Shown: one piece after another, positions 1-64,000 of the stretch
Position numbering within the stretch: the stretch's first letter is position 1
Layout of the letters: the number at the start of each line of letters is the position of its first letter
Source: Patescibacteria group bacterium
GTDB lineage: Bacteria; Patescibacteriota; Minisyncoccia; Minisyncoccales; PEYH01
Assembly (NCBI GenBank): GCA_018900835.1
Contig: JAHIFQ010000004.1
Span: forward strand, 21,141 to 85,140
Direction: 5' to 3'
DNA length: 64,000 bases
Position numbers and translations under genes: made by a program
The notes under the pieces: model-generated
Database searches by the model: none
Seen by the model: the letters and a program-made list of their open reading frames with translations, nothing else
What the model was told of the DNA's origin: nothing

Positions 1-38
1 TTTTTAGTTTTTAATTTTACATTTTACATTTGCGAAGC

Positions 39-455
39 ATGGAGTATCCCTTACCACAATTTTTATCAATAAAACCAAAGGTTGCCGGGCCGTTTAATCT
101 GGCGCAATTACTTTGGATTGTTGGCGGAGCATTAGTATCAATAATTTTCTATTTCACTGCTCCTCTTATGACTTTTGTTTTAATCGGCATTCCGATTATG
201 ATTGTTGCTTTTATTTTGGCTTTTGGCAAAAGAAAGGGCTTCCCAATTCCAACAATAATAGTCCGTTCTTTTTCGTTCATTTTTGCCAGCAAAAGATATC
301 TTTGGAAAAAAATTGACACTCCAGCGATTATGCTTCCAAAAGCAACCAAGGCAAAACCCGTAGAACCAAAAGACGACAAAGCAATTAGTTTAAAAATTTC
401 CGGGCAGAGCCGTTTAAAAGAAATCGGACGATTAATTGAAATCCATTCCAAGTAA
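39..455 (+). CDS. small two-helix membrane protein, PrgI/VirB3-like T4SS component (putative)
   Basis: ORF 30..455 starts at TTG; the first ATG at 39 gives MEYPLPQFLSIKPKVAGPFNLAQLLWIVGGALV.., two hydrophobic helices and a basic tail. It lies directly upstream of the VirB4-type ORFs. Family call is from memory, not searched. Confidence 0.45.
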   Translation: MEYPLPQFLSIKPKVAGPFNLAQLLWIVGGALVSIIFYFTAPLMTFVLIGIPIMIVAFILAFGKRKGFPIPTIIVRSFSFIFASKRYLWKKIDTPAIMLPKATKAKPVEPKDDKAISLKISGQSRLKEIGRLIEIHSK

Positions 456-467
456 ATTTCCTATATT

Positions 468-1106
468 ATGAATCTATCATCACAACAATTCCTGCCATTG
501 GAACAGATAAAAGAGGGCATTATGATATTGAAAGACCATAGCTTAAGGGGCGTAATGATGGCATCCTCTTTAAACTTTGCTCTTAAAGCAACCGAAGAAC
601 AAGAAGCAATTATCTATCAATTCCAAACATTTTTAAATGCTTTGGATTTTTCCTGCCAAATTTTTATTGCTTCAAGAAAAGTGAACATCACCGGCTATCT
701 GGAAAAACTGAAAGAAGTTGAAGAAAAACATGAAAATGAATTAATGGCAACACAGACAAGGGAATACCGAAAATTTATTGAAAAAATAGTGGCAGGTGGC
801 GCTATTATGAATAAAAATTTCTATATAATCGTGCCATTTTATCTTTCAGAAATGTATGGAAGCGCTACCAAGGGCGGACTGATATCTTTAAAAGCAATCC
901 CAACATTAACCGAAGAAATGTTCCAAAGAGCAAAGTCCCAACTTTACCAAAGAATGGAATTCTTGTCTTTGGGATTGAGAAGGTGCGGGGTTTGGAGCGT
1001 TGCATTACAAAGCGAAGAGCTGATAGAGCTTTTCTGGAGCATGTCTCATCCAAAAGAATCGTCTATCGGTTATTATCCAGAAATCCCGCCCGAATTAATA
1101 CAATAG
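468..1106 (+). CDS. hypothetical protein resembling the N-terminal domain of Gram-positive VirB4/TcpF-type ATPases
   Basis: 212-aa ORF ending 12 nt before the ATPase. The pattern LPLEQIKEGIMILKDHSLRGVMMASSLNFALKATEEQEAIIYQFQTFLNALDFSCQIFI is typical of VirB4-family N-termini. No NTP-binding motif. Confidence 0.35.
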   Translation: MNLSSQQFLPLEQIKEGIMILKDHSLRGVMMASSLNFALKATEEQEAIIYQFQTFLNALDFSCQIFIASRKVNITGYLEKLKEVEEKHENELMATQTREYRKFIEKIVAGGAIMNKNFYIIVPFYLSEMYGSATKGGLISLKAIPTLTEEMFQRAKSQLYQRMEFLSLGLRRCGVWSVALQSEELIELFWSMSHPKESSIGYYPEIPPELIQ

Positions 1107-1118
1107 CGAATAAATAAA

Positions 1119-4100
1119 ATGAAACTTTCCTTTTTAGATGGATTATTAGGAAAAAAGACAGAATATGAGGCTGGTGCAGAACCGCAAGCAATGAACTTGC
1201 TTGATTTTATAGCTCCTCCAGCGATTACAATCGGGTCTGACTATTTCCAGATAGGCGAAAAATTCGCTAAATCATACTTTATTTTCTCTTACCCGAGATA
1301 TTTGAGCACTGGGTGGTTGGCGCCAATTATAAACTTGGACATTCCATTGGACATTTCTATTTTCTTTCATCCGATTGATACTGGGCTTATTCTGAAAAAA
1401 TTAAGTAAAAAGGTTACTGAAGTTCAGTCGGAAATAATGGAAAAGGAAGAAAAGGGTTTAATAAGGGACCCTATCCTTGAGACCGCTTACAAAGACATTG
1501 AGGTATTAAGAGACCGGCTCCAAACAGCGCAGGAAAGAATGTTCAGGGTTGGAATGTATCTGACCATATATGCTGATGACAAAAAGGAGTTGGAAAAAAT
1601 AGAGGGCACTGTTCGCTCAATCCTTGAATCAAAATTGGTTTATGTAAAACCAGCCCTCTACCAACAGGATAAGGCAATGATTTCAGCGTATCCCGCTGGT
1701 ATAGACCGACTTCAAGTGCATACATCTATCAATACTAGTCCTCTCTCAACAATTTTCCCATTTGTGTCTTTTGATTTGAGTTCAAACGAAGGAATCCTTT
1801 ACGGGATAAACCAGCACAACAGCTCACTAGTGTTGTTTGACAGGTTTAGCTTGGAAAATGCAAACTCAGTCGTTTTCGGTAAGAGTGGCGGAGGCAAAAG
1901 CATTTTATCATCTGAACCAGTTCTGATAAGCGAGAACGGACAAACCAAGATTGAGAACATCGGCAAAGTTGTAGAAAGAGCAATAGAAAAACACGGGTGC
2001 CATAAAATTGACGAGGAATTAGAGGGAGCAATAAATCCATATATCAAAGTTTGGAGTTTTGATAAAAATCTTAAAGGCAGTTGGTCAACGGTGACTGTTG
2101 CTGCAAGAAAAAAAGCTCCTGAAATATTTTATAAATTCAGAACCCGAAGCGGAAGAGAGGTGAGCACAACAGGAGACCACAATATGTTAATCCTTAAAAA
2201 TGGACAAATAACCGCAGAAAAAAGCTCTGAAATTAATGAAGGAGAATTTATCCCGTTGTCCAGAAGGATTTCTGAAAACTCCTCTCCAGATAAATTCATA
2301 AACTTGCTTGAATTACTAAAAAATTCCCACTTGGTTTATGTTTTCAACGCTGAAAAAATCATCAAAAAATATTATCATCAGATAAAAAATCTTGATAGTG
2401 GTTCCTCTTTAAAAAAATATCTCTATAAATACAAAGATGGTAGAAGGATTCCTATTAAATACTTCCTTGAAATTATTGATTCTTTAAAAATTTCAGAAGC
2501 CGAGCTTAATGATTTAAAAATTGTTTCCAAAAATGGAGATATTGCCAATGGCTTAAATATAATCTTGCCTATTTCAAATAATCTGTTAAAAATAATCGGA
2601 TTTATAGCATCAGAAGGAACAGTTGGCGAAAACTTTATAAATATCAGTAACCAAGACGAAGAATTCATCAAAGAGTGTATGGACTCTTTCAAGAATATTG
2701 GGGTTCCGTGCTATCAAGCAGACAAAGCTATTATTTGCGCAAGCCGTATTTTCACAGAAATCATCAAGGCATTAGGCGGAAAACAGAAGTCCGGAGATAA
2801 GACGGTTTTGCCATTTATATTTAATGCTGAAAAAGAAAAAATTGCGCAATTCCTTTCCGCTTATTTTGAGGGAGACGGCGGGGTAGAACATGATAAAATA
2901 TGCGCCACAACCAAATCAAAACAGCTATCTTCTGAAATTTCTTATCTGCTTTACTATTTTGGAATCATTGCCAGAATCCAAAAGAAAATTAAATGCGCCA
3001 CCAATACAGAAGAAAAAAGAAAACAAACATATTGGCAAATTTCTGTATCAGGGAAGAATGATTTAGAAAAGTTTGCCCAAGAAATTGGATTCATTTCTCA
3101 CAGGAAAATAAACAAACTAAATAGCATTATTAAAGAAAATGGGAATACAAATGTTGATATAATCCCGGGCTTAGCTCCGTTGTTTGAAGAAATCTACAAC
3201 ACCTGTCCTCCGCTCCTTATGGGCATGCAAACGGTCTCTGCTCTAAAGCGCGGGATATATAATCCTTCACCAGATAATTTAAAAAACATAATAGAAAAAA
3301 TAGAAAAACGGATTACTTATTTTAAAGATAGAGGAGAACAAATAAAAGTCCTGTCAGGATTGCCAGAAATTCAGGAATTAATTGAATACGGAGAAAACAT
3401 AGACAAAGAAACAGAAGACAATCTTGATTATAATTATAGTCCACAAGTCATAATGACCGAGCAAGCAAAGCAAACCGACCGACTTATTTGGCAGGAATAC
3501 CAAGAAATTTTAAGAAATGGTATTCCAAAAATTGAAAATATTATCAAACGCCTAAAAAATCTAGCAAACTCTGATTTATTTTTTGACGAAATCGTAAATA
3601 TTGAAAAAATAGCCAACAAAGATGAACAATATGTTTATGATTTAACAGTGGACAACGAAGTATTTCTCTGCGGAAACGGTGGAATGTTTGTTCACAATTC
3701 GTACGCAATTAAGTTGGAGATTTTAAGGTCTTTGATGCTTGGAATTGAATCAATTATTATTGACCCTGAAAACGAATATAGATTCCTTTCTGACGCAGTG
3801 GGCGGGAAGTTCTATAATATTTCTTTGGCATCAGAAAGCCATATAAACCCTTTTGACCTGCCAGAACCAGTTGATGATGAAGAGCCAAAAGATGTTTTGC
3901 GCTCCAACATTATCAACTTGGTTGGGCTTATGAGAATAATGCTTGGCGGGCTCACGCCTGAAGAGGACTCTGTTATTGACCAAGCTATTAACGAAACATA
4001 TGCTGCCCGCGACATCACCGCAGACACAGACCCTGGTCTATGGAAAGAAAGGGTGCCATTGATGTCTGATTTAGAATCAGTGCTGGAAACAATGGAAGGC

Positions 4101-4718
4101 GCTGAATCGCTGGTTAAACGATTAAGAAAATTCACCAAAGGCGTTTACGCGGGATTCTTTAATTATCCAACAAATGTAGTAATGGATAATGCTTTGGTTG
4201 TTTTTGGCATTAAAAATCTTGAAACAGAATTAAGGCCATTGGCAATGTTTATTGTTATGCGCTACATTTGGAACGCCATTAAAGGTGATTTAAAAAAGAG
4301 AATCTTGGTGATTGACGAAGCGTGGTGGCTGATGCAAACAGAAGACAGCGCTTCTTTCCTTTATGGAATTGTAAAAAGAGGAAGAAAATATTGGCTTGGC
4401 ACAACCACAATCACACAGGATGTGAACGATTTTATGAAATCAGACTATGGCCAGCCCATAATCACAAATTCATCTTTGCAACTCTTGATGAAACAATCTC
4501 CAGCCACTATTCAGGTTGTAAAAGAGACCTTCAATCTTACTGACCAAGAAAAATACCTGCTTTTGGAAGCGCCTATTGGCGAAGGAATATTTTTTGCCGG
4601 AGAAAAACATGTTTCTATCAGGATTGTTGCTTCCTACACAGAGGACCAAATCATAACAACCTCGCCTGAAGAAATGTCTAAAATAAAAAAGCTTAAAAAG
4701 ATAAAAGAAAATGCCTGA
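1119..4718 (+). CDS. virB4: VirB4/TraC/TrbE-family T4SS ATPase containing an intein
   Basis: 1199-aa ORF. The extein (aa 1-260 plus 861-1199) has the N-domain LDFIAPPAITIG..YFIFSYPRYLSTGWL, a Walker A GKSGGGK/S interrupted by the insert, Walker B RILVIDEAWWLM, and GTTTITQDVNDF. Confidence 0.85.
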   Translation: MKLSFLDGLLGKKTEYEAGAEPQAMNLLDFIAPPAITIGSDYFQIGEKFAKSYFIFSYPRYLSTGWLAPIINLDIPLDISIFFHPIDTGLILKKLSKKVTEVQSEIMEKEEKGLIRDPILETAYKDIEVLRDRLQTAQERMFRVGMYLTIYADDKKELEKIEGTVRSILESKLVYVKPALYQQDKAMISAYPAGIDRLQVHTSINTSPLSTIFPFVSFDLSSNEGILYGINQHNSSLVLFDRFSLENANSVVFGKSGGGKSILSSEPVLISENGQTKIENIGKVVERAIEKHGCHKIDEELEGAINPYIKVWSFDKNLKGSWSTVTVAARKKAPEIFYKFRTRSGREVSTTGDHNMLILKNGQITAEKSSEINEGEFIPLSRRISENSSPDKFINLLELLKNSHLVYVFNAEKIIKKYYHQIKNLDSGSSLKKYLYKYKDGRRIPIKYFLEIIDSLKISEAELNDLKIVSKNGDIANGLNIILPISNNLLKIIGFIASEGTVGENFINISNQDEEFIKECMDSFKNIGVPCYQADKAIICASRIFTEIIKALGGKQKSGDKTVLPFIFNAEKEKIAQFLSAYFEGDGGVEHDKICATTKSKQLSSEISYLLYYFGIIARIQKKIKCATNTEEKRKQTYWQISVSGKNDLEKFAQEIGFISHRKINKLNSIIKENGNTNVDIIPGLAPLFEEIYNTCPPLLMGMQTVSALKRGIYNPSPDNLKNIIEKIEKRITYFKDRGEQIKVLSGLPEIQELIEYGENIDKETEDNLDYNYSPQVIMTEQAKQTDRLIWQEYQEILRNGIPKIENIIKRLKNLANSDLFFDEIVNIEKIANKDEQYVYDLTVDNEVFLCGNGGMFVHNSYAIKLEILRSLMLGIESIIIDPENEYRFLSDAVGGKFYNISLASESHINPFDLPEPVDDEEPKDVLRSNIINLVGLMRIMLGGLTPEEDSVIDQAINETYAARDITADTDPGLWKERVPLMSDLESVLETMEGAESLVKRLRKFTKGVYAGFFNYPTNVVMDNALVVFGIKNLETELRPLAMFIVMRYIWNAIKGDLKKRILVIDEAWWLMQTEDSASFLYGIVKRGRKYWLGTTTITQDVNDFMKSDYGQPIITNSSLQLLMKQSPATIQVVKETFNLTDQEKYLLLEAPIGEGIFFAGEKHVSIRIVASYTEDQIITTSPEEMSKIKKLKKIKENA
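1899..3698 (+). mobile_element. 600-aa intein with LAGLIDADG homing-endonuclease domain inside the VirB4-like P-loop
   Basis: In-frame 1800-nt insert between K260 and S861. Block A SILSSEPVLISENG; block B TTGDHNMLIL; LAGLIDADG motifs LLKIIGFIASEGTVG and IAQFLSAYFEGDGGV; block F YVYDLTVDNEVFLCGNG; block G MFVHN followed by +1 Ser. Removal restores GKSGGGKSYAIKLE. Confidence 0.8.
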
Positions 4719-5013
4719 AACATTGTCAGCAAGAGGAATTATGAGATTGATAATCGCTATCATTCTTGATATCTTTGGTTTCCTTTGTTCAGCCATTTCC
4801 CTTCTCGGGCTACCAGGAATGTTTATAGGCGGAGCGCTTTCGCTTATTCCAGACGGCTTAGGATTCATTTTTATAGGCGGAATGAACAGAAAAAAGGATA
4901 GGGAATTCTACCTTTCTTTCGTGGCTGAAATTATTCCTGGATTGGGAGCTCTTCCTTTTTGGACAGCATATGTTCTGCTTGGGAAAGGATATACTCCATC
5001 TGACCCTAAATAA
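4711..5013 (+). CDS. small Gly-rich integral membrane protein (unknown family)
   Basis: 100-aa ORF overlapping the ATPase stop by 8 nt. Hydrophobic segments include LGLPGMFIGGALSLIPDGLGFIFIGG. Confidence 0.4.
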   Translation: MPETLSARGIMRLIIAIILDIFGFLCSAISLLGLPGMFIGGALSLIPDGLGFIFIGGMNRKKDREFYLSFVAEIIPGLGALPFWTAYVLLGKGYTPSDPK

Positions 5014-5017
5014 AAAA

Positions 5018-7582
5018 ATGACGAATAACACGAAAAAATTTATTCTGTTTATGGGGTCAATCTTATTGGCTGTTTTTTTGTTAACAATAGTCCATTTTTC
5101 AAGAGTAAGCGCTGCTGATTTGGAAAACATATACCCAGATGTTCCTGGAGCAATAACGCCAACAACCACTGAAACGCCTCTGCCTGTATTATTAAAATAT
5201 ATTTATAATCTTTCTATTATCTTGGCCGGCTTTATAGCATTTGTAGTCATGGTTTGGGGAGGTGTGAAATATATTTTAGCTGGACCAAGGCCAGGAAAAT
5301 TGGCAGACGCCAAGGAACAAATCACGCTCGGATTAGTAGGCATGATGCTGATTTTCGCTTCATATATGATAGTAAACACCATAAATCCTGACTTTACTAA
5401 ATTAATAACAATTCTGCCCATTACTTTTACCGATACCTTTATCCCATCAAGCGATAATCCAAGTTCAATGGATGTCGGACTTTACGAGATTCCTATCGGC
5501 TCAATCATCACCTCTGAATTCGGAGCTTCCTCTTTTTTGGCAACCACTAGTCCAGATATTGACTACGCTAATACCGAATGGCCGCCTACAATCACAAGCA
5601 CTAGCACCTATGATACTGATTTTCAGGGCGCTCTTTTCGGAGCGCGCCTAAGGCGAATACACGAAGTTGCCAGCACCACTGTGCCAGTGGCAAAAAAATT
5701 ACACGATTTGAGCAACGGGCTCCATGATTTAATAAATAAATGCACTTGCATGTTCGGATGTCATGGGAATATCCTATTAATATGCGCCGTATCTACAGAT
5801 TGCGGATGCGACACAGGATATTTGTGCAGTGATGACACAAAAGACAAAATGGAAAAAAGAATAGGGGAAATCGAATCCTTAAAAGACGCTTTTAAGGCCT
5901 TCTTAAATCCCAATTCCCTTGTAGAGGATTATTATAACAATAATCAATCAGATATTGACGGCTTGGATGATGATGAAATAAAAGACCTTATCCAGATGAT
6001 GATAGAGGTAGAGAATAAGGGCGGTTATAGTCCGAAAAACGACCCGCATGAAAGAGATATTGGGAGAAATCTGCTTGAAATGACTGCTTTTATAAATGAA
6101 ATGAATAAGATGAAAAGAATGCTCAACCCCTATGACCAGGATGTGGGCTATTTAAGCTTGCTTACATTCGCCGAAGCCACCACGCTGGAAGCCAATATGG
6201 ATGTAAGCTCCACTATTTATAATTATTTCGCCGCCCTTCCAGCTGGGCTGGAAAAAATTGACGAAAAAAACGACCCTGCCACTTTTTATTCAGCAGCCAC
6301 TCTTCCTTTTCCATATGGGATGCCAGACGATAGACCGTATAATCAAGATGCTCCGGAACCCGATTTTCTGCCTTATTATCCAGGAGAAAGAAAAATGTCC
6401 TATCAAAAAAACATTGCTTTCGCAGCCGTACCATTCGTTCCCCCAAATGTGCAATTTGATTTTGACACCCCTCCAAGCACGGGCGGAACCTGTAATTATA
6501 TATTGGAAATCCCTATCGGCAGAGCATTAGATGAGGCAATCAATCTCGCCCAAGCAATCAATAAAGAATTATTTAATATATTCGTCAAAGGACATATAGA
6601 AATAATCGGCGCCAATATGCTGATAAAAGCAGCAGAAAAATTCATTGACCTGAAATGCGTCGATGCCTGCATCAAGCCAACATGTGTCGGCGAACCACCT
6701 CTCGCATTATGCGTTCCACCATTCCTCTGTATGCCGACTCTCGAAACAATATTCTTGAATGCTCAAAGTGATATTGCCATATTCCTTATTGAATTAACAA
6801 CTATCCCGGGTATGAACATTGCCATAGATGATATTGAAACTTCATTCAAAAAATTGGACTCCCAGGAACCGATTTTGATAGACCGCGTGTGTAAAGACGA
6901 AAAAGGAAATTGTCGAAAAAGGAACGGAACAATTAATAATAGTAAAGTAGAAGAAAGGGAATATACTTTAAAAGAAAAATTAATGGAGGTTCAACTTCTG
7001 CTTAATAGGTCTAGGGAGCTCGTCGGCCAGGACAAAGAAAAAAGCGTTTACGAAATCTTGTTAGAGGATTACATTGCCCTCGGTTTTGGCAAATATTATG
7101 AAGATTTGTTAAAATATATAAGGAGGATTGACGCTATTGAAAGAACCGACCTTCAGGACTGCCACATAATATCCGGAACCATCAAGAAAATAGAGGGAGA
7201 GAATTACAGCACATCATTGATGAATTGCCGAGATGCCAAGCTCCTGGACTTGATAGATTTCTATAATGAAGACATTTGCAGTCCTAATCCTTATCTTGAC
7301 GCCAATTATTATTTAAAACCCGAAGCCCGCAAGTTAAGGCCTATCAGTTGTTATTGCTATGACGAGGATGCTGACAAAAAATACTATAATAAAAAGGATT
7401 TCCCTGAACTCTACCAAAGTATAAGCATTATTGTTCCCAGTTTTATGGCTGATATAGAAGATTTAGACACTGATGCCCTGCATGATTTGGCGCAACAATG
7501 GCAAAATGCCCGTATAGACCTCAATCATTTCTCCGGATTCGGCAATAATTATTTTTGCTGTATTAAAAATTATGAAGAATAA
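5018..7582 (+). CDS. large secreted Cys-rich protein with N-terminal VirB2/TrbC-like T4SS pilin module
   Basis: ATG at 5018, in frame with ORF 4970..7582, gives the signal/anchor MTNNTKKFILFMGSILLAVFLLTIVHFSRVSA. A two-helix pilin-like module follows (LLKYIYNLSIILAGFIAFVVMVWGGVKYILAGPRPGKLADAKEQITLGLVGMMLIFASYMIVNTINP). The remaining ~700 aa are Cys-rich and belong to no family I recognise. Confidence 0.6.
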   Translation: MTNNTKKFILFMGSILLAVFLLTIVHFSRVSAADLENIYPDVPGAITPTTTETPLPVLLKYIYNLSIILAGFIAFVVMVWGGVKYILAGPRPGKLADAKEQITLGLVGMMLIFASYMIVNTINPDFTKLITILPITFTDTFIPSSDNPSSMDVGLYEIPIGSIITSEFGASSFLATTSPDIDYANTEWPPTITSTSTYDTDFQGALFGARLRRIHEVASTTVPVAKKLHDLSNGLHDLINKCTCMFGCHGNILLICAVSTDCGCDTGYLCSDDTKDKMEKRIGEIESLKDAFKAFLNPNSLVEDYYNNNQSDIDGLDDDEIKDLIQMMIEVENKGGYSPKNDPHERDIGRNLLEMTAFINEMNKMKRMLNPYDQDVGYLSLLTFAEATTLEANMDVSSTIYNYFAALPAGLEKIDEKNDPATFYSAATLPFPYGMPDDRPYNQDAPEPDFLPYYPGERKMSYQKNIAFAAVPFVPPNVQFDFDTPPSTGGTCNYILEIPIGRALDEAINLAQAINKELFNIFVKGHIEIIGANMLIKAAEKFIDLKCVDACIKPTCVGEPPLALCVPPFLCMPTLETIFLNAQSDIAIFLIELTTIPGMNIAIDDIETSFKKLDSQEPILIDRVCKDEKGNCRKRNGTINNSKVEEREYTLKEKLMEVQLLLNRSRELVGQDKEKSVYEILLEDYIALGFGKYYEDLLKYIRRIDAIERTDLQDCHIISGTIKKIEGENYSTSLMNCRDAKLLDLIDFYNEDICSPNPYLDANYYLKPEARKLRPISCYCYDEDADKKYYNKKDFPELYQSISIIVPSFMADIEDLDTDALHDLAQQWQNARIDLNHFSGFGNNYFCCIKNYEE

Positions 7583-9116
7583 AGAGATGAAAAAAATCAT
7601 ATTAATAATAAGTGTTTTGGTTGTCCTCTCTTGCGCAGGACTAATATACGCCCTTGAAGTAGAATATCCAACTGTAGGCGGTATGCAGGGCCCACAGGAT
7701 ACTGGAGTCAAATTAACAACCTATATCCGTTATATCTATAACTTTGCCATTATAAGCGGAGGACTGATTGCTTTATTGGCTTTAATTTACGGCGGATTCA
7801 GATTTTTGACTTCAGCTGGCAATCCAAGCGCTATCACAGACGCAAGAGAACAAATCTTAGCAGGACTTTTGGGATTGGTTGTTATTTTGGGTTCATATAT
7901 AATACTAAACGAACTGAATCCTGACTTAGTGTCATTGAGAATCCCGGGGATTGACGCAAACAGAAAGGGAATAATTTTATATAGTCAGGCCGGTTGCGGT
8001 GGATTGAGCGATGATGACGCTTCTATGCCCGAGGTTGCTGATATCCCTGACGGCCTGCTTTACAAAGCAATGAACAGCAGCGGATCAATAACAGATCAAG
8101 ACGGAAACAGTTTTCTTCCTGTGTCTCTGTTTTCTTTTCAGGATTCAAAAGATTTAATAATACAATTTTATTCCAATGACAAATGCGAAGGAAACACGGT
8201 TCCAGCGCCACAACTTAATTCTAACCAATGTTTAGATATCAGCGCTTCTAATCTTAAGTGCATAAAGTTCATTTGGTACAAGCCCGGGGTCTGGGTCTTC
8301 AACCAATTAGAAAATGGAGCTAATGTGCCTGACCCCGGTGACCTGCCTCTTGGATGGGAAGAAGGAAAAGAATATATAGTATTCCAGAGCAATCAAGAAT
8401 CTTTACCAAACAACTTCCACGACCAAATTGTGGCTCTGGTAATCGTGCCCAGTAAAGAGTCCGAGGAAGGATTGGGGAAAAACTACGGCGTAATCGCCCA
8501 CAATATCCCCGGACCCATGCTCAAAGAAAAAGGTTGGGCCCATATTTATCTGCCGGGAAACGGTTCTGCTTCGGGTTGCCGATTATCTGGAGAGATAACT
8601 AAGTGCGGACCATTTGAAAATAATTCTTCTGATATTTCTTCGTTAACAATATTCAATATGCCCAAAGAAGGAACAGCCACTAAGGCAATAAAGGTTTGCC
8701 GAAATGACAGATGCGAGCCGCAGAGAGTCGGAGATGACTTCTTTGATGTTTATAAAGAATATTTTCCGGGAAGCGGACTTCAAGAAAGAACCAGTGTTTT
8801 CGGAGGAGCGGTGTCTCCCTATAACCTCGGAAGCGGAATAGTGTATGGTAAAAATCTTAATGGTGAAAATTGGGATACTGGCAATCCTATTGTTCTTGGC
8901 AGGAATCAGGCAGACGGGGTTTCAGCTATTGAAATAGATGAAGGAGCCCGTTATCTGACGCTCCTTTACGACGAATATCTTGATTTTTCCAATATTAATA
9001 CTAACACTTCGGCTGACGCAGCCATTATCAATATTTCTATGCCATCTTTGAGAACAATTCAAATGGATGGTAGAGTTGGGACAATTATAGTTATCCGAGT
9101 GGGGACAGAAGATTAA
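7572..9116 (+). CDS. secreted protein with N-terminal VirB2/TrbC-like T4SS pilin module (paralogous N-terminus to the preceding gene)
   Basis: Signal peptide MKKIILIISVLVVLSCAGLIYA, then YIRYIYNFAIISGGLIALLALIYGGFRFLTSAGNPSAITDAREQILAGLLGLVVILGSYIILNELNP. The C-terminal ~380 aa are unrelated to the neighbour. The start overlaps the upstream stop by 11 nt. Confidence 0.6.
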   Translation: MKNKEMKKIILIISVLVVLSCAGLIYALEVEYPTVGGMQGPQDTGVKLTTYIRYIYNFAIISGGLIALLALIYGGFRFLTSAGNPSAITDAREQILAGLLGLVVILGSYIILNELNPDLVSLRIPGIDANRKGIILYSQAGCGGLSDDDASMPEVADIPDGLLYKAMNSSGSITDQDGNSFLPVSLFSFQDSKDLIIQFYSNDKCEGNTVPAPQLNSNQCLDISASNLKCIKFIWYKPGVWVFNQLENGANVPDPGDLPLGWEEGKEYIVFQSNQESLPNNFHDQIVALVIVPSKESEEGLGKNYGVIAHNIPGPMLKEKGWAHIYLPGNGSASGCRLSGEITKCGPFENNSSDISSLTIFNMPKEGTATKAIKVCRNDRCEPQRVGDDFFDVYKEYFPGSGLQERTSVFGGAVSPYNLGSGIVYGKNLNGENWDTGNPIVLGRNQADGVSAIEIDEGARYLTLLYDEYLDFSNINTNTSADAAIINISMPSLRTIQMDGRVGTIIVIRVGTED

Positions 9117-9575
9117 TTAAACTGGTTTGATGATGATTTTACGGTAAGGGTCTGCGCCAATGCTTTCGGTTTTGACATCGCTCCTATCTTTGAGTTCTAT
9201 ATGAACAATTCTTCTTTCATAAGCTGACATTGGTTTCAGCTCTTTTTCTTGTCTGGAAAGAGCGACATCATCAGCATAACTTTTAGCAGTATCTTTTAAA
9301 TAATCAAGTTTCTTTTTCTTGTAATCATTGATATCCAAATCAATATAAAACTCTTCTTTAAATTTTTTTCTTAAAAACTTGTTCAACAGGTTCTGGATTT
9401 CAAAAAGAGTCCTGCCATTTTCGCCAATCAGGATTTGCGGTTCTTCCATTTGAATCAAAACCGGCATTGATGAGTCAGTCATTTCCTCAACCTCTACTTT
9501 TGTTTCAAGGGTGGTTTTTTTAAAAAATTCCTGAACTGCTTTTCTCACTTTTTGGCTTAGTTTCCTTTCAAACAT
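9117..9575 (-). CDS. jag: Jag/KhpB-type RNA-binding protein (KH + R3H)
   Basis: KH-like LIGENGRTLFEIQNLL and R3H MSAYERRIVHIELKDRSDVKTESIGADPYRKIIIKP. Canonical position downstream of yidC. Confidence 0.8.
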   Translation of the reverse strand: MFERKLSQKVRKAVQEFFKKTTLETKVEVEEMTDSSMPVLIQMEEPQILIGENGRTLFEIQNLLNKFLRKKFKEEFYIDLDINDYKKKKLDYLKDTAKSYADDVALSRQEKELKPMSAYERRIVHIELKDRSDVKTESIGADPYRKIIIKPV

Positions 9576-9576
9576 A

Positions 9577-10305
9577 TTATTTTTTCGTTAAATAATATTT
9601 TTTTCTTATGAAAAACTGCTGGCCTGCCATAAATATCCCTGCCACGAGTAAATAAAGCCCGAGCGCAGATGGCAAACGAAAAAGAATAACAGTAATCAGG
9701 ATAGGGAACAGGAATAACATTTGTTTCTGGAACATATCTGCGAAACCCGGTTTTTTGGAGGACTGCTCTTCTGATTTGTCTTTTTTAGGCATAGCAAATT
9801 TGCTTTGGAGAAAAAAGGTTATCCCTGCTATCACAGCCAAAATCGGGGACGGCTCGTTCAAATTAATTCCGAGAAACATAGGATTAATCACTTCTGGCCT
9901 CTGGACAAAACTATAAAGATAAACAAAACTTTCTTCCTGTATGCCCTGCCAAAACATCCTGTAAAGAATAAATAAAATCGGCAACTGAACAAGGGTAACA
10001 AAAAACGCTGAAAAAGGATTAATTTTTTCGGTCTTATAAAGCCCCATCATTGCTTTTGCCTGCTCCTCTTTATTGTTTTTGTATTTTGCCTGAATCTCTT
10101 TCAGTTTTGGCTGTAATGCCTGCATTGCCAACTGGGACTTGCTTGCCTTATCTTGCAAAGGATATAAAATAATCCTGATAAGCAGGGTTAAGGTGATAAT
10201 TGCCACTCCAAGATTATGGCCAGGCAAATAATAACAAAGCAAAATCAAGAGATTAAACAAGGGCTGCCACAATATTACATGAAAAAAATTGGTAAAAGCA
10301 TTCAT
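9577..10305 (-). CDS. yidC: membrane protein insertase YidC (short form)
   Basis: LWQPLFNLLILL..GVAIITLTLLIRIILYPL, multi-TM; rnpA-yidC-jag synteny. Confidence 0.85.
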   Translation of the reverse strand: MNAFTNFFHVILWQPLFNLLILLCYYLPGHNLGVAIITLTLLIRIILYPLQDKASKSQLAMQALQPKLKEIQAKYKNNKEEQAKAMMGLYKTEKINPFSAFFVTLVQLPILFILYRMFWQGIQEESFVYLYSFVQRPEVINPMFLGINLNEPSPILAVIAGITFFLQSKFAMPKKDKSEEQSSKKPGFADMFQKQMLFLFPILITVILFRLPSALGLYLLVAGIFMAGQQFFIRKKYYLTKK

Positions 10306-10309
10306 TGGT

Positions 10310-10660
10310 TTATTTCTTTTTAATAATCCCTGATTTTAATAATAGTTCTCCGATGGTTTTTTTTATTGTCTGAAAATCAATTGTCTTGTTAACTCCGTTC
10401 AAGGCGCTGATAATAATATCTTGCCCCGGGCTTATGGCTGAAAGCATTTCTTTAATTGCTCCCCTGATTCTTCTTTTAATCAAATTTCTTTCCGTTGCTT
10501 TTGAAGCAATCTTTTTACTCACCACAATCCCTATCCGTGAAACATTGGAATCATTTGTTGTAAATTTTAAAAATAAAAAATCCTGCTTAAAGCCCTTGCC
10601 TTTTTTATAAACCCTTTCAAAATCATTTTTCTTTTTAAGACGATGGATTCTTGGCAACAT
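10310..10660 (-). CDS. rnpA: ribonuclease P protein component
   Basis: 116-aa basic protein (LPRIHRLKKKNDFERVYKKGK..ATERNLIKRRIR) between rpmH and yidC. Confidence 0.85.
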   Translation of the reverse strand: MLPRIHRLKKKNDFERVYKKGKGFKQDFLFLKFTTNDSNVSRIGIVVSKKIASKATERNLIKRRIRGAIKEMLSAISPGQDIIISALNGVNKTIDFQTIKKTIGELLLKSGIIKKK

Positions 10661-10669
10661 TTTATACAG

Positions 10670-10804
10670 TTATACGGTGATTCTTTTTCTTCCTTTTTTC
10701 CTTCTATTTTGCAGAATTTTCCTGCCGTCGCTTGTCGCTGACCGCTTCAAAAAGCCATGTTTTTTCTTCCTTTTCTTTTTGTTTTGTTTGTAAGTAATCG
10801 CCAT
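10670..10804 (-). CDS. rpmH: 50S ribosomal protein L34
   Basis: Not in the ORF track because it is only 44 aa. The reverse-strand translation is MAITYKQNKKKRKKKHGFLKRSATSDGRKILQNRRKKGRKRITV. It sits upstream of rnpA and divergent from dnaA. Confidence 0.85.
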   Translation of the reverse strand: MAITYKQNKKKRKKKHGFLKRSATSDGRKILQNRRKKGRKRITV

Positions 10805-11011
10805 AAATTAGTTTCATTAAAATTAATTTGTATTTTGTTTAACCAGTATAATCATTAAAGACACATAAGTCAACCGATTTCTTCCACCCATAATCCCCAT
10901 TTTATCCCCATCTTTTCAACACCATGCTTTGATTTATGCGGTAAACCATTGATTTGCCTTTTAAAAAAATATAGCATAGTATGAGAATTGAGATTAACCC
11001 TCCCAAACATT

Positions 11012-12367
11012 ATGAACAAAGAAGAGCTCTGGCAAGCTATCCTGTCCCAAATCCAGTTCAATATATCCCAGGCGAATTTTAGCACCTGGTTTAAGAACAC
11101 ATACATTCTTTCAAACGATAACGGGACAATAATAATAGCTGTGCCAAACAATTTTTCAAAAGAATGGTTGGAAAGAAAATATAACAAGCTTATTTTAAAT
11201 GGGTTAGAGGAATTAAATGAAAGAGTTAAGGTAATAGAATATAGGGTAGTGAATGTCCCTGCCCCCCAGATGCCAAAAAAATCTGTGAAAGCAGAAATAG
11301 CTGATATAAACCAGTTAGAATTGGAGGAACTGGCGCTTGATAAATATACTAATCTTAATCCTAGATACACTTTTGATAATTTTGTAGTCGGCCCATTTAA
11401 TGAATTAGCGCATGCCGCTGGGTGGGCAGTGAGCCAAAAGCCGGGATTGGTATATAATCCATTTTTTGTTTATGGCGGAGTAGGACTTGGTAAGACCCAT
11501 CTGCTTCAAGCAATAGGGAATAAGGTCTATGGACAGTCCGCCAAAAAGAAAATTAAATATGTTTCTTCTGAAAGATTCATATCCGGCATTATTAATTCTA
11601 TAAGAAATCAAACTATTGATGAATTTAAAAACACTTACCGTGATTTTGATATGCTGATAATTGATGATATCCAATTTCTGGCAGGCAAAGAAAAGACCCA
11701 AGAAGAATTCTTTCATCTTTTCAATATCCTATATGAATCCAATAAACAAATCATCATCTCATCCGACAGGCCACCTAAAGCGATTTCAGCGCTGGAAGAG
11801 CGATTGCGTTCGAGATTTGAAGGCGGGATGATAACAGATATAGGAACTCCTGATTTTGAAAGCAGAATCGCGATTTTAAAACAGAAAATTCAAGAAAAAA
11901 AGGCAGGTATAAGCGGAGAGGTTTTAGAGTATATCGCCTCAAACATACAAAAGAATGTAAGGGAACTTGAGGGCGCCTTGAAATCCTTAGCTGCATGGAA
12001 ACAGCTCCACAACCAAGACATTGACCTTGATTTGGCAAAAAAGGTTTTGAAAAGAACTATAAACCCGCAACCCAAAGGACTTAATTTTCAGAAAATAATC
12101 AACACAGTGGCGGAGTTCTATAATATGAAAGATAAGGACTTGTATGTTAGCTCAAGAAAAAAAGAAATCGTTAGACCACGACAGATAGCTATGTATTTTT
12201 TGAGGGAAGAATTGAAGAGTTCTTTTCCGTTTATTGGTAAAAAATTCGGGGGCAAGGACCACACCACAGCCATTTATGCCTGTGAAAAAATTTCAAAAGA
12301 AATAATTGAAAATGAACAATTCGCAGAAGAAATAATTCTTATCAAGGAAAAGATTTACTCTTATTAG
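11012..12367 (+). CDS. dnaA: chromosomal replication initiator DnaA
   Basis: ATG at 11012 (MNKEELWQAILSQI) within ORF 10988..12367. AAA+ motifs GGVGLGKTHLL and LIIDDIQFL. C-terminal DNA-binding domain RPRQIAMYFLRE..KDHTTAIYA. Confidence 0.95.
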   Translation: MNKEELWQAILSQIQFNISQANFSTWFKNTYILSNDNGTIIIAVPNNFSKEWLERKYNKLILNGLEELNERVKVIEYRVVNVPAPQMPKKSVKAEIADINQLELEELALDKYTNLNPRYTFDNFVVGPFNELAHAAGWAVSQKPGLVYNPFFVYGGVGLGKTHLLQAIGNKVYGQSAKKKIKYVSSERFISGIINSIRNQTIDEFKNTYRDFDMLIIDDIQFLAGKEKTQEEFFHLFNILYESNKQIIISSDRPPKAISALEERLRSRFEGGMITDIGTPDFESRIAILKQKIQEKKAGISGEVLEYIASNIQKNVRELEGALKSLAAWKQLHNQDIDLDLAKKVLKRTINPQPKGLNFQKIINTVAEFYNMKDKDLYVSSRKKEIVRPRQIAMYFLREELKSSFPFIGKKFGGKDHTTAIYACEKISKEIIENEQFAEEIILIKEKIYSY

Positions 12368-12410
12368 GAGAATTAACTGATGTGAATAATCTGTTAAGAA
12401 ACACTGAAAA

Positions 12411-12526
12411 ACCATGGGATAAGCGATTGGATAACAAGTGGACAAAACAAGACCTTTAAAAACCTAAAAAATTATCCAAATCTAATTAAGGGGTTATCAA
12501 CTGATATATCAACTAAGTTATCAACT
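12411..12526. promoter_or_regulatory. DnaA-box cluster / candidate oriC (dnaA-dnaN spacer)
   Basis: TTATCCAAA at 12472-12480. Three (T/A)TATCAACT boxes at 12494, 12506 and 12518, exactly 12 bp apart. Inverted TGGATAA cores at 12417-12423 and 12428-12434. A second pair T(A/T)ATCCCCA lies at 10891-10899 and 10902-10910, upstream of dnaA. Confidence 0.5.
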
Positions 12527-12628
12527 TTTTCTCCCCAAAACTAACCCTTGCGCAACTTAAAGAAACAATTAAAATAGAGTCGTAAACTAGACGCATAGTA
12601 GTAATAATTAATGTATTAATTAAATAAT

Positions 12629-13762
12629 ATGAAGATAATAATACTTAAAGAAAAATTGGCTAAAGGATTAAGTATGGTTGAGAAAATAACTGGAAGAAAC
12701 TTTACTCTTCCGATTTTAAATAATGTTTTGATTTCTGCTGAAGATAACTCATTGAAATTATCAACCACTGACCTTGAATTAGGGATTAGCTATTGGGGAC
12801 TTGCGAAGGTAGAAGAAAAAGGAGAAATCACTATCCCAGTGAAAACCCTTTCTAGTTTTGTCTCTCTTATTGGAGAAGAGAAAGTGACAATAGAGAGCAA
12901 GGAAAAAACACTTTATTTAAAGGGAGAAAATTATAAGACACAGATAAAGGGGCTTGAAGCAAAGGATTTTCCAATTATCCCGGAAGTTGTTTCAGATAAA
13001 TGGATTGAATTTGACGCAACTACATTTTGTAAAGGGATAATGCTTGTAATGGATTTTTGCGCACTCACTCAAGTAAGGCCTGAACTCTCTGGCTTATATT
13101 TTGTTTTTCAAAAAAATTCGGCTAAAATCGTGGCTACCGACAGTTTTCGTTTAGCGGAAAAAAGCATTGCTTTAGATGGGGCTACTCAAGGAATAGACGG
13201 TCCACAGTCATTTATTCTTCCAAGAAATGCTGCCAGGGAATTAGTCAATATTTTTTCAGAGCACAATGGAAAAATCAAGTTTTATTTATCTCCGAGTCAA
13301 ATTATGGTTGAAAGCTATGTTGACGAAACCAAAAACCCACAAGCGCGCTTAGTTTCCCGTTTGATTGAAGGTGAATACCCTGATTATGAAGCAGTGATTC
13401 CAAAAGAGTTTAAAACACGGCTCACTCTTTCCAGGGAAGAATTCTCAAACCAGATTAAAATTGCCAGTTTATTCAGCGGAAGAACGAATGAAGTAAAATT
13501 GGAAATAAGCCCTAAAAAAGGAAATGTTTTGATATCTTCGCAAAGCGTTGATTTGGGGGAAACAGAATCCAAAATGGCGATAGACGCAAGCGGAGATGAT
13601 GTGGAGATAAGCTTTAATTACAAGTTTTTGTCTGAAGGATTGAATCAAATAAAATCAGAAAAAATCGTTCTTGAGCTTAATGGTCAAGACGGACCTGGTG
13701 TTTTAAAATCCAGTGACGATTCAACTTATATTTATGTAATAATGCCGATTAAGGCATCTTGA
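12629..13762 (+). CDS. dnaN: DNA polymerase III beta sliding clamp
   Basis: 377-aa ORF directly after dnaA with clamp-like three-domain length; LSMVEKITGRNFTLPILNNVLI start. Confidence 0.95.
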   Translation: MKIIILKEKLAKGLSMVEKITGRNFTLPILNNVLISAEDNSLKLSTTDLELGISYWGLAKVEEKGEITIPVKTLSSFVSLIGEEKVTIESKEKTLYLKGENYKTQIKGLEAKDFPIIPEVVSDKWIEFDATTFCKGIMLVMDFCALTQVRPELSGLYFVFQKNSAKIVATDSFRLAEKSIALDGATQGIDGPQSFILPRNAARELVNIFSEHNGKIKFYLSPSQIMVESYVDETKNPQARLVSRLIEGEYPDYEAVIPKEFKTRLTLSREEFSNQIKIASLFSGRTNEVKLEISPKKGNVLISSQSVDLGETESKMAIDASGDDVEISFNYKFLSEGLNQIKSEKIVLELNGQDGPGVLKSSDDSTYIYVIMPIKAS

Positions 13763-14055
13763 TGTTTGAGCCAATATCAAGAATTATAAGCAAGAGGGCA
13801 GACCGCTTCTCTTTTAAAAGGGAAATTTTGGCAGTAGAGGTTTGCCAGATATGGCCAAAAATCATAGCGCGATTATTTAACAAAGAAACAGTTGATTACA
13901 CTAAAGCCCTGTCTTTTAGAGATGGGGTTTTAATTGTGAGAGTCCAGAGCCCGGCATTGATGCAGGAGTTCCAAATAGAGAATGAAAATATAATCGCTTC
14001 CCTGAACAGGGAAGCCAGAAAAAACATTATCCAGAAAATTATTTATAAGATGTGA
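13762..14055 (+). CDS. DUF721/DciA-like protein
   Basis: ATG shares one base with the dnaN TGA (TGATG). The pattern EVCQIWPKIIARLF..ALSFRDGVLIVRVQSPALMQEFQ is typical of the DUF721 proteins that follow dnaN/recF. Confidence 0.6.
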   Translation: MFEPISRIISKRADRFSFKREILAVEVCQIWPKIIARLFNKETVDYTKALSFRDGVLIVRVQSPALMQEFQIENENIIASLNREARKNIIQKIIYKM

Positions 14056-14189
14056 AGCAGAGAATTGCTAATCAGTGTAATATATTTAGTTCAGAAGTAT
14101 AGGTTGGAATAAGTGGCGATGGGGATATGTAGTCATTGACAACTGTATGCTGCAGACATACAATTGTATGTAGTGAGCAAACATTTGAT

Positions 14190-14771
14190 ATGTCTCTAAA
14201 TTTTACTAAAAATCAAACATTAATTCTTGGAATCCTTTTTAATCATCCAGAAAAATCCTATTATTTAAGAGAAATAGGCAGGTTGGTAGGGAAAGAACCG
14301 GGTGTTTTTCAAAAAGATATTAACAAATTGGTTGAGAGCGGCATTTTGACCAGCGAATATCGCGCAAAAAGCCGCTTTTTTGCGTTAAATAAGCTGCATC
14401 CCCTATATAAAGAGTACAAAAGCATTTTTTTCAAAACAATTGGCGCGGAAGGACAACTGAAATTAATTTTGAAAAATATTGAAAATATTAAAGTAGCTTT
14501 TATCTATGGCTCATTTGCTACCGGAAAAGAAGATGCTTTTTCAGATATTGATTTGATGATAATCGGAAATCCCGATGAAGATGTTTTAATCAGAAAAATT
14601 TCTTTACTGGAAAGAAAAATAGACAGAGAAATTAATTATAATATTTTTTCACCAACAGATATTAGGAATAATTTATTAAATAATGAAATTTTCCTAAAAG
14701 AAATAATGGAAAGACCCAAGGCATTCATTATCGGAGACCAAAATGAACTGGAAGAAATTATTGGAAAATAA
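14190..14771 (+). CDS. wHTH + minimal nucleotidyltransferase (MNT-type antitoxin-like)
   Basis: ATG at 14190 within ORF 14136..14771. NTase motif GSFATGKEDAFSDIDLMIIG. The N-terminal region looks like a winged helix (YLREIGRLVGKEPGVFQKDINKLVESGIL). Confidence 0.65.
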   Translation: MSLNFTKNQTLILGILFNHPEKSYYLREIGRLVGKEPGVFQKDINKLVESGILTSEYRAKSRFFALNKLHPLYKEYKSIFFKTIGAEGQLKLILKNIENIKVAFIYGSFATGKEDAFSDIDLMIIGNPDEDVLIRKISLLERKIDREINYNIFSPTDIRNNLLNNEIFLKEIMERPKAFIIGDQNELEEIIGK

Positions 14772-15195
14772 AAGCTTACAGAAAAAAAGAATCAGCTTCC
14801 AAGAAGTGGGAGGGGTTTTAGTAAAGGCGGAGAAATGTCTTAGGGCGGCAGAGTTGCTATTGGCAAAAGATGTAGATGAGTCGGTTTTTAAAGAAGCTTA
14901 TGACTCTATGATTTTAGCTGGGCGGGCGTTAATGTTTTCTTTAGGGTTAAAGCCGCGTACCATTGGATCGCACACCATAACCATTGATTTCTGCTCCGAT
15001 TATTTAGGAAATGATTTTAAGACATTGACCGAAAAGTTTAGAAAAATGAAGAAGAAAAGAAACTATTTGATTTATGGCATCGGGTTAATCGTTTCCAAGA
15101 CTGAAGCAGAGAATGCGCTCAAAACCGCGAAAGAATTTGTTGATAAAATCTCAAAATTTATTCAAGCAAAAAATCCTCAGAAAAAGTTAGTTTAA
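14743..15195 (+). CDS. HEPN domain protein (partner of the MNT gene)
   Basis: Overlaps the MNT gene by 29 nt. All-helical 150 aa with a HEPN-like layout (KAEKCLRAAELLL...KKKRNYLIYG...AENALKTAKEFV). Confidence 0.6.
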   Translation: MNWKKLLENKSLQKKRISFQEVGGVLVKAEKCLRAAELLLAKDVDESVFKEAYDSMILAGRALMFSLGLKPRTIGSHTITIDFCSDYLGNDFKTLTEKFRKMKKKRNYLIYGIGLIVSKTEAENALKTAKEFVDKISKFIQAKNPQKKLV

Positions 15196-15215
15196 GCACC
15201 AAGACAAAAATATTA

Positions 15216-17144
15216 TTAGTAGTTAATTAGTGTAAGGGCTTTTTGGAAAAAGTTGCGCCAAATTGGTCCGGCTATCACAATACCGGGCATTTTTGCTATA
15301 GCGCTATTGTTGTTATTCCCCGTCCAAACACCAACAGCTAAGTCAGAAGTATAGCCAATGGTCCAGGCGTCCCTATATTGGTCAGTTGTTCCTGTTTTTG
15401 CGGAAACTTCGTAGCCAGGGAAATATAAAAGTGAGCGCGGCCCAAACATAGGAGTTCGGGCGACATTATCAGAAAGAACGTTGGTTATCATCTGACAGAC
15501 CTCCTCGCTTATCACTCTTCTGGTTGCGCTTTTGTTTTCTTCAATAATATTTCCATCATTATCTTCTATTTTTAATATCGCAGTAGGTTGTACCCGCAAC
15601 CCATTATTGGCAAATACTCCATAAGCAGAGACCATATCTATCAATTTTACCTCTCCTGACCCTAAGACCAGCGATGGACCGTAAAAACTGGAGCCCTGAT
15701 TAAGGGTTGTGATGCCCATGTTATGGGCAGTGGCTATTGTATCAGCAATACCAGCTGCCAAGAGCACCTTAATTGACGGAATATTCAATGATTGAGCTAA
15801 CGCCTGTCTAAGGGTAACCGAGCCCCTGTACAACCCATCATAGTTTTCAGGGACATAATCCTGGTCTCCCCATTTTCCAAAATTTGTTTTTTCATCAACT
15901 ACGACATCGTCAGGAGTATAGCCCTTTTTAAAAGCAGTGGCATAAGCAAATGGCTTAAAAGCAGAACCAGGTTGTTGTCCTTCCCCATATGTTGCTACAT
16001 TTACCTTTGGCTCAAACTTGCAATTAAGCCCAGGGACACATGCTTTTGGATATGACTCTCCAAAATAATCTTTTGACCCGACCATTGCCATTATTTCCCC
16101 GTTTTTCGGGCTTATTGCCACTAATGCTGCATTATATGACCCGTATGATTCGTTTATCTTCACGCCTTCTTTAACCGCTTTCTCTGCCGATGCCTGCAGT
16201 TCCAAATCAAGAGTTGTGTAGACCTTCAATCCATGTTCTTTAAGAAAGTCGCCACCATATTTTTGATATAGATAGTTTTCTACGAAAAGAATAAAATGAG
16301 GAGCATCTTTAAAAGCAGAATCAAGGCCCACAAATTCGACCACTGCCTGAATTGTCTCATCGTATAACTCTTCTGAAATATATTTTTCATCCAACATTCT
16401 TTTGAGGATAAAGTTTTTTCTTCTTAAAAGCGCGTCTTGGTGTTCTCCATAAGGGTAATAATAGCTTGGCGCTTGGATAAGGGAGGCGATAACAGCTGCT
16501 TCCGGTAGAGTGATGTCTTGGATTGATTTTCCGAAATAAATACGGCTTGCTTCGCCTATGCCGTAGATATTCGGACCAAATGGAATCTGGTTCAGATACC
16601 ATTCCAAGATTTGGTCTTTAGAATAACGCCTCTCAAGCTCTAATGTAAGGACCAATTCTCGTATTTTTCTCTTTGCGCTTTTTTCAAGCGATAAAAATGT
16701 TGAGCGGATAAGTTGTTGGGTTATAGTGGAAGCGCCTTGTGCTGGCTTTCTAAGCTTTAAATCAATAAGTATAGCTCTTGCAATTCCAGCGAAGTCCACT
16801 CCGTGATGGTTATAAAAATTATCATCTTCAGCTGCCAATACTGCCTTAATCAAATGGTCTGGAACATCGCTTAAAGCCACGAGTTCTCTTTTTTCTTCTC
16901 CGTAAATTGTTCTTAATAATGTTTCTCCTGTGCGGTCATAGATTCGTGTAGGCATCACTTGTTCTCTTTCTGTGAAGACCTCGGGCCTTGGCAGGTCTTT
17001 CGCAAAATAAATAAAAACAGATAATCCAATAAAGCTAAAACCGATAATTGAAAATAAAAAAATCCGCCCCATTTTCTTTAAAATGCGCTTTGACCTGGAA
17101 TTATCTCCATATGTTTGGTGATGATAAATTTTTAAGAACATCAT
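15216..17144 (-). CDS. bifunctional class A penicillin-binding protein (PBP1A-type transglycosylase/transpeptidase)
   Basis: N-terminal TM helix; glycosyltransferase motifs AAEDDNFYNHHGVD and GASTITQQL; transpeptidase motifs SAFKPF (SxxK) and KTGTT. Confidence 0.9.
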   Translation of the reverse strand: MMFLKIYHHQTYGDNSRSKRILKKMGRIFLFSIIGFSFIGLSVFIYFAKDLPRPEVFTEREQVMPTRIYDRTGETLLRTIYGEEKRELVALSDVPDHLIKAVLAAEDDNFYNHHGVDFAGIARAILIDLKLRKPAQGASTITQQLIRSTFLSLEKSAKRKIRELVLTLELERRYSKDQILEWYLNQIPFGPNIYGIGEASRIYFGKSIQDITLPEAAVIASLIQAPSYYYPYGEHQDALLRRKNFILKRMLDEKYISEELYDETIQAVVEFVGLDSAFKDAPHFILFVENYLYQKYGGDFLKEHGLKVYTTLDLELQASAEKAVKEGVKINESYGSYNAALVAISPKNGEIMAMVGSKDYFGESYPKACVPGLNCKFEPKVNVATYGEGQQPGSAFKPFAYATAFKKGYTPDDVVVDEKTNFGKWGDQDYVPENYDGLYRGSVTLRQALAQSLNIPSIKVLLAAGIADTIATAHNMGITTLNQGSSFYGPSLVLGSGEVKLIDMVSAYGVFANNGLRVQPTAILKIEDNDGNIIEENKSATRRVISEEVCQMITNVLSDNVARTPMFGPRSLLYFPGYEVSAKTGTTDQYRDAWTIGYTSDLAVGVWTGNNNNSAIAKMPGIVIAGPIWRNFFQKALTLINY

Positions 17145-17149
17145 AAGAC

Positions 17150-17177
17150 AAAACCCCTGCCAGAAGGCAGGGGTTTT
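17150..17177. terminator. bidirectional-looking intrinsic terminator hairpin
   Basis: AAAACCCCTGCC-AGAA-GGCAGGGGTTTT, a 12-bp stem flanked by A and T runs, between the acidic ORF stop and the PBP1A start. Confidence 0.6.
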
Positions 17178-17183
17178 GAGGAA

Positions 17184-17375
17184 TTAAACTTCTTCTTCAT
17201 CAAGATTCTCTTCTGTTCCGCCTTCCTCTGTGGTCTCTTCTTCCACAGGAGCCTCTTCTACTTCCGCTCCTTCTTCCACGCCCTCTTCAACTGGCAGACC
17301 TTCTTCTACGCCTCCCAATTCTTCCTCTTCTTCCTGATTGGTCAAGATGTTAACGCTTTTATCTTCGTATTCCAT
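17184..17375 (-). CDS. hyper-acidic 63-aa protein (unknown function)
   Basis: MEYEDKSVNILTNQEEEEELGGVEEGLPVEEGVEEGAEVEEAPVEEETTEEGGTEENLDEEEV; followed by the strong terminator at 17150-17177. Confidence 0.4.
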   Translation of the reverse strand: MEYEDKSVNILTNQEEEEELGGVEEGLPVEEGVEEGAEVEEAPVEEETTEEGGTEENLDEEEV

Positions 17376-17457
17376 AATTGATTAAACTTAATTTACATTG
17401 GAAAATGAACGACCTTTTTAAATTGATATGCTCATTATAATTTTATCAAGTCGTTTG

Positions 17458-17952
17458 TCAAGCTTTTTTCGGAAATCTTTTAGATTCTAGGAGATATACG
17501 CAACAAATAGCCAGACCCAAGGCATCGGCAGCGTCGTCTGATTTGGGCACCTCATCCAAGTCCAAAAGTTTTTTAATCATTTTTTGCATTTGCATTTTTT
17601 GAGCTCTGCCATAACCGACAATATTCATTTTAACCTCCAAAGGAGTGAATTCGTAGATAGGTATTTTTTTTCTTTCTCCTGCCAACAATATAACTCCACG
17701 GGCCTGACTTACAGGAATGGCGGTCTTGGCATTTTTAAAGAAAAACAATCTTTCTACAGACAAAGCATCTGGAGAAAAATCCTTTATCAAACCATTAACT
17801 TGGTTAAAAATTTGATTCAGTCGATTCTCTGGGGAATCATCTGGGGATGTCTTAATGCATCCGCATGCAACAAAATCTATTCCTCTTTGAGATTTTCTAA
17901 CAACCCCGTAGCCAGTCCTTGCCGTTCCGGGGTCTATTCCTAAAATAATCAT
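17458..17952 (-). CDS. ruvC: crossover junction endodeoxyribonuclease RuvC
   Basis: MIILGIDPGTARTGYGVV.. start; DAADALGLAICC near the C-terminus. Confidence 0.9.
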   Translation of the reverse strand: MIILGIDPGTARTGYGVVRKSQRGIDFVACGCIKTSPDDSPENRLNQIFNQVNGLIKDFSPDALSVERLFFFKNAKTAIPVSQARGVILLAGERKKIPIYEFTPLEVKMNIVGYGRAQKMQMQKMIKKLLDLDEVPKSDDAADALGLAICCVYLLESKRFPKKA

Positions 17953-17961
17953 GAGTAGAAA

Positions 17962-18681
17962 TTATAATTTTATATTTGAGTAAATATCTTGCACATCATC
18001 ATTATCATCAAGCGCCTCGAAAAGCCTTCCTATTGATGCCTTTTCTTTTTCATCAACATCTATCTCTTCTTTTGCTATCCACCCTAAATTGACTGATTCT
18101 ATATTAAATTTCTTTTCTTCAAGAGCCCTTTTTACGGTTTCTAAATCTTCTGGCTTGGTGCAAACCTCAATAAGGTCATTTATTTTTTTGATATCCTCGG
18201 CGCCTGCTTCAATGATTGCCATTTCCAAATCATTTTCTTCCATTGCTTCAGGGATTTCTAAAATAATAATTCCCATATTTTCAAACTGCCATTTTACCGA
18301 ACCTTCGTTTGCTAACTTAGCATTATTGTGAGATAAAAGTTGCTTTATATCAGTAAGAGTTCTGTTCTTGTTATTAGTAATTCCAGTGATTATAAGAGCG
18401 CTTTTAGCTGGCCCATAGGCCTCAAAACAAAATTCTTCCAATATCTCGTCCTGTAATTCGCCAATGCCTTTTTTGATTGCCCTTTCAATATTCTCGCTTG
18501 GCATATTAGCTTTTTTCGCTTGTTCAACAGCAATCCTTAGGCTTGGGTTCATTTGAGGGTCTCCTCCTATTTTTGCGGCAACTGAAATAACCCGGGATAA
18601 TTTTGAAAAAATCTGCGCCCGTTTCCGGTCTTCTGCTTCTTTGCCTCTTTTAATTGTAGCCCAATGGCTGTGCCCACTCAT
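17962..18681 (-). CDS. yebC: YebC/PmpR-family transcriptional regulator
   Basis: MSGHSHWATIKRGKEAEDRKRAQIFSKLSR, the canonical N-terminus. Confidence 0.9.
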   Translation of the reverse strand: MSGHSHWATIKRGKEAEDRKRAQIFSKLSRVISVAAKIGGDPQMNPSLRIAVEQAKKANMPSENIERAIKKGIGELQDEILEEFCFEAYGPAKSALIITGITNNKNRTLTDIKQLLSHNNAKLANEGSVKWQFENMGIIILEIPEAMEENDLEMAIIEAGAEDIKKINDLIEVCTKPEDLETVKRALEEKKFNIESVNLGWIAKEEIDVDEKEKASIGRLFEALDDNDDVQDIYSNIKL

Positions 18682-18730
18682 AAATATTAATTACTTATTA
18701 CTAATCACTCGTCTGCCTCGGGCGGATTAA

Positions 18731-19354
18731 TCATTGATATTTTATCTTACTTGATTTTTTCCTTATTTTCAACCAAATTGCAGAAAAAACAACAGAAATA
18801 CAAGCAGAAGCGCCTATGCTGATTGACAATACAGGAGCAAATTTTGAGCTCTTATAATTTTTGTCAGAAATAATAAGCTCTTTTTTAGGAACAATATTTT
18901 CATTTGGGCTGTTTTCTGATTTTGGCGTGCCTCCTGGGCTCTGGCTTGTTTTCCAATTGTTAGGGTCAGACCCTAACACATGAGAAACAATTCTTTCCAT
19001 TGTTTTTTTATTCTCATTGTTTCCAGCAAACCATCCTAAAGAACAATCAATATTATCAACAACTTGACCAATATTATCTAAAAGCAAAAGCTGTTTTCCC
19101 TGATTATTTAATCCGCCCTTGTATATGATGTCAGCAATGATTTCAGGTATTGTTGAATCATCTGTCCGCTCAAGCAGAAAATATGATTTTGCCCCAATGC
19201 TTCCTGATAATTTTATTTTCAGCGATTCATCTTTTGTTTGAATAGTCCAAGCATCCAGATTTACAGGATAATCGCCTGGGTTATAAAGTTCAATCCATTC
19301 GTCATTAAAAGAGTTCTCTGTGCCCATCCATGCCAGCTCATTTATAACAACCAT
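18731..19354 (-). CDS. lamin-tail-domain (LTD) protein with C-terminal TM anchor
   Basis: VVINELAWMGTENSFNDEWIELYNPGDYPVNLDAWTI is the LTD signature. C-terminal helix FAPVLSISIGASACISVVFSAIWL. The true start may lie upstream (see finding). Confidence 0.6.
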   Translation of the reverse strand: MVVINELAWMGTENSFNDEWIELYNPGDYPVNLDAWTIQTKDESLKIKLSGSIGAKSYFLLERTDDSTIPEIIADIIYKGGLNNQGKQLLLLDNIGQVVDNIDCSLGWFAGNNENKKTMERIVSHVLGSDPNNWKTSQSPGGTPKSENSPNENIVPKKELIISDKNYKSSKFAPVLSISIGASACISVVFSAIWLKIRKKSSKIKYQ

Positions 19355-19422
19355 CGGGTTTTCCTTGGCTAAAACAAAATTGGTTGCGCTGAAGCAAGCA
19401 GTTAGAAAAAGAAATTCAAAAA

Positions 19423-20478
19423 CTATAATAATTTTGTATTTTGTATTTTTGATTTTGGATTTATCCCAAGGTGCTCGTATGCCTTTTGGGTGGCTATTCT
19501 TCCCTTGGGGCTTCTTATAATCAAGCCGAGTTGCAGTAAATATGGCTCGTAGACCGCCAAGATATTGTCTTGTTCTTCGTTGGTTGAAGCAGCCAATGCC
19601 TGTAAACCAACTGGACCGCCATCAAATTTCCGAATTAGTATTTCAAGAATTTTTCTATCCTGCGGCTCCAGCCCCATTTTATCTATTTCTAATGCTGATA
19701 ATCCCAATTCAGTTATTTCCTTGTTGATTCTTTTCATTCCTTCTACTTGGGCAAAATCCCGGATTCTTTTAAGGAGTCGGTTGGCTATGCGCGGAGTGAA
19801 TCTTGAGCATTGGCTTATGAGCATTATTGCTTCATCGTCTATTTCTAAGCATAAAATATTAGCAGACCTTTTTATGATTTTTTGGACATCATCTTCAGAG
19901 TAGAACTCAACCTGAAAAGTGGCTCCAAACCGGTCTCTCAATGGAGAAGTGAGTAGTCCAACCCTTGTTGTTGCTCCTATAAGAGTGAATGGGGGAAGGT
20001 CTATTTCTAAAGTTCTTGCCATTGGTCCAGTGCCTGTTATAATATGCAGCTTAAAGTCCTCCATAGCTGGATAGATAATTTCTTCGCATGTTTTATTTAA
20101 ACGGTGAATTTCATCAACAAAAAGAACATCTCTTTCAGATAGAGATGTTAGAATTGCTGCCAAGTCACCTGGCCTTTGAATCGCAGGGCCGGTTATAATT
20201 CTTATATTAGAGCCAATACTTTTGGCAACTAAGCGCGATAAAGTTGATTTTCCAAGACCAGGTCCGCCGCAAAAAAGAAGGTGGTCAACCGCTTCTTTTC
20301 TTTCTTGGGCTGCTTGCAGGATAATCTGGATATTTTTTTTTATTCTCTCTTGCCCGATAAAGTCCCCCCATTGTTTTGGTCGCAGAGTTTGGTCTAATGT
20401 TTCTTCTTCTTTTGAATCAACATTGTTAAGCAATGTTTTCTTTTTTTGAGCAAATTCACGAGAGGGGTTGACAATCAT
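19423..20478 (-). CDS. ruvB: Holliday junction branch-migration ATPase RuvB
   Basis: LLFCGGPGLGKSTLS, VLFVDEIHRL, TTRVGLLTSPLRDRFG. Confidence 0.95.
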   Translation of the reverse strand: MIVNPSREFAQKKKTLLNNVDSKEEETLDQTLRPKQWGDFIGQERIKKNIQIILQAAQERKEAVDHLLFCGGPGLGKSTLSRLVAKSIGSNIRIITGPAIQRPGDLAAILTSLSERDVLFVDEIHRLNKTCEEIIYPAMEDFKLHIITGTGPMARTLEIDLPPFTLIGATTRVGLLTSPLRDRFGATFQVEFYSEDDVQKIIKRSANILCLEIDDEAIMLISQCSRFTPRIANRLLKRIRDFAQVEGMKRINKEITELGLSALEIDKMGLEPQDRKILEILIRKFDGGPVGLQALAASTNEEQDNILAVYEPYLLQLGLIIRSPKGRIATQKAYEHLGINPKSKIQNTKLL

Positions 20479-20496
20479 TTTGTTATTTGTTATAAT
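20468..20496 (+). promoter_or_regulatory. consensus sigma70-type promoter facing an intergenic structured segment
   Basis: TTGACA (20468-20473), 17-nt spacer, TATAAT (20491-20496). It overlaps the ruvB start codon on the opposite strand. Confidence 0.5.
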
Positions 20497-20502
20497 AAAA
20501 GC

Positions 20503-20620
20503 GATCCCTGGCTGCTTAGGGGTTTTTCTTAGCCCGGGTAAACTGGCTCCGGCTGGGTTATTCCTCGGAAAAATTCTGGTCTTTGTTGCCTACGAAGATA
20601 TGTAGTCAGGGATTTAGTTT
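20503..20620 (+). ncRNA. candidate ~115-nt structured RNA of unknown class
   Basis: Starts ~7 nt after the -10 box. AUCCCUGGCUGC (20504-20515) pairs with GUAGUCAGGGAU (20602-20613) as a 12-bp closing helix (3 G.U), followed by UUUAGUUUUC. GC-rich relative to the surroundings. Fills the pilB-ruvB gap exactly. Confidence 0.3.
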
Positions 20621-21915
20621 TCACTAGTGACTCTTTTCACTTCTTCTATTGTGGTTATTTGTTCGAGAACTTTTATCATTCCATCTTGGAACATCGTAAT
20701 CATTCCGTTTTCGGCAATGATTTTTTTAATTTCAGGAACAGCTGGTTTTTTCACAATAAGGGACTCAAGCTGGTCATTGATTAAAAATGCTTCAAATATA
20801 CCCTGCCGGCCCTTGTATCCGGTAAAACTGCATTCTTTACATCCTTTTATAACAGCCATTTTTATCGGCTCCTGAACAATGGAATTAGGAATATTTTTCA
20901 TCACCCTTTTTATTTCTTCTGATTCTTCCGGTGTTGCCTCTCTTATCCCAGCGCATTTCTTACAAACCCTTCTAACTAATCGCTGGGCGATTACCATATT
21001 TATGGCTGGGCCGATATTAATAGGGTCAGACCCCAAAGATATCAAGCGGGGGATGGCTCCAGCTGCGTCGTTTGTATGCAGGGTAGAAAAAACGAGGTGT
21101 CCAGTGAGGGCTGCTTGAAGGGATATTTTTGCTGTTTCTAAATCCCTGATTTCTCCGACCAAGATTACATCAGGGTCTTGTCTTACTATAGAACGCAGTC
21201 CGCTCGCAAAATCATATCCTTGGCTAGGATTAACTTCTGTTTGAGAAGTGCCGTCAAGCCGATACTCAATAGGGTCTTCAATGGTGATGATTTTGATTTC
21301 TGGATTTTGAATATATTTTAAAAAAGCGTAAAGAGTGGTGGTTTTGCCAGACCCGGTCGGTCCTGTAACAATTATCATCCCATTTGGTTTTTTGATTTCT
21401 TTTTTGAACGACTCCAACAAATCCTGCCTTAACCCAAGTTCTTCCATGCTTTTTAAACTTTCTGGATTTAGAATTCTCATCACAACCGATTCTCCGAAAT
21501 CCGCTGGCAGGGCTGATGTTCTGATTTCTATCTCCTGCTCTTTATTTGTTTTTGTTTGTATGGCGATAGAGAAGCTCCCGTCTTGCGGCTTATTATGGAC
21601 ATTTAGTTTAAGGCCTGCAAGAAGTTTTATTCTGGAAAGAAGTAAGCGGTATGTTTCTGGGGGAAAAAACATTACATCATGGAGCATGCCGTCTAACCGT
21701 ATCCGCAGACGGATATCTTCTTCTCTGGGCTCAAAATGAATATCAGAAGCAGATAAAGAAATTGCGCCTAACAAAACCTTTTCAATAATTTTTGTTGTCT
21801 CTTCATTTATATTTTTTTCTAATTCTGCCTTAAAATCAGCCGTTGATTTTATCGCTTTTTGCATTTGTTCGGATATTTGAAGAGGTATTATGATTTTGTC
21901 AGTGATTTTTACCAT
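20614..21915 (-). CDS. GspE/PilB-family type II/IV secretion (type IV pilus assembly) ATPase
   Basis: Walker A VTGPTGSGKTTTLYA; His box TGHLVFSTLHTNDA; tetracysteine CKKC...CKEC. Confidence 0.85.
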   Translation of the reverse strand: MVKITDKIIIPLQISEQMQKAIKSTADFKAELEKNINEETTKIIEKVLLGAISLSASDIHFEPREEDIRLRIRLDGMLHDVMFFPPETYRLLLSRIKLLAGLKLNVHNKPQDGSFSIAIQTKTNKEQEIEIRTSALPADFGESVVMRILNPESLKSMEELGLRQDLLESFKKEIKKPNGMIIVTGPTGSGKTTTLYAFLKYIQNPEIKIITIEDPIEYRLDGTSQTEVNPSQGYDFASGLRSIVRQDPDVILVGEIRDLETAKISLQAALTGHLVFSTLHTNDAAGAIPRLISLGSDPINIGPAINMVIAQRLVRRVCKKCAGIREATPEESEEIKRVMKNIPNSIVQEPIKMAVIKGCKECSFTGYKGRQGIFEAFLINDQLESLIVKKPAVPEIKKIIAENGMITMFQDGMIKVLEQITTIEEVKRVTSEN

Positions 21916-21925
21916 AAATAAAATG

Positions 21926-23017
21926 CTAAAAAATGATTTCCATTATTTTTTCTTTTATATCATTTATCTTACCATTTTTTGATTTAAATATAATACCCTT
22001 GCCCTTGCGTTCTCCATTAAATGCCTCAAGTATCTTGCTCCCAGAGTAGGGCTTGGAAGAATAAAAAACGCCACTTATGGTGGTTTGGTTGTCTTGACTT
22101 TCCCACAGAAGGAGAAGAGAAGGAAATTGCAGGAGATTGCTTGTGAGTTCTTTTAATATAAAAATTAAGTCCCTCGCATTAGCTCCTGATTCTTGAAAAT
22201 CTTTTTTCATCAAAGAAATAGAAGGAAGTCGTTTGTCTCTGCGGAATTCGATTTTTTTCAAAGCGATTTCTAGGATTTTAAGCTGTTGAGCGCTGCCATT
22301 GTTCGCAAAAAGATTTAGCAATTCTTTATATTGAATATTAGGCGTTATCAGCTCTAAAACATTGTCCATTATTTCTTGATTAAAGCCATTGTCTTTGGAA
22401 AAAGCGATTATTCCAGCCAAAATCCATGTTTTAATATTTTGGTCTATTTGACCCTGAAGCAATTCAAGCAGTTGGTTGGATATTAAGGCCATTGGCAGGT
22501 TTTCAGAAATTAGATTTATGTTGCCAAACTTGTTGTTTGTCGTTTGATTATCTATATTCAGTATGGTGGTCTGATAAAAAAGCTTGAAATTTTTTTCATA
22601 GAAGTCCCCTAATCTTTCTAACCTATCTATCCCTATTGTTATCAGGAGGTCTGGCTCTGTTTCTGACAATTTTTGAAAATCGTCAAATATTATATCATCC
22701 TTGGTAATTTTTTTGCCCCGTGGACTCAAAAATATTTTGAGTATCTGTTTTTCCTTTTCATAATACAACTCGGAGATTTCTTTGCCTTTGATAGAAATAA
22801 CAAACCTATTTGGATTAGCGGTTTGAGGAAACAGTAAGGCATATTTTTGGGGTATTGCATGAGGATGCAAATTTACAATCTTGCCTTTATTGTTTAAAGT
22901 ATAAGAGAGGGAAACAGCCGATGCCAATGAATCAATGTTCGAATTTTGAGAAGTGAGCACTAAAATATTTTTAGCGCCATCAATAAGTTTTTTTGCTTGG
23001 TATAGGCCTTCAGTCAT
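21926..23017 (-). CDS. DHH/NrnA-like protein with degenerate catalytic motifs
   Basis: Length and layout resemble DHH-DHHA1 phosphoesterases. The motif positions read LTSQNSNIDSLAS and LNIDNQ where DxD and DHH are expected. Confidence 0.35.
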   Translation of the reverse strand: MTEGLYQAKKLIDGAKNILVLTSQNSNIDSLASAVSLSYTLNNKGKIVNLHPHAIPQKYALLFPQTANPNRFVISIKGKEISELYYEKEKQILKIFLSPRGKKITKDDIIFDDFQKLSETEPDLLITIGIDRLERLGDFYEKNFKLFYQTTILNIDNQTTNNKFGNINLISENLPMALISNQLLELLQGQIDQNIKTWILAGIIAFSKDNGFNQEIMDNVLELITPNIQYKELLNLFANNGSAQQLKILEIALKKIEFRRDKRLPSISLMKKDFQESGANARDLIFILKELTSNLLQFPSLLLLWESQDNQTTISGVFYSSKPYSGSKILEAFNGERKGKGIIFKSKNGKINDIKEKIMEIIF

Positions 23018-23051
23018 TAATTCAATCTATATTTTATCAATTTAAAAGTCA

Positions 23052-23513
23052 ATGAGAAAAAAGATACAAACAAATTCCCATATCAAAACCCAGCATTTAG
23101 CGGAGAATATCGCTAAAAAATGCCTTAAAACTGGTCCTGATTTTGAAAATAATCAAGCGATGGTTTTTGCTATGCATGGCGACTTGGGGAGCGGAAAAAC
23201 GACTTTTACTCAAGGCTTTGCAAAAGGGCTGGGGGTTGTGGATAAAATTTTGAGTCCAACATTCGTAATTCTTAAAAAATTCCAAATTCCAAACTCTGAA
23301 TTTCAATATCTTTATCACATTGATTGTTATAGAATAAATGATTCGCGAGAAATTCAGGACTTGGGCTTCAAAGAAATAATTTCTGACCCGAAAAATATAA
23401 TTATTATTGAATGGGCAGAAAAGATTGAAAAAGCCCTGCCAAAATATATTACAATTATTAATTTTGAGTTTAAGCATAAGAATATCCGAGAAATTATTAT
23501 TAAAAGCAAATAA
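23052..23513 (+). CDS. tsaE: tRNA t6A biosynthesis ATPase TsaE
   Basis: MHGDLGSGKTTFTQGFAKGLG..SPTFVILKKF..YHIDCYRI. Confidence 0.8.
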   Translation: MRKKIQTNSHIKTQHLAENIAKKCLKTGPDFENNQAMVFAMHGDLGSGKTTFTQGFAKGLGVVDKILSPTFVILKKFQIPNSEFQYLYHIDCYRINDSREIQDLGFKEIISDPKNIIIIEWAEKIEKALPKYITIINFEFKHKNIREIIIKSK

Positions 23514-23514
23514 A

Positions 23515-24441
23515 ATGTTGGATAAAAAACGATTAGTTATAATTGACAGCAATGCCTTGGTTCATAGGGCGTTTCATGCCCTACCTCCCCTTACCTCTCC
23601 TAAGGGGGAGTTAGTAAATGCTGTTTACGGATTTCTCTTGGTCTTTTTGAAGGCGCTTAAAGATATGAGGCCTGATTGCGTGGCTGCGACATTTGATTTG
23701 CCAGGCCCTACTTTTAGAGACAAGATATACGAGGAATATAAGGCAAAAAGAGTAAAAGCGCCGGATGAGCTTTATAACCAGATTCCGATAATAAAAAGAG
23801 TGCTTGAGGCGTTTGGAGTTCCTGTTTTTGAGAAACAAGGATTTGAAGCCGATGATGTGATAGGCACCATAGCAAAGCATGCCAAAAGAAAGCAGATAAT
23901 CCCAGAGATAGAAGTGATTATTGTTACCGGAGATTTGGATGCCTTGCGTTTGGTTGATAAAAATACAAAGGTTTATACTCTTAAAAGGGGCCTTTCTGAT
24001 ACAGTGATTTATGATGAGCAATTAGTCAGAGAAAGGTACGATGGATTAGCCCCCGAGCAATTGACAGATTATCGCGCATTGAGGGGAGACCCATCTGACA
24101 ATATACCTGGCGTGACAGGCATTGGCCCAAAGACAGCCATAGGGCTGTTAAAAGAATTTGGGTCTGTGGACAATATCTACAAAGCGATTGAGAGCGGAGA
24201 AAGCAAGGATTTAATCTCGCTTCGCATTAAAGAAAAACTTATTGCCTATAAAGAGCAAGCGCTTTTTTCAAGGGCGCTGGCGGAGATAAACACCGATGTT
24301 CCGATTGATTTTGTTCTTGAGCAATGCCAATGCCGACCGCTGGATAGAGAAAAAATAATAAAAATTTTTCAGGAGCTTGGATTTTACAGTTTGATTAAAA
24401 GATTACCAGAGTCGCATCAGACAAAATTAGGAGATTTTTGA
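23515..24441 (+). CDS. stand-alone 5'-3' exonuclease / flap endonuclease (Pol I N-terminal domain homolog)
   Basis: ATG at 23515, 2 nt after the tsaE stop. LVIIDSNALVHRAFHALP, GFEADDVIGT, VTGDLDALRLV, GVTGIGPKTA. No polymerase domain. Confidence 0.85.
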   Translation: MLDKKRLVIIDSNALVHRAFHALPPLTSPKGELVNAVYGFLLVFLKALKDMRPDCVAATFDLPGPTFRDKIYEEYKAKRVKAPDELYNQIPIIKRVLEAFGVPVFEKQGFEADDVIGTIAKHAKRKQIIPEIEVIIVTGDLDALRLVDKNTKVYTLKRGLSDTVIYDEQLVRERYDGLAPEQLTDYRALRGDPSDNIPGVTGIGPKTAIGLLKEFGSVDNIYKAIESGESKDLISLRIKEKLIAYKEQALFSRALAEINTDVPIDFVLEQCQCRPLDREKIIKIFQELGFYSLIKRLPESHQTKLGDF

Positions 24442-24529
24442 TTTTAACGGTTCAAATCACTTTATATTCTCAATCAAAATTCCTTTCAATGGAATAAATT
24501 GTTATAATAAATGAATTAAAAAAATATTG

Positions 24530-25474
24530 ATGGCAAAAGAGCTTAAAAAAGAAAGCCAAATTAAGTCAACTATATTAGAAAACCTGGGCAAAGAGAAGGA
24601 GCGCAGAAAATATATTATTTTGGGGGTAATTGCGCTTTTTTTAGTAATGAGAATCATACTCAAACCATTCCCTTATTTTTATCATATAATTGGCGGTTAT
24701 TTGATAGTTCTTTTTTTAATAATCCCAATTACATCATACTTAAGCAACCGTCCCAATATAGGACTAAAGATGGCCAGATTGATTGTGGGGCTTATGGTCT
24801 TCGCAGAGTTAATGGCATTGAGCGCAGTTCTATACCTCTTTATGCCGGTTGCTGTTTTTTATCAAATGCGCATTTCCATTATCTCTATTCCGTTTTTCTT
24901 ATTATACGCTGTTTTGATTCATCCCTTGCTTATTTCCAAGAGGGTAAATGATTTTTTCTACCTTTTTTCATTAGCAATTTTAATCACCCTGTCAATATTG
25001 GAATATACGGGTAGGTATCCTGCTTATTCTAACTATCCTATTCTTGAGAGCCCTCTCCAACATTTGCGTGTGGCGATTATCCCTGTCGCTATTGCGCTAT
25101 TCGTTTTTTTAATAATTAGAAGTTCAATAGACCAATTTTGGGGGCGGTTCAGCAGGGCGAACATTGAACTCAAGGACATAAATGTTGGACTTGAAGAAAA
25201 AGTGAAAGAAAGGACAATAGAATTGCAGAAAAAATCAGAAGAATTAGGTGAGGCGAAAAATGTTTTAGAAATCAGGGTTGCTGCAAGAACCAGGGAGTTG
25301 AAAGAATTTGCCGAAAAATTAGAGGAAAACATTGAATTGAGAACCAGAGAATTACAGGAAAGGATAGACGAATTAGAGACATTCCATAAACTTACTGTTG
25401 GCCGGGAATTAAAGATGATTGAACTCAAGGAAGAGATAAGCGGCCTAAAAGAACAATTAATGAAAAAATTATAA
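24530..25474 (+). CDS. multi-TM protein with C-terminal signalling coiled coil (sensor half of a split kinase?)
   Basis: About six hydrophobic helices, then repeated RTxEL heptad motifs (KERTIELQKK, AARTRELKEF, ELRTRELQER) and TFHKLTVGRELKMIELKEEI. No kinase core. Confidence 0.5.
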   Translation: MAKELKKESQIKSTILENLGKEKERRKYIILGVIALFLVMRIILKPFPYFYHIIGGYLIVLFLIIPITSYLSNRPNIGLKMARLIVGLMVFAELMALSAVLYLFMPVAVFYQMRISIISIPFFLLYAVLIHPLLISKRVNDFFYLFSLAILITLSILEYTGRYPAYSNYPILESPLQHLRVAIIPVAIALFVFLIIRSSIDQFWGRFSRANIELKDINVGLEEKVKERTIELQKKSEELGEAKNVLEIRVAARTRELKEFAEKLEENIELRTRELQERIDELETFHKLTVGRELKMIELKEEISGLKEQLMKKL

Positions 25475-25475
25475 A

Positions 25476-27035
25476 ATGGTTCGACAGGCAGAAAAAGAGA
25501 TAAAGAGATTGAAGCAAGACCTGAATGAGGTGACTGCTTATTTGGATGATTTTCTTGCTTTTTTGCCTTTGTCAATTTGCGATGTAAGCCCGACCGGGAT
25601 GATAAGCAATATTAACAAGGCATTTGAAAAACTAACTAACTTTCGCTTCAGCGAGGTGGTTGGAGAATATTTATATAGTTTTTTTACTGAAAAAAGCGAT
25701 ATTAATGAGTGTCTTAATTCGTCAAAACAAGATAGCGTGGTCAAGAATAAAGAATTATCTTTGATAGTTAAAGGCAAAGGGAAAATACCGGTGAGCGCAT
25801 CATTCGCAGCGAAGAGAGACAGTAAGGGGGAATTGACAGGATATTTTGTAGGGATTACAGATATTACCATTTTGAAGGGTCTGCAAACTAAGACAGAGGA
25901 AAGAATCAAAGCGAGAACAAAGGATTTAGAGAACTCAAGAACCGCCTTGCTTAATATGCTTGAGGATACCGAAGCAGCTAAACAGCAAATAGAAAAAACA
26001 AAAAATAGAAGTCAGGTAATTTTTAACAATTTTATTGACGGATTGTTGATATTTGATTCTGCGGGAGAATTGGAGTTGTTGAACCCGCGGGCAGAGGAAC
26101 TTTTAAAAATAAAACAAGATGTTCTTATTGGGAAAACAATCGCTGAATTAGCAAATTGGTCGCAGGCAAAAGATTTGGCAAAAATACTTGAAGCTAGGAA
26201 GAAAGATGTTTTTAGGGAAGAATTGCCTTTCAAAGAAGGAGAATTGGTTGTAGAGGTTACGACACAGACGTTGAATCCAGGGGAAGAAGACGCTTCTACT
26301 TTGGTTATTCTTCATGACATTTCCAGAGAAAAGGTTATAGAGCGCTTAAAGAGCCAGTTTGTTTCAGTGGCAGCCCATCAGTTAAGGACACCTCTTTCAA
26401 TTATAAAATGGTCATTATCTATGATTTTGGAGGGAGAGATGGGAACTCTTAATTCTGAACAAAAAGAGATGTTGTCCCGCGCTAATCAGACGAATGAAAG
26501 AATGATTCGCCTGATTAATGATTTATTAAATGTTGCTAGGATAGAAGAAGGAAGATTTATGTATAAACCGACAATAATAGATTTTGGGGAGCTTGTAGAG
26601 TCAATGATTGTCTCGCTGAAGCCATTAGCGCAAAAGAAAGGCGTAAAGTTTATTTTTAAAACTTCTAAGACCAAAGCCCCGAAAGTCATTAGGGCGGATA
26701 TTGAAAAATTGACCCTTGCTGTCAAAAATATTATTGAAAATGCTATATTTTATACTGATTTGGGAGGTAGCGTAGAAATTTCCCTGACCAGAAAGAAAAA
26801 CGAAGTAGAGTTGTCTATTAAAGACAGCGGAATAGGCATTCCCAAAGACCAACACGACAGAGTTTTTACCAAATTTTTCAGGGCTGATAATGCTGTGAGA
26901 AAAGAGACCGAAGGCACTGGATTAGGTTTATTTATTGCAAAGAATGTTGTAGAATCACACAAGGGCAGGATTTTATTCGTTTCAGAAGAGAAAAAAGGCA
27001 CCACATTTACTATTTTTCTGCCAGCCATAGGATAA
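25476..27035 (+). CDS. cytoplasmic PAS-PAS histidine kinase
   Basis: Two PAS-like regions; H-box SVAAHQLRTPLS; N/G boxes NIIENAIFYT and GTGLGLFIAKN. Starts 1 nt after the preceding stop. Confidence 0.85.
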   Translation: MVRQAEKEIKRLKQDLNEVTAYLDDFLAFLPLSICDVSPTGMISNINKAFEKLTNFRFSEVVGEYLYSFFTEKSDINECLNSSKQDSVVKNKELSLIVKGKGKIPVSASFAAKRDSKGELTGYFVGITDITILKGLQTKTEERIKARTKDLENSRTALLNMLEDTEAAKQQIEKTKNRSQVIFNNFIDGLLIFDSAGELELLNPRAEELLKIKQDVLIGKTIAELANWSQAKDLAKILEARKKDVFREELPFKEGELVVEVTTQTLNPGEEDASTLVILHDISREKVIERLKSQFVSVAAHQLRTPLSIIKWSLSMILEGEMGTLNSEQKEMLSRANQTNERMIRLINDLLNVARIEEGRFMYKPTIIDFGELVESMIVSLKPLAQKKGVKFIFKTSKTKAPKVIRADIEKLTLAVKNIIENAIFYTDLGGSVEISLTRKKNEVELSIKDSGIGIPKDQHDRVFTKFFRADNAVRKETEGTGLGLFIAKNVVESHKGRILFVSEEKKGTTFTIFLPAIG

Positions 27036-27084
27036 GATGGTAAAAATAATGTGTTCGTTATAAAATAAGAAAAAGGGGTTTGCG

Positions 27085-27113
27085 TTTGACAGTCCCTGTC
27101 AAATGGTTAAAAT
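27085..27113 (+). promoter_or_regulatory. promoter with palindrome over the -35 box
   Basis: TTTGACAG-TCC-CTGTCAAA (27085-27103) contains TTGACA (27086-27091). A 16-nt spacer leads to TAAAAT (27108-27113), 26 nt before the receiver gene. Confidence 0.4.
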
Positions 27114-27139
27114 AGATATAGAATTAAAATCCAAAAAAT

Positions 27140-27523
27140 ATGGCTAAGAAAATTTTAATTATAGAAGACGAAGAATTGCTTTTGAATCTATTAAAAAAGA
27201 AGTTGAGTGAATTGGGTTACGAGGTTTTTACGGCTATTGACGGATTGCAAGGACTGGAAGGAATTAAAGAAATTGTGCCTGATTTAATATTGTTGGATAT
27301 AGTTATGCCAAAAATGGGAGGATTTGAGCTTTTGGAGAAAAAACAGGAAGACGATTCCATAAAAAATATCCCAGTGATTATTATTTCCAACTCTGGACAG
27401 CCGGTGGAATTGGAAAAAGCGAAACAATTAGGGGCCAATGATTGGCTTGTTAAAACAGAGTTTGACCCAGTGGAAGTGGTGGAAAAAGTTATAAAACAAA
27501 TCGGAGACAGCAACAATAATTAA
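27140..27523 (+). CDS. single-domain response regulator (receiver only)
   Basis: KILIIEDEELL..DLILLDIVMPKMGG..IIISNSG..A.DWLVK. Confidence 0.85.
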   Translation: MAKKILIIEDEELLLNLLKKKLSELGYEVFTAIDGLQGLEGIKEIVPDLILLDIVMPKMGGFELLEKKQEDDSIKNIPVIIISNSGQPVELEKAKQLGANDWLVKTEFDPVEVVEKVIKQIGDSNNN

Positions 27524-27528
27524 GTTAA

Positions 27529-27936
27529 TTGAGTAAAATTATGCAAGAACATATTCTCGTTATAGAAGATGATAAATTCCTAAGAGAGCTTATATCAAGA
27601 AAGCTTTTAAGCGAGGGATTTAAAATAGATGAAGCAATAGACGGAGAAGAGGGCTTGAGAAAAATAGAGGAGGCAAAACCGGACTTGGTTTTGCTTGACC
27701 TCATTCTGCCGGGACTTGATGGCTTTGAGGTGTTAGAGAGGATAAAAGACAATCCGAGCACAAATATAGTGCCTGTGCTTATACTTTCAAATCTGGGGCA
27801 AAGAGACGAGATAGAGAGGGGGCTGAAATTGGGGGCAGTTGATTTCCTGGTAAAGGCGCATTTTACACCAGAGGAAATAGTGGAAAAGATTAAAAACATT
27901 TTTGAGAAGAAATCCGCGCCCAGCAAAAGCGAATAG
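27529..27936 (+). CDS. single-domain response regulator (receiver only)
   Basis: HILVIEDDKFL..DLVLLDLILPGLDG..LILSNLG..AVDFLVK. Confidence 0.85.
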   Translation: MSKIMQEHILVIEDDKFLRELISRKLLSEGFKIDEAIDGEEGLRKIEEAKPDLVLLDLILPGLDGFEVLERIKDNPSTNIVPVLILSNLGQRDEIERGLKLGAVDFLVKAHFTPEEIVEKIKNIFEKKSAPSKSE

Positions 27937-28001
27937 TTCCATTGGTCTTGGCAAGAATAATCTCGAGGAAAGTCCTGAGCAAGGACTTTTCTTCGCGCAA
28001 T

Positions 28002-28940
28002 ATGCTTGTTTTAATTTTTGGAAAAGATACTTATAGGGCATGGCAAAAACTAAAAGAGATAGTTAGCGCTTTTGAAAAGGAAAATAAGATTTCTTTGTCT
28101 TTGGATTCGCTTGGGGATGAAGTTGTTACAATAGAAGATTTAAAAAACGAGTTAAGGCATAGCTCAATGTTTGAAAAGAAAAAAATAGTTATCCTAAGGA
28201 ATGTTCTTGGCAATGCGAATTTTAAAGAAGGAATTATAAAAGAAATTAAAAGCTTATCAGGGAACGAAGATGTCTCAATAATTTTTTATGAAGAAGGCAA
28301 TGCGTCTATTGATGCGGATTTTCTAAAACTTTTAAAGAAACAAGGCACTGTTTATAAATTTGACCTTTTAAAAGCAGAGGATTCAAAAAAATGGATTAAA
28401 GAAGAATTATCTTTACTTGGAGCGACCATTAAGCCGGATGCGCTTGTTTTATTGGTCAATTCAACAGGTGGCGATTTGTGGCGATTATCATCAGAAATCA
28501 AAAAGCTCGTTGCTTATAAGGCGGAAAAAAAGAGCATTGAAAAAAAGGATGTGGAATTATTGGTAAGACCGAACATTGAAGCCGTGATTTTTAAGACCAT
28601 TGATGCAATTGCTTCGGGAAACAAAAAAATTGCGCTTGATTTGCTATACAAACATTTGGGAAAAGGCGATTCCCCGTTCTATATCTTTTCAATGATAATA
28701 TATCAATTTAGAAATTTATTGATTGTCAAAGAATTAGAGAGCAGTTCTTTTGAGGAAAAAGTGAAGATTTTAAGGCCCATGCATCCTTTTGTTGTAAAAA
28801 AAAGCTCTTGGCTTGCCAACGAGTTTTCTTTGGTTCAACTGAAAGATATTTATTTAAAAATTTTTAAAATGGATTTGGCAGTTAAAACAGGAAAAATAAA
28901 ACCAGAGACAGCTCTGGAATTATTGATTGCAGATATTTAG
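28002..28940 (+). CDS. holA: DNA polymerase III delta subunit (HolA-like)
   Basis: ATG at 28002 (MLVLIFGKDTYRAWQKLKEI) after the hairpin AAAGTCCT-GAGCA-AGGACTTT (27969-27989). Length and pattern fit delta (..GGDLWRLSSEIKKL..). Confidence 0.65.
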   Translation: MLVLIFGKDTYRAWQKLKEIVSAFEKENKISLSLDSLGDEVVTIEDLKNELRHSSMFEKKKIVILRNVLGNANFKEGIIKEIKSLSGNEDVSIIFYEEGNASIDADFLKLLKKQGTVYKFDLLKAEDSKKWIKEELSLLGATIKPDALVLLVNSTGGDLWRLSSEIKKLVAYKAEKKSIEKKDVELLVRPNIEAVIFKTIDAIASGNKKIALDLLYKHLGKGDSPFYIFSMIIYQFRNLLIVKELESSSFEEKVKILRPMHPFVVKKSSWLANEFSLVQLKDIYLKIFKMDLAVKTGKIKPETALELLIADI

Positions 28941-28946
28941 AGGATT

Positions 28947-29201
28947 TTACTTTAGAATCCGGGTGACGCTGGATTTTTTTCTATTAGCAGTATTTTTCTT
29001 GATGACATTTTCTTTTGCCGCCTTATCAACTGCTTTGTAATACTTGGGAAGCAATTCTAACGCTTCCTTTATTTTGTTTTCTTTTTTTAAAGAAAGGATT
29101 TGTTTCTGCAAGTCCTTAATTGTTTTTTTATAACGCAAATTAGACGCCCTGTTCCTGCGTTCTTTTCTTAGTGACTTGATGGCTGCTTTTTTAATAGGCA
29201 T
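28947..29201 (-). CDS. rpsT: 30S ribosomal protein S20
   Basis: Internal ATG at 29201 gives MPIKKAAIKSLRKERRNRASNLRYKKTIKDL... The longer ORF-track start reads through an upstream heptamer repeat. Confidence 0.85.
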   Translation of the reverse strand: MPIKKAAIKSLRKERRNRASNLRYKKTIKDLQKQILSLKKENKIKEALELLPKYYKAVDKAAKENVIKKNTANRKKSSVTRILK

Positions 29202-29219
29202 ATTCTTTTTAGTAAAATT

Positions 29220-29254
29220 AAAAATGAAAAATGAAAAATGAAAAATGAAAAATA
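29220..29254. repeat. heptanucleotide tandem repeat (AAAAATG) x5
   Basis: Copies at 29220, 29227, 29234, 29241 and 29248 (the last is AAAAATA), immediately upstream of rpsT on the opposite strand. Confidence 0.9.
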
Positions 29255-29369
29255 GAAACAAGATATCTCCTTATAATTTCTTGTGATTGATACAATATCA
29301 TATCTTGATTTTTGTTTCAAGTCCAAATGATTGAAAAGAGACGAGGAATGGGGTAATATTAAAGCAGAT

Positions 29370-29672
29370 ATGGAAAAAATACCCCAATTTTTGCAGAAAT
29401 ATTTTTGGGATGTGGAATTTTTAACCCTGGACATAAAAAAGCACTCACAATTTGTTATTGAGAGGATTTTAGAATATGGAGACAAAAAATCAATAAAATG
29501 GATGGAAGATAATTTTCCTTCAGAAGAAATTAAAAATACCCTTTCTATTTCCAAAAACCTTTCGCAAAAATCAGCCAATTTTTGGCAGCTTATTTTTGAT
29601 TTAGATAAGAATAAAATTTTATGCTTGAACAAATCATTTCAAAAAAAACACAAAGCAATCTGGAGATATTAA
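29370..29672 (+). CDS. small protein paired with AbiEii-type NTase (antitoxin-like, DUF-type)
   Basis: ATG at 29370 (MEKIPQFLQKYFWDVEFLTLDIKKHSQFVIERILEYGD). Overlaps the downstream NTase gene by 52 nt. I recall this pattern as a frequent partner of AbiEii-like genes; not searched. Confidence 0.4.
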   Translation: MEKIPQFLQKYFWDVEFLTLDIKKHSQFVIERILEYGDKKSIKWMEDNFPSEEIKNTLSISKNLSQKSANFWQLIFDLDKNKILCLNKSFQKKHKAIWRY

Positions 29673-30238
29673 AAAAATCAGGCCTGATTGCAAATTTTTA
29701 TCTTGTTGGCGGCACAGGGTTGGCTTTATATTTAAAGCATCGCATTTCTGTTGATTTGGATTTTTTCAGCAAAAAAGAGTTCAACAGCCAATCAATGATT
29801 CAGAAGATTAAAAAGTTAGGTAAATTTTCAATCGCAAAAGAATCAGAAAATACTTTGACAGGAGTTTTTAATGACACAAAAATCGCTTTTTTGACATACG
29901 ATTATCCGCTTCTTTTTCCGTTGAAAAAAATTGGCAATATTAATGTTGCTGACATAAAAGATATCGCTTGTATGAAAATTTCTGCGATTTCTTCCCGTGG
30001 AAGCAAGAAGGACTTTATTGATTTATACTTTATTTGCCAGCAGGGCATTTCATTAAAACAGGCATTAGTATTGTTTGAAAAGAAATATAAGAGCATTGAT
30101 TATAATATGGTGCATATTTTGAAAAGTTTGGTCTTTTTTGATGATGCTCACAATGACCCTATGCCAAAAATGTTAGTTCCCGTTATGTGGGAACAGGTTA
30201 AGAGATTTTTTCAAGAAAAAGTAAAAACGAGTCAATGA
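29621..30238 (+). CDS. nucleotidyltransferase of the AbiEii/AbiGii toxin family
   Basis: FYLVGGTGLALYLKHRISVDLDFFS.. ..SRGSKKDFIDLYF is the characteristic DUF1814/AbiEii pattern. Confidence 0.6.
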   Translation: MLEQIISKKTQSNLEILKKSGLIANFYLVGGTGLALYLKHRISVDLDFFSKKEFNSQSMIQKIKKLGKFSIAKESENTLTGVFNDTKIAFLTYDYPLLFPLKKIGNINVADIKDIACMKISAISSRGSKKDFIDLYFICQQGISLKQALVLFEKKYKSIDYNMVHILKSLVFFDDAHNDPMPKMLVPVMWEQVKRFFQEKVKTSQ

Positions 30239-30360
30239 TTTCTTTTATCAGGGGTAAAATAAAAGCAAAAGATGAAGAATTTGTTATTGTTGAAAACAAT
30301 GATATTGGTTTTAAGGTTTTTGTTTCCCCAAAGACCTTGGAAAAATTAAATATAGGAGAG
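30233..30360 (+). repeat. 128-bp direct repeat, left copy (ruvA 5' end)
   Basis: Reads as identical by eye to 32156-32283: CA + ATG + the first 42 ruvA codons. Confidence 0.9.
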
Positions 30361-30435
30361 GTCGGGTTCGACGCGTACAGGGTCGGCTATGCCTATCAGC
30401 ACTGTGGGTCGGCGTCCGGCTTTCTCCCGCAGTAG
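30235..30435 (+). pseudogene. truncated ruvA 5' fragment (ruvA') fused to foreign sequence
   Basis: The first 42 aa (MISFIRGKIKAKDEEFVIVENNDIGFKVFVSPKTLEKLNIGE) are identical to ruvA at 32158. The frame then diverges into GC-rich DNA and stops after 66 aa. Confidence 0.75.
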
Positions 30436-30508
30436 CGCTTTGTACTCTTGAGACTTTTGAACCCTTTTGGGGGTTTGATTCCTTGTCTCCGGAGCGAAAA
30501 ACATGAAC

Positions 30509-30549
30509 GAGGGCTGGCCACACATGGTGGACAGCCCTCCTCCTCTTTT
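30509..30549 (+). terminator. strong hairpin ending the GC-rich block
   Basis: GAGGGCTG (30509-30516) pairs with CAGCCCTC (30532-30539). An inner stem pairs CCAC with GTGG. Followed by CTCCTCTTTT. Confidence 0.4.
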
Positions 30550-30832
30550 AAAATATGTATAGATTTGATATACTGATAAATGAGTATAGGCTAATGTATA
30601 GCAGTTTACGGATTGCTATCGCCGAACTCTCTCTTCAATAAAGAAAGAGAAAAAACAACCAGAATCTTGACGACTACGGTTTTCAAGAGCGAGTTGTCTT
30701 GAGGAGATACTGCTTGCTTCTGTCTATGGTAGATGTCCTGAGTTTATTAATGGGCTGCTACCGAATAAAATACAGGAAGAAGTAGAGAAATTAGGGACGT
30801 GTAGCATTTTACTTAAATTGTTAAAAATAAAT

Positions 30833-31864
30833 ATGAATAATTTTAAAAATTATTTAATAGCACAAATCAAAAAATTAACTAGCAATAAAAAAAATGTATG
30901 GATAACTGGCATTGTTATATTAATTTTAATTATTTCAATAGGAGCATGGAAAGTACTGAGCAATAAAACGCCTCTTGATATAAACTCGTCAATTGAAGAA
31001 GTATCCTTGGGCACGGATAAGACTGAACACTCTCAAGGCGAAGAAAAAGTAACCTTGGTCACAGATAAGACAGAATATGCTCAAGGTGAAAGCGTGAAAA
31101 TTGATATTTCTAATTTAACAACGAAAAATATTGAATATAGTCCAAGTTTCTCGCCATGTTGCGGCGGTGTTTTTATAGATAAAAAGAATAGTGAAAATGT
31201 ATGGAAACGTATTTATACTTCAATTGCTGAGCCACGAATAGGACCATCTTCGTCAGAAGAAAGAATGAATGAGGGCTGGCTCTTGCTAGAACCAAAGATA
31301 CAAATACAAATAGAATCGGACATGTTGGTACAAGTCGAAGGATCAAGAATTCAAGCTCCAGCTGGCATTTATCGAATTGGATTTAGATGGTATTATTCGT
31401 CTTCAGAAGACGGCAATGTGTCTTATTCTAACGAGTTTATGATTGAAGGAGATGAGAAAATGAGTTTTAACAAACAACCAACTGTTTCAACAAATAAATT
31501 AGAGTATGTACAAGGCGAAGAAATTATAATAAAAATACACAATCAAGGTACGCCTATTTTTTATCAGCCCAATCTTTGTCAACCAGAGTGTTGCTTTGCT
31601 CAAAAAACTATAAATGGAAGATTTAGAGTAGTAGATATATCACCATGCCTATCACCACCCCAAGCTCCACCTGGCGTAGACTTCGAAAGGATTCCTAGCA
31701 AGATAGAATCTGGGGAAGAAATTATTGAAATATTAGAAACAAATCCAGAATGGGAAGATGAAATAGAAGTTGGCACCTATAGACTCTTTTTTTATTATTC
31801 ACGTAACGAAGAAATGCAAGATAGCCATGCTGTATACTCTAACGAGTTTACAATTAGTCAATAG
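30833..31864 (+). CDS. membrane-anchored two-domain protein with paired Cys-Cys motifs (unknown family)
   Basis: ATG at 30833 within ORF 30818..31864; N-terminal TM VWITGIVILILIISIGAW. Two homologous halves: TDKTEYAQGESVKIDISN...CCGG...VSYSNEFMIEG, and TNKLEYVQGEEIIIKIHN...ECCF...AVYSNEFTISQ. Confidence 0.5.
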   Translation: MNNFKNYLIAQIKKLTSNKKNVWITGIVILILIISIGAWKVLSNKTPLDINSSIEEVSLGTDKTEHSQGEEKVTLVTDKTEYAQGESVKIDISNLTTKNIEYSPSFSPCCGGVFIDKKNSENVWKRIYTSIAEPRIGPSSSEERMNEGWLLLEPKIQIQIESDMLVQVEGSRIQAPAGIYRIGFRWYYSSSEDGNVSYSNEFMIEGDEKMSFNKQPTVSTNKLEYVQGEEIIIKIHNQGTPIFYQPNLCQPECCFAQKTINGRFRVVDISPCLSPPQAPPGVDFERIPSKIESGEEIIEILETNPEWEDEIEVGTYRLFFYYSRNEEMQDSHAVYSNEFTISQ

Positions 31865-31943
31865 TTATAGCAAATTAGGCAAATTAGAGACGTGTACCAT
31901 TTTACCCATTTTACTGAATGCGTTCAACAAGGGGAGCTGTTCC

Positions 31944-31970
31944 AAAAACCCTCTATTCATGAGGGTTTTT
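31944..31970 (+). terminator. intrinsic terminator
   Basis: AAAAACCCTC-TATTCAT-GAGGGTTTTT. Confidence 0.65.
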
Positions 31971-32122
31971 GAATCATTTGGCGTAGGATGTTAGAACTTT
32001 TTCAATTGGTCCATCCCGCGCAAAACATTATGTCGCCTCCTTGTGTGCGGTTTTTTTACATTGAGCGTGATATAAAGTCAAATTTTGAAAATAATTGTTT
32101 GAAAATGATAGCGAGTGGGTAG

Positions 32123-32151
32123 TTGAAAACAGGCGGGGAATAGGGTAATAT
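32123..32151 (+). promoter_or_regulatory. promoter for the intact ruvA copy (leaderless geometry)
   Basis: TTGAAA (32123-32128), 17-nt spacer, TAATAT (32146-32151); the ruvA ATG is at 32158. Confidence 0.45.
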
Positions 32152-32155
32152 TAAA

Positions 32156-32283
32156 CAATGATTTCTTTTATCAGGGGTAAAATAAAAGCAAAAGATGAAG
32201 AATTTGTTATTGTTGAAAACAATGATATTGGTTTTAAGGTTTTTGTTTCCCCAAAGACCTTGGAAAAATTAAATATAGGAGAG
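32156..32283 (+). repeat. 128-bp direct repeat, right copy (start of intact ruvA)
   Basis: Reads as identical by eye to 30233-30360. Confidence 0.9.
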
Positions 32284-32727
32284 ATAGTAGAGTTTTTTAT
32301 TTTTTTCGCTATTCGCAATGAAAAGCCGGAATTATACGGGCTTTTGACGCAGGAAGAATTAAGGGTCTTTGAAATTATAGAAAAAGTTTCAGGAATCGGG
32401 CCCAAAGGAGCAATGCTTATCGCCTCATTGGGAACATTTGACGAGCTTAAAGAAGCCATAGAAATCCAGGATTTTGGTTTTTTCTCCAAAATTAAAGGAA
32501 TCGGGAAAAAGAAAATTCAGAAGATTATCTTGGAATTAGGGGGCAGCATAAAAAGAATCGAGGAAATAAAAGATAAAAGTCCGCAACAAGACGAGGCATT
32601 CAGGGGCTTGGTAGCATTAGGGTTTTCTCAAAAAGAAGCGAAAGAGGCGTTATCAAATGTGCCAATGGAAGTCAAAGACACGAGTCAAAGAGTCCAACAG
32701 GCGTTAAGACAATTCACAAAGAAATGA
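32158..32727 (+). CDS. ruvA: Holliday junction DNA helicase subunit RuvA
   Basis: OB-fold N-terminus; HhH motifs VSGIGPKGAMLI and IKGIGKKKIQKI; C-terminal domain III ALVALGFSQKEAKEAL. Confidence 0.9.
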   Translation: MISFIRGKIKAKDEEFVIVENNDIGFKVFVSPKTLEKLNIGEIVEFFIFFAIRNEKPELYGLLTQEELRVFEIIEKVSGIGPKGAMLIASLGTFDELKEAIEIQDFGFFSKIKGIGKKKIQKIILELGGSIKRIEEIKDKSPQQDEAFRGLVALGFSQKEAKEALSNVPMEVKDTSQRVQQALRQFTKK

Positions 32728-34034
32728 TAAAAAGAATCCTAAAAAAGATTTTTCCGCAATTTCTTCTGAACTGGTATTACCAGTTTTTTCCTCTATTAGG
32801 CGCTGTTTTATATAGATTCCCGTCAAGAAAAATAGTGGTGGTTGGAGTGACTGGAACTAATGGAAAATCCACGACAATTCAGCTAATTTCGGATATTCTA
32901 AGGCAAGCGGGATTTATGGTTGCTTCGCTTTCTTCAATTCGTTTCCAAATAGGAGATAAAACAAGACAGAATAAACTTAAAATGACAATGCCGGGCCGGC
33001 TTAAGATGCATCATTTTTTAAGACAAGCGGTAAATAAAGGATGTCAATACGCTGTGCTGGAGGTAACATCTGAAGGAATCAAGCAGTTTCGTCATAAGTT
33101 TATCAATTTTGACGCGGTGATTTTCACCAATTTAGAGAAAGAACATATTGAATCCCATGGTTCATTTGAAAAATATCAACAAGCCAAAGAAAAGTTGTTC
33201 CAAGTCCGCGGGATTAAGAGCTCTATAGTTAATTTAGACGACAGGTATGCCAATGGTTTTCTGAAATTTCCAATTGAGGAGAAATGGGGATATATGATAA
33301 AGCCAAAAGCCAAAAGCCAAAAACTAGAAACAGAAAGCCAAAAGCCAAAAACAGAAACAAAGGGAATAAATATTGTAAGCGGAGAAGCAATAAGATTATT
33401 TGATGACCATTCGGAATTTTCTGTAAAAGGACAGGGATTTTTCATTCCTTTGGTCGGAGAGTTTAATATTTATAACGCTCTGGCAGCTGTTTCTTTCGGG
33501 ATGTCCCAGGGTATAGATTTAAATGTGATGGCAGAGGCCTTGAAGAAAACAGAATCTATTCCGGGTAGGATGGAATTCGTGATAAAAGAGCCGTTTAAAG
33601 TAGTGGTTGATTATGCCCATACGCCTAAAGCTCTTGAAAGCGTATATAAAACGCTTTCTATGGGAAAACAGCAGAACGCAGAAAAGAAATTAATATGTGT
33701 TTTAGGTTCTTGCGGGGGCGGTAGGGATAAATGGAAAAGACCGGCTTTCGGGTCTTTAGCAGGCCAATATTGCGATAAGATTATTTTAACCAATGAAGAC
33801 CCTTATGACGAAGACCCGATTCAAATTATTGAAGAAGTTGAGGCAGGCGTTCCCCAGAGCGCTAATTGCGAGAAGATTTTTGACAGACGAGAGGCGATTA
33901 GGAGGGCGCTGTCCTTAGCCAACCCCGGGGACACAGTGGCGATTACAGGCAAAGGGGGCGAGCCCTGGATTTGTGCGGCTGGAGGGAAAAAGATTTCCTG
34001 GGATGACAGGCAGGTAGCAAGAGAGGAAATGTAA
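32724..34034 (+). CDS. murE: Mur ligase, MurE-like (UDP-MurNAc-tripeptide synthetase)
   Basis: VVGVTGTNGKSTT, LEVTSEGIKQFR, FTNLEKEHIESHGSFEKYQQAKEKLF, DYAHTP. Contains a K/Q/P-rich low-complexity insert. Confidence 0.7.
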   Translation: MIKRILKKIFPQFLLNWYYQFFPLLGAVLYRFPSRKIVVVGVTGTNGKSTTIQLISDILRQAGFMVASLSSIRFQIGDKTRQNKLKMTMPGRLKMHHFLRQAVNKGCQYAVLEVTSEGIKQFRHKFINFDAVIFTNLEKEHIESHGSFEKYQQAKEKLFQVRGIKSSIVNLDDRYANGFLKFPIEEKWGYMIKPKAKSQKLETESQKPKTETKGINIVSGEAIRLFDDHSEFSVKGQGFFIPLVGEFNIYNALAAVSFGMSQGIDLNVMAEALKKTESIPGRMEFVIKEPFKVVVDYAHTPKALESVYKTLSMGKQQNAEKKLICVLGSCGGGRDKWKRPAFGSLAGQYCDKIILTNEDPYDEDPIQIIEEVEAGVPQSANCEKIFDRREAIRRALSLANPGDTVAITGKGGEPWICAAGGKKISWDDRQVAREEM

Positions 34035-34055
34035 TTTTTGAAATAATTTCTAAAT

Positions 34056-35492
34056 ATGGTTAAAGATGCATTCAAAAAAATAGACCAATATTTATGGGAA
34101 TTACCAGCGTCTTTTAGGCAAGGAATGAGGGTGGGCGTTAGAATCTATTCTTCTGATAAATTATGGGCGCAAATAGAAGAAGAGTCCTTAGAGCAATTGA
34201 TGAATTGCGCTTTTTTGCCGGGAATTATTGGTTACGCTTTTGGTATGCCTGATATCCATTCTGGTTATGGTCCGCCGATTGGAGGAGTTGGAGCAATGGA
34301 GATAAGCCAAGGAGTAATTTCTCCTGGATTTGTAGGGTTTGACGAAAATTGTGGGGTGCGTTTGCTTAAATCGCAACTTAATCAAAAGGAGATTGAGCCA
34401 TATTTAGAAAAGTTGGCAGACAGAATTGAAAAGGAAATTCCTTCGGGATTGGGCAGAGGCAGAAAAACAAAATTAAGCATTAACCAAATAAATAAAGTGC
34501 TTGATAATGGTGTGCCATGGTTAGTAGAGCAGGGTTATGGCGTAGAACAAGATATTGAAAATTGTGAAGAAGGGGGATGTATGCGCGATGCTGATTCCGC
34601 ATTCGTTTCAGACAGAGCAAAAAATCGCGGGAGAGACCAGCTCGGAACCTTGGGAAGCGGAAATCATTTTTTAGAAATTCAAACAGTGGAAGAAATTTAT
34701 GACAAACAAGTAGCTGAAACATTTGGATTATTTACCGGACAAATAGTGGCAATGATTCATACTGGTTCGCGGGGTTTGGGACATCAGAATTGTTCTGATT
34801 ATTTAAAATCTGCTTTACAAGCAATGCCAAAGTATAAGATTAGTGTGCCAGACAAGGAATTGGCTTGCACCCCGTTTAATTCTCCAGAAGGTCAAAATTT
34901 TCTGAAAGCAATGTATGCTGTTTGTAATTTTGCTTGGGCAAATAGGCAGATTGTCACCCATTATGCCCGCAAGGCGTTTAAGGAAATAATTGGCAATTCC
35001 AATGACCTTGTTCTTTTGTATGATGTGGCTCATAATATTGTTAAAATTGAGGAACACGAAGTTAATGGCGGAATTATGAAGTTAATAGTTCATCGCAAAG
35101 GTGCAACAAGAGCTTTCCCAGCTGGGCATTCCGGGATTCCGGAAAGATATAAGTCGGCTGGACAGCCGGTTCTTATCCCTGGTTCTATGGGAACATCTTC
35201 TTATGTCTGCGTGGGCACGGAAAAGTCAAAAGAGGCCTGGCATACAGTAAATCACGGGGCAGGGAGAGCAATGTCCAGGCATGCGGCAATTAACCAAATC
35301 AGGGGGGAAGATGTTGTTAATCACTTGCAAAAACAGGGAATTTTGGTAAAGTGTCATTCAGCGAGGAATATTGCCGAAGAAGCACCTTTGGCTTATAAAA
35401 ATATTAATGATGTAGTAGATGTAGTTCAGGGAGCAGGGCTTGCCAGAAAAGTTGCTCGATTGAAACCATTGGCAGTTATAAAGGGAGAATAA
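34056..35492 (+). CDS. rtcB: RNA-splicing ligase RtcB
   Basis: GMPDIHSGYGPPIGGV, GSGNHFLEIQ, HTGSRGLGHQ, HRKGATRA, NHGAGR. Confidence 0.9.
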   Translation: MVKDAFKKIDQYLWELPASFRQGMRVGVRIYSSDKLWAQIEEESLEQLMNCAFLPGIIGYAFGMPDIHSGYGPPIGGVGAMEISQGVISPGFVGFDENCGVRLLKSQLNQKEIEPYLEKLADRIEKEIPSGLGRGRKTKLSINQINKVLDNGVPWLVEQGYGVEQDIENCEEGGCMRDADSAFVSDRAKNRGRDQLGTLGSGNHFLEIQTVEEIYDKQVAETFGLFTGQIVAMIHTGSRGLGHQNCSDYLKSALQAMPKYKISVPDKELACTPFNSPEGQNFLKAMYAVCNFAWANRQIVTHYARKAFKEIIGNSNDLVLLYDVAHNIVKIEEHEVNGGIMKLIVHRKGATRAFPAGHSGIPERYKSAGQPVLIPGSMGTSSYVCVGTEKSKEAWHTVNHGAGRAMSRHAAINQIRGEDVVNHLQKQGILVKCHSARNIAEEAPLAYKNINDVVDVVQGAGLARKVARLKPLAVIKGE

Positions 35493-35507
35493 AAATTGAA
35501 AAATTTT

Positions 35508-35720
35508 ATGAATAAAAAATTAAATAAAAGCGCTCGCAAACATATCCGTCAGGAAAAAGCTCGTATTCGCCGGGGGACTTCAGATATTAGTAAAAGAGAA
35601 GATATGATTAAACAGTTGTATGCCAAATTTGATAATACAGCGCAAAAAGAGGTGGCTCCAAAGATATTGAAAAAATCAAAAACTTTAAAAAAACCTAAAA
35701 CAGTAAAAGTTTCTGAATAA
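35508..35720 (+). CDS. small Lys/Arg-rich protein (unknown)
   Basis: ATG at 35508 (MNKKLNKSARKHIRQEKARIRRG..). Tightly packed between rtcB and the NIF3-like gene. Confidence 0.3.
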   Translation: MNKKLNKSARKHIRQEKARIRRGTSDISKREDMIKQLYAKFDNTAQKEVAPKILKKSKTLKKPKTVKVSE

Positions 35721-36667
35721 TGAAAATACAAGACATTCATGATTTAGCAGTTCAGATGGCTATGACTGCTGACCTCCGAGGCAGAGAGGCAGTAGAAAAG
35801 TTTTTAAGCAAAAAACAGCGCGATTATGAAAATTTTTCTGAAAAAGAAAAACAGGACTTTGATTTAGAAATGCTTAAAAATCCATACTCTGATTCTCGCA
35901 TTTTAAACATATCTGAAGACAAGGAAATAAAAAAGATTTTAATCGGTATAGATATAGACCCGGCCGAGCTTTTGATGGCAAAAGAAATTGGGAATATTGA
36001 TTTGATTATTTCTCATCATCCATTAGGAAAAGCGTTAGCAACTCTTCATGAAGTAATGAATCTCCAATGCGAAGTTCTTGCCAAATACGGAGTCCCGATA
36101 AATATAGCAGAGGGGCTGATGAGAGAGAAAATATCAGAAGTGGCCCGCGGCTTAAACAAGCCAAATTCTCAAAGAACAGTTGACGCAGCTAAGCTTTTGA
36201 AATCCAATTTAATCTGTCTCCATACTGTTTGTGATAATTTGGCAGCCGATTTCCTCAAAAAAATTGTTGAAAGCAAAAAACCGGAGACAGTGGGAGAACT
36301 GTTGGATATTATAGAAAAAATTCCCGAATATAAATTATCAATCAAAAATGGAATTGGACCCAAGATTTTTGTAGGCAAAAAAGACAGTCATTGCGGAAGA
36401 ATCGCTTTTACAGAGATTACCGGAGGCACAGAGGGCTCGCCAAAGCTTTATGAAAAAATGGCGCAGGCAGGGGTTGGAACCATTGTAGGAATGCATGTTT
36501 CAGAAGAGCATAAAAGAGAAGCGGAATCAGCTCATATTAATATGGTGATAGCCGGACATATGGCTTCCGATTCCCTTGGCGTGAATCTCTTTTTAGACGA
36601 ATTGGAGAAAAAAGGGATTGAAATCGTGCCTTGCTCCGGCTTGATTAGGGTCTCCCGGAATCAATAA
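35720..36667 (+). CDS. NIF3-family dinuclear-metal-centre protein
   Basis: IDLIISHHPLGKAL and VIAGHMASDSLG match the NIF3 signature regions. Confidence 0.6.
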   Translation: MKIQDIHDLAVQMAMTADLRGREAVEKFLSKKQRDYENFSEKEKQDFDLEMLKNPYSDSRILNISEDKEIKKILIGIDIDPAELLMAKEIGNIDLIISHHPLGKALATLHEVMNLQCEVLAKYGVPINIAEGLMREKISEVARGLNKPNSQRTVDAAKLLKSNLICLHTVCDNLAADFLKKIVESKKPETVGELLDIIEKIPEYKLSIKNGIGPKIFVGKKDSHCGRIAFTEITGGTEGSPKLYEKMAQAGVGTIVGMHVSEEHKREAESAHINMVIAGHMASDSLGVNLFLDELEKKGIEIVPCSGLIRVSRNQ

Positions 36668-36813
36668 TCAATTATGTATGAAAAAATATTTTTCCAAACA
36701 AGCGAAAAAAGGAAAAGCAGGTAATACTGCTTTTAGAACTCCATCTCCCTTTATAGGCAGAAAGTGCCAAATAAAACGCAAAATAATCCAAGGAAAGTAA
36801 AATCAAGGCAGAT

Positions 36814-38415
36814 TTATTGCAGTTTTTTTATCATATAAGTTTGCTTCAGTCCATATCCTAATTTTCTGTAATAACCCCTCACTCCAACTCCGGATATCAC
36901 AGCGATATTTTTCAAGCCGAATTCTTTTTTAATAATTCTTTCTGCTTCCTGCATCAATTTTTTACCAAGCCCTCGGTGCTGGGGAGCTTTTATTTTTCGG
37001 GATATTGGCACTAATTTTCCGTAAGTGTGAATTTCCCTTACAATGCCTGAATTTTTTAGAACAGGCAAAACAATCTCGCCAGGTATTCTTAACCGCAACA
37101 AGCTGTGGAGCAGAGTTCGGTTTTTATTCTCAAAACTTAAAAATATTTCTTTTCCATTAGACGCTTCATAATCAGTTCGGAAAAGATATATTTTTTCTTT
37201 TGGATTGTAGTTGTCTTTAACTTCCCTGCACCTAATGCACTTACATTGCCATCCTTGCTGTTTTGATATTTTTTCTATCATCTGCCTTAAATTAGATGTT
37301 TTAGTTCCGCCCTGTATTATATATTGGGACGGAATATCCCTAATAATTCTTTGTATCCGACAGTAATATGGGACTGTCTTTTTGATTGCGATTATGATTT
37401 CCAAAAGTTGTTTTTCTGTGTAGGGCTTATATTCTCGTTCTTCCCAGATATCATACAAAGGAGCTTCTCTTAATAATGCGCAGGGATATATTTTTAAATA
37501 ATCAGGCCTAAAATCTGGATTTGAGAAAAGTTGTTCAAACATCTCAACATCCTTGTTCGGGTCAGACCCCAACAGGTTTGGCATCATCTGAAAACAAATT
37601 TTAAATCCAGCGTCTTTTAAGAGTTGAGTTGCCTTTATTGTTGCGTCAATATTATGCCCCCTTTTATTTATTTTTAAAATATTGTCATAGATGCTCTGAA
37701 CTCCGAGCTCAACCCTGGTCATCCCAAGTTCCCTTAATCGTTTTATTTCTTTTTTATCAATAAAGTCCGGTCTTGTTTCAATTGTAATTCCGATTATCCT
37801 GTGTCCCGCCTTTTCATTTTCTTTTTGTATTTGTTTTAGGTTTTTATTTTTTGCATGTGGTTTTGGCTTTTGGTTTTTTTGTTTTTGATTGTAGTTGTTC
37901 GCTCCCTTAAAACATTCTTTAATAAACCAATTTTGATAATTTTTCGGGTAAAACGACCATGTTCCGCCGATAATTCTTAAATCAATTTTATCTGTTGGGT
38001 GGCCGATTGCCTCAAGCGCGCGAATCCGCAATTGAACTTGTTTATATGGGTTATATTCGCATCTAATCGCCCTTGCCACTGCTGGCTCTTCTTTAAGATA
38101 GCTTTTCGGCGCATTAGCTTGGGAAGGGCAGTAAATACATTTTCCCGGACAAGGAAATGGTTTTGTAAGGACAGAAACAATAACTATCCCTGAAAGCGAC
38201 CGGATTTTTTTAATCCGCAAAGCTTCCTCAATTTTCTGGCTTGGCCTTATTCTTTTATCTTTGATTAAGGTGTGATAAGCTTCTAATAATTGGGAGTTTG
38301 GAATCATTTTCGCGCTTTTTTTCTTGGAATAAGAACGCTTCAATGAACTCAAAATCTCGGGGCTTAAATCCTTTTCTTTAAAAAGAGCGATAATGATTTC
38401 TTTTGCCAATTCCAT
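36814..38415 (-). CDS. elp3: Elp3-type radical-SAM / GNAT enzyme (tRNA U34 carboxymethylation family)
   Basis: 533 aa. Radical-SAM cluster motif FPCPGKCIYCP, TIM-barrel region ..ITIETRPD..RVELGVQS.., and a C-terminal GNAT QHRGLGKKLMQEAERI. Confidence 0.75.
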   Translation of the reverse strand: MELAKEIIIALFKEKDLSPEILSSLKRSYSKKKSAKMIPNSQLLEAYHTLIKDKRIRPSQKIEEALRIKKIRSLSGIVIVSVLTKPFPCPGKCIYCPSQANAPKSYLKEEPAVARAIRCEYNPYKQVQLRIRALEAIGHPTDKIDLRIIGGTWSFYPKNYQNWFIKECFKGANNYNQKQKNQKPKPHAKNKNLKQIQKENEKAGHRIIGITIETRPDFIDKKEIKRLRELGMTRVELGVQSIYDNILKINKRGHNIDATIKATQLLKDAGFKICFQMMPNLLGSDPNKDVEMFEQLFSNPDFRPDYLKIYPCALLREAPLYDIWEEREYKPYTEKQLLEIIIAIKKTVPYYCRIQRIIRDIPSQYIIQGGTKTSNLRQMIEKISKQQGWQCKCIRCREVKDNYNPKEKIYLFRTDYEASNGKEIFLSFENKNRTLLHSLLRLRIPGEIVLPVLKNSGIVREIHTYGKLVPISRKIKAPQHRGLGKKLMQEAERIIKKEFGLKNIAVISGVGVRGYYRKLGYGLKQTYMIKKLQ

Positions 38416-38418
38416 ATT

Positions 38419-39120
38419 ATGAAAAAAGATTTTGCTGAATATTTATTGGATAAGACAAGGCAGGACTATGATGTGATTGCAGATGATTTTGATAAAAAGC
38501 GAGATTATATTCCTCCTGATTTTGCGATTTTACAGGACTATATTAATGAAGGAGACAAGATTCTGGATTTAGGATGCGGAAATGGGCGGTTCAAGGAAGT
38601 GGTCGGGGATAATGTTGATTATCGCGGAGTTGATGTTTCCGGCGCCTTAATACGAATCGCTAAAGCCAAATATCCAGATGCCAAGTTTTTTGTCAGCAAG
38701 CCATTATCTCTGCCTTTTGAGGATAATTTTTTTGACAAAGTATTTTGCTTGGCTGTTTTCCATCATATCCCGTCAAGCGCTATAAGAAAAGAGTTTTTAA
38801 AGGAAGTGAGGCGGGTTTTAAGACCAGAAGGCAGGATTGTCTTAACTGTTTGGGATTTAAATGATAACAAGAAAGCGAGACGACTTTTATTAAAATATAT
38901 TTTGCTTAAATTAATAGGCAGAACAAAGCTTGATTTCAAAGATATTTTTTATCCTTGGAAAAACAGCGCTGGCAAGCTTGTTATAAACAGATATATTCAT
39001 ATTTTTTCAGAAAAGGAGTTGGAAAAGATTATTGAAAGCGCGGGATTTGTAATAAAAGAAAAAGGAATTTTAGAAAGAAGCAAAAAAGGAAAAAACATTT
39101 TCATAATCGCCCAAAAATAA
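38419..39120 (+). CDS. class I SAM-dependent methyltransferase, Trm9/ALKBH8-MT-like
   Basis: YDVIADDFDKKRDYIPPDF..ILDLGCGNGRF..LPFEDNFFDKVFCLAVFHHIPS..RVLRPEGRIVLTVW..DIFYPW..NRYIHIFSEKELEKI follows the Trm9 pattern block by block. Confidence 0.55.
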   Translation: MKKDFAEYLLDKTRQDYDVIADDFDKKRDYIPPDFAILQDYINEGDKILDLGCGNGRFKEVVGDNVDYRGVDVSGALIRIAKAKYPDAKFFVSKPLSLPFEDNFFDKVFCLAVFHHIPSSAIRKEFLKEVRRVLRPEGRIVLTVWDLNDNKKARRLLLKYILLKLIGRTKLDFKDIFYPWKNSAGKLVINRYIHIFSEKELEKIIESAGFVIKEKGILERSKKGKNIFIIAQK

Positions 39121-39150
39121 TTTTGGAAACCAGGTTTCCAAAATGATTTA

Positions 39151-39222
39151 GTCCCTGTGGTTCAATGGATAAAACACCTCCCTCCGGAGGAGGAAATGGC
39201 TGTTCGAATCAGCCCAGGGACA
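39151..39222 (+). tRNA. tRNA-Arg (anticodon CCG)
   Basis: Cloverleaf: acceptor GTCCCTG/CAGGGAC, anticodon arm CCTCC-CTCCGGA-GGAGG, T arm GGCTG-TTCGAAT-CAGCC, discriminator A. CCA is not encoded. Confidence 0.85.
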
Positions 39223-39253
39223 CAAGATTCGAACCCTACCCCCGGAGCAATAT

Positions 39254-39283
39254 TTGACACAATCTTTGTAGTTAATATATAAT
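39254..39283 (+). promoter_or_regulatory. consensus promoter, leaderless geometry
   Basis: TTGACA (39254-39259), 18-nt spacer, TATAAT (39278-39283); ATG at 39290. Confidence 0.5.
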
Positions 39284-39289
39284 AAAAAT

Positions 39290-39538
39290 ATGTTAACCCA
39301 AGAAGATATACAAAAAATAGCAGAAGTCTGTGCTACGAAAGAGGATATAAAAGAGATGAGAGAAGATATTAATGGGCTGAGAGAATCAGTACAATTTTTA
39401 GTAATTTCCGTAGATGGTTTAGTAAAAGCTATCTCTGATTTGAAGACAGAATATATTAGCATAACTTCTCAAATAGATAGACACGATAAGTGGATTCAAT
39501 TATTAGCCGAGAAATTAAATCTGAAGTTAGAATATTAG
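39290..39538 (+). CDS. 82-aa coiled-coil protein (unknown)
   Basis: MLTQEDIQKIAEVCATKEDIKEMREDINGLRESV.. Has its own promoter and a weak terminator (CACTA-TTT-TAGTG + T7 at 39548-39567). Confidence 0.4.
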   Translation: MLTQEDIQKIAEVCATKEDIKEMREDINGLRESVQFLVISVDGLVKAISDLKTEYISITSQIDRHDKWIQLLAEKLNLKLEY

Positions 39539-39743
39539 TTAAAGGACCACTATTTTAGTGTTTTTTTATTTTTATGAACGCATAAAATAATTCTAACATC
39601 GTCTAATCTGCGGAGCTGATAAAAACAATAGTGAGTGGCAGGGTGGAGTAGATTAGGGAGCAGTCAAAGTTGGTATCTCAAACCACTCTTTTGTGGTCTG
39701 CCAGTAGGTTCGAACGTCGTCCGCTTCCCGGAGCCAATGTGTA

Positions 39744-39773
39744 CAGATAGAAGCGAGAGCTTCTGTTTTTTTT
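39744..39773 (+). terminator. strong plus-strand intrinsic terminator with no annotated gene upstream
   Basis: AGAAGC-GAGA-GCTTCT, with an extended stem, followed by T8. Confidence 0.65.
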
Positions 39774-39828
39774 AAAAACTGTCACGGATGGAAAAATCTA
39801 CAAAAATCAATTATTGAAATAATTTAGT

Positions 39829-41619
39829 TTATTTATTTCTGCTTGCCTTAGTTCTTCCGTTTTCGGTTAGAAATTGTTTTCTTAAACGAATGTTAAGTGG
39901 AGTAATTTCTAAGTATTCATCTTGGTTCATAATCCCAATGCCTTTCTCGAGCGTTAGTTTCACTGGAGGCGTTAAAGTAATTGCCTCGTCAGATCCTGAA
40001 GCGCGCATATTTGATAATTCTTTCCCTTTTGTTGGATTTACAGTTAAGTCATGTCCCTTCGCCGTGTTTCCAATAACCATTCCTTCATATACCTCTGTGC
40101 TCGGCTTAATATATAAAGTTCCTCTATTTTGAAGATTAAAAAGAGAGAACCCAAGAGTTTTTCCGGTTGCCATTGAAATCATTGACCCCATATCATTTTT
40201 TTTGATATCTCCAACATAGGGCTTAAATCCTATGATTTGAGCATAAATAATCCCTTCGCCTCTAGTATCAACTATAAATTCATTGCGATATCCAAGTAAT
40301 CCCCTGACTGGAATCTCAAAAATAATTTTTACATTACTACGCTTGGACATTATTTTAATCATTTTGCCGCATCGACTCGAAAGTTTTTTAATAACAGTTC
40401 CAGACATTTCTTTGGGCACAATGATGGTAACCTCTTCAAACGGTTCCAGCTTTATGCCATCTTTTTCTTTGATAATTACATGTGGTTGTGATATTTGCAT
40501 TTCATAACCTTCGCGACGCATATTTTCAAGCAGGATTGCGATATGCATTTCACCCCTGCCATAGATTTTATAATAATCAAGAGCAGAAAAGTCAATTTTT
40601 AAACCAACATTAACCTCTAATTCTTTTATTAATCTTTTTTTAAGTTGGTTATTTGTGACATATTTTCCGTCTTGCCCAGCAAACGGGGAGTTGTTTACCA
40701 ATAAATTTAACGAGATTGTTGGTTCGTCAATACTAATAGCTGGCAAAGCTTTTTGTTCCACATCCACGCAAATAGTTTCTCCAATAAATATATTAGGAAG
40801 ACCGGCAATCATTATGATGTCTCCGGTAAAACCTTCTTCAATTTCTTTTCTTTTTAATCCCTCAAAAGTAAACAATTTTGTGATTTTGCCTTCACGAGTT
40901 TCACCCTTTATATCTTTAATGATTATATTAGAGTTGTTTTTTATTTTTCCTTCATAAATTCTTCCAATCGCGAGTCGTCCCATAAAGTTATCATAAGCAA
41001 GATTAAAGGGTTGCATGCGAAGAGGTTTATTTCTTGCTTTTTCATTGGAAGAGATAGATACTTCTTTCAAAATTGTATCTAGGAGGGGAGTCAAATCTTT
41101 AGAATCATCATCTATCCCTATTTTGGCAATGCCATCTCGAGCGATAGCATAAATTGTAGTAAATTCCAGCTGTTCATCGCTTGCTTCTAAATCAAGGAAA
41201 AGCTCATAAATCATTTCTTGCACAATATCGGGTCTTGCTGCAGGCTTATCTATTTTATTCAGCACTACAATTGGTTTCAGTCCCAATTCAAGTGATTTTT
41301 TCAAAACAAATTTTGTTTGAGGCATTGGGCCTTCTTGGGCGTCAACTACTAAAATGACAGAATCTATAGAACGCAAAACACGCTCAACTTCTGAACCAAA
41401 GTCAGCGTGGCCTGGCGTATCCACAATATTTATCTTTGTATTCTTGTAATAAACAGAGGTATTTTTTGAATAGATTGTCATTCCTCTTTCCTTTTCAAGA
41501 ACATCACTATCCATGCTGTCCCCGATCTCTGACATTCCTGTTTGCCGCATTAATGCGTCAGTAAGGGCTGTCTTGCCGTGGTCAACATGAGCGATAATTG
41601 CAATATTTCTTATTTCCAT
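39829..41619 (-). CDS. typA: translational GTPase TypA/BipA
   Basis: [34 protein letters not shown]; ~600 aa with an EF-G-like domain order. Confidence 0.95.
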
Positions 41620-41825
41620 AAAAATTAAAACCGCCTTTATAAAGCGGTAAAACAGCTTTAAATTATGCGAATCTCTATACTTTATTTATACTACAAAATT
41701 TTTAAAAGGTCAATCTCTTCCATTTTTTAAAATGGCGTTAACTCTGGTTTTTGACACTATTTTTTATTATAATATACAAATATGGCAAGATTATTAAGAA
41801 TAACTCTTCCAAAATTAGCTCAATA

Positions 41826-41868
41826 TCCGGAGTAGGAGATAGCTGTTCGAATCAGCCAAGAGACACAA
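41826..41868 (+). pseudogene. degenerate copy of the 3' half of tRNA-Arg(CCG)
   Basis: TCCGGAGTAGGAGATAGCTGTTCGAATCAGCCAAGAGACACAA versus tRNA 39183-39225 TCCGGAGGAGGAAATGGCTGTTCGAATCAGCCCAGGGACACAA (38/43 by eye). The match continues 3 nt past the tRNA end. No intact cloverleaf. Confidence 0.5.
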
Positions 41869-41902
41869 CTAAATTAGAGATGTTTATTATTTTTGTTTAA
41901 AT

Positions 41903-42634
41903 ATGATCATAAGAGAGGTTCGGCCAAAAACCATTTTATCTAAATCCAAAATTTTCCCTTATGTTATTAATCCATATGTTGGCTGTGAGCATAGTTGTTC
42001 GTATTGCTATGCTCGTTTTATGAAAAGGTTTACAGGATACAAGGAACCATGGGGCCAATTTGTTGATGTTAAAATTAATGCCCCTGATTTGTTGAGGTCG
42101 GAAGTTGGCAGGAAAAAACAAGACAAGGTTTGGATAAGCGGAGTATGCGACCCATATCAGCCAATAGAAGAGAAATACAAGCTTACGCGCCAATGTTTAG
42201 AGATATTGGCGTGTGCTGGCTGGCCAGTGGTGATTCAGACAAAATCCCTTTTAGTTTTGCGGGACATGGATATTTTGAAAAAAGGGAAAAATTTTGAGGT
42301 TGGTTTCAGTATTGCCACAGCTGATGATAGTGTTAGAAGAATTTTTGAACCTCAAGCCCCTCCAATAAAAGACAGAATTAGGGCGCTTGATAAATTGCAT
42401 AGCGCTGGCATAAGGACCTATGTTATGATTGCGCCGATACTTCCGGGGACAGTAGGCCTTCCAGAAATGCTCGCAGGAAAAGTTGACTATGCGATAATTG
42501 ATAGAATGAATTATCATTATGCTGATTGGGTATATTCGAAATACGGATTGGAAAACAAAATGACTGACGACTTTTTTTGCCAGACAGAGCAGAATCTTTC
42601 TTCAACATTTGCGAAATTGGGAATCAGTTGTTGA
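41903..42634 (+). CDS. radical SAM protein (SPL/DNA-photolyase-like family)
   Basis: NPYVGCEHSCSYCYARF CxxxCxxC motif near the N-terminus; 243 aa. Confidence 0.7.
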   Translation: MIIREVRPKTILSKSKIFPYVINPYVGCEHSCSYCYARFMKRFTGYKEPWGQFVDVKINAPDLLRSEVGRKKQDKVWISGVCDPYQPIEEKYKLTRQCLEILACAGWPVVIQTKSLLVLRDMDILKKGKNFEVGFSIATADDSVRRIFEPQAPPIKDRIRALDKLHSAGIRTYVMIAPILPGTVGLPEMLAGKVDYAIIDRMNYHYADWVYSKYGLENKMTDDFFCQTEQNLSSTFAKLGISC

Positions 42635-42659
42635 AATACGCTTTATTTACAATGAGTTT

Positions 42660-42751
42660 GCAACGAGACCCGGCCTCGTTGCGAGTTTGGAAACCAGGTT
42701 TCCAAGATGAGGCTTCCAAAATGATAGATACAAAGAATCGCTTTTTGAGCG
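42660..42751 (+). repeat. 92-bp direct repeat R1, left copy
   Basis: GCAACGAGACCCGGCCTCGTTGCGAGTTTGGAAACCAGGTTTCCAAGATGAGGCTTCCAAAATGATAGATACAAAGAATCGCTTTTTGAGCG. 89/92 identical to 43920-44011, exactly 1260 bp away. Confidence 0.9.
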
Positions 42752-42876
42752 TATATGTCTAAGAGGTTTATTGAATGACTAGAATAGATTAATAACCCAG
42801 CCCCAAATCTTCAAAATATTAAAATCAGGTCAAAACCGTGAAAAACTATCAAAAATCGTATTTTTTCACGGTTTTA

Positions 42877-42904
42877 TTGACAAAAACGTGAAAGAAACTA
42901 TAAT
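42877..42904 (+). promoter_or_regulatory. consensus promoter for the Fic gene (leaderless geometry) preceded by a 14-bp inverted repeat
   Basis: TTGACA (42877-42882), 16-nt spacer, TATAAT (42899-42904); ATG at 42913. The inverted repeat AAAACCGTGAAAAA (42832-42845) / TTTTTCACGGTTTT (42862-42875) abuts the -35 box. Confidence 0.55.
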
Positions 42905-42912
42905 ATAGACAT

Positions 42913-43785
42913 ATGACTAAAGTATTAAGTGTTTTCAATAAAATAAACTCATTGCGCGAGAGATATTATAAGGCGTCTATTGGAAAAGAGGCGCTTATTA
43001 AACTTATCAATGAAGCTGAGATTCCTGAGCAAGTGTATAACTCAAACGCAATTGAGAACAGCGCGCTTACATTGGAAGAAACAGAAAAGATTCTGCTTAA
43101 GATTGACCTTGATAGATTTATTAGTGAACGAGAAATATTTGAAGCAAAAAATCTTGCTAATGTGGTTTTATATATAGATAAACGAGCAAAGGAACAAGAA
43201 ATAAATCTTGATGTTATTTTATTGCTTCATAAAATGCTTATTTCAAATATTCGTGATGATGTTGCGGGCAGATTTCGTAAGTCTGGAGAATATGTGAGAG
43301 TGGGAAGCCATATTGCGCCAAGATCAGAGGAAATAATAGAGCGATTAGAAAAGATGTTGATGGAATATAATGCTAGCGGTGATCAAAATATTATTAAACG
43401 AATTGCGAGATTGCATCTTGATTTTGAGCACACACATCCTTTCTGTGATGGTAATGGTCGCATAGGAAGAGTTATAAATAATTATCTATTAATACGAGAA
43501 GGCTTTGTGCCAATAAATATTAAATTTATTGATAGAAAAAAGTATTATAATGCTTTTAAAGAATTTGATGAGAAAGGCAAAACAGAGATAATGGAAGAGA
43601 TTGTAGCTAAGGCTCTTACTAATAGTTATTATAAACGATTAGCATACTTGGAGAGCAGGAAGATAATGACACTAATTGATTATGCTAAAGAGAAAAAACT
43701 TTCTCATTCAAATCTTATTAATAAAGCTACGCGTCAAACAATAGAAGCTTTTTTGGAAAAAGGAATTTGGAAAATTGGAGCATGA
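42913..43785 (+). CDS. fic: Fic/DOC-family protein (AMPylase-type)
   Basis: Fic motif HTHPFCDGNGRIGRVINN (HxFx(D/E)GNGRxxR). Confidence 0.85.
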   Translation: MTKVLSVFNKINSLRERYYKASIGKEALIKLINEAEIPEQVYNSNAIENSALTLEETEKILLKIDLDRFISEREIFEAKNLANVVLYIDKRAKEQEINLDVILLLHKMLISNIRDDVAGRFRKSGEYVRVGSHIAPRSEEIIERLEKMLMEYNASGDQNIIKRIARLHLDFEHTHPFCDGNGRIGRVINNYLLIREGFVPINIKFIDRKKYYNAFKEFDEKGKTEIMEEIVAKALTNSYYKRLAYLESRKIMTLIDYAKEKKLSHSNLINKATRQTIEAFLEKGIWKIGA

Positions 43786-43919
43786 TTATGCATTATAAAC
43801 AAATCATATTTTAATAACCAAACACCAAATCTTTGAAATTCTAAAATCAGGCCGAAACGCCTTCTGCTGGTAGCGGTAATACTTTTTTATTGAATCAATA
43901 TATTCAACATTCAAATGTC

Positions 43920-44011
43920 GCAACGAGGCCCGACCTCGTTGTGAGTTTGGAAACCAGGTTTCCAAGATGAGGCTTCCAAAATGATAGATACAAAGAATCG
44001 CTTTTTGAGCG
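43920..44011 (+). repeat. 92-bp direct repeat R1, right copy
   Basis: See 42660-42751. In this copy the 3' end forms the terminator AATCGCT-TTTTG-AGCGATT + TTTTCTTT. Confidence 0.9.
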
Positions 44012-44099
44012 ATTTTTCTTTATTACATAATGGTTTTTTGGTAGAATAAAGATATGAAAAATAAACGACAATCAATAATCAGCGATTGATGATAGATTA

Positions 44100-44152
44100 T
44101 TAATGATTAGTGATTAATAATTAATGATTAGTGATTAATAATTAGTAATTAA
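44100..44152 (+). repeat. 21-bp tandem repeat (TTAATGATTAGTGATTAATAA) x2.5
   Basis: Identical units at 44100-44120 and 44121-44141 plus a partial third, ending 10 nt before the ATG at 44162. Confidence 0.85.
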
Positions 44153-44161
44153 CAGAACCCA

Positions 44162-44731
44162 ATGATTCCAGAAAAATTAACAAACAGAACGATGAGCCGA
44201 ACGAAAGTCATTGCCTTGTCAGGCGACCGAGCTATAAGCTCGTCTTTAATTTTATCCAGCGCCGGGTTTTTTGCCCCGCTATTGTTTTCCCATCCGCAAT
44301 GGTTGATTGGCGCGATAGTCAATGCAATACTTTTTATTTCTGCTGAAAAGCTTAATTTCAAAAAACAGCTGCCAGTTATCATCCTTCCGAGTATCGGCGC
44401 TTGGGCGCATGGAGTTATTTTCGGGCCTTCAACGATTTTTCTTTTGTATTTTCTTCCGTTTATTTGGCTAGGAAATGCGGTTTTAGTTAGGGTTATGTGT
44501 TTGAAAAAAATCAGTCATTGGCCATTTTTGAGTAGAGCTATAATCGCCTCTGTTCTAAAATCGTTTGTATTATTTTTAGTCGCTTATCTCTATATCGGCT
44601 CTCATTTGGTTCCAAAAATATTTTTAACTTCAATGGGCATTATCCAGCTCATCACTGCCATTAGTGGCGGGGTTATCGCTTATTTCGTAATCCATAGCAC
44701 AACCGCAACAAAAAATGAAAGACATTATTAA
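44162..44731 (+). CDS. integral membrane protein (5-6 TM, unknown family)
   Basis: 189-aa hydrophobic ORF overlapping the hydrogenase-like gene by 17 nt. Confidence 0.45.
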   Translation: MIPEKLTNRTMSRTKVIALSGDRAISSSLILSSAGFFAPLLFSHPQWLIGAIVNAILFISAEKLNFKKQLPVIILPSIGAWAHGVIFGPSTIFLLYFLPFIWLGNAVLVRVMCLKKISHWPFLSRAIIASVLKSFVLFLVAYLYIGSHLVPKIFLTSMGIIQLITAISGGVIAYFVIHSTTATKNERHY

Positions 44732-45566
44732 TCTTATCCGAAAAAATAAATCAGTTGCCTTGCTTGCTCCGTCTTTTCCGATTGATTTCAAATACCCGGA
44801 TATTATCGGGATGTTGAGGCATCTTGGCTTTGATAAAGTTACAGAGCTTACTTTTGGCGCAAGAATGGTTAATTGGGCCTATGCTCAATATATTAAAGAG
44901 CATTCAGAACAAGAATTGTTTATCGCCTCGCCATGCCCGACTGTGGTTGCCCTTATTCAGTCGCAATACCCGGAATTTATGAAGTTTTTAATTCCAGTGG
45001 TTTCACCAATGGCTTCAATGGCGAGAATATACAAACAAAGGAATAAGGATTATAAAGTTGTTTTTATATCTCCTTGTTATGCCAAGAAGAATATTGAGGC
45101 GCCGAAGTATAAAAAAATAATAGACGCGGTGATTACTTTTGAAGAATTACAACAAATTTTTGACGCAGAAGGGATTGACGAAAAGGACTTTAACAGAAAA
45201 TACTATTTTGATTCTTTAATCAGAGAATACACAAAAATTTATCCTGTTTCAGGAGGACTGGCTGCCACTTCCCGCATCAGCGAACTTTTTAAGAACAAGG
45301 AAATATTGATAACTGATGGCACAGAGAACATTAAGAAAGCGCTTGAAGATATCAAGTCCGGCAAAAAACAATATAGATTTTTAGATATTCTTAATTGTCC
45401 TGGGGGATGTATCGGAGGTCCTGCCATTAATAACAAAAAACTATCTACAAGAAAGAAAAGAGATATTATATACGACTATACTCGTAAATCATCGGAGCAA
45501 AATATGGGCAAACACCACGGGAAAATTGAGCATGCCGATGATGTTGATTTCAGCGCCAGCCTTTAA
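44715..45566 (+). CDS. [FeFe]-hydrogenase large-subunit C-terminal (H-domain)-like protein
   Basis: Motif positions: P1 FIASPCPTVV (canonical TSCCP), P2 FISPCYAKKNIE (MPCxxKxxE), P3 LDILNCPGGCIGGP (ExMxCxxGCxxG). No N-terminal ferredoxin domains. Confidence 0.6.
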   Translation: MKDIINLIRKNKSVALLAPSFPIDFKYPDIIGMLRHLGFDKVTELTFGARMVNWAYAQYIKEHSEQELFIASPCPTVVALIQSQYPEFMKFLIPVVSPMASMARIYKQRNKDYKVVFISPCYAKKNIEAPKYKKIIDAVITFEELQQIFDAEGIDEKDFNRKYYFDSLIREYTKIYPVSGGLAATSRISELFKNKEILITDGTENIKKALEDIKSGKKQYRFLDILNCPGGCIGGPAINNKKLSTRKKRDIIYDYTRKSSEQNMGKHHGKIEHADDVDFSASL

Positions 45567-45683
45567 TATTCCTCTATTGTTTAAGAATAAAAGTGATATA
45601 ATATATAATATAAAATATTTTTTAACTTTACTTAGAGTCATAATTTTCCCATTTGAATATCGCGAATCATTAATGATTAACTT

Positions 45684-47633
45684 ATGAAATTTTTTAATTT
45701 TGTAATCATCCTAATAGTCTCGTTTTTTGTTTTTAATAATGTTATTTTAGCGAAGGAACCATCGAACAATATCTTCTCGTCTTCGTTGGAACAAGGAAAT
45801 TCTATAGATGAGTCAGCGACTACAGGCGCTGTTGCAATCGTTTCTGGCGTAGCTCAAGATAATAAAAAAGTAGAAATGACTCCTTCTGTCCGGATTATTT
45901 CGCCGACAAAAAATAAAAAGTTAGAGAAAGTTGTTGATATCCAAGTTCAAGTGGAAAACGCTCAGGGTGTTGATTTTTATATTCAGCGATTCGATAGCCA
46001 GATATTAATATATTTGGGGTCGGGAGCTGTTGCTGACCCTTATGCGGATAAGAAGCTCAATATTTGGCACTATTCTTGGAACACTTTGAATACTCCAAAC
46101 GGAGAGTATGATTTTTTTGCCGAGATTACAAATATATATGGCAGCTATAAGAGCGAACTAATTTTAGTTAAAGTTGACAATACAATTGAAAAAACCGTGG
46201 ATTCGTCTTACAAAAAAGAACAAATTGGCAAAATCAGCGAACAACTTCAACAAAAAGAGGAAGCGATAAAAAAGCACACAGATGAGGCAACAAAAGAAAT
46301 TGTCCAAGAAGTGTCTACTCTGGTCAATACATTAGCCGCAGAAATAGGCGGGGAGAGTGGCGGGGGACAAACAAAAACACAATTAGATAAAGAGATGGGC
46401 CTCACGAGCGAAACGATTGATGGAACAATAAAGGACTTGTCTGCCAATATCAAAGAAGAAAAACAAACCAAGCAGGAAATATTAAAAGAGCAAGATAAGA
46501 AAATACTGCTTGAAGAACAAATCAATAAAAAAGAGCAAGAAATAAAAGCCCTTGAAGCGGCAGAACCAGTTGAAATTATGAGAGAAAGGATGGAAGAGAT
46601 TAAACAAGAGAAGAAAGAGATGTTGGAGCAGCAGCAACAGCAAAAAGAGGAGATAGAAAAAGAGGTTCAAGAAAAAGAAAAAAAATTATTAGAAATTGAA
46701 GCAGTCAAGAAAGCAAATAAAAATAAAATAATTGAAGAGTCCTTAAAGCCGATAAACAAGATTGGCCAACAGACAGAAAAATTTGAAGATACGGCGATTC
46801 GGGTTGAAAGCATGACAACAAAAATTCAAGAGAAAATAGCTAATTTCGAAGAAACTATTGGAAGAGAAGAGGAGACAAGAGCGGCGCTCACCGAGGAAAT
46901 GATAAGAGACAGCGATGGCGACGGATTACCGGACGCCTTAGAGGTTGAGCTTGGAAGCGACCCATTAAACCCCGACAGCGATGGCGATGGCTATATGGAT
47001 GGAGAAGAAGCGGCATTAGGGTCTGACATCATGGAGCCATCTAAGAGGAATGAGGTCGTGTATCAAGACCCAAGAAAAGTAAAACCCCAAAAAGCAGATA
47101 TTTTTACCATTGAGAAAGTAGGCATTAAAAAATCCGAAATAACAAATAAGTCAATTCTCCGCCTTGAAGGCAATGGCCTTCCCAATACCTTTATCTCTAT
47201 TTATATCTATTCATCCTTGCCTATAATTGTGGTCACTAAAGTGGATGCTAACGGAAGATGGATTTATGAGCTTGATAAGCCATTGGATCCCGGTCAGCAT
47301 GAGGTTTATGTGGTTTTAACCAATAATCACGGAGAGATAACCGCCAGGTCAGAATCATTTAATTTTATAAAATCCGGAGCCAATATTTTACATTTAATTC
47401 CCGAAGTTTGGGCGCAAGAAACAGGTAAAGTGGCAGAAGACATAGCTTCTCCTTACGAAATTCTAAAAAGAAGTTTTATCATTCTTACCTTAGCTATTAT
47501 TACTTTAGCTATTGGGGTTGCCCTTCTTCTGGTGGGCATTCTAAATAAAAAAGAATTAAAGATGAACATTTCTTCTTTAAGCCCGGCAATCAGAGACAAA
47601 AAGAAGGGAAAAATTAAGAAGATTAAGAAATAG
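45684..47633 (+). CDS. surface protein: signal peptide, Ig-like domains, long K/E coiled coil, TSP3-type Ca-binding repeats, C-terminal TM anchor
   Basis: Signal MKFFNFVIILIVSFFVFNNVILA; DSDGDGLPDALEVELGSDPLNPDSDGDGYMDGEE; C-terminal helix IILTLAIITLAIGVALLLVGIL followed by a basic tail. Confidence 0.55.
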   Translation: MKFFNFVIILIVSFFVFNNVILAKEPSNNIFSSSLEQGNSIDESATTGAVAIVSGVAQDNKKVEMTPSVRIISPTKNKKLEKVVDIQVQVENAQGVDFYIQRFDSQILIYLGSGAVADPYADKKLNIWHYSWNTLNTPNGEYDFFAEITNIYGSYKSELILVKVDNTIEKTVDSSYKKEQIGKISEQLQQKEEAIKKHTDEATKEIVQEVSTLVNTLAAEIGGESGGGQTKTQLDKEMGLTSETIDGTIKDLSANIKEEKQTKQEILKEQDKKILLEEQINKKEQEIKALEAAEPVEIMRERMEEIKQEKKEMLEQQQQQKEEIEKEVQEKEKKLLEIEAVKKANKNKIIEESLKPINKIGQQTEKFEDTAIRVESMTTKIQEKIANFEETIGREEETRAALTEEMIRDSDGDGLPDALEVELGSDPLNPDSDGDGYMDGEEAALGSDIMEPSKRNEVVYQDPRKVKPQKADIFTIEKVGIKKSEITNKSILRLEGNGLPNTFISIYIYSSLPIIVVTKVDANGRWIYELDKPLDPGQHEVYVVLTNNHGEITARSESFNFIKSGANILHLIPEVWAQETGKVAEDIASPYEILKRSFIILTLAIITLAIGVALLLVGILNKKELKMNISSLSPAIRDKKKGKIKKIKK

Positions 47634-47673
47634 AAATTCAGACGCCCTTTCTGGATTTAATCAAACTAAAAAA

Positions 47674-49020
47674 ATGTTCGGCATTTTAATTAAGGGAGCA
47701 AAATTCATAAGGAAAAATCCAAGCCTGCTTTTTTCTTTGCTTTTGATTATAGTAATACCAGCTTTGGTATTTTTTATTACTTCTTTTTTGGCAAAATCAT
47801 TTCAGGACAACATAGACCTTACCTTGCAAAAACAAGCGATAATGATTCAAGATGTTTTATCTCCTTATGTGCTTGAGCATTATAGTCAACCGGAAATATT
47901 ACAAGAAAGATTAAAATATTTAGCCGAAAATAATTCTGACCTTAAAAAAATTAGGGTTTTCGTTCCGGCTGAAGGAGACAATTTTAGAATAGTCGCTTCT
48001 AATTTAGAAGAAGAAAAAGACGAAGAAATATCCGAAACCCCCCTTACTCTTGCCTGGCACAAAGACCAGGCTATCGCTTTTTTAAGTCGGGAAGAAGGCA
48101 TAAGGTTTTGGAATGTTATAAGTCCCGCCTATAATAACGCCCAGGAGAAAATTGGAATGACGGGCATCGCATTGTCTTTAAAAGAGGCCGACGATTTGGT
48201 TACTCAAGGGCTGCAGAAGGCCTATATTTTTGTAACTATTGCTATTATTTTGATTTTGAGCTTGATTATACATCATACTCGCCTTTTTCAATATGTAAGC
48301 TTATTTAGGAAGTTGAGCGAGATAGACAGAGCTAAAGACAGCTTTATGAATATGACAGTTCATGAATTGCGTTCGCCAGTGGTAAATATAAGAAATTATA
48401 TATTAGAACTCAAAAAAGGAATCTTTCATCTATTGAGTAGTGAGCAGAAGCTTGATTTAAATAGAATAGAACTTTCGGTTAACCGTTTTGATAATCTGAT
48501 TTCAGATGTCTTAAATGTTATACAGATTGAACAGGGCAGACTATCTTTTGATTCAGAAGTCGTTTTACCCTGGCAACTTATCAATGAAGTGGTGGAAGAA
48601 TTAAGATTTAAGATCGCTAAGAAGGGCTTAAAAATTAATTTTATTCAACCGGGTACAGTGGACAAAATTATGGTCAACCCTAATCGCTTCAAGGAAGTAA
48701 TCTATAATCTTCTTGATAATGCCATTAAATATACTCCCAAGGGCGAGATAAACATAATTACGGAAATAAATTCTTCCAAGGGGAAGTTTTATATTACAAT
48801 CGCCGATACTGGTCTAGGAATTTCTGCTGAAGATAGCATTCATCTCTTTGAAAGATTTTATAGAGTGAAGAATCGGGAAACAGCTGATATAGAGGGAACT
48901 GGCTTGGGATTATGGATCGTAAAGCAAATTTGCGCAAAGATGGATGGGAAAATTTTATTAGAAAGCATTAAGGGTGTTGGCTCGAAATTTGTTTTAATTT
49001 TCCCGTTGGTGAAAAGTTGA
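47674..49020 (+). CDS. membrane sensor histidine kinase
   Basis: Two TM helices flank a ~150-aa outer domain; H-box MTVHELRSPV; NLLDNAIKYT; GTGLGLWIVK. Confidence 0.85.
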   Translation: MFGILIKGAKFIRKNPSLLFSLLLIIVIPALVFFITSFLAKSFQDNIDLTLQKQAIMIQDVLSPYVLEHYSQPEILQERLKYLAENNSDLKKIRVFVPAEGDNFRIVASNLEEEKDEEISETPLTLAWHKDQAIAFLSREEGIRFWNVISPAYNNAQEKIGMTGIALSLKEADDLVTQGLQKAYIFVTIAIILILSLIIHHTRLFQYVSLFRKLSEIDRAKDSFMNMTVHELRSPVVNIRNYILELKKGIFHLLSSEQKLDLNRIELSVNRFDNLISDVLNVIQIEQGRLSFDSEVVLPWQLINEVVEELRFKIAKKGLKINFIQPGTVDKIMVNPNRFKEVIYNLLDNAIKYTPKGEINIITEINSSKGKFYITIADTGLGISAEDSIHLFERFYRVKNRETADIEGTGLGLWIVKQICAKMDGKILLESIKGVGSKFVLIFPLVKS

Positions 49021-49191
49021 TAATGCCTTATAAGGTATATGACGAAGGTTACGCCATAATCTTGGCAGACACATAGGACTACAAAACAGACTTTTTTTGC
49101 TATAATGATTTAAAGAGAAAAAAGGTCGGGTTAGAGTTAATCATTTATTAGTGATTAGTGATTAGTGATAAATAATTAATAATTTTTAAAC

Positions 49192-49455
49192 ATGCCAGAA
49201 GAAGAAATTGAAGGAAAATTAATAGGTAAAATCATTCATTTTTTTGATAAAATTCAAGTTGCGGTGATTGAGCTTGTTGGTCCCTTGAAAACAGGAGACA
49301 CGATTAGAATTGTCGGTGGCGATACGGACTTTGAACAAACAGTGGAATCGATACAGGTTGACCATAAAGAAATAAAAAAAGCCAAAAAAGGCGATGAGGT
49401 CGGATTAAAGATTGCTGAAAAAGCAAGGGACGGCTATCGCGTTTATAAAGTTTAA
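49192..49455 (+). CDS. small EF-Tu domain-2-like beta-barrel protein ('translation elongation factor-like')
   Basis: 87 aa: IGKIIHFFDKIQVAVIELVGPLKTGDTIRIVG..KGDEVGLKI. Confidence 0.5.
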   Translation: MPEEEIEGKLIGKIIHFFDKIQVAVIELVGPLKTGDTIRIVGGDTDFEQTVESIQVDHKEIKKAKKGDEVGLKIAEKARDGYRVYKV

Positions 49456-49482
49456 GAAATTTAAATAAAGATTTTCTCAAAA

Positions 49483-50604
49483 ATGACAGCTTTTTGGAAA
49501 GCGTTAACTGTTTTTGTTAGCACAATTATAGGGGTAGGCATATTCGGTTTGCCATGGGTCGCTGCTAAAAGCGGATTTTTTGTTTTATTAGGGTATTTTT
49601 TAATATTGGGAACAGTGGCGATTCTTGTCCATTTGATTTTGGGAGAGATTGTGGTCGGAACAAAAGAGGAACGCCGATTTCCGGGCTATGTTAAACAATA
49701 TTTAGGCAAAAGATGGGGCACAGTTTCTTTTATTGCTATGTGCGCTGGGCTTTTTGGCGCGCAACTTGCCTATTTGGTTGTTGGAGGCGGATTTTTAGCC
49801 AATATTTTGAGCCCTTATCTCGGCGGAAGTGTTTTAATTTATGTTTTATTTTTTTTCGCCATCGGAAGCTTGTTAATCTACAGAGGCATCAAGAGTATTT
49901 GTTTGACAGAATTTCTGATTCTTATTCTTTTCTTGGGTATCCTCGTCTTCTTTGTCGTTAGGGCGCTGCCATATATCAATCCAGTTAATTTTTTACAAGT
50001 TGACCTTAAATATATTTTCCTGCCTTATGGGGTAATCGTCTTTTCTTTGTGGGGTTCGGCTATTTTACCAGAAGTTAAAGAGATTCTGGGGAAAAGGAAA
50101 AAGGACCTAAGAAAAGTCATTATATCAGGCATAATTATTTCAGCCATCGTTTACCTTATTTTTATTATTGCGATAATGGGAGTTAGCGGACAAGGAACTT
50201 CTGAAGATGCGATTTCCGGATTTGGTTCAATTGTTGGTGGGAATGTTTCAAGAATAGGATTTATTTTCGGACTACTCACTTGTTTTAGCTCTTATTTGAT
50301 GCTTGGGCTCACTTTAAAAAAGATTTTTTGGTATGACATGAAGATGTCAGAAAAAACCTCTTGGACAGTTGCTTCTTTCGTGCCAATGGCCATGTTTCTT
50401 TTCGGGGCAAGGGAGTTTATTAATATAATCGGCTTTACCGGCGCGCTCGCAGGCGGCGTAGAGGGCTTTACTCTTATTTTCCTCTACAGGAGTTTTGTGA
50501 AAAAGAAAAAAGTAGGCAAAAAAATGAATCCCCTCTATTTTCTGTTAGCTATATTTTTCGTTTTAGGAATGGTTGCAGAAATTTCTCATTTTTTCCGTGG
50601 ATAA
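49483..50604 (+). CDS. amino-acid permease-like transporter (aromatic amino acid/Trp-Tyr permease-type)
   Basis: About 11 TM helices; N-terminus FVSTIIGVGIFGLPWVAAKSGF. Confidence 0.5.
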   Translation: MTAFWKALTVFVSTIIGVGIFGLPWVAAKSGFFVLLGYFLILGTVAILVHLILGEIVVGTKEERRFPGYVKQYLGKRWGTVSFIAMCAGLFGAQLAYLVVGGGFLANILSPYLGGSVLIYVLFFFAIGSLLIYRGIKSICLTEFLILILFLGILVFFVVRALPYINPVNFLQVDLKYIFLPYGVIVFSLWGSAILPEVKEILGKRKKDLRKVIISGIIISAIVYLIFIIAIMGVSGQGTSEDAISGFGSIVGGNVSRIGFIFGLLTCFSSYLMLGLTLKKIFWYDMKMSEKTSWTVASFVPMAMFLFGAREFINIIGFTGALAGGVEGFTLIFLYRSFVKKKKVGKKMNPLYFLLAIFFVLGMVAEISHFFRG

Positions 50605-50699
50605 TTATAGATATTTTTAAAAAGGTTATTGTTTTTATGGCCTTTTTTATTTTTGGATAAATAGCTTGACAGGATGTTTTTAATGATTAAAATTAAAAT

Positions 50700-51212
50700 G
50701 TGGCGGAAAATCCATTAAAGCTCATAAGAGCAAAAGATATGGACTTAGAAAGAGAAATTTATCTCACAAAAGAAGGACTAAATAAGCTTGAGCAAGAATA
50801 CGAGGAACTCAAGGCCTTGAAAAGTCAAAGGACAAAAGAAGATGCCCCCACAACAGCAGCTTCTTTAGAAGTTGATTCTGAATATTTAGCATTTCAGGAT
50901 GATTTGAATTTGTTAGAATCGAGAATCGCTGACCTGGAAACCATTTTAAAGAATTATAAACTAATAACACCGCCCAGCAAGGGCGTTCATAGGGAGGTCT
51001 TATTAGGCACGACAGTCATTGTGGAAGTGGAGGGGCAAGAAGATGAATTTACGATAGTCGGTTCATTAGAGGCAAATCCTATGCTTGGCAAAATCAGTAA
51101 TGAATCGCCTGTTGGCAGAGCGCTTTTGGGCAGAAGAACAGGGGAAGAGGTGAGAGTCCAATCAGCAGTTGTGACTATTTATAAAATTAAGAAAATTACA
51201 TATAGGATTTAG
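50700..51212 (+). CDS. greA: GreA/GreB-family transcript cleavage factor
   Basis: YLTKEGLNKLEQEYEELK coiled coil and the C-terminal ISNESPVGRALLGRRTGEEVRV. The start is uncertain (GTG at 50700 or ATG at 50739). Confidence 0.75.
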   Translation: MAENPLKLIRAKDMDLEREIYLTKEGLNKLEQEYEELKALKSQRTKEDAPTTAASLEVDSEYLAFQDDLNLLESRIADLETILKNYKLITPPSKGVHREVLLGTTVIVEVEGQEDEFTIVGSLEANPMLGKISNESPVGRALLGRRTGEEVRVQSAVVTIYKIKKITYRI

Positions 51213-51253
51213 AATTAAACGCAAAAGAGGGCTATGCCCTCTTTTAAAATCCA

Positions 51254-52606
51254 ATGAGTTCGTTGCTTGACTTTTTTATAAAACTCGGGAAATTAAAAAT
51301 CAATGGAAGGAAGGGTTGGGTTCTTTGTGGCATAGAAGACCCGGCAGCAACCGCTGACCATATTTTTAGGTCAGCTATTCTGGGTTGGGTTTTGAACAGT
51401 ATGAATAAGAAAAAAGAGTTAAGCGATGCCAAAATCATTAAGAGTATTTTAATTCACCACTTGCCAGATATCTATATCGGCGAAGAGACCCCCTATGATT
51501 CTTTGCTCCCGAAAGATATAAATCCCCAAAAAGACCAGGACTTAATTAAAGAAATACTTAAGAAATTTCCGCAGGGTTCAACTGGATTAGAGAAAAAGAG
51601 AGCTGTTCAGAGGCAGAAACTTGAAGAGAAAACATTTCATAGGATTGTGGTAAAATTGCCAAATGAAATTAAAAAAGAACTGGGGGACTTATGGTTAGAG
51701 TTAAATAAAAGAAGGACGAAATTGAGCAAATTCACATGGGAATCAGCCAAACTGGAAAGCTATCTTCAGTCCTTGGAATATTGGAGAAAAGAGGGAAAGG
51801 TTCAATATAAATTATGGAATAAATGGGTTAAAAAGAATCTAAAAGAGTCCTTTATAATAAAATTTCGGAAAGAAATAGATAGGAATTTAATAGATAAGCG
51901 CAGAAAATGTGAAAAAGACGCTTTGTGCGAAATGGTCCATTTTTTAAAGGAGGTTGGTAAATTAAAATCTTTGAAAAGGACAGGATGGGTTTTGGCTCAA
52001 GCCAAGAGACCGGAAAGTGTTGCTCAACATACTTTTCAAATGACAATAATGAGTTGGGTGCTTGGGAAAATGAAAGGATTAGATACTGACAGAATCGTTA
52101 AAATTGCTTTAGCCCATGATTTGTGTGAGGTTTATGCCGGCGACCAATCGCCGTATGACCCAATACTCGTTCCAAATTTAAGCAAAGAAGAGGTTCTTAA
52201 AATAGTTAGGAAACCAGCCAGAGTGCCGCATTCCCAACGGTTAGTATGGTTATTGCAAAAAAAGGAAAAAGAATGGAAGGCAGTTGTTAAGTTGACATCT
52301 TTGTTGCCAAAAGAGTTAAGGGAAGAAATAATAAATTTATGGTTAGATATTGAGGAGGGGACAACCAAAGAAGGTAGATTTGTAGCGCAAGTAGATAAGA
52401 TGGTCAATCTTTTTCAGGCCATTGAGTATTGGAAAAAGGACAAAAGCTTTCCGATTTTGCCATGGTGGATATTGATAAAAGAGCGAGTTGATGACCCGAT
52501 TTTGTTAAGATTTGTTGACGAATTGGATAAAGAGTTTGCCATAGCAACTAAGGTATCTGAGAGAGATAAGAAATCCAAGAAAACCAAGAGTCCAAAGAAA
52601 AAATAA
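51254..52606 (+). CDS. tandem HD-domain (YfbR-like) protein
   Basis: Two homologous halves: GKLKINGRKGWV..TADHIFRSAILGWVL..LIHHLPDIYIGE, and GKLKSLKRTGWV..VAQHTFQMTIMSWVL..LAHDLCEVYAGD. Confidence 0.55.
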   Translation: MSSLLDFFIKLGKLKINGRKGWVLCGIEDPAATADHIFRSAILGWVLNSMNKKKELSDAKIIKSILIHHLPDIYIGEETPYDSLLPKDINPQKDQDLIKEILKKFPQGSTGLEKKRAVQRQKLEEKTFHRIVVKLPNEIKKELGDLWLELNKRRTKLSKFTWESAKLESYLQSLEYWRKEGKVQYKLWNKWVKKNLKESFIIKFRKEIDRNLIDKRRKCEKDALCEMVHFLKEVGKLKSLKRTGWVLAQAKRPESVAQHTFQMTIMSWVLGKMKGLDTDRIVKIALAHDLCEVYAGDQSPYDPILVPNLSKEEVLKIVRKPARVPHSQRLVWLLQKKEKEWKAVVKLTSLLPKELREEIINLWLDIEEGTTKEGRFVAQVDKMVNLFQAIEYWKKDKSFPILPWWILIKERVDDPILLRFVDELDKEFAIATKVSERDKKSKKTKSPKKK

Positions 52607-52690
52607 TTTTATGTTTAAATTTTTTTTAAAGCCCTGTTAGGGGCTTTTCGCTTTTTCTGTGACAAGAAGATGTGATAAAATGGATTTAAT

Positions 52691-53674
52691 ATGATTAACC
52701 AGGAATTAGCAAATATCTTATACGAAATCGGATATTTTCTTGAAATGGAAGAAGCTGCTTTCAGGCCCCAGGCATATGAGAAAGCAGCGATTGTTTTGGA
52801 AAGTACAGGACAGAGTGTGCGTGATATTTATAACAAGGGAGGGATAAAGGCGCTTGTTGCGATGCCTGGCATAGGAGAAAGTATCGCGAAAAAAATTGAA
52901 GAATATCTTAAAACAGGAAAAATTGAATATTATGAGAAATGGAAGAAAAAAGTGCCGGTTGATATTGAGGGGCTGATGGCAGTGGAGGGGGTGGGCCCAA
53001 AAACAATTCGAGTTTTATACGAAGAACTCGGGGTTACTGAAAGGAAAGAGTTGGAAAGGGCTGCCATGAACCATAAAATCTCTCCCCTCTTTGGATTTGG
53101 CGAGAAAAAGGAACAAAATATATTGCAAAGCATTGCCCTTTTGAAATCAAAAAAAGAGAGATTCCCGTTTGAAAGGATTTTTCCGACAGCAAGAGATATT
53201 AAAACAAGGTTAAACTCTTTGAAAGAGGTAAAGAAAGTTGATTTGGCTGGTTCTTTGCGCCGAAGAGAGGACACAATTGGCGATATTGATATTTTAGCAA
53301 TGACTTTGCATCCAGAAAAAGTAGTGTCTTTTTTTGTTAATCTTCCAGAGGTGGTGAAAATTTGGGGCAAAGGCAAGACCAAGGCCTCTGTCCACTTGAA
53401 ATATGGCATAGATGCGGACTTAAGGGTTATTCCGGAAATCAGCTATGGCGCTGCGCTTCAGTATTTTACTGGCTCAAAAGAGCATAATGTGGCTTTGAGG
53501 AAAATAGCTATTGAAAAAGGGATGAAGCTTAACGAATACGGACTTTACAAAGGAAAAAAAAGAGTGGCTGGAGAGAAAGAAAAAGATATTTATTTAGCCC
53601 TTGGCATCAAATGGGTTATTCCTGAATTAAGGAAGGGCAAGGGAGAAATTAAATTTTTAGTTAGCAAAAATTAG
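52691..53674 (+). CDS. family X DNA polymerase core (Pol-beta-like, no PHP domain)
   Basis: HhH motifs GIGESIAKKI and GVGPKTIRVL; NT motif GSLRRREDTIGDIDILA; 327 aa. Confidence 0.75.
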   Translation: MINQELANILYEIGYFLEMEEAAFRPQAYEKAAIVLESTGQSVRDIYNKGGIKALVAMPGIGESIAKKIEEYLKTGKIEYYEKWKKKVPVDIEGLMAVEGVGPKTIRVLYEELGVTERKELERAAMNHKISPLFGFGEKKEQNILQSIALLKSKKERFPFERIFPTARDIKTRLNSLKEVKKVDLAGSLRRREDTIGDIDILAMTLHPEKVVSFFVNLPEVVKIWGKGKTKASVHLKYGIDADLRVIPEISYGAALQYFTGSKEHNVALRKIAIEKGMKLNEYGLYKGKKRVAGEKEKDIYLALGIKWVIPELRKGKGEIKFLVSKN

Positions 53675-53741
53675 CGTTTAATATATAATTTTGTTATCAT
53701 TAAGTTGAGCTTTGATAATTAATAATTAATCTTTTAAAAAT

Positions 53742-56060
53742 ATGTTTAAAAAATACTTTGTTTTTCCTATAGTTTTCCTCGGATTTATTATTCCGCTTAC
53801 AGCTATGGCTGGCGATGCGTGTACTTCTGCTTACTACAATTACGGAGAGATTATTGAAGAGTATGATATTAATAGCAATAATAAAATTGAGTATTTAGAA
53901 GCCAAAAAAGCAATGGAGTATTATGATGAGCTTCCATCTAATTTAAGTTTAGATGGATTTATGGCTGTGATAAGATTTATGTTTTATGATTGTGTTATTC
54001 CGTCTGTTGAAAATGACCCAGCGTCTGGGACGCTTTCTACTTCCGCTACCCAAGTAAATGTCGGAGAGACAATCACGCTCACAGTTATAGGCAAAGATAA
54101 TGATGGCCTGCAGAATCTTTGGGCACATTATCAGGGAAGTTGGCATAATAAGTCGGTTCAAGGCAAAGCGGCAGACGCAACTTTTTCATTTTCAGAGTCA
54201 AAAGCAGGGACATACACTTATAAAGGATATGTTTATGGTAGCCAACCAACAGGAATTAAAGAAACCGCTTGGACAGAACCCCCAAGCGTGACCGTTAAAG
54301 TAATCAATGTTGTTTTAAATAAACCCGACCTCACAATTACAAGCGCCGAGCTAAGCAATAATGATAACAAACTTTATTACACTGTTAAAAATCAAGGGAA
54401 TGCCACAGCCCCAACATCAGAATCATTTTTTACAATAGACGGAGAACGAGGAGGCGTGGAGTATATCTCTTCTATGACAGCTGGCTCGTCTAAAATTTTC
54501 CATTTTAAAAATTGGGAATGCACACCAGCTCAATCTTATAGAATTGGCATTTGCGCTGATTGGGACCATAAAGTTTCTGAATCTAATGAGGATAATAATT
54601 GTTATAACATAACATTGAAATGTCCTGGGGCAATTCAAACAGATTGCCAAAGAGAGTATGGCCAAGAATATTGGTGCGCTAATTATGATGATTGGAAGCA
54701 AGAGTGTTCTGGTACAGGAAAGGCAAATTATTTGCCCAATGAAAAGAAGTGCCAGTTATCAGGCGGTGGAAGCGCCAATTATTGCGTGACATGTCAGCGA
54801 AATGATGATGATTCTGCTTCAGGAACATTGTCTGTTTCATCCACAACAGTTGAGCCGGGAGACAATATTACCCTGACCATCACTGGACAGGATGACAATG
54901 GACTGTATGCGCTTTTGGCTTATTACAAAGGCGAATGGCATAGAAAATTAGTGCAAGGAACAAGTGCAAGCGCCGACTTTTCGTTTTCAGAAACACAACC
55001 AGGGATTTATAGCTATTTAGGGTATATTTATGGCAAAACACTTAATGGTAATTTAGAGTTTGATTGGACCGAGCCGAGGGCTGTGACAGTCACTGTCCGT
55101 AGCGCCCAAGTTGAAGGACCGGATTTGATTATATCTTCAATAAGCACGAGTCCGAGCTCATTGACCACAGCAGATGAGGTTGATTTCAGGGTGACTATTA
55201 AGAATATTGGCACACAGCAGATGTCAGCGGTGAGCGGGGGGATTATAACAAAGGTATCGTCAAGCTCTATGGATGGGTCTGGTTATAGAATATGTGATGC
55301 AATGACAACTCGGCTTAAGGCAGGCGAAATCGCGACCATAGATTGTCCGATTGTCCAATCTCTTTCTGCTGGCAGCCACAGCTTTACATTTTTGACTGAC
55401 TCAAGCAATAGATTGTCAGAAGGAAGTGAAACCAATAATGCGTTTTCAAAGAATATTACAGTTATAAGGGGATCTATTGGACAAAACGATCCTGTATCAG
55501 GAATATTTTCCACAAGCGCAACAAGTGTTGCGGAAAGGGGATTCTTTACTCTCAAAGTAATTGCGCAAGACGACCAAGGAGTGGACAAAATTAAGATTTA
55601 TTATAAGGACTCATGGCACACATTTGATTGCGTTGGCCAGACATCCTGCACAAAGAGTTATGAATTATACGAATCAACAGCAGGAACATATACTTATTAT
55701 GCTAAGGTCTATGGATATGATTTGAATAATAATTCAGAGAATACTGATACTGCCCCAAGTCAAGTTGTGGTTAGCGTGACTGCATTGAACATGGCTACTT
55801 GCACGGACTCTGATGGAGGCGCAAATTATTTTGTTAAAGGTAGTTCGTCTTCAAGCGTTTCTGGGGTTGAAGGGAGAGTCGATTGTTGCAAGGCATTATA
55901 CTCAACTGAAATGGGTAATTCTGTGGACCATATTGGCCCAGGAGGAGGCCCTTGCGTAACCTCGGGTCTTTATCTATACGAAGCAATTTGTCAAAACGGA
56001 GTGCCTTATACCACGGTACATGCTTGTTCAAATGGATGTCAGGATGGTGTTTGCAGATAA
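53742..56060 (+). CDS. secreted repeat protein (3 copies of a ~100-aa module plus CARDB-like domains and a Cys-rich C-terminus)
   Basis: Signal peptide, then the repeated module SGTLS.S.T.V..G..ITLT..G.DDNGL..L.A.Y.G.WH.K.VQG..A.A.FSFSE...G.Y.Y.GY.YG three times. CARDB-like PDLTITSAELS..YTVKNQGNA and PDLIISSIS..VTIKNIG. Confidence 0.55.
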   Translation: MFKKYFVFPIVFLGFIIPLTAMAGDACTSAYYNYGEIIEEYDINSNNKIEYLEAKKAMEYYDELPSNLSLDGFMAVIRFMFYDCVIPSVENDPASGTLSTSATQVNVGETITLTVIGKDNDGLQNLWAHYQGSWHNKSVQGKAADATFSFSESKAGTYTYKGYVYGSQPTGIKETAWTEPPSVTVKVINVVLNKPDLTITSAELSNNDNKLYYTVKNQGNATAPTSESFFTIDGERGGVEYISSMTAGSSKIFHFKNWECTPAQSYRIGICADWDHKVSESNEDNNCYNITLKCPGAIQTDCQREYGQEYWCANYDDWKQECSGTGKANYLPNEKKCQLSGGGSANYCVTCQRNDDDSASGTLSVSSTTVEPGDNITLTITGQDDNGLYALLAYYKGEWHRKLVQGTSASADFSFSETQPGIYSYLGYIYGKTLNGNLEFDWTEPRAVTVTVRSAQVEGPDLIISSISTSPSSLTTADEVDFRVTIKNIGTQQMSAVSGGIITKVSSSSMDGSGYRICDAMTTRLKAGEIATIDCPIVQSLSAGSHSFTFLTDSSNRLSEGSETNNAFSKNITVIRGSIGQNDPVSGIFSTSATSVAERGFFTLKVIAQDDQGVDKIKIYYKDSWHTFDCVGQTSCTKSYELYESTAGTYTYYAKVYGYDLNNNSENTDTAPSQVVVSVTALNMATCTDSDGGANYFVKGSSSSSVSGVEGRVDCCKALYSTEMGNSVDHIGPGGGPCVTSGLYLYEAICQNGVPYTTVHACSNGCQDGVCR

Positions 56061-56155
56061 TTTATGAAGAAAATTTCTTTTCTAGAAAAAGTTTATCAAG
56101 TAGTGAAGAATATTCCTTGAGGGAAAATTTTGAGCTATAAAGATGTGGCGATTTG

Positions 56156-56195
56156 AAAACCCAAAAACCCGCCTCATGGCGGGTTTTTGGGTTTT
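56156..56195. terminator. bidirectional terminator between convergent genes
   Basis: AAAACCCAAAAACCCGCC-TCAT-GGCGGGTTTTTGGGTTTT, an 18-bp perfect stem. Confidence 0.75.
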
Positions 56196-56244
56196 GAGAT
56201 AATCAATAATCAATTATCAATTATAAATTATCAATGATTAGTGA

Positions 56245-56592
56245 TTATTTAATTGCCTCTTCTATTATTTTTTCAAATATTTTTGGCTGTTCTTGAGCTA
56301 ATTGAGCCAAGATTTTTCTGTCTATTGCGATATTCTTTTTCTTAAGACCACCCATTAATTTGCTATAGGAAATATCTTGTTTTCTGGAACCAGCATTAAT
56401 TTGAATCTGCCACAACTGCCTCTTCTCGCGTTTTCTTACCTTCCTATCCCTGTAATTATAAGACAGGGCATGGAGTAATGCTTCTTTTGCTAAAGTATAT
56501 CTGTTTTTTCTGCCCCAGCGGAATCCCTTAGTTTGTTTTAATACACTTTTTCTCCGTTTGTGGGCCGTTGTTCCGCGTTTTACTCGTACCAT
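56245..56592 (-). CDS. rplT: 50S ribosomal protein L20
   Basis: MVRVKRGTTAHKRRKSVLKQTKGFRWGRKN. Confidence 0.9.
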   Translation of the reverse strand: MVRVKRGTTAHKRRKSVLKQTKGFRWGRKNRYTLAKEALLHALSYNYRDRKVRKREKRQLWQIQINAGSRKQDISYSKLMGGLKKKNIAIDRKILAQLAQEQPKIFEKIIEEAIK

Positions 56593-56595
56593 GGA

Positions 56596-56802
56596 TTAAA
56601 TTGACATCAATTTTTTAATTTTTTTGGATTCAGAGTTCGGCAATTCCACCCATTTTCTTTTCTCTTGTATCTGATTTCCTGATTTTTTTGAGCGGAAATG
56701 ATTTTGTCCGGTCGCTTTTCGTAAGATTTTCCCGCTTTTCGTTAGCTTAAATCTTTTGGTCAACGATTTTCTTGTCTTCGCCTTTCTTGTTTTCTGTGGC
56801 AT
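56596..56802 (-). CDS. rpmI: 50S ribosomal protein L35
   Basis: MPQKTRKAKTRKSLTKRFKLTKSGKILRK. Confidence 0.9.
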   Translation of the reverse strand: MPQKTRKAKTRKSLTKRFKLTKSGKILRKATGQNHFRSKKSGNQIQEKRKWVELPNSESKKIKKLMSI

Positions 56803-57316
56803 TTTTTTGTCCTCGTTTAATAATAAGAATTAATATGTTCGGCAATTTTCTTGGAGGCAGCTCTGTCTCTATTGGAATTTGAGCCCCTAATATTTCTACG
56901 AATTTTTTTATTTGTTCTTCAGCGTGCTGACGCAATGCTTTCTCGCGCCCCCTTAATCGCAATTCTATTTTTATTTTATTTCCTTGTTTCAGGAATTTGT
57001 ACGCCTGATTCGCCTTTGTTTCTATGTCGTGTAAAGAAGTATTGAATTTTATCCTTACCCCCTTGATTCCTCCGCTCTTCTGGCGGGACTGTTTCCCAGC
57101 TTTCTTTTTTAATTGATAAAGATATTTCCCAAAATCGCCTATCTTGCATATCGGTGGAGAAACCTTGTCTGTCACCTGTATTAAATCTAAACCGCGCTCG
57201 GAAGACATTTTGAGCGCTTGTTCCAGGGATAATACCCCTACTTGCTTATCGTCTTCGTCGATTAGCCTTACCTCTCTTACTTTTATTTGGTGGTTTAATA
57301 ATGGTTTACTCTGAAT
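56747..57316 (-). CDS. infC: translation initiation factor IF-3 (probable AUU start)
   Basis: INHQIKVREVRLIDEDDKQVGVLSLEQALKMSSERGLDLIQV... The ORF-track GTG start at 57364 lies inside the tmRNA T-arm. An in-frame ATT is at 57316 (ATA at 57334). The 3' end overlaps rpmI by 56 nt. Confidence 0.8.
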   Translation of the reverse strand: MQSKPLLNHQIKVREVRLIDEDDKQVGVLSLEQALKMSSERGLDLIQVTDKVSPPICKIGDFGKYLYQLKKKAGKQSRQKSGGIKGVRIKFNTSLHDIETKANQAYKFLKQGNKIKIELRLRGREKALRQHAEEQIKKFVEILGAQIPIETELPPRKLPNILILIIKRGQKNATENKKGEDKKIVDQKI

Positions 57317-57339
57317 ACTTTTATAATTACTTATTTTAG

Positions 57340-57716
57340 TGGAGATGGTGGGATTCGAACCCACGTATAGGAAGGCGTTTGAATCGTTTCTACAAGCTTA
57401 CCTTGATTGATATTGTCGGCCAGATGCCTTGAATCAAGGGAAAAAGCTTCTGGCTTAGGCCTGTTTTTGGCAATCCTTGTCGGCCAATTAAGGATTGCTT
57501 ATCTCGATAAATTACACCCGTATTGCCTATCGAGAGTCAGCAAGACAGATGGGCGTTGATTATTGCTAATCAAGCGCCGACCAAAGCGTTATGCGTAAGC
57601 ATAAGCTGGTCTTTGAAATAAGTTGGCACTTATTTGATTCTTGGAAGTTTAACCAGGTTCCAAGAGCTGGACTTGCGCAATTCATCAGCTATTTCCCATC
57701 GATGCCTTTCACCCCC
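57340..57716 (-). ncRNA. ssrA: tmRNA (SsrA)
   Basis: 5' GGGGGUGAAAGGCAUCGAUGGGA; 3' GUGGG-UUCGAAU-CCCAC-CAUCUCC-A. The acceptor stem has a G3.U70 pair. Tag frame GCC AAC UUA UUU CAA AGA CCA GCU UAU GCU UAC GCA UAA (57627..57589) encodes ANLFQRPAYAYA. Adjacent to smpB. Confidence 0.8.
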
Positions 57717-58161
57717 GTTCTTTTAATTCTCTTCTGATGTCTTTTTGTGTTGTTCTCTTTTTGAGAACCTCTCTTTTGTCAACTTTGCCTTTGTGTTTGG
57801 CAATTGCTATCTCAATTTTTATTTTACCCTGCTTAGTATACATTCTTAAAGGCACTAATGTCAAGCCCTTTTGGGCTGATTTTCCTATTAAATGCTTGAT
57901 TTCCGATTTATTTAGCAGTAACTTTCTCGTTCTTTTTTCGTTATAACTATTAGGAGTGTTGTTCGGTTGATATGGCGGAACGCTTGCGTTGAGGAGATAT
58001 GGGTCTTCGTCTTTAAAAACCACAAAAGACCCTTGCAGATTGGCTCTGCCGAGTTTGATTGATTTTACCTCATAGCCGTTCAACACAATGCCTGCCTCAA
58101 ATGTTTCTATCGGCATATAGTCGAAAAAGGCCTTTTTGTTTTCTGCTAAATTTTTTGCCAT
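57709..58161 (-). CDS. smpB: SsrA-binding protein SmpB
   Basis: NKKAFFDYMPIETFEAGIVLNGYEVKSIK... with a C-terminal basic tail. Confidence 0.9.
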   Translation of the reverse strand: MAKNLAENKKAFFDYMPIETFEAGIVLNGYEVKSIKLGRANLQGSFVVFKDEDPYLLNASVPPYQPNNTPNSYNEKRTRKLLLNKSEIKHLIGKSAQKGLTLVPLRMYTKQGKIKIEIAIAKHKGKVDKREVLKKRTTQKDIRRELKERG

Positions 58162-58329
58162 TATCTTATGGTATCATAAATGGGCAAAATATTAAGGGGA
58201 CAGCGTTTTATTTCAAGCTTATTTAAGGTAGAATTATAGAATAATAACTAGAAAAGGTCGGCAAAAAAACAATTATTAATCATTGATTATTTGCCCGCCT
58301 CGGGCGGGTTAATTATTAAGAGATTCAAC

Positions 58330-59145
58330 ATGGAAGATACAAAACAATTTTTTCATAACAAACATCCTAAAGGGATTTTCAAGGCAGTTTTAGTCCTGCT
58401 CCTGCTCGCCTTGACTGTTTTTGTGTGTGTAGAAATTTCCAATAAAATAAAAATAGGCAGATATATTGGTCAGGATGTGGTTTCAAGGAATACCATCTCC
58501 GTTAGTGGAACAGGCGAAGTATATGCTAAGCCGGACTTGGCAATTACGAGTTTCACCGTGAAAACAGAAGCTAAAACAGTAGAGGGTGCGATGTCGGACA
58601 ATACCGAGAAAATGAATGCTGTTATTAGTGCGATGAAAGGCGCTGGAGTTGAAGACAAGGATTTAAAGACAACTAATTTTAGGATTTCCCCTCGCTATGA
58701 ATACAGAACTGATTACAGCGTTGAATCATTATCATTGCCAAGGCCACAGACAAGGGTTTTGGTTGGATATGATGTAACCCAGTCGCTTGAGGTTAAAATA
58801 AGGGATATGGCGAAAATTGGAGACATTATCCAGAAAGCGGTTTCTGCTGGAGCCAATCAGGCAGGCGGGCTTCAATTTACTTTTGATGACCCAGATGGTT
58901 TGAAGAATCAAGCAAGAGAAGAAGCGATTAATGAGGCAAAAGATAAAGCAGAGTTATTGGCGAAACAGCTTGGCGTGAGATTGTCCAAGATTACCAATTT
59001 TAGCGAAGGTGGCTATTATCCGCCGATTTATTATGATAGCGCGATAAGCGCCAAAGCAATGAGCGTAGAAGAATCTGTACCGCAGATAGAAACAGGGGAG
59101 AACAAAATCTCGGTAAATGTGACTATTACTTACGAGATAAATTAA
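58330..59145 (+). CDS. SIMPL/DUF541-domain secreted protein
   Basis: ATG at 58330 (the ORF-track TTG at 58291 reads through a GC hairpin). TM/signal, then ISVSGTGEVYAKPDLAITSFTV..MNAVISAMKGAGVEDKDLKTTNFRISPRYEY. Confidence 0.7.
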   Translation: MEDTKQFFHNKHPKGIFKAVLVLLLLALTVFVCVEISNKIKIGRYIGQDVVSRNTISVSGTGEVYAKPDLAITSFTVKTEAKTVEGAMSDNTEKMNAVISAMKGAGVEDKDLKTTNFRISPRYEYRTDYSVESLSLPRPQTRVLVGYDVTQSLEVKIRDMAKIGDIIQKAVSAGANQAGGLQFTFDDPDGLKNQAREEAINEAKDKAELLAKQLGVRLSKITNFSEGGYYPPIYYDSAISAKAMSVEESVPQIETGENKISVNVTITYEIN

Positions 59146-59405
59146 GTTCTATCAGTGTCGCTCTATTAGTTTGTTATGGTTTGTTGGGGTTTGACCCCAA
59201 TATTGCCAAAATTACGAGGCCGGGCCTCGTAATTTTCGTGAAACGCAGAAACCCTTACCAGATATGAAGATTCTCACAACGAGGCCGGGCCTCGTAATTT
59301 TTAGGGGAAAGTTATCCACAGGGGGAAGGGGTTAAATATGGAAAAAGGTTGACAAGGGTTAAGCAGGAGGATTATACTAAAGGTAGGATAATTAACTCTA
59401 AAAAT

Positions 59406-59609
59406 ATGTACAATAAAGGCGTTAAAAGCGGGAATAATGGCGATTCGCAAGGGAGAGCTCTTGGCTCTGGTGGCTATGGCGGTGGCACAGGCGGATATGT
59501 TGTTGCTAAAGGACTTACGGCAGGATATGTTGGGGAAAAAGATGAGGGACGAGCTGAAACTGCTGTTTTTAGAGGAGATCATTCGGGCAGAGGAGACGTT
59601 TCGTTTTGA
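59406..59609 (+). CDS. 67-aa glycine-rich peptide (or non-coding transcript)
   Basis: Its own promoter is TTGACA (59349-59354), 17/18-nt spacer, TATACT. ATG at 59406: MYNKGVKSGNNGDSQGRALGSGGYGGGTGGYVVAKGLTAGYVGEKDEGRAETAVFRGDHSGRGDVSF. Terminator at 59650-59680. Confidence 0.3.
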   Translation: MYNKGVKSGNNGDSQGRALGSGGYGGGTGGYVVAKGLTAGYVGEKDEGRAETAVFRGDHSGRGDVSF

Positions 59610-59649
59610 GTAGGATTTAAAATAATAAAAGACATTTTTGAAATTAGAT

Positions 59650-59680
59650 AAAACGCTTTTTAAGCGTTTTGTTTTTGTTT
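59650..59680 (+). terminator. intrinsic terminator
   Basis: AAAACGCTT-TTT-AAGCGTTTT followed by GTTTTTGTTT. Confidence 0.7.
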
Positions 59681-59693
59681 GAATGTCCATTGC

Positions 59694-59774
59694 GAATGTT
59701 TAGAGGTTGAACCTCTAAACATTCTGAAATCTTAGCAACGAGACCCGTCCTCTTTATGAGGACGGGTCTCGTTG
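59694..59774. repeat. two long perfect inverted repeats
   Basis: GAATGTTTAGAGGT-TGA-ACCTCTAAACATTC (59694-59724, 14-bp arms) and CAACGAGACCCGTCCTC-TTTAT-GAGGACGGGTCTCGTTG (59736-59774, 17-bp arms). Confidence 0.9.
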
Positions 59775-59822
59775 TAGTCGTAACTTTTGCTCATATTTGG
59801 AATATGAGATAAAATTAAATAT

Positions 59823-60683
59823 ATGAAAGAATGTATGAGAAAATGTATGAAGAATTGTTTCGTAGTCAATTTGAAGGGAGAGAAAGAACCATTTTCTTTG
59901 GCAAAGGTTTTTAGAAGCGCCCAGCAATCAGGTGCTTCAAAGGACTTGGCGCAAAAAATTGCTATTGAAATAGAGAGGAACATTTATTCGGGTATAAAAA
60001 CCAGCGAGATTTTTAAGCAAGTCAATCAACTTCTCAAAAAAGAGGACAAGCAATCAAGCTTGAGATTCAGCTTAAGAGAGGCAATGAGAAAATTAGGCCC
60101 AAGCGGGTTTCCTTTTGAAAAATATATAGACGATATTTTTTCCGCTCATGGATATGAGGTATCGCTGAACCGGAAAATTAAAGGAAAATTCGCAATGCAC
60201 GAAATTGATTTCCTGGCGAGAAATGAGAAAGTCCTGTATGTTGGAGAATGTAAATATCGTATTTCTCCCGGAGAAAGAATCGATTTGGCGATATTATTGG
60301 CGTTCTACGCCAAATTTTTAGACCTTAAAAACAGCAATTATTTTAATTTGCCGAAAAGCATCGCTTTATTACCGATTATGGTTACCAATGCAAAATTCAG
60401 TTCACAGGCAGTTAGATATGCTAATGGCGTTGGGATAGAACTTTTAGGATGGAAGCATCCTCTGAACAAAGGACTGGAATATATGATTGAGGCGGAACAA
60501 CTCTATCCAATTACGATTTTGCCTTCATTCAAGGGGTATTTAATGGAATCATGTTCGCGAGCGAAAATAATGTTGGCAAGAGATGTTTTAGCAGAAAGCC
60601 CGGAACAAATCGCCAGAATTATAGGCATTGAAAAGAATAGAATTTTGCCATTGGTCAATGATGCCAAGACTTTATTGGGTTAG
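59823..60683 (+). CDS. ATP-cone domain fused to a PD-(D/E)xK (Mrr-like) nuclease domain
   Basis: ATP-cone-like VVNLKGEKEPFSLAKVFRSAQQSGASKDLAQKIAIEIERNIYSGIKTSEIFKQV. Nuclease core FEKYIDDIFSAHGYEV..HEIDFLARNEKVLYVGECKY. The start is ambiguous among three ATGs (59823, 59835, 59847). Confidence 0.55.
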   Translation: MKECMRKCMKNCFVVNLKGEKEPFSLAKVFRSAQQSGASKDLAQKIAIEIERNIYSGIKTSEIFKQVNQLLKKEDKQSSLRFSLREAMRKLGPSGFPFEKYIDDIFSAHGYEVSLNRKIKGKFAMHEIDFLARNEKVLYVGECKYRISPGERIDLAILLAFYAKFLDLKNSNYFNLPKSIALLPIMVTNAKFSSQAVRYANGVGIELLGWKHPLNKGLEYMIEAEQLYPITILPSFKGYLMESCSRAKIMLARDVLAESPEQIARIIGIEKNRILPLVNDAKTLLG

Positions 60684-60701
60684 CCAAGAAAAGAATTAGA
60701 T

Positions 60702-60722
60702 ACCGCTTTTATGCGGTTTTTG
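60702..60722 (+). terminator. intrinsic terminator
   Basis: ACCGC-TTTTAT-GCGGT followed by TTTTTGG. Confidence 0.55.
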
Positions 60723-60761
60723 GTTTTACAAAACCATATTTTAAGGTTAAACTGGAAAAAT

Positions 60762-62480
60762 ATGGATAAAGAGAAATTAGCAGGCCTTATCAAAAAGGCG
60801 ATTTTAATAGCTCAAAAAGAAGGAAAGCTTCCTGATTTTAATATTCCGGAAATCTTGATAAATTATTCTGAAAAACAGGAATATGGGGATTATAATACAG
60901 CGATAGCATTTTCCATTGCCAAACAAATTAACCAGACCCCAGAAATAGTGGCAAAAATTTTGGCAGATTATCTGGCGCAGGAAGAAGAAACAAAATCCGC
61001 AAAAGCAAAAGAAGGTTTTGTGAATTTTTATTTTTCAGATAAAGAGATGCAAGATTCTTTGAATATTATTTTAAGACAGAAAGATAAATACGGCTCCAGC
61101 AAAAAAGGAAAAGGCAAGGTAATGGTGATAGATTATTCTGCTCCTAATATTGCTAAGCCATTTGGAGTCGGTCATCTCCGCTCTACAATCATTGGACAGG
61201 CGATATATAATTTGTATAAATTTTTGGGTTGGAAATGCATCGGCGACAATCATCTCGGCGATTGGGGCACCCAATTTGGCAAACTCATAACAGCAATAAA
61301 AAAATGGAACAAAAGACCATTAAAGGACTTATCTGTCTCTGATTTGCAGGAATTATATGTTAGATTTCATACTGAAGCAGAAACCAAGCCAGAGTTTTTA
61401 GAAGAATCAAGACAATGGTTTAAAAAACTTGAACAAGGAGATAAAGAAGCCAGACAAATTTGGAAAATATGCGTTAATACAAGCATAAAAGAGTTTGACA
61501 AGGTATATGATATTCTCGGCGTAAAAATAGACAAAGTATTGGGAGAAAGTTTTTATGAGGACAAGATGGAAGAAGTGATTGATAATGCCAAAAGAAAAAG
61601 CATTACCCAAGAAAGCCAAGGCGCATTGGTAATTATGCTACCTGGGATAAGTGTTCCGCTGATGCTTTTAAAATCAGATGGAGCCACTACCTATGAAACA
61701 AGGGATTTGGCAACTATTAAATATAGGTTGAAAAAATGGAAACCAGACCTAATTATCTATGAAGTCGGGGCTGACCAAAAACTTCATTTTGAAAAAGTGT
61801 TCAAAACAGCAGAAATGCTTGACTACAAAAAAGGCGTTGAGTTTAAGCATATTGCTCATGGCTTGATTCGCTGGGAAGACCGAAAGTTCTCCACTAGAAA
61901 AGGAGACACCATCGGCTTAGAAGAGGTCTTAAACGAAGCAATCAAAAGAGCTGAATACATTATTATGAAACCAAAAGAAGGCGAGAATATCAGCGCTGAA
62001 CAAAAAGAACAAATTGCCAGACAAGTTGGAATCGGAGCGGTAAAATACAATGATTTGTCCCGCCAACCAGAAAGAGATGTTATATTTGATTTAGACAGAA
62101 TGGTAACGCTTGATGGCAATTCAGGCCCTTATCTTCAATATACTGCTGTGCGATGCCAAAGCGTTTTAGACAGAGCAGGAAAAATAAACAAAGTGATAAA
62201 AGAAATTAAATTAAATTCAGAAGAAAAATCCATTATCCGTCTTTTAAAAATCTTTCCAGAGATTGTAAAAGAAGCAGCTGAAAAATTTTCTCCGAACTTG
62301 ATTTGCAATTTTGCTTTTGAGTTGGCGCAAAAATATAATATTTTCTATGAGAAGTGCCAGATTTTGAACGCTGACAGCGAACAGCAAAAAGAGCTCCGCC
62401 TTGCTATTACAACTGCGACAAGGCAGGTTTTGGAGAATAGCTTAAAATTATTAGGGATAGTTATCCCTGAAAGAATGTAA
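60762..62480 (+). CDS. argS: arginine--tRNA ligase
   Basis: ATG at 60762, after the terminator. DYSAPNIAKPFGVGHLRSTIIG; C-terminal anticodon-binding domain ..FAFELAQKYNIFYE.. Confidence 0.9.
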   Translation: MDKEKLAGLIKKAILIAQKEGKLPDFNIPEILINYSEKQEYGDYNTAIAFSIAKQINQTPEIVAKILADYLAQEEETKSAKAKEGFVNFYFSDKEMQDSLNIILRQKDKYGSSKKGKGKVMVIDYSAPNIAKPFGVGHLRSTIIGQAIYNLYKFLGWKCIGDNHLGDWGTQFGKLITAIKKWNKRPLKDLSVSDLQELYVRFHTEAETKPEFLEESRQWFKKLEQGDKEARQIWKICVNTSIKEFDKVYDILGVKIDKVLGESFYEDKMEEVIDNAKRKSITQESQGALVIMLPGISVPLMLLKSDGATTYETRDLATIKYRLKKWKPDLIIYEVGADQKLHFEKVFKTAEMLDYKKGVEFKHIAHGLIRWEDRKFSTRKGDTIGLEEVLNEAIKRAEYIIMKPKEGENISAEQKEQIARQVGIGAVKYNDLSRQPERDVIFDLDRMVTLDGNSGPYLQYTAVRCQSVLDRAGKINKVIKEIKLNSEEKSIIRLLKIFPEIVKEAAEKFSPNLICNFAFELAQKYNIFYEKCQILNADSEQQKELRLAITTATRQVLENSLKLLGIVIPERM

Positions 62481-62483
62481 AAT

Positions 62484-64000
62484 ATGGAAATAATTTTTCC
62501 CAAAATTGAAGAAAAAATAATAAAGTTTTGGAAAGAAAACCGCATTTTCGAAAAATCCTTGGACAAAAAAGGAGGAGATTTTATTTTTTATGAAGGGCCC
62601 CCGACTGCCAACGGAAAGCCGGGCGTGCACCATGTTTTAGCAAGGACATTTAAAGATATAATTTGCCGTTATCAGACAATGAAAGGAAAAAGGGTTTTAA
62701 GAAAGGCAGGTTGGGATGTCCACGGCCTTCCGGTTGAGTTGGAAGTTGAAAAACAGCTTGGATTGCAGGACAAAAAGGGAATAGAGGAATACGGTGTAGC
62801 GCAATTTAACGAAGAATGTAAAAAATCTGTTTGGAAATATGCCAGCGAATGGAAAGAGCTTACTGAAAGAATTGGTTTTTGGTTGGATTTAGAAGACCCA
62901 TATGTCACTTCTGACCCTTATTATATGGAAAGCGTTTTTCATATAATTAAAATGGTTTGGGAAAAAGGGTTATTGTATCAGGATTATAAGGTTTTGCCAT
63001 ATTGTCCGCGTTGTGGCACAGGACTTTCATCCCATGAAGTGGCGCAAGGATACAAGAAGATAGCGGAGAAGGCGGTATATGTGAAATTCAAAGCCAAAAG
63101 CCAAAAGCCAAAAGCCAAAAATTCATTCAAAATTCAAGATAATACCTATTTGTTGATTTGGACAACAACTCCATGGACCTTGCCAGCAAATGTGGCAATA
63201 GCAATTAATCCAAAAATAGATTATGTAAAAGTAAAGAAAGATAACGAATATTTAATTTTAGCCAAAGAAAGACAAGCGGTTTTGGGAGAAAATTTTGAAA
63301 TCATAGAAGAATTGAAAGGCAAAGATTTAGTCGGATTAAATTATTCTCCGCTGTTTGATGAAAGCGTTGTTTCTATTTCAACAGAGGGAAAAAATATTTA
63401 TCAGGTCTTGCCAGCGAATTTTGTAACCATAAGCGAAGGCACTGGGTTGGTTCATATCGCCCCTGCTTTTGGTCAGGATGATATGGAGCTTATAAAAAGC
63501 CAAAACACAAAACACAAAACACAAAATAGAAAGCAAGATAACGAAAACCGAGAGTTTCCGGTTCTTTTGACAGTTGATGAAAGCGGGAGATTCAAACCAG
63601 AAGTAAAAGAGTGGGCAGGAATGTTTGTTAAAGACGCAGACCCATTGATTATTGGATATTTAAAACAAAAAGGGCTTTTATTTAAAGAAGAACTTTATGA
63701 GCACGACTATCCGTTTTGTTGGAGGTGCGACACCCCTCTTTTATATTATGCGAAAAAGAGTTGGTTTATAAAGACAACAGAAATTAAGAATAAATTAATA
63801 AGCAATAATCAGAAAATTAATTGGATACCTTCTCATATAAAAGACGGAAGATTTGGCGAATGGTTGAATGAGCTTAAGGATTGGGCTATTTCCCGCGAAA
63901 GATATTGGGGCACTCCTTTGCCTATTTGGAAATGTCAAGAATGCGACAAAGAAATCGTTATTGGCTCAAGAAATGATTTATTAGAACAAACATTTACTAC
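62484..64000 (+). CDS. ileS: isoleucine--tRNA ligase (5' part; runs off the window)
   Basis: Not in the ORF track because there is no stop in the window. MEIIFPKIEEKIIKFWKENRIFEKS..FYEGPPTANGKPGVHHVLAR..GWDVHGLPVE..WTTTPWTLPAN. Confidence 0.9.
   Translation, partial: MEIIFPKIEEKIIKFWKENRIFEKSLDKKGGDFIFYEGPPTANGKPGVHHVLARTFKDIICRYQTMKGKRVLRKAGWDVHGLPVELEVEKQLGLQDKKGIEEYGVAQFNEECKKSVWKYASEWKELTERIGFWLDLEDPYVTSDPYYMESVFHIIKMVWEKGLLYQDYKVLPYCPRCGTGLSSHEVAQGYKKIAEKAVYVKFKAKSQKPKAKNSFKIQDNTYLLIWTTTPWTLPANVAIAINPKIDYVKVKKDNEYLILAKERQAVLGENFEIIEELKGKDLVGLNYSPLFDESVVSISTEGKNIYQVLPANFVTISEGTGLVHIAPAFGQDDMELIKSQNTKHKTQNRKQDNENREFPVLLTVDESGRFKPEVKEWAGMFVKDADPLIIGYLKQKGLLFKEELYEHDYPFCWRCDTPLLYYAKKSWFIKTTEIKNKLISNNQKINWIPSHIKDGRFGEWLNELKDWAISRERYWGTPLPIWKCQECDKEIVIGSRNDLLEQTFT

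Follow-up and report, generated by a model that had tools for sequence, protein, structure and literature searches.

A predicted class-1 LAGLIDADG intein in the Walker A loop of a VirB4-like ATPase from a Patescibacteria T4SS locus

The window, by which we mean the whole stretch of 64,000 nucleotides that was analysed, carries a group of T4SS genes, one of which encodes a VirB4-like ATPase interrupted by a predicted intein. The T4SS genes and the two exteins are arranged as follows.

30..455, plus strand: PrgI/VirB3-like membrane protein, upstream of the ATPase gene (Pfam PrgI)
468..1106, plus strand: TraC-like protein of 212 aa, also upstream (PF26593 TraC-like, matched on syntenic orthologs)
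1119..4718, plus strand: precursor gene of the VirB4-like T4SS ATPase, intein-interrupted, an uninterrupted ORF of 1199 aa plus stop
1119..1898, plus strand: N-extein, aa 1-260, with the C-terminal end FGKSGGGK (Walker A through Lys)
3699..4718, plus strand: C-extein, aa 861-1199, whose first residue is the +1 nucleophile Ser
3699-3701, plus strand: Ser861 (Ser+1), which doubles as the Ser of Walker A GKSGGGK-S
4711..9116, plus strand: downstream T4SS partners, namely a membrane protein of 100 aa followed by two large proteins
4970..7582 and 7572..9116, plus strand: the large proteins, with N-terminal T4SS_pilin domains (domain match; synteny)

On the 3' side of the T4SS genes lie jag/yidC on the minus strand, followed by dnaA and dnaN. 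A chromosomal T4SS neighbourhood near dnaA, with VirB3/PrgI-like and TraC/TrsD-like proteins and VirB2-like pilins, has been described in Patescibacteria (PMC12102498), and the host locus is this known chromosomal, dnaA-proximal system. The T4SS gene order also matches that of an intein-free locus (L001) and of a mini-intein locus (L004); gene order is identical in empty, occupied and mini-intein loci.

The 1199-aa precursor is NCBI MBU3964189.1, deposited with the annotation 'hypothetical protein' only, and 5 contigs of independent assemblies (NCBI GCA_018898995.1, Logan SRR9644739) encode an identical protein. Directly before the insert the sequence reads FGKSGGGK, and directly after it SYAIKLE; the C-extein holds a Walker B motif, ILVIDEAW, which aligns with VLVVDEAW of the TpsVirB4 structure 4ag5. 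The original prediction held that excision would regenerate GKSGGGKS, and this was borne out: after removal of the intein, the extein is a 599-aa VirB4-like ATPase with Walker A restored. This product matches the CD1110 VirB4 model NF045971 in a single stretch (residues 21-566, 371.2 bits, against a curated cutoff of 325 bits), whereas the unspliced precursor matches it in two. In addition, the proposed alignment of the spliced extein proved gap-free across the P-loop, both to 4ag5 and to 599-aa intein-free alleles. By its sequence, the host protein is identifiable as a VirB4-like conjugal transfer ATPase of the CD1110 family (MPF-FATA type; Patescibacteria clade).

The insert translates as 600 residues, SILSSEPVL...GGMFVHN. 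The original prediction of a 600-aa intein splitting the Walker A loop was exact in its coordinates, and the blocks that it quoted (A, B, LAGLIDADG-1, LAGLIDADG-2, F and G) were each found in place. The anatomy of the insert is as follows.

1899..3698, plus strand: predicted class-1 intein containing a LAGLIDADG homing endonuclease, 600 aa, precursor residues 261-860
1899..2273, plus strand: Hint N-terminal half, intein aa 1-125 (TIGR01445, alignment with PI-PkoII and the TFIIB mini-inteins, modelled beta-strands)
1899-1940, plus strand: block A with Ser1 (codon 1899-1901)
2166-2189, plus strand: block B TTGDHNML (T91-G-D-H94)
2274..2573, plus strand: additional domain separating Hint-N from the endonuclease, intein aa 126-225 (family alignment, AF2 pLDDT about 75-93)
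2574..3143, plus strand: LAGLIDADG endonuclease core, intein aa 226-415 (Pfam LAGLIDADG_3, model, Foldseek)
2592-2627, plus strand: LAGLIDADG motif 1 IIGFIASEGTVG, IIGFIASE239G, acidic residue Glu239
2850-2885, plus strand: LAGLIDADG motif 2 FLSAYFEGDGGV, FLSAYFEGD326G, acidic residue Asp326
3144..3566, plus strand: C-terminal helical accessory domain, intein aa 416-556, weak HTH_3-like match, partly deleted
3567..3698, plus strand: Hint C-terminal part, intein aa 557-600 (TIGR01443)
3633-3680, plus strand: block F VYDLTVDNEVFLCGNG, with Asp581
3684-3701, plus strand: block G plus Ser+1, with His599-Asn600 at 3693-3698

The GC content is 33.7% in the intein and 39.5% in the exteins, and the minus-strand ORFs within the intein (61-89 aa) are regarded as chance ORFs. 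The extra domain at intein aa 126-225 is found in many, not all, members of the intein family and may have a DNA-recognition or linker role.

Profile searches of the insert, which had been proposed as a check, returned Pfam and NCBIfam matches above their cutoffs. Pfam Intein_splicing (E=1.6e-17) and LAGLIDADG_3 (E=7e-20, in two stretches) both exceed the gathering score, as do TIGR01445, for the N-terminal splicing region, and TIGR01443, for the C-terminal one, their own cutoffs; an HTH_3 match in the accessory domain is weak (E=0.026). The intein scores E=2.4e-243 against a family HMM built here, and the same HMM, run on every six-frame ORF of 60 aa or more in the 64,000-nt window, found no second intein. 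Judged from these profile matches, the resemblance to inteins lies far beyond chance. An AF2 model of the intein (pLDDT 88, pTM 0.85) gives a secondary-structure order at aa 227-396 that fits two helix-strand-strand-helix-strand-strand-helix repeats, the pseudo-dimeric LAGLIDADG fold. The closest solved structures in Foldseek are intein endonucleases, namely PI-PkoII 2cw7 (E=4e-29, TM 0.72), TliVMA, PI-PfuI and PI-SceI. Taken separately, the endonuclease core matches I-DmoI, I-Tsp061I, PI-PkoII and PI-PfuI, and the splicing domain matches the mini-inteins 5o9i, 6rpp and 4e2t with an rmsd of about 2 A (Hint fold).

The insert is almost certainly, as far as sequence can tell, an intein whose splicing is required for the function of the host ATPase. 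Under standard class-1 intein chemistry, the 1199-aa precursor would be translated in a form that does not bind ATP, and the Hint domain would fold first. An N-O acyl shift at Ser1, helped by Thr91 and His94 of block B, would be followed by attack of Ser+1 on the ester, giving a branched intermediate. Cyclisation of Asn600, helped by His599 and Asp581, would then release the intein, and an O-N shift would leave a normal peptide bond, the product being the 599-aa VirB4 with its GKSGGGKS P-loop. The freed 600-aa protein would act as a double-motif LAGLIDADG endonuclease that cuts the P-loop DNA of an intein-less allele, and repair of the break with the occupied allele as template would insert a copy of the intein (homing).

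The expected intein-free alleles were found in relatives. Two of them, P0001 and P0002, each have a length of precisely 599 aa and align gap-free with the spliced extein at 94% and 93% identity, respectively. At the DNA level, the spliced extein and an intein-free allele measure 1800 nt each and align without gaps at 83% identity. The empty insertion site in L001 reads GGAAAATCCGGCGGAGGAAAG before and TCGTACGCAATCAAGTTAGAG after the insertion point, with GGCGGAGGAAAG and TCGTACGCAATC meeting at its centre. Among the 120 best VirB4 homologs the insert is present in one and missing from 119. At about 94% extein identity, some alleles are empty (P0001, P0002) and others occupied (the window copy and L007), and such sporadic occupancy among close alleles is a footprint of mobility.

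The same comparison bears on the reading that the insert is a permanent non-splicing domain, the gene a dead pseudogene or the contig an assembly chimera, for which the NCBI label 'hypothetical protein' is the only point in favour. The original prediction had considered that homologs might carry the 600 aa as a conserved domain; a conserved non-splicing domain is ruled out, since 119 of the 120 closest homologs lack the insert, as do the 94%-identical alleles. Further, 600 aa inside GKSGGGK-S would leave the ATPase unable to bind nucleotides, but the exteins evolve with a dN/dS of 0.02-0.04, the splicing residues are invariant (80/80 among the best 80 of 220 relatives) and the reading frame is intact. 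A chimera is contradicted by the five contigs of independent assemblies with the identical protein and by the same architecture in at least 70 species. These alternatives are scarcely credible and are effectively refuted already. The low extein dN/dS also fits the earlier suggestion that the T4SS ATPase is under strong selection, as does a published finding that the T4SS is essential to a Saccharimonadia epibiont (PMC12102498).

Scanning 185,579 species genomes gave 220 confirmed relatives of the intein, and residue and site statistics were taken from the best 80 of these 220. VirB4 is the host, at the same site between GK and S, for 70 of the best 80, in at least 70 genomes; the VirB4-hosted copies (at least 70) come mostly from Patescibacteria species-representative genomes, plus three that are DPANN-type archaeal. 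The family also occupies the junction of GK and S/T in UvrB and in archaeal HerA/VirB4-like ATPases. Among the best 80 of 220, T91, H94, D581, H599 and N600 are each present in 80/80, and the endonuclease residues in 75/80 (E239), 78/80 (D326), 80/80 (K301) and 80/80 (K403). The 80 have S (72), C (6) or T (2) at position 1, with Ser or Cys in 78; among 79 residues at +1, 74 are S and 5 are T.

Three features that the original prediction singled out as unusual turned out to be ordinary. Ser at position 1 (72/80) and at +1 (74/79) is the family norm, and the PI-PkoII chain likewise starts with Ser. The length of 600 aa lies below the family median of 653 aa (best 80 of 220 relatives). Inteins in secretion ATPases have already been tabulated by Novikova et al. 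(2016; PMC4760082, Table 3), with 5 cases in VirB4 and 21 in archaeal VirB11, which gives an intein in a T4SS ATPase a precedent. Those VirB4 (COG3451) inteins share the host protein family with the window intein, while the phyla differ (Firmicutes/Proteobacteria), and the likeness is one of host family.

Among characterized inteins, the best matches in sequence and fold are PI-PkoII (Thermococcus kodakarensis DNA polymerase intein 2, 2cw7) and PI-PfuI (1dq3), with a phmmer E=3.9e-15. They share with the window intein the Hint domain, a double-motif LAGLIDADG endonuclease and extra DNA-binding modules, and the 2cw7 chain begins with SIL and ends with HN, as the window intein does. However, they are archaeal and hyperthermophilic, their hosts are not VirB4, residue identity is about 17%, and the C-terminal helical (HTH-like) accessory domain of the window intein, partly deleted, is a different one. 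P-loop inteins such as DnaB-b, MCM-a, RFC-a and others (PMC4760082) likewise sit inside the Walker A motif of a P-loop NTPase, with a +1 Ser/Thr that is the Walker A Ser/Thr, but the hosts of these three are replication/repair proteins, whereas the window host is a T4SS assembly ATPase. PI-SceI of yeast VMA1 is the textbook bifunctional intein in an ATPase, combining a LAGLIDADG endonuclease with a DNA-recognition region (Foldseek E about 1e-8). Unlike the window intein, it has Cys1/Cys+1, a eukaryotic host and another insertion site, and it superposes far less well, with a TM of about 0.3-0.4.

The closest relative of the window copy, L007, is 94% identical in the exteins and 82% in the intein, which measures 664 aa in L007. 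Relative to family members of 661-670 aa, the window copy is short of about 64-80 accessory-domain residues, with the gap around 3402-3455; the deletion amounts to a net 64 aa against L007 and to about 80 family-HMM positions (502-583). The missing helical stretch is present in 39/79 relatives, and the remnant at the deletion is modelled with pLDDT<50 (aa 502-519). In the comparison with L007, the exteins have a dN/dS of 0.02-0.04, Hint-N 0.057, the LAGLIDADG core 0.051 and the accessory domain 0.25 (relaxed), values that are rough because dS is near saturation (about 1). With part of the accessory domain gone, the endonuclease may bind DNA less well.

The deletion, together with the relaxed dN/dS and low pLDDT of the accessory domain, speaks for a splicing intein with a dead or dying endonuclease, that is, a fixed, vertically inherited passenger late in the homing cycle, kept solely because imprecise loss would destroy the P-loop. 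Clearly degraded members point in the same direction: P0039 is 391 aa long and without LAGLIDADG-1, and P0127 has AKS for AEG and Thr at position 1. So does the correlation of intein and extein divergence, seen within Patescibacteria (r=0.71), on account of which much of the family history looks vertical rather than shaped by frequent recent homing. Only the archaeal copy L047 departs from this co-variation; strong extein/intein incongruence, sought as proof of recent transfer, was found nowhere within Patescibacteria. However, the window copy retains E239 and D326 as well as the invariant K301 and K403, and its LAGLIDADG core (dN/dS 0.05) is as constrained as the Hint domain. Also, members of 520-580 aa are without the helical domain altogether and keep the catalytic residues, so the domain may be dispensable. 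We regard a dead or dying endonuclease as a tentative possibility. The size series from about 665 aa through the 600 aa of the window copy to the 391 aa of P0039 is consistent with decay within the homing cycle. The endonuclease of the window copy has perhaps a slightly better than even chance of being still active, an estimate held down by the partial loss of its helical accessory domain.

Because it sits in the P-loop, the intein necessarily leaves the precursor inactive, which raises the idea of an intein co-opted as a post-translational gate, where conditional splicing would hold the essential T4SS ATPase inactive until a signal such as host contact. Conditional splicing of native inteins has been discussed (Novikova et al., 2016; PMC4760082), and the family persists across many Patescibacteria lineages. 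If this were true, activation of the secretion or uptake machine would be timed by how fast, or under what condition, the intein splices, and gating would explain the family's persistence, its invariant splicing residues and its presence in many Patescibacteria classes and in DPANN archaea of similar epibiotic lifestyle. However, the 94%-identical alleles work without the intein, occupancy is sporadic even among the closest homologs (1/120), Ser1/Ser+1 offers no redox handle, the sequence carries no sign of a sensor, and selfish persistence fully explains the pattern. Gating is very improbable.

From what is observed, namely the anatomy, an insertion that is precise and in frame, alleles with and without the insert, catalytic residues that are conserved, and purifying selection, we consider it highly probable that the insert is a bifunctional class-1 intein between the Lys and Ser of Walker A in a dnaA-proximal VirB4-like ATPase. 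It represents a known kind of selfish element in clean and typical form rather than a new mechanism, and our understanding of how inteins work is unchanged by it. In the literature that could be searched, we found no paper on a VirB4 intein family in Patescibacteria / Candidate Phyla Radiation, and the word 'intein' has 0 occurrences in the dedicated Patescibacteria T4SS study (PMC12102498). The finding adds a populous intein allele family, undescribed in the searchable literature, in the hallmark ATPase of a T4SS that is reported to be essential for epibiotic growth of Patescibacteria. Intein-bearing alleles can distort length- or alignment-based surveys of VirB4, and a mesophilic, cysteine-independent intein with Ser1/Ser+1 could interest protein engineers. 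The relatives in UvrB and in archaeal HerA/VirB4-like ATPases indicate that one intein lineage exploits conserved P-loop DNA across hosts, and even across domains.

The VirB4-like T4SS ATPase of the window is encoded as a precursor by an ORF of 1199 codons without interruption, and an intein of 600 residues lies within its Walker A loop:

1119..4718 (+), precursor ORF
1119..1898 (+), N-terminal extein
1899..3698 (+), intein
3699..4718 (+), C-terminal extein

In translation, the intein begins with SILSSEPVLISENG and ends with GGMFVHN, with FGKSGGGK before it and SYAIKLE after it. The motifs quoted in the original prediction of a LAGLIDADG intein were each found where it placed them, and the profile search it proposed returned matches above cutoff: Intein_splicing (E=1.6e-17) and, over two stretches, LAGLIDADG_3 (E=7e-20) exceeded their Pfam gathering scores, and the N- and C-terminal splicing regions of NCBIfam (TIGR01445 and TIGR01443) were both recovered in the precursor. 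The strongest side matches of the whole precursor in the NCBIfam search were intein-containing archaeal proteins. The solved structures closest to the intein in sequence were PI-PkoII (2cw7), whose chain starts SIL... as the window intein does, TFIIB mini-inteins, VMA inteins and CDC21 inteins. Because of these Pfam, NCBIfam and solved-structure matches, the likeness to inteins is, at the level of sequence, not due to chance. The GC content of the intein (1899-3698) is 33.7%, against 39.5% in both exteins (1119-1898, 3699-4718) and 36.9% in the whole window, which fits weaker constraint or a foreign origin.

Removal of residues 261-860 leaves a 599-aa protein that matches the NCBIfam equivalog NF045971 (VirB4-like conjugal transfer ATPase, CD1110 family; cutoff 325 bits) in one stretch at 371.2 bits; the unspliced precursor matches it in two. 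Further, the spliced extein aligns to the TpsVirB4 ATPase domain (4ag5) with the gapless P-loop that had been predicted (vvfGKSGGGKSyaikleilr / tilAKPGAGKSFTAKMLLLR), and its Walker B is likewise aligned. The proposed search for intein-free alleles, run on a large protein database, yielded two proteins of exactly 599 aa, P0001 (94% identity) and P0002 (Candidatus Parcubacteria, 93%), and the joined extein DNA aligns to the P0001 gene without gaps (1800 nt to 1800 nt, 83% identity). That the 600 aa might instead be a conserved domain of VirB4 homologs is ruled out, because the insert occurs in only one of the 120 best homologs (P0039). The core reading, an intein in the VirB4 P-loop, holds, with well-defined boundaries, and the evidence supports its interpretation.

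An AlphaFold2 model of the intein, with a 15-sequence family alignment as input, is confident (mean pLDDT 88.1, pTM 0.85). A Foldseek search of the PDB placed PI-PkoII first (E=4e-29, TM 0.72 on target), followed by TliVMA, PI-PfuI, PhoVMA and PI-SceI; mini-inteins superpose on the splicing domain at ~2 A rmsd, and the endonuclease core resembles I-DmoI-type enzymes. Module boundaries drawn from the model and alignment are, in intein residues:

1-125, Hint-N
126-225, extra domain
226-415, LAGLIDADG core of two helix-strand-strand-helix-strand-strand-helix repeats
416-556, helical accessory domain that faintly resembles HTH_3 (E=0.026)
557-600, Hint-C

In UvrB-borne relatives, the place of the helical accessory domain is taken by clear HTH_3/HTH_31 domains. 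If the window residues follow the established chemistry of class-1 inteins, splicing would comprise an N-O acyl shift at Ser1 helped by Thr91 and His94, movement of the ester onto Ser+1, cyclisation of Asn600 helped by His599 and Asp581, and an O-N shift to finish the peptide bond, giving a 599-aa VirB4 with GKSGGGKS restored and a free 600-aa endonuclease. Anatomy, conservation, exact insertion and selection are established by the data; splicing and DNA cleavage by the window intein are inferred. The +1 Ser doubles as the Walker A serine, which explains why the host cannot shift the site and why the element is secure there. A regulatory role for this P-loop intein, unsupported by the present data, is very improbable.

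An intein-only query found 41 proteins, about 30 of which are Patescibacteria VirB4 proteins or fragments with the intein at the same GK/S position (slash, insertion point); in the remainder, it occupies the equivalent P-loop position of DUF87/HerA-like ATPases, UvrB (+1 Thr), RecA, a T2SS-E-type ATPase and DnaB. Some members are labelled 'intein/homing endonuclease' by database annotators. When 185,579 genomes, one for each species, were scanned with a block G peptide pattern, 220 relatives were confirmed; 70 of the best 80 lie at the same site in VirB4-like genes, from numerous Patescibacteria lineages and from a few DPANN-type archaea, and five lie in UvrB. In an alignment of 80 members (79 from loci plus the window copy), T91, H94, K301, K403, D581, H599 and N600 are invariant (80/80 each), and the LAGLIDADG acidic residues E239 and D326 are retained in 75/80 and 78/80. 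Position 1 is Ser in 72, Cys in 6 and Thr in 2 of the 80, the +1 residue is Ser in 74 and Thr in 5 of 79, and lengths range from 391 to 675 aa (median 653). Given these counts and lengths, the Ser1/Ser+1 chemistry and large size, both originally considered unusual, are typical of the family, in which the window copy is rather short.

The nearest relative (L007), in another Patescibacteria MAG, has exteins 94% identical to those of the window and a 664-aa intein that is 82% identical over aligned positions. Relative to it, the helical accessory domain of the window intein is shorter by a net 64 residues and lacks about 80 positions of the family HMM (502-583); the model is low-confidence or disordered exactly at the deletion remnant (window 3402-3455, intein aa 502-519). 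For this pair, dN/dS by the Nei-Gojobori method, approximate because dS is ~1, was 0.02-0.04 for the exteins, 0.057 for Hint-N, 0.051 for the LAGLIDADG core and 0.25 for the helical domain around the deletion. Thus, the endonuclease core was under purifying selection through most of the window-L007 divergence, and the accessory domain is eroding under relaxed constraint in the window lineage. Decay has gone further elsewhere in the family: P0039 (391 aa) has lost the first LAGLIDADG motif, and P0127 has AKS in place of AEG and Thr at position 1. Decayed copies, together with empty alleles at 94% extein identity, suggest the gain, fixation, decay and loss expected of homing elements.

Intein identity correlates with extein identity (r=0.71), so inheritance within Patescibacteria looks mostly vertical or among close relatives. 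Related inteins occupy the identical GK/S or GK/T position in archaeal VirB4/HerA-like ATPases (L045, L047, L057, L086; Micrarchaeota, Nanoarchaeota and an unclassified archaeon) and bacterial UvrB (L073, L075, L076, L078, L079). The archaeal L047 is closer to Patescibacteria copies in its intein (identity 0.38-0.46) than in its C-extein (0.32-0.36), a hint of cross-domain transfer between Patescibacteria and DPANN-type archaea. In L069 (Candidatus Gottesmanbacteria JAUXTO010000022.1, ORF on +, locus position ~2501-4309), the same intein family sits five residues upstream, following the initial GK of the Walker A motif GKSGGGKS (VVFGK/SVASWEPV ... MFVHN/SGGGKSYFVK), which suggests ectopic homing into the duplicated GK/S of one P-loop.

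The window is bacterial chromosome. Its gene order runs from PrgI/VirB3-like through a 212-aa TraC-like protein, VirB4 and a 100-aa membrane protein to two large T4SS_pilin-domain proteins, beyond which lie jag and yidC on the opposite strand and then dnaA and dnaN; the empty-allele (L001) and mini-intein (L004) loci share this order. At Rfam gathering thresholds, the only structured RNAs in the window were tRNA-Arg(CCG) and tmRNA.

30-13762, T4SS-like cluster through dnaN
4970-9116, two consecutive large proteins (870 and 514 aa), each with an N-terminal VirB2-like T4SS_pilin domain
9117-10305 (-), jag/yidC, adjoining the T4SS-like cluster
10988-12367, dnaA
12629-13762, dnaN
39151-39223 (+), tRNA-Arg(CCG) gene
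57337-57716 (-), tmRNA gene, tag peptide ANLFQRPAYAYA

The reading frames of the two T4SS_pilin-domain proteins overlap at 7572-7582, and their long C-terminal regions had no Pfam match at E<=0.01. An identical precursor is deposited in NCBI as MBU3964189.1 ('hypothetical protein [Patescibacteria group bacterium]', assembly GCA_018898995.1) and is also present in independent assemblies. Its contact with jag/yidC, dnaA and dnaN places the cluster at the presumed replication origin, an arrangement reported for Paceibacteria-type genomes. The locus is the chromosomal, origin-proximal Patescibacteria T4SS of Quinonero-Coronel et al. (2025; PMC12102498), in which VirB4 was found in 2,417 of 3,035 assemblies and forms a monophyletic clade inside MPF-FATA; in a transposon screen cited there, epibiotic growth of Ca. 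Southlakia epibionticum was found to require T4SS genes. Inteins are not mentioned in that paper.

P-loop inteins are classic (DnaB-b, MCM-a, RFC-a; PMC4760082). The secretion-ATPase host, initially taken as unusual, also has precedent, since Table 3 of Novikova et al. (2016; PMC4760082) lists inteins in VirB4 (five, from Firmicutes and Proteobacteria) and in VirB11 (21, from archaea). No description of a populous Patescibacteria VirB4 intein family was found in the literature searched, where this specific family appears undescribed. Its recognition is of value for annotation and for surveys of Patescibacteria T4SS, and it provides a cysteine-free mesophilic intein.

Follow-up and report, generated by a model that had tools for sequence, protein, structure and literature searches.

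Integrase-mediated genomic islands and prophages can carry a copy of the end of their target gene, by which the gene is restored, and the classical targets are the 3′-ends of tRNA and tmRNA genes. The ruvA locus described here, found in a 64-kb stretch of DNA that was analysed as a whole (the window), resembles them in that direct repeats derived from a target gene flank an insert, leaving one intact gene and one displaced fragment. However, the insert of the window has neither an integrase nor conserved ends, its repeat is bounded by an indel of a toxin-antitoxin (TA) pair and by an illegitimate junction with no att core, and the corresponding insert of a sister species is flanked differently.

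The second point of comparison is provided by the diversity-generating retroelements (DGRs), among which "DGR clade 2" is a cellular group confined to Patescibacteria (Roux et al., 2021, PMC8144416). As in the DGRs of Patescibacteria (CPR), the insert has the 3′-end of a variable region (VR), the post-VR hairpin and the VR-TR spacer, to which its left 420 nt show homology, and the sister species L008 has a complete cassette at the same locus. Unlike those DGRs, the copy in the window lacks the reverse transcriptase (RT), bAvd, TR and most of the target gene, and its VR stump is invariant and fused to ruvA codons 1-42.

Homology-facilitated illegitimate recombination also places foreign DNA beside an anchor sequence. 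The locus is alike in that the junction between ruvA codon 42 and the VR is free of homology, with continuous homology on the other side (P-ruvA-murE and onward, P being a promoter copy). It differs in that the event, the donor and the recipient are reconstructed here from sequence, and in that the join lies inside the anchor gene, so that 128 bp were duplicated and no recipient DNA was deleted. In the T6SS effector/immunity arrays of Vibrio cholerae (PMC5361080), "orphan" fragments are reportedly displaced as modules replace one another at recombination hot spots: a short conserved stretch is duplicated on module entry and a displaced truncated copy remains, as at our locus; the genes and the biology are different, since here the fragment is the 5′-end of a housekeeping gene and the module is a decaying DGR.

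From these comparisons and the data below, the locus is probably a recombination scar at a structurally variable rpsT-ruvA spot of a Patescibacteria (CPR) genome and not a discrete integrating element.

Organization of the ruvA locus

The features of the locus are listed below in window coordinates.

29331..29363, + strand: P′, promoter-like TTGAAA-17-TAATAT upstream of the TA pair, 88% identical to 32123-32155
29373..29672, + strand: DUF6922 gene, AbiEii partner in the TA pair (Pfam PF21956, 1.1e-15), conserved in L007 and L008
29621..30238, + strand: AbiEii-family nucleotidyltransferase toxin gene (Pfam PF08843, 5e-16), with the same ruvA junction in L007 and L008
30233..30360, + strand: left 128-nt copy, CA plus ruvA codons 1-42; L007, L008 and L020 have the same TA-ruvA context natively
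30235..30435, + strand: chimeric 66-aa ORF, in which RuvA residues 1-42 continue in the same frame into the final 24 codons of a DGR target protein (ending GSASGFLPQ and stop)
30361..30435, + strand: VR remnant, 3′ 72 nt plus stop, with GC-rich invariant 3′-end (alignment with L008 and L016)
30509..30539, + strand: GC-rich 13-bp hairpin with a T-rich tract after it, the target-gene terminator/post-VR hairpin, at a position conserved in L008 and L016
30556..30785, + strand: conserved structured non-coding element, retained intact, which CPR-type DGR cassettes have between their VR and TR; no Rfam family
30780..30812, + strand: 33-nt imperfect direct repeat, left copy, starting where the L008 DGR homology stops
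30833..31864, + strand: ORF343, N-terminal membrane anchor and two tandem Ig-like (weakly Big_14-like) domains, an orphan in place of TR-bAvd-RT
31873..31905, + strand: 33-nt imperfect direct repeat, right copy, on the other side of ORF343
32034..32122, + strand: segment shared with the DNA downstream of the L008 RT gene (85%), missing from the L013 and L016 cassettes at other loci
32123..32155, + strand: P, second copy of the native ruvA/TA promoter, abutting ruvA as in the TA-less L009 and L022
32156..32283, + strand: right 128-nt copy, from exact-repeat comparison
32158..32727, + strand: full-length ruvA, 189 aa (Pfam RuvA_N, HHH_5, RuvA_C)

The direct repeat was found to be exact (128/128 nt; 30233-30360 against 32156-32283, blastn within the window, E 2.5e-62), and the sequence flanking the two copies diverges at once on both sides. 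The first-pass annotation had described a perfect 128-bp duplication of the ruvA 5′-end, and its description of both copies was accurate: the ATG of the left copy overlaps the stop codon of the AbiEii-family gene, which is the native context; the 66-aa ORF that it had named a truncated ruvA′ matches RuvA_N over its first 42 residues (Pfam); and the right copy continues into full-length ruvA with all three RuvA domains. Orthologues of this ruvA showed 79-90% identity.

The duplicated arrangement recurs in at least four independent assemblies. The contig k141_379626 of ENA ERZ27247124, assembled by MEGAHIT with k=141, has the structure of the window base for base, and since this k-mer is longer than the 128-nt repeat, both copies are spanned in it together with their flanks. 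The contig JAHIGO010000005.1 of NCBI GCA_018900315.1 begins 59 nt inside the left copy and continues through the insert and the right copy into ruvA. The junction from repeat to insert was also present on a Logan contig of SRR9644739, and that from AbiEii to repeat on a Logan contig of SRR6976411, which stops at the last base of the left copy. All contigs of the window strain showed either the occupied form or a break at the repeat.

An assembly artefact, whether from a repeat that was collapsed or wrongly joined or from an empty chromosome and a small circle with the 128 bp in common, would draw on the fact that 128 is 127 + 1, close to the largest SPAdes k-mer, and on the one Logan contig that breaks exactly where the left copy ends. 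Such breaks in k=31 assemblies are, however, expected from a true repeat, and the AbiEii-repeat-insert-repeat-ruvA path on the k=141 contig shows the integrated form as distinct from an empty site accompanied by a circle. With the repeat/insert junction found in three further independent data sets as well, a SPAdes k=127 artefact was rejected, and we consider an artefact of any of these kinds extremely improbable. The chimera or collapsed repeat that the first-pass annotation had named as its own possible refutation was not borne out.

The insert contains a dead DGR

The DNA bracketed by the repeat is the wreck of a DGR together with an orphan surface-protein gene. Immediately after ruvA codon 42 come the final 24 codons of a DGR VR, in frame, the left boundary sequence of the insert being GTCGGGTTCGAC... 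The tail of ruvA′ is read in the same frame as the last 26 residues (277-302) of the L008 target protein (tblastn, window from 30355), a protein of 302 aa which likewise ends in GSASGFLPQ. At the nucleotide level, window 30362-30781 aligned with L008 2853-3304 (78.6%, E 6e-113) and window 32034-32155 with L008 5003-5129 (85%, E 2.5e-35). Only two stretches of the window reach 62% GC or more, and the VR stump is one of them. Compared with the L008 TR it shows 14 differences, 10 of which fall on TR adenines. The surviving end, over its last 24 codons only, shows the hallmark arrangement of a DGR: it forms the 3′-end of the target ORF, its own 3′-end is invariant and GC-rich, and a hairpin lies downstream. 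The DNA after codon 42 had been taken for foreign GC-rich sequence; its GC-rich part turned out to be this VR end, followed by the terminator hairpin and a DGR-associated structured RNA.

The DGR of L008, situated at the same rpsT-ruvA spot, is intact. Its VR (2795-2924) and TR (3352-3481) are 90% identical with all 13 mismatches at TR adenines (13/13), and it encodes bAvd (PF22296, 5e-19) and an RT (RVT_1, 1e-21). In the 64-kb window, no DGR RT was detected (the best tblastn match of the L008 RT had an E of 5.6), no bAvd homologue was found, and there was no TR, the stretch 30361-30440 having no second copy. The 5′ 230 codons of the target gene are gone, about 90% of the gene being absent, and the orphan membrane-protein gene has replaced TR, bAvd and RT. 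The VR stump was identical in the window, ENA ERZ27247124, GCA_018900315.1 and SRR9644739, with no between-sample variation concentrated in the VR; such identity in four independent assemblies indicates that it is not undergoing diversification. The DGR of the window is thus a dead remnant and not a working DGR, and the suggestion that the intervening DNA had decayed proved right, in the form of a DGR without TR, bAvd and RT.

The orphan gene, ORF343, is the membrane-anchored two-domain ORF that had been noticed in the insert, and both of its domains were found to be Ig-like. Its homologues comprised three NCBI MAG accessions, which form a single cluster of identical sequence, and four Ig-like matches that were weak, from which no genomic context elsewhere was gained.

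Alleles of the rpsT-ruvA spot in relatives

Three arrangements were found intact among relatives: the TA pair alone (rpsT-P-TA-ruvA, in L007/L010), DGR plus TA pair (rpsT-P′-DGR-P-TA-ruvA, in the sister species L008/L011/L012) and a TA-less form (rpsT-P-ruvA, in L009/L022). In the closest relative, L020/L021, the TA pair has decayed to remnants by deletions. The overlap of AbiEii stop and ruvA start, for which a check of relatives had been proposed, was uninterrupted in both L007/L010 and L020/L021, and the segment in the window is therefore an insertion or a duplication relative to them.

The only intact DGR at this spot, that of L008, lies upstream of the TA pair, which stands between P and ruvA, and is flanked by 28-nt promoter copies. 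The cassette of target, RNA, TR, bAvd and RT was found in four other, unrelated genomic contexts (L013, L016, L144 and L146), and bAvd is present in these as well as in L008. Its occurrence at four unrelated loci indicates that the cassette changes its place on an evolutionary time scale with no att site dedicated to it. The closest relative of the RT, with 80% identity, was present only on 1.3-kb contigs without useful flanks.

The first-pass annotation had credited the insert with a ruvA promoter of its own. It is true that the intact ruvA has its own TTGAAA-17-TAATAT copy (32123-32151), which ends 6 nt upstream of the ATG and from which a near-leaderless ruvA mRNA is predicted. This promoter is, however, homologous to the native one, and its ruvA junction is collinear with that of the TA-less L009 and L022. 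P and P′, a pair that had gone unmentioned, are 88% identical over 33 nt (4/33 positions differ; E 2.5e-5). Furthermore, the P-ruvA junction of the window (TTAAACAATG) is equal in length to that of L009/L022 (TTAAGCAATG).

Two further kinds of duplication were considered and rejected. An older duplication of about 100 nt flanking the DGR (rpsT intergenic region plus P) was not supported, because the local alignment of the intergenic region with the right-end segment was no better than shuffles (373/2000 and 1097/2000 scored equally high); the older repeat is therefore limited to the 28-33-nt P. A retro-duplication of the 5′-end of ruvA mRNA was considered since the repeat begins no more than 2 nt from the predicted transcription start, and was ruled out because L007/L008 show the surroundings of the left copy, TA pair and ruvA, to be native, and because the repeat ends on the left simply at the TA/ruvA junction.

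Proposed origin of the duplication

The clade has two structural alleles of this spot, one being rpsT-P-[DUF6922/AbiEii]-ruvA and the other rpsT-P′-[DGR cassette]-P-..., in which the TA pair may or may not precede ruvA. Both are carried in tandem by the window, the TA allele up to ruvA codon 42 and then a DGR allele from mid-VR to P-ruvA. The order and mechanism of events, as we reconstruct them, would be as follows. Most simply, such a structure could have arisen by a single illegitimate join of ruvA codon 42 to the VR, 24 codons before the target stop, together with an ordinary homologous exchange between TA allele and DGR allele in their shared flanking DNA. The exchange may have proceeded by homology-facilitated illegitimate recombination of incoming linear DNA or, equally possibly, by a Campbell-type single crossover through the 128-bp ruvA segment of a circle closed at the illegitimate join; either route would duplicate the 128 bp. 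The duplication would then have as its left limit the TA/ruvA junction, where P-ruvA homology ends, and as its right limit the illegitimate one.

The junctions are consistent with this two-allele model. At the repeat/VR′ junction (...GGAGAG followed by GTCGGG), possible microhomology amounts to 0 to about 3 nt, the ancestral VR being hypervariable, and on the other side P-repeat-ruvA matches the order of L009/L022. The hypothetical parent, a DGR followed directly by P-ruvA with no TA pair, was not found, which counts against the model. The 128-nt copies are 100% identical but P and P′ differ at 4/33 positions, so that the donor must have belonged to the same population, or the event must be very recent, or the copies must have undergone gene conversion with each other. 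As a consequence of the rearrangement, ruvA would have been uncoupled from the TA operon and would be expressed from its own copy of P, and the TA operon would now end in the 66-aa RuvA(1-42)::VR chimera and then the old target-gene terminator.

An intrachromosomal origin would need no second strain to explain the 100% identity of the ruvA copies. It would start from an ancestor like L008 (rpsT-P′-DGR-P-TA-ruvA), in which an illegitimate sister-strand exchange between codon 42 and mid-VR would give a tandem duplication [VR3′...P-TA-R], followed by loss of the first DGR copy through P′ x P recombination and loss of the second TA pair. The only intact DGR at the locus has the ancestor's architecture, P′ and P are direct repeats available for the DGR deletion, and the TA pair is visibly eroding by deletions in the closest relative, L020/L021. 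However, three events are required, including a base-precise 869-bp deletion of the TA pair without flanking microhomology, and a P-ruvA junction of the same length as in the ancestral TA-less L009/L022 is not expected from a random deletion; we therefore regard this origin as rather unlikely. Aberrant DGR retrohoming could have made both the ruvA::VR junction and the duplication at once, if cDNA primed at the VR 3′-end had been resolved at its far end by microhomology at ruvA codon 42, on a sister chromosome and not in the VR. The junction lies within the VR, 72 nt from its 3′-end, in the region copied first (the VR 3′-end is reportedly copied first in the Bordetella phage BPP-1 model). In addition, the reading frame is kept across the fusion, and adenine-type substitutions occur in its VR part. 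Yet any VR is expected to carry such substitutions, which give no date for the junction, an in-frame fusion occurs by chance in one case of three, the same extra deletions are needed as in the tandem-duplication route, and neither RT nor TR is left for a comparison. We hold this origin to be very unlikely; were it true, DGR reverse transcription would occasionally make gene fusions and segmental duplications beside its target, and the 66-aa chimera with its VR 3′ recognition end and hairpin would be a fossil of off-target retrohoming.

Site-specific integration was the interpretation originally given to the locus, with the 128-bp repeats as attL and attR of a non-autonomous or decayed element in the ruvA 5′-end that brought a replacement 5′-end and promoter and relied on a recombinase encoded elsewhere. 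The perfect 128-nt direct repeats at both boundaries, the empty sites in L007/L010 and L020/L021 and a promoter on the insert side that serves the intact ruvA all speak for it. The left end, however, is no element terminus, as it cuts the VR with 72 nt still to go and joins it in frame to ruvA, and the promoter duplicates the native one. The related insert of L008 lies upstream of the TA pair, and the fact that in L008/L011/L012 it is bordered by 28-nt promoter copies, not by ruvA, means that no att site is shared. The segment is moreover itself a mosaic, in which a gene with 33-nt repeats on either side is nested. Its 1,795 bp (30361-32155) encode no integrase or transposase (ORFs and Pfam), as had been reported. 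Pfam was also run on the ORFs of the 64-kb window that reach 150 aa, all but a few overlapping or short ones, and no tyrosine or serine recombinase was found among them. Phage and plasmid collections gave no match to the 1.8-kb segment. Site-specific integration is accordingly improbable in our view.

The earlier interpretation would have meant a rare class of element, targeting the 5′-end of a gene with promoter replacement. With a recombination scar as the preferred reading, the locus looks like an ordinary but instructive case and not a new kind of integrating element. The rpsT-ruvA spot would be a hot spot at which the TA pair, the DGR cassette and the orphan surface-protein gene come and go, with the 128-bp duplicate as a by-product of one illegitimate join. 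The locus would also provide a clean, dated-looking example of DGR cassette loss in reduced CPR genomes, and of housekeeping-gene rewiring, with ruvA freed from the TA operon and served by a promoter copy of its own.

A structured RNA associated with CPR-type DGRs

The structured RNA of about 220 nt between VR and TR of CPR-type DGRs showed strong covariation support. A known RNA or tRNA as the source of the GC-rich block was ruled out: Rfam gave no family for 28500-33500 at E<=1, the sole match being a chance match to IS128 elsewhere in that range, and ARAGORN found no tRNA or tmRNA in the block. Further copies were looked for in IMG/VR with the pattern CTTGCT-N35-60-CCGAATAAAAT, by which 120 loci were obtained; none matched the profile (0/120), indicating that these were chance matches. 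The RNA may belong to the DGR template RNA of the clade of CPR-type DGRs and, having no Rfam family, is the most reusable by-product of the analysis. This DGR clade was found to be very large, with 7,525 RT relatives at E<=1e-30 among 8,000 candidates scored.

Two copies of the ruvA 5′ end in different contexts

The 5′ end of ruvA was found twice in direct orientation, and 30233-30360 and 32156-32283 were the same over all 128 nt with flanks differing from the first base on both sides, which confirmed the perfect duplication described in the first-pass annotation. The left copy starts with CA and the ATG, the latter overlapping the TGA of an AbiEii-family gene, and beyond codon 42 it continues in frame for 24 further codons before a stop, giving a 66-aa ORF (ruvA′, 30235-30435); this overlap and this ORF were both seen as annotated. 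The right copy runs on into a complete RuvA (RuvA_N, HHH_5 and RuvA_C in Pfam). In the following list, R is the repeat and P and P′ are two related promoter segments.

29621-30238, AbiEii-family gene (PF08843, 5e-16), paired with a DUF6922 gene (together, the toxin-antitoxin or TA pair)
32123-32151, promoter TTGAAA-17-TAATAT before the right copy of R
ATAGTAGAG, sequence that AbiEii-R would join directly in an empty site
TAATATTAAA, sequence left of R; TAATATTAAA-R joined to GTCGGG would be the circle or tandem junction form

P (32123-32155), abutting the right copy, was 88% identical to P′ (29331-29363) within the window (E 2.5e-5). On the right, P and R are contiguous and on the left P′ is followed by 869 bp of DUF6922/AbiEii and then R, so the perfect repeat ends on the left simply where the TA pair breaks into the homology.

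The arrangement is real and not an artefact. It was identical in the MEGAHIT k141 contig of ENA ERZ27247124, and since a 141-mer covers the entire repeat plus flanks, this contig tells the integrated form apart from the alternative of a circle accompanied by an empty site. Contig JAHIGO010000005.1 of GCA_018900315.1 begins within the left copy, crosses the insert and reaches ruvA, and the junction of the repeat with the insert was also present in a Logan contig of SRR9644739. Another Logan contig (SRR6976411) reads from AbiEii into R and terminates exactly where the left copy ends, a break expected for a k=31 assembly at a true repeat. An origin of the structure in misassembly is thus extremely unlikely.

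Relatives were obtained by searching genome and metagenome collections with RuvA and from exact-protein look-ups (RuvA identity 79-90%), and four states of the rpsT-ruvA interval were established by synteny mapping and alignments.

L007/L010: rpsT-P-DUF6922-AbiEii-ruvA, with the AbiEii stop/ruvA start overlap unbroken (empty site)
L020 (1-340) and L021 (1-356), the closest relatives (RuvA 90%): like L007/L010, with internal deletions that leave ~190 nt of the TA pair
L009 and L022/L023: rpsT-P-ruvA, without the TA pair
L008/L011/L012, sister species: rpsT-P′(28 nt)-3.3-kb insert-P-DUF6922-AbiEii-ruvA

An uninterrupted overlap, which the annotation had proposed looking for in relatives, was therefore found in L007/L010. 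The left copy of R stands as in L007, L008 and L020 and the right copy as in L009 and L022, with a P-ruvA junction of the same length (TTAAACAATG vs TTAAGCAATG); each copy is thus in a context native to some relative. The promoter 6 nt before the right ATG is present as annotated, but it was not upheld as insert-borne, P being a copy that resembles P′ and is collinear with L009/L022. As remnants of the TA pair occur in L020/L021 and none in L009/L022, the pair has been gained and lost at this site within the genus.

A dead diversity-generating retroelement in the insert

The insert of L008 is a canonical diversity-generating retroelement (DGR), with variable (VR) and template (TR) regions and a reverse transcriptase (RT).

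2018-2926, 302-aa target gene ending ...GSASGFLPQ and stop
2795-2924, VR, and 3352-3481, TR: 90% identity, 13/13 mismatches at TR adenines
bAvd on the opposite strand (PF22296, 5e-19)
RT (RVT_1, 1e-21)

Window 30362-30781 aligned with L008 2853-3304 at 78.6% (E 6e-113), taking in the last 72 nt of VR, the stop codon, a GC-rich terminator hairpin (30509-30539) and ~230 nt of conserved pre-TR spacer. Window 30366-30433 matched the L008 TR too, and 10 of the 14 differences between the VR stump and this TR fell at TR adenines. The extra 24 codons of ruvA′ (VGFDAYRVGYAYQHCGSASGFLPQ and stop) are the C-terminal codons of the DGR target in their own frame; the in-frame fusion is a curiosity with a chance expectation of 1 in 3. 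At the right end, window 32034-32155 matched L008 5003-5129 (the DNA that follows the RT, together with P) at 85%. The stump stretch is one of only two places of at least 62% GC in the window (GC 36.9% overall), which made it look foreign; the annotation was right that GC-rich DNA follows codon 42, but this DNA is the 3′ end of a DGR VR homologous to L008. No RT, Avd or TR was found in the 64-kb window, the stump was invariant across four assemblies, and the DGR at this locus is dead. Neither integrase nor transposase was found among the ORFs submitted to Pfam, in agreement with the annotation of the insert.

The position of TR-bAvd-RT in L008 is taken in the window by 30782-32033, carrying ORF343 (30833-31864), which encodes a membrane anchor and two tandem Ig domains, weakly Big_14-like and 30% identical to each other, and is an orphan save for three MAG accessions with identical copies. 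An imperfect direct repeat of 33 nt (30780-30812 and 31873-31905; core 25 nt, 2 mismatches) stands on either side of the gene, and by chance 64 kb should hold no such repeat; its left copy begins exactly at the end of the DGR homology, and the motif was not found at the related loci. A separate insertion or replacement event is suggested to have brought the orphan ORF343.

Two further observations concern the cassette. By eye, the L008 target gene (2018-2926), with its VR and TR, seemed markedly more GC-rich than the adjacent bAvd/RT genes (3534-4958) and the host genome, so that composition would differ sharply inside a single cassette. The SRR9644739 contig (L006) equals window 30331-31989 and ends ~10 nt short of the L008 post-RT homology; the assembly may branch here towards another allele co-existing in that sample, e.g., one retaining the RT.

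A structured RNA between VR and TR

The ~220-nt spacer between VR and TR was conserved across six cassettes from different genomes, and it was ~80% identical to that of L016, where the DNA of the RT gene was only ~67% identical.

Structured element: window 30556-30785; L008 3046-3308; L016 5188-5402; L013 5190-5405; L146 2684-2906; L144 2664-2910

A profile search placed it at the same position in L144 (E 8e-33) and L146 (E 2e-50). RNAalifold predicted 59 pairs in 7 helices, in which 96.3% of cells were paired as against 42-47% with the 3′ partners slid by 1-3 columns; compensatory changes on both sides were seen at 25 pairs (3-5 in the slid controls), and 0/500 shuffles reached the observed values. 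The GC-rich mini-insertions (L008, L144) are confined to apical loops; directly before TR stands the invariant box CCGAATAAAAT. No Rfam family matched at E≤1; comparison with the RT-associated motifs RT-1 to RT-19, possibly retron- or DGR-related (Weinberg et al., 2017; PMC5737381), was by this negative scan only. The element was kept in the window despite the loss of TR, Avd and RT; in this clade it may form the 5′ domain of the template RNA of the DGR.

Short GC-rich palindromic insertions (e.g., GCCTGCC...GGCAGGC) were also noted in AT-rich intergenic DNA and DGR RNA loops of relatives (L007 ~4880-5030; L008 3100-3137; L144 ~2775-2800; L001, a same-species ENA contig, ~15100-15150). They may belong to a family of miniature repeats; nothing similar was seen at the locus in the window itself.

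Origin of the duplication

The architecture of target, spacer RNA, TR, reversed bAvd and RT was also found in four unrelated neighbourhoods, from which it follows that the cassette relocates over evolutionary time.

L013, between clpP and an H+-PPase gene
L016, adjoining ftsX and a prophage-like region
L144, adjoining a DEAD-box helicase gene
L146, adjoining a ParB-methylase gene

Homology between cassettes begins at L008 1829, directly after P′. The bounds are copies of P in L008 and of the ruvA 5′ end in the window, and neither elsewhere; nothing tied the cassette to ruvA as a target when L008, the window, L013, L016, L144 and L146 were compared. Since related cassettes are not bounded by ruvA sequence, the 128-bp repeats could not be retained as attL and attR, and site-specific integration into the ruvA 5′ end appears quite improbable. 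The segment just upstream of P (32034-32122) was shared with L008 only; alignment showed that it does not derive from the rpsT intergenic region.

Instead, two alleles would be joined in the window: a TA allele on the left, read up to and including ruvA codon 42, and a DGR allele on the right, read from mid-VR to P-ruvA. A single illegitimate junction of ATAGGAGAG to GTCGGGTTC, with homologous exchange in shared flanks, would give this structure, either through homology-facilitated illegitimate recombination of linear DNA or through a Campbell-type single crossover, within the 128 bp, of a circle closed at that junction, where the conceivable microhomology is at most ~3 nt, VR being hypervariable. 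We consider such a joining of two alleles fairly probable. The TA-less DGR-P-ruvA allele that it requires was not seen among the compared relatives, and the ruvA copies are 100% identical as against 88% for P/P′, so the donor would have to come from the same population, the event would have to be recent, or gene conversion would have to have acted. The identity of the copies would be accounted for if the chromosome of an L008-like ancestor had undergone a tandem duplication, had then lost the first DGR through recombination between P′ and P, and had lastly lost the second TA pair with base precision, but this intrachromosomal route needs more events and we hold it unlikely. Formation of the ruvA::VR junction by aberrant retrohoming is without specific support and very doubtful. 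The locus is an ordinary yet well-resolved recombination scar with a decayed DGR, the dead stump and the recombination-made duplication each being of a known kind; the observation first annotated was borne out, its interpretation only in part.

In L007/L008, ruvA appears to be translationally coupled to AbiEii and is presumably transcribed from P across both TA genes. The TA operon of the window would end in a RuvA(1-42)::VR chimera and the former target-gene terminator, and a leaderless or near-leaderless ruvA mRNA is predicted because its own P copy ends 6 nt upstream of the ATG. DGRs are abundant in CPR/Patescibacteria. The RT seen here belongs to a very large family, 7,525 of the 8,000 candidates scored being relatives at E≤1e-30. 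Roux et al. (2021; PMC8144416) describe DGR 'clade 2' as cellular and confined to Patescibacteria.

Other features of the window

The window was identical to the same-species ENA contig (L001/L004) over 20833-36730. It carried 40 clustered SNPs over 36731-39121, most of them close to the 5′ end of a radical-SAM gene (36814-38415), at 38116-38667, and divergence was complete right after tRNA-Arg (39151-39223), from 39249 on, a pattern suggestive of a tract of recombination and of a region beside tRNA-Arg that varies between strains. At 1119-4718, a TraG/VirB4-like P-loop ATPase gene is split by an intein that bears a LAGLIDADG homing-endonuclease domain, and downstream two large proteins with T4SS-pilin domains are encoded (4970-9116). 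The locus lies ~20 kb downstream of dnaA-dnaN (10988-13762), the likely origin region; ruvB is encoded separately, on the minus strand (19423-20478), 12 kb from ruvA, and a tmRNA gene is located at 57339-57716.
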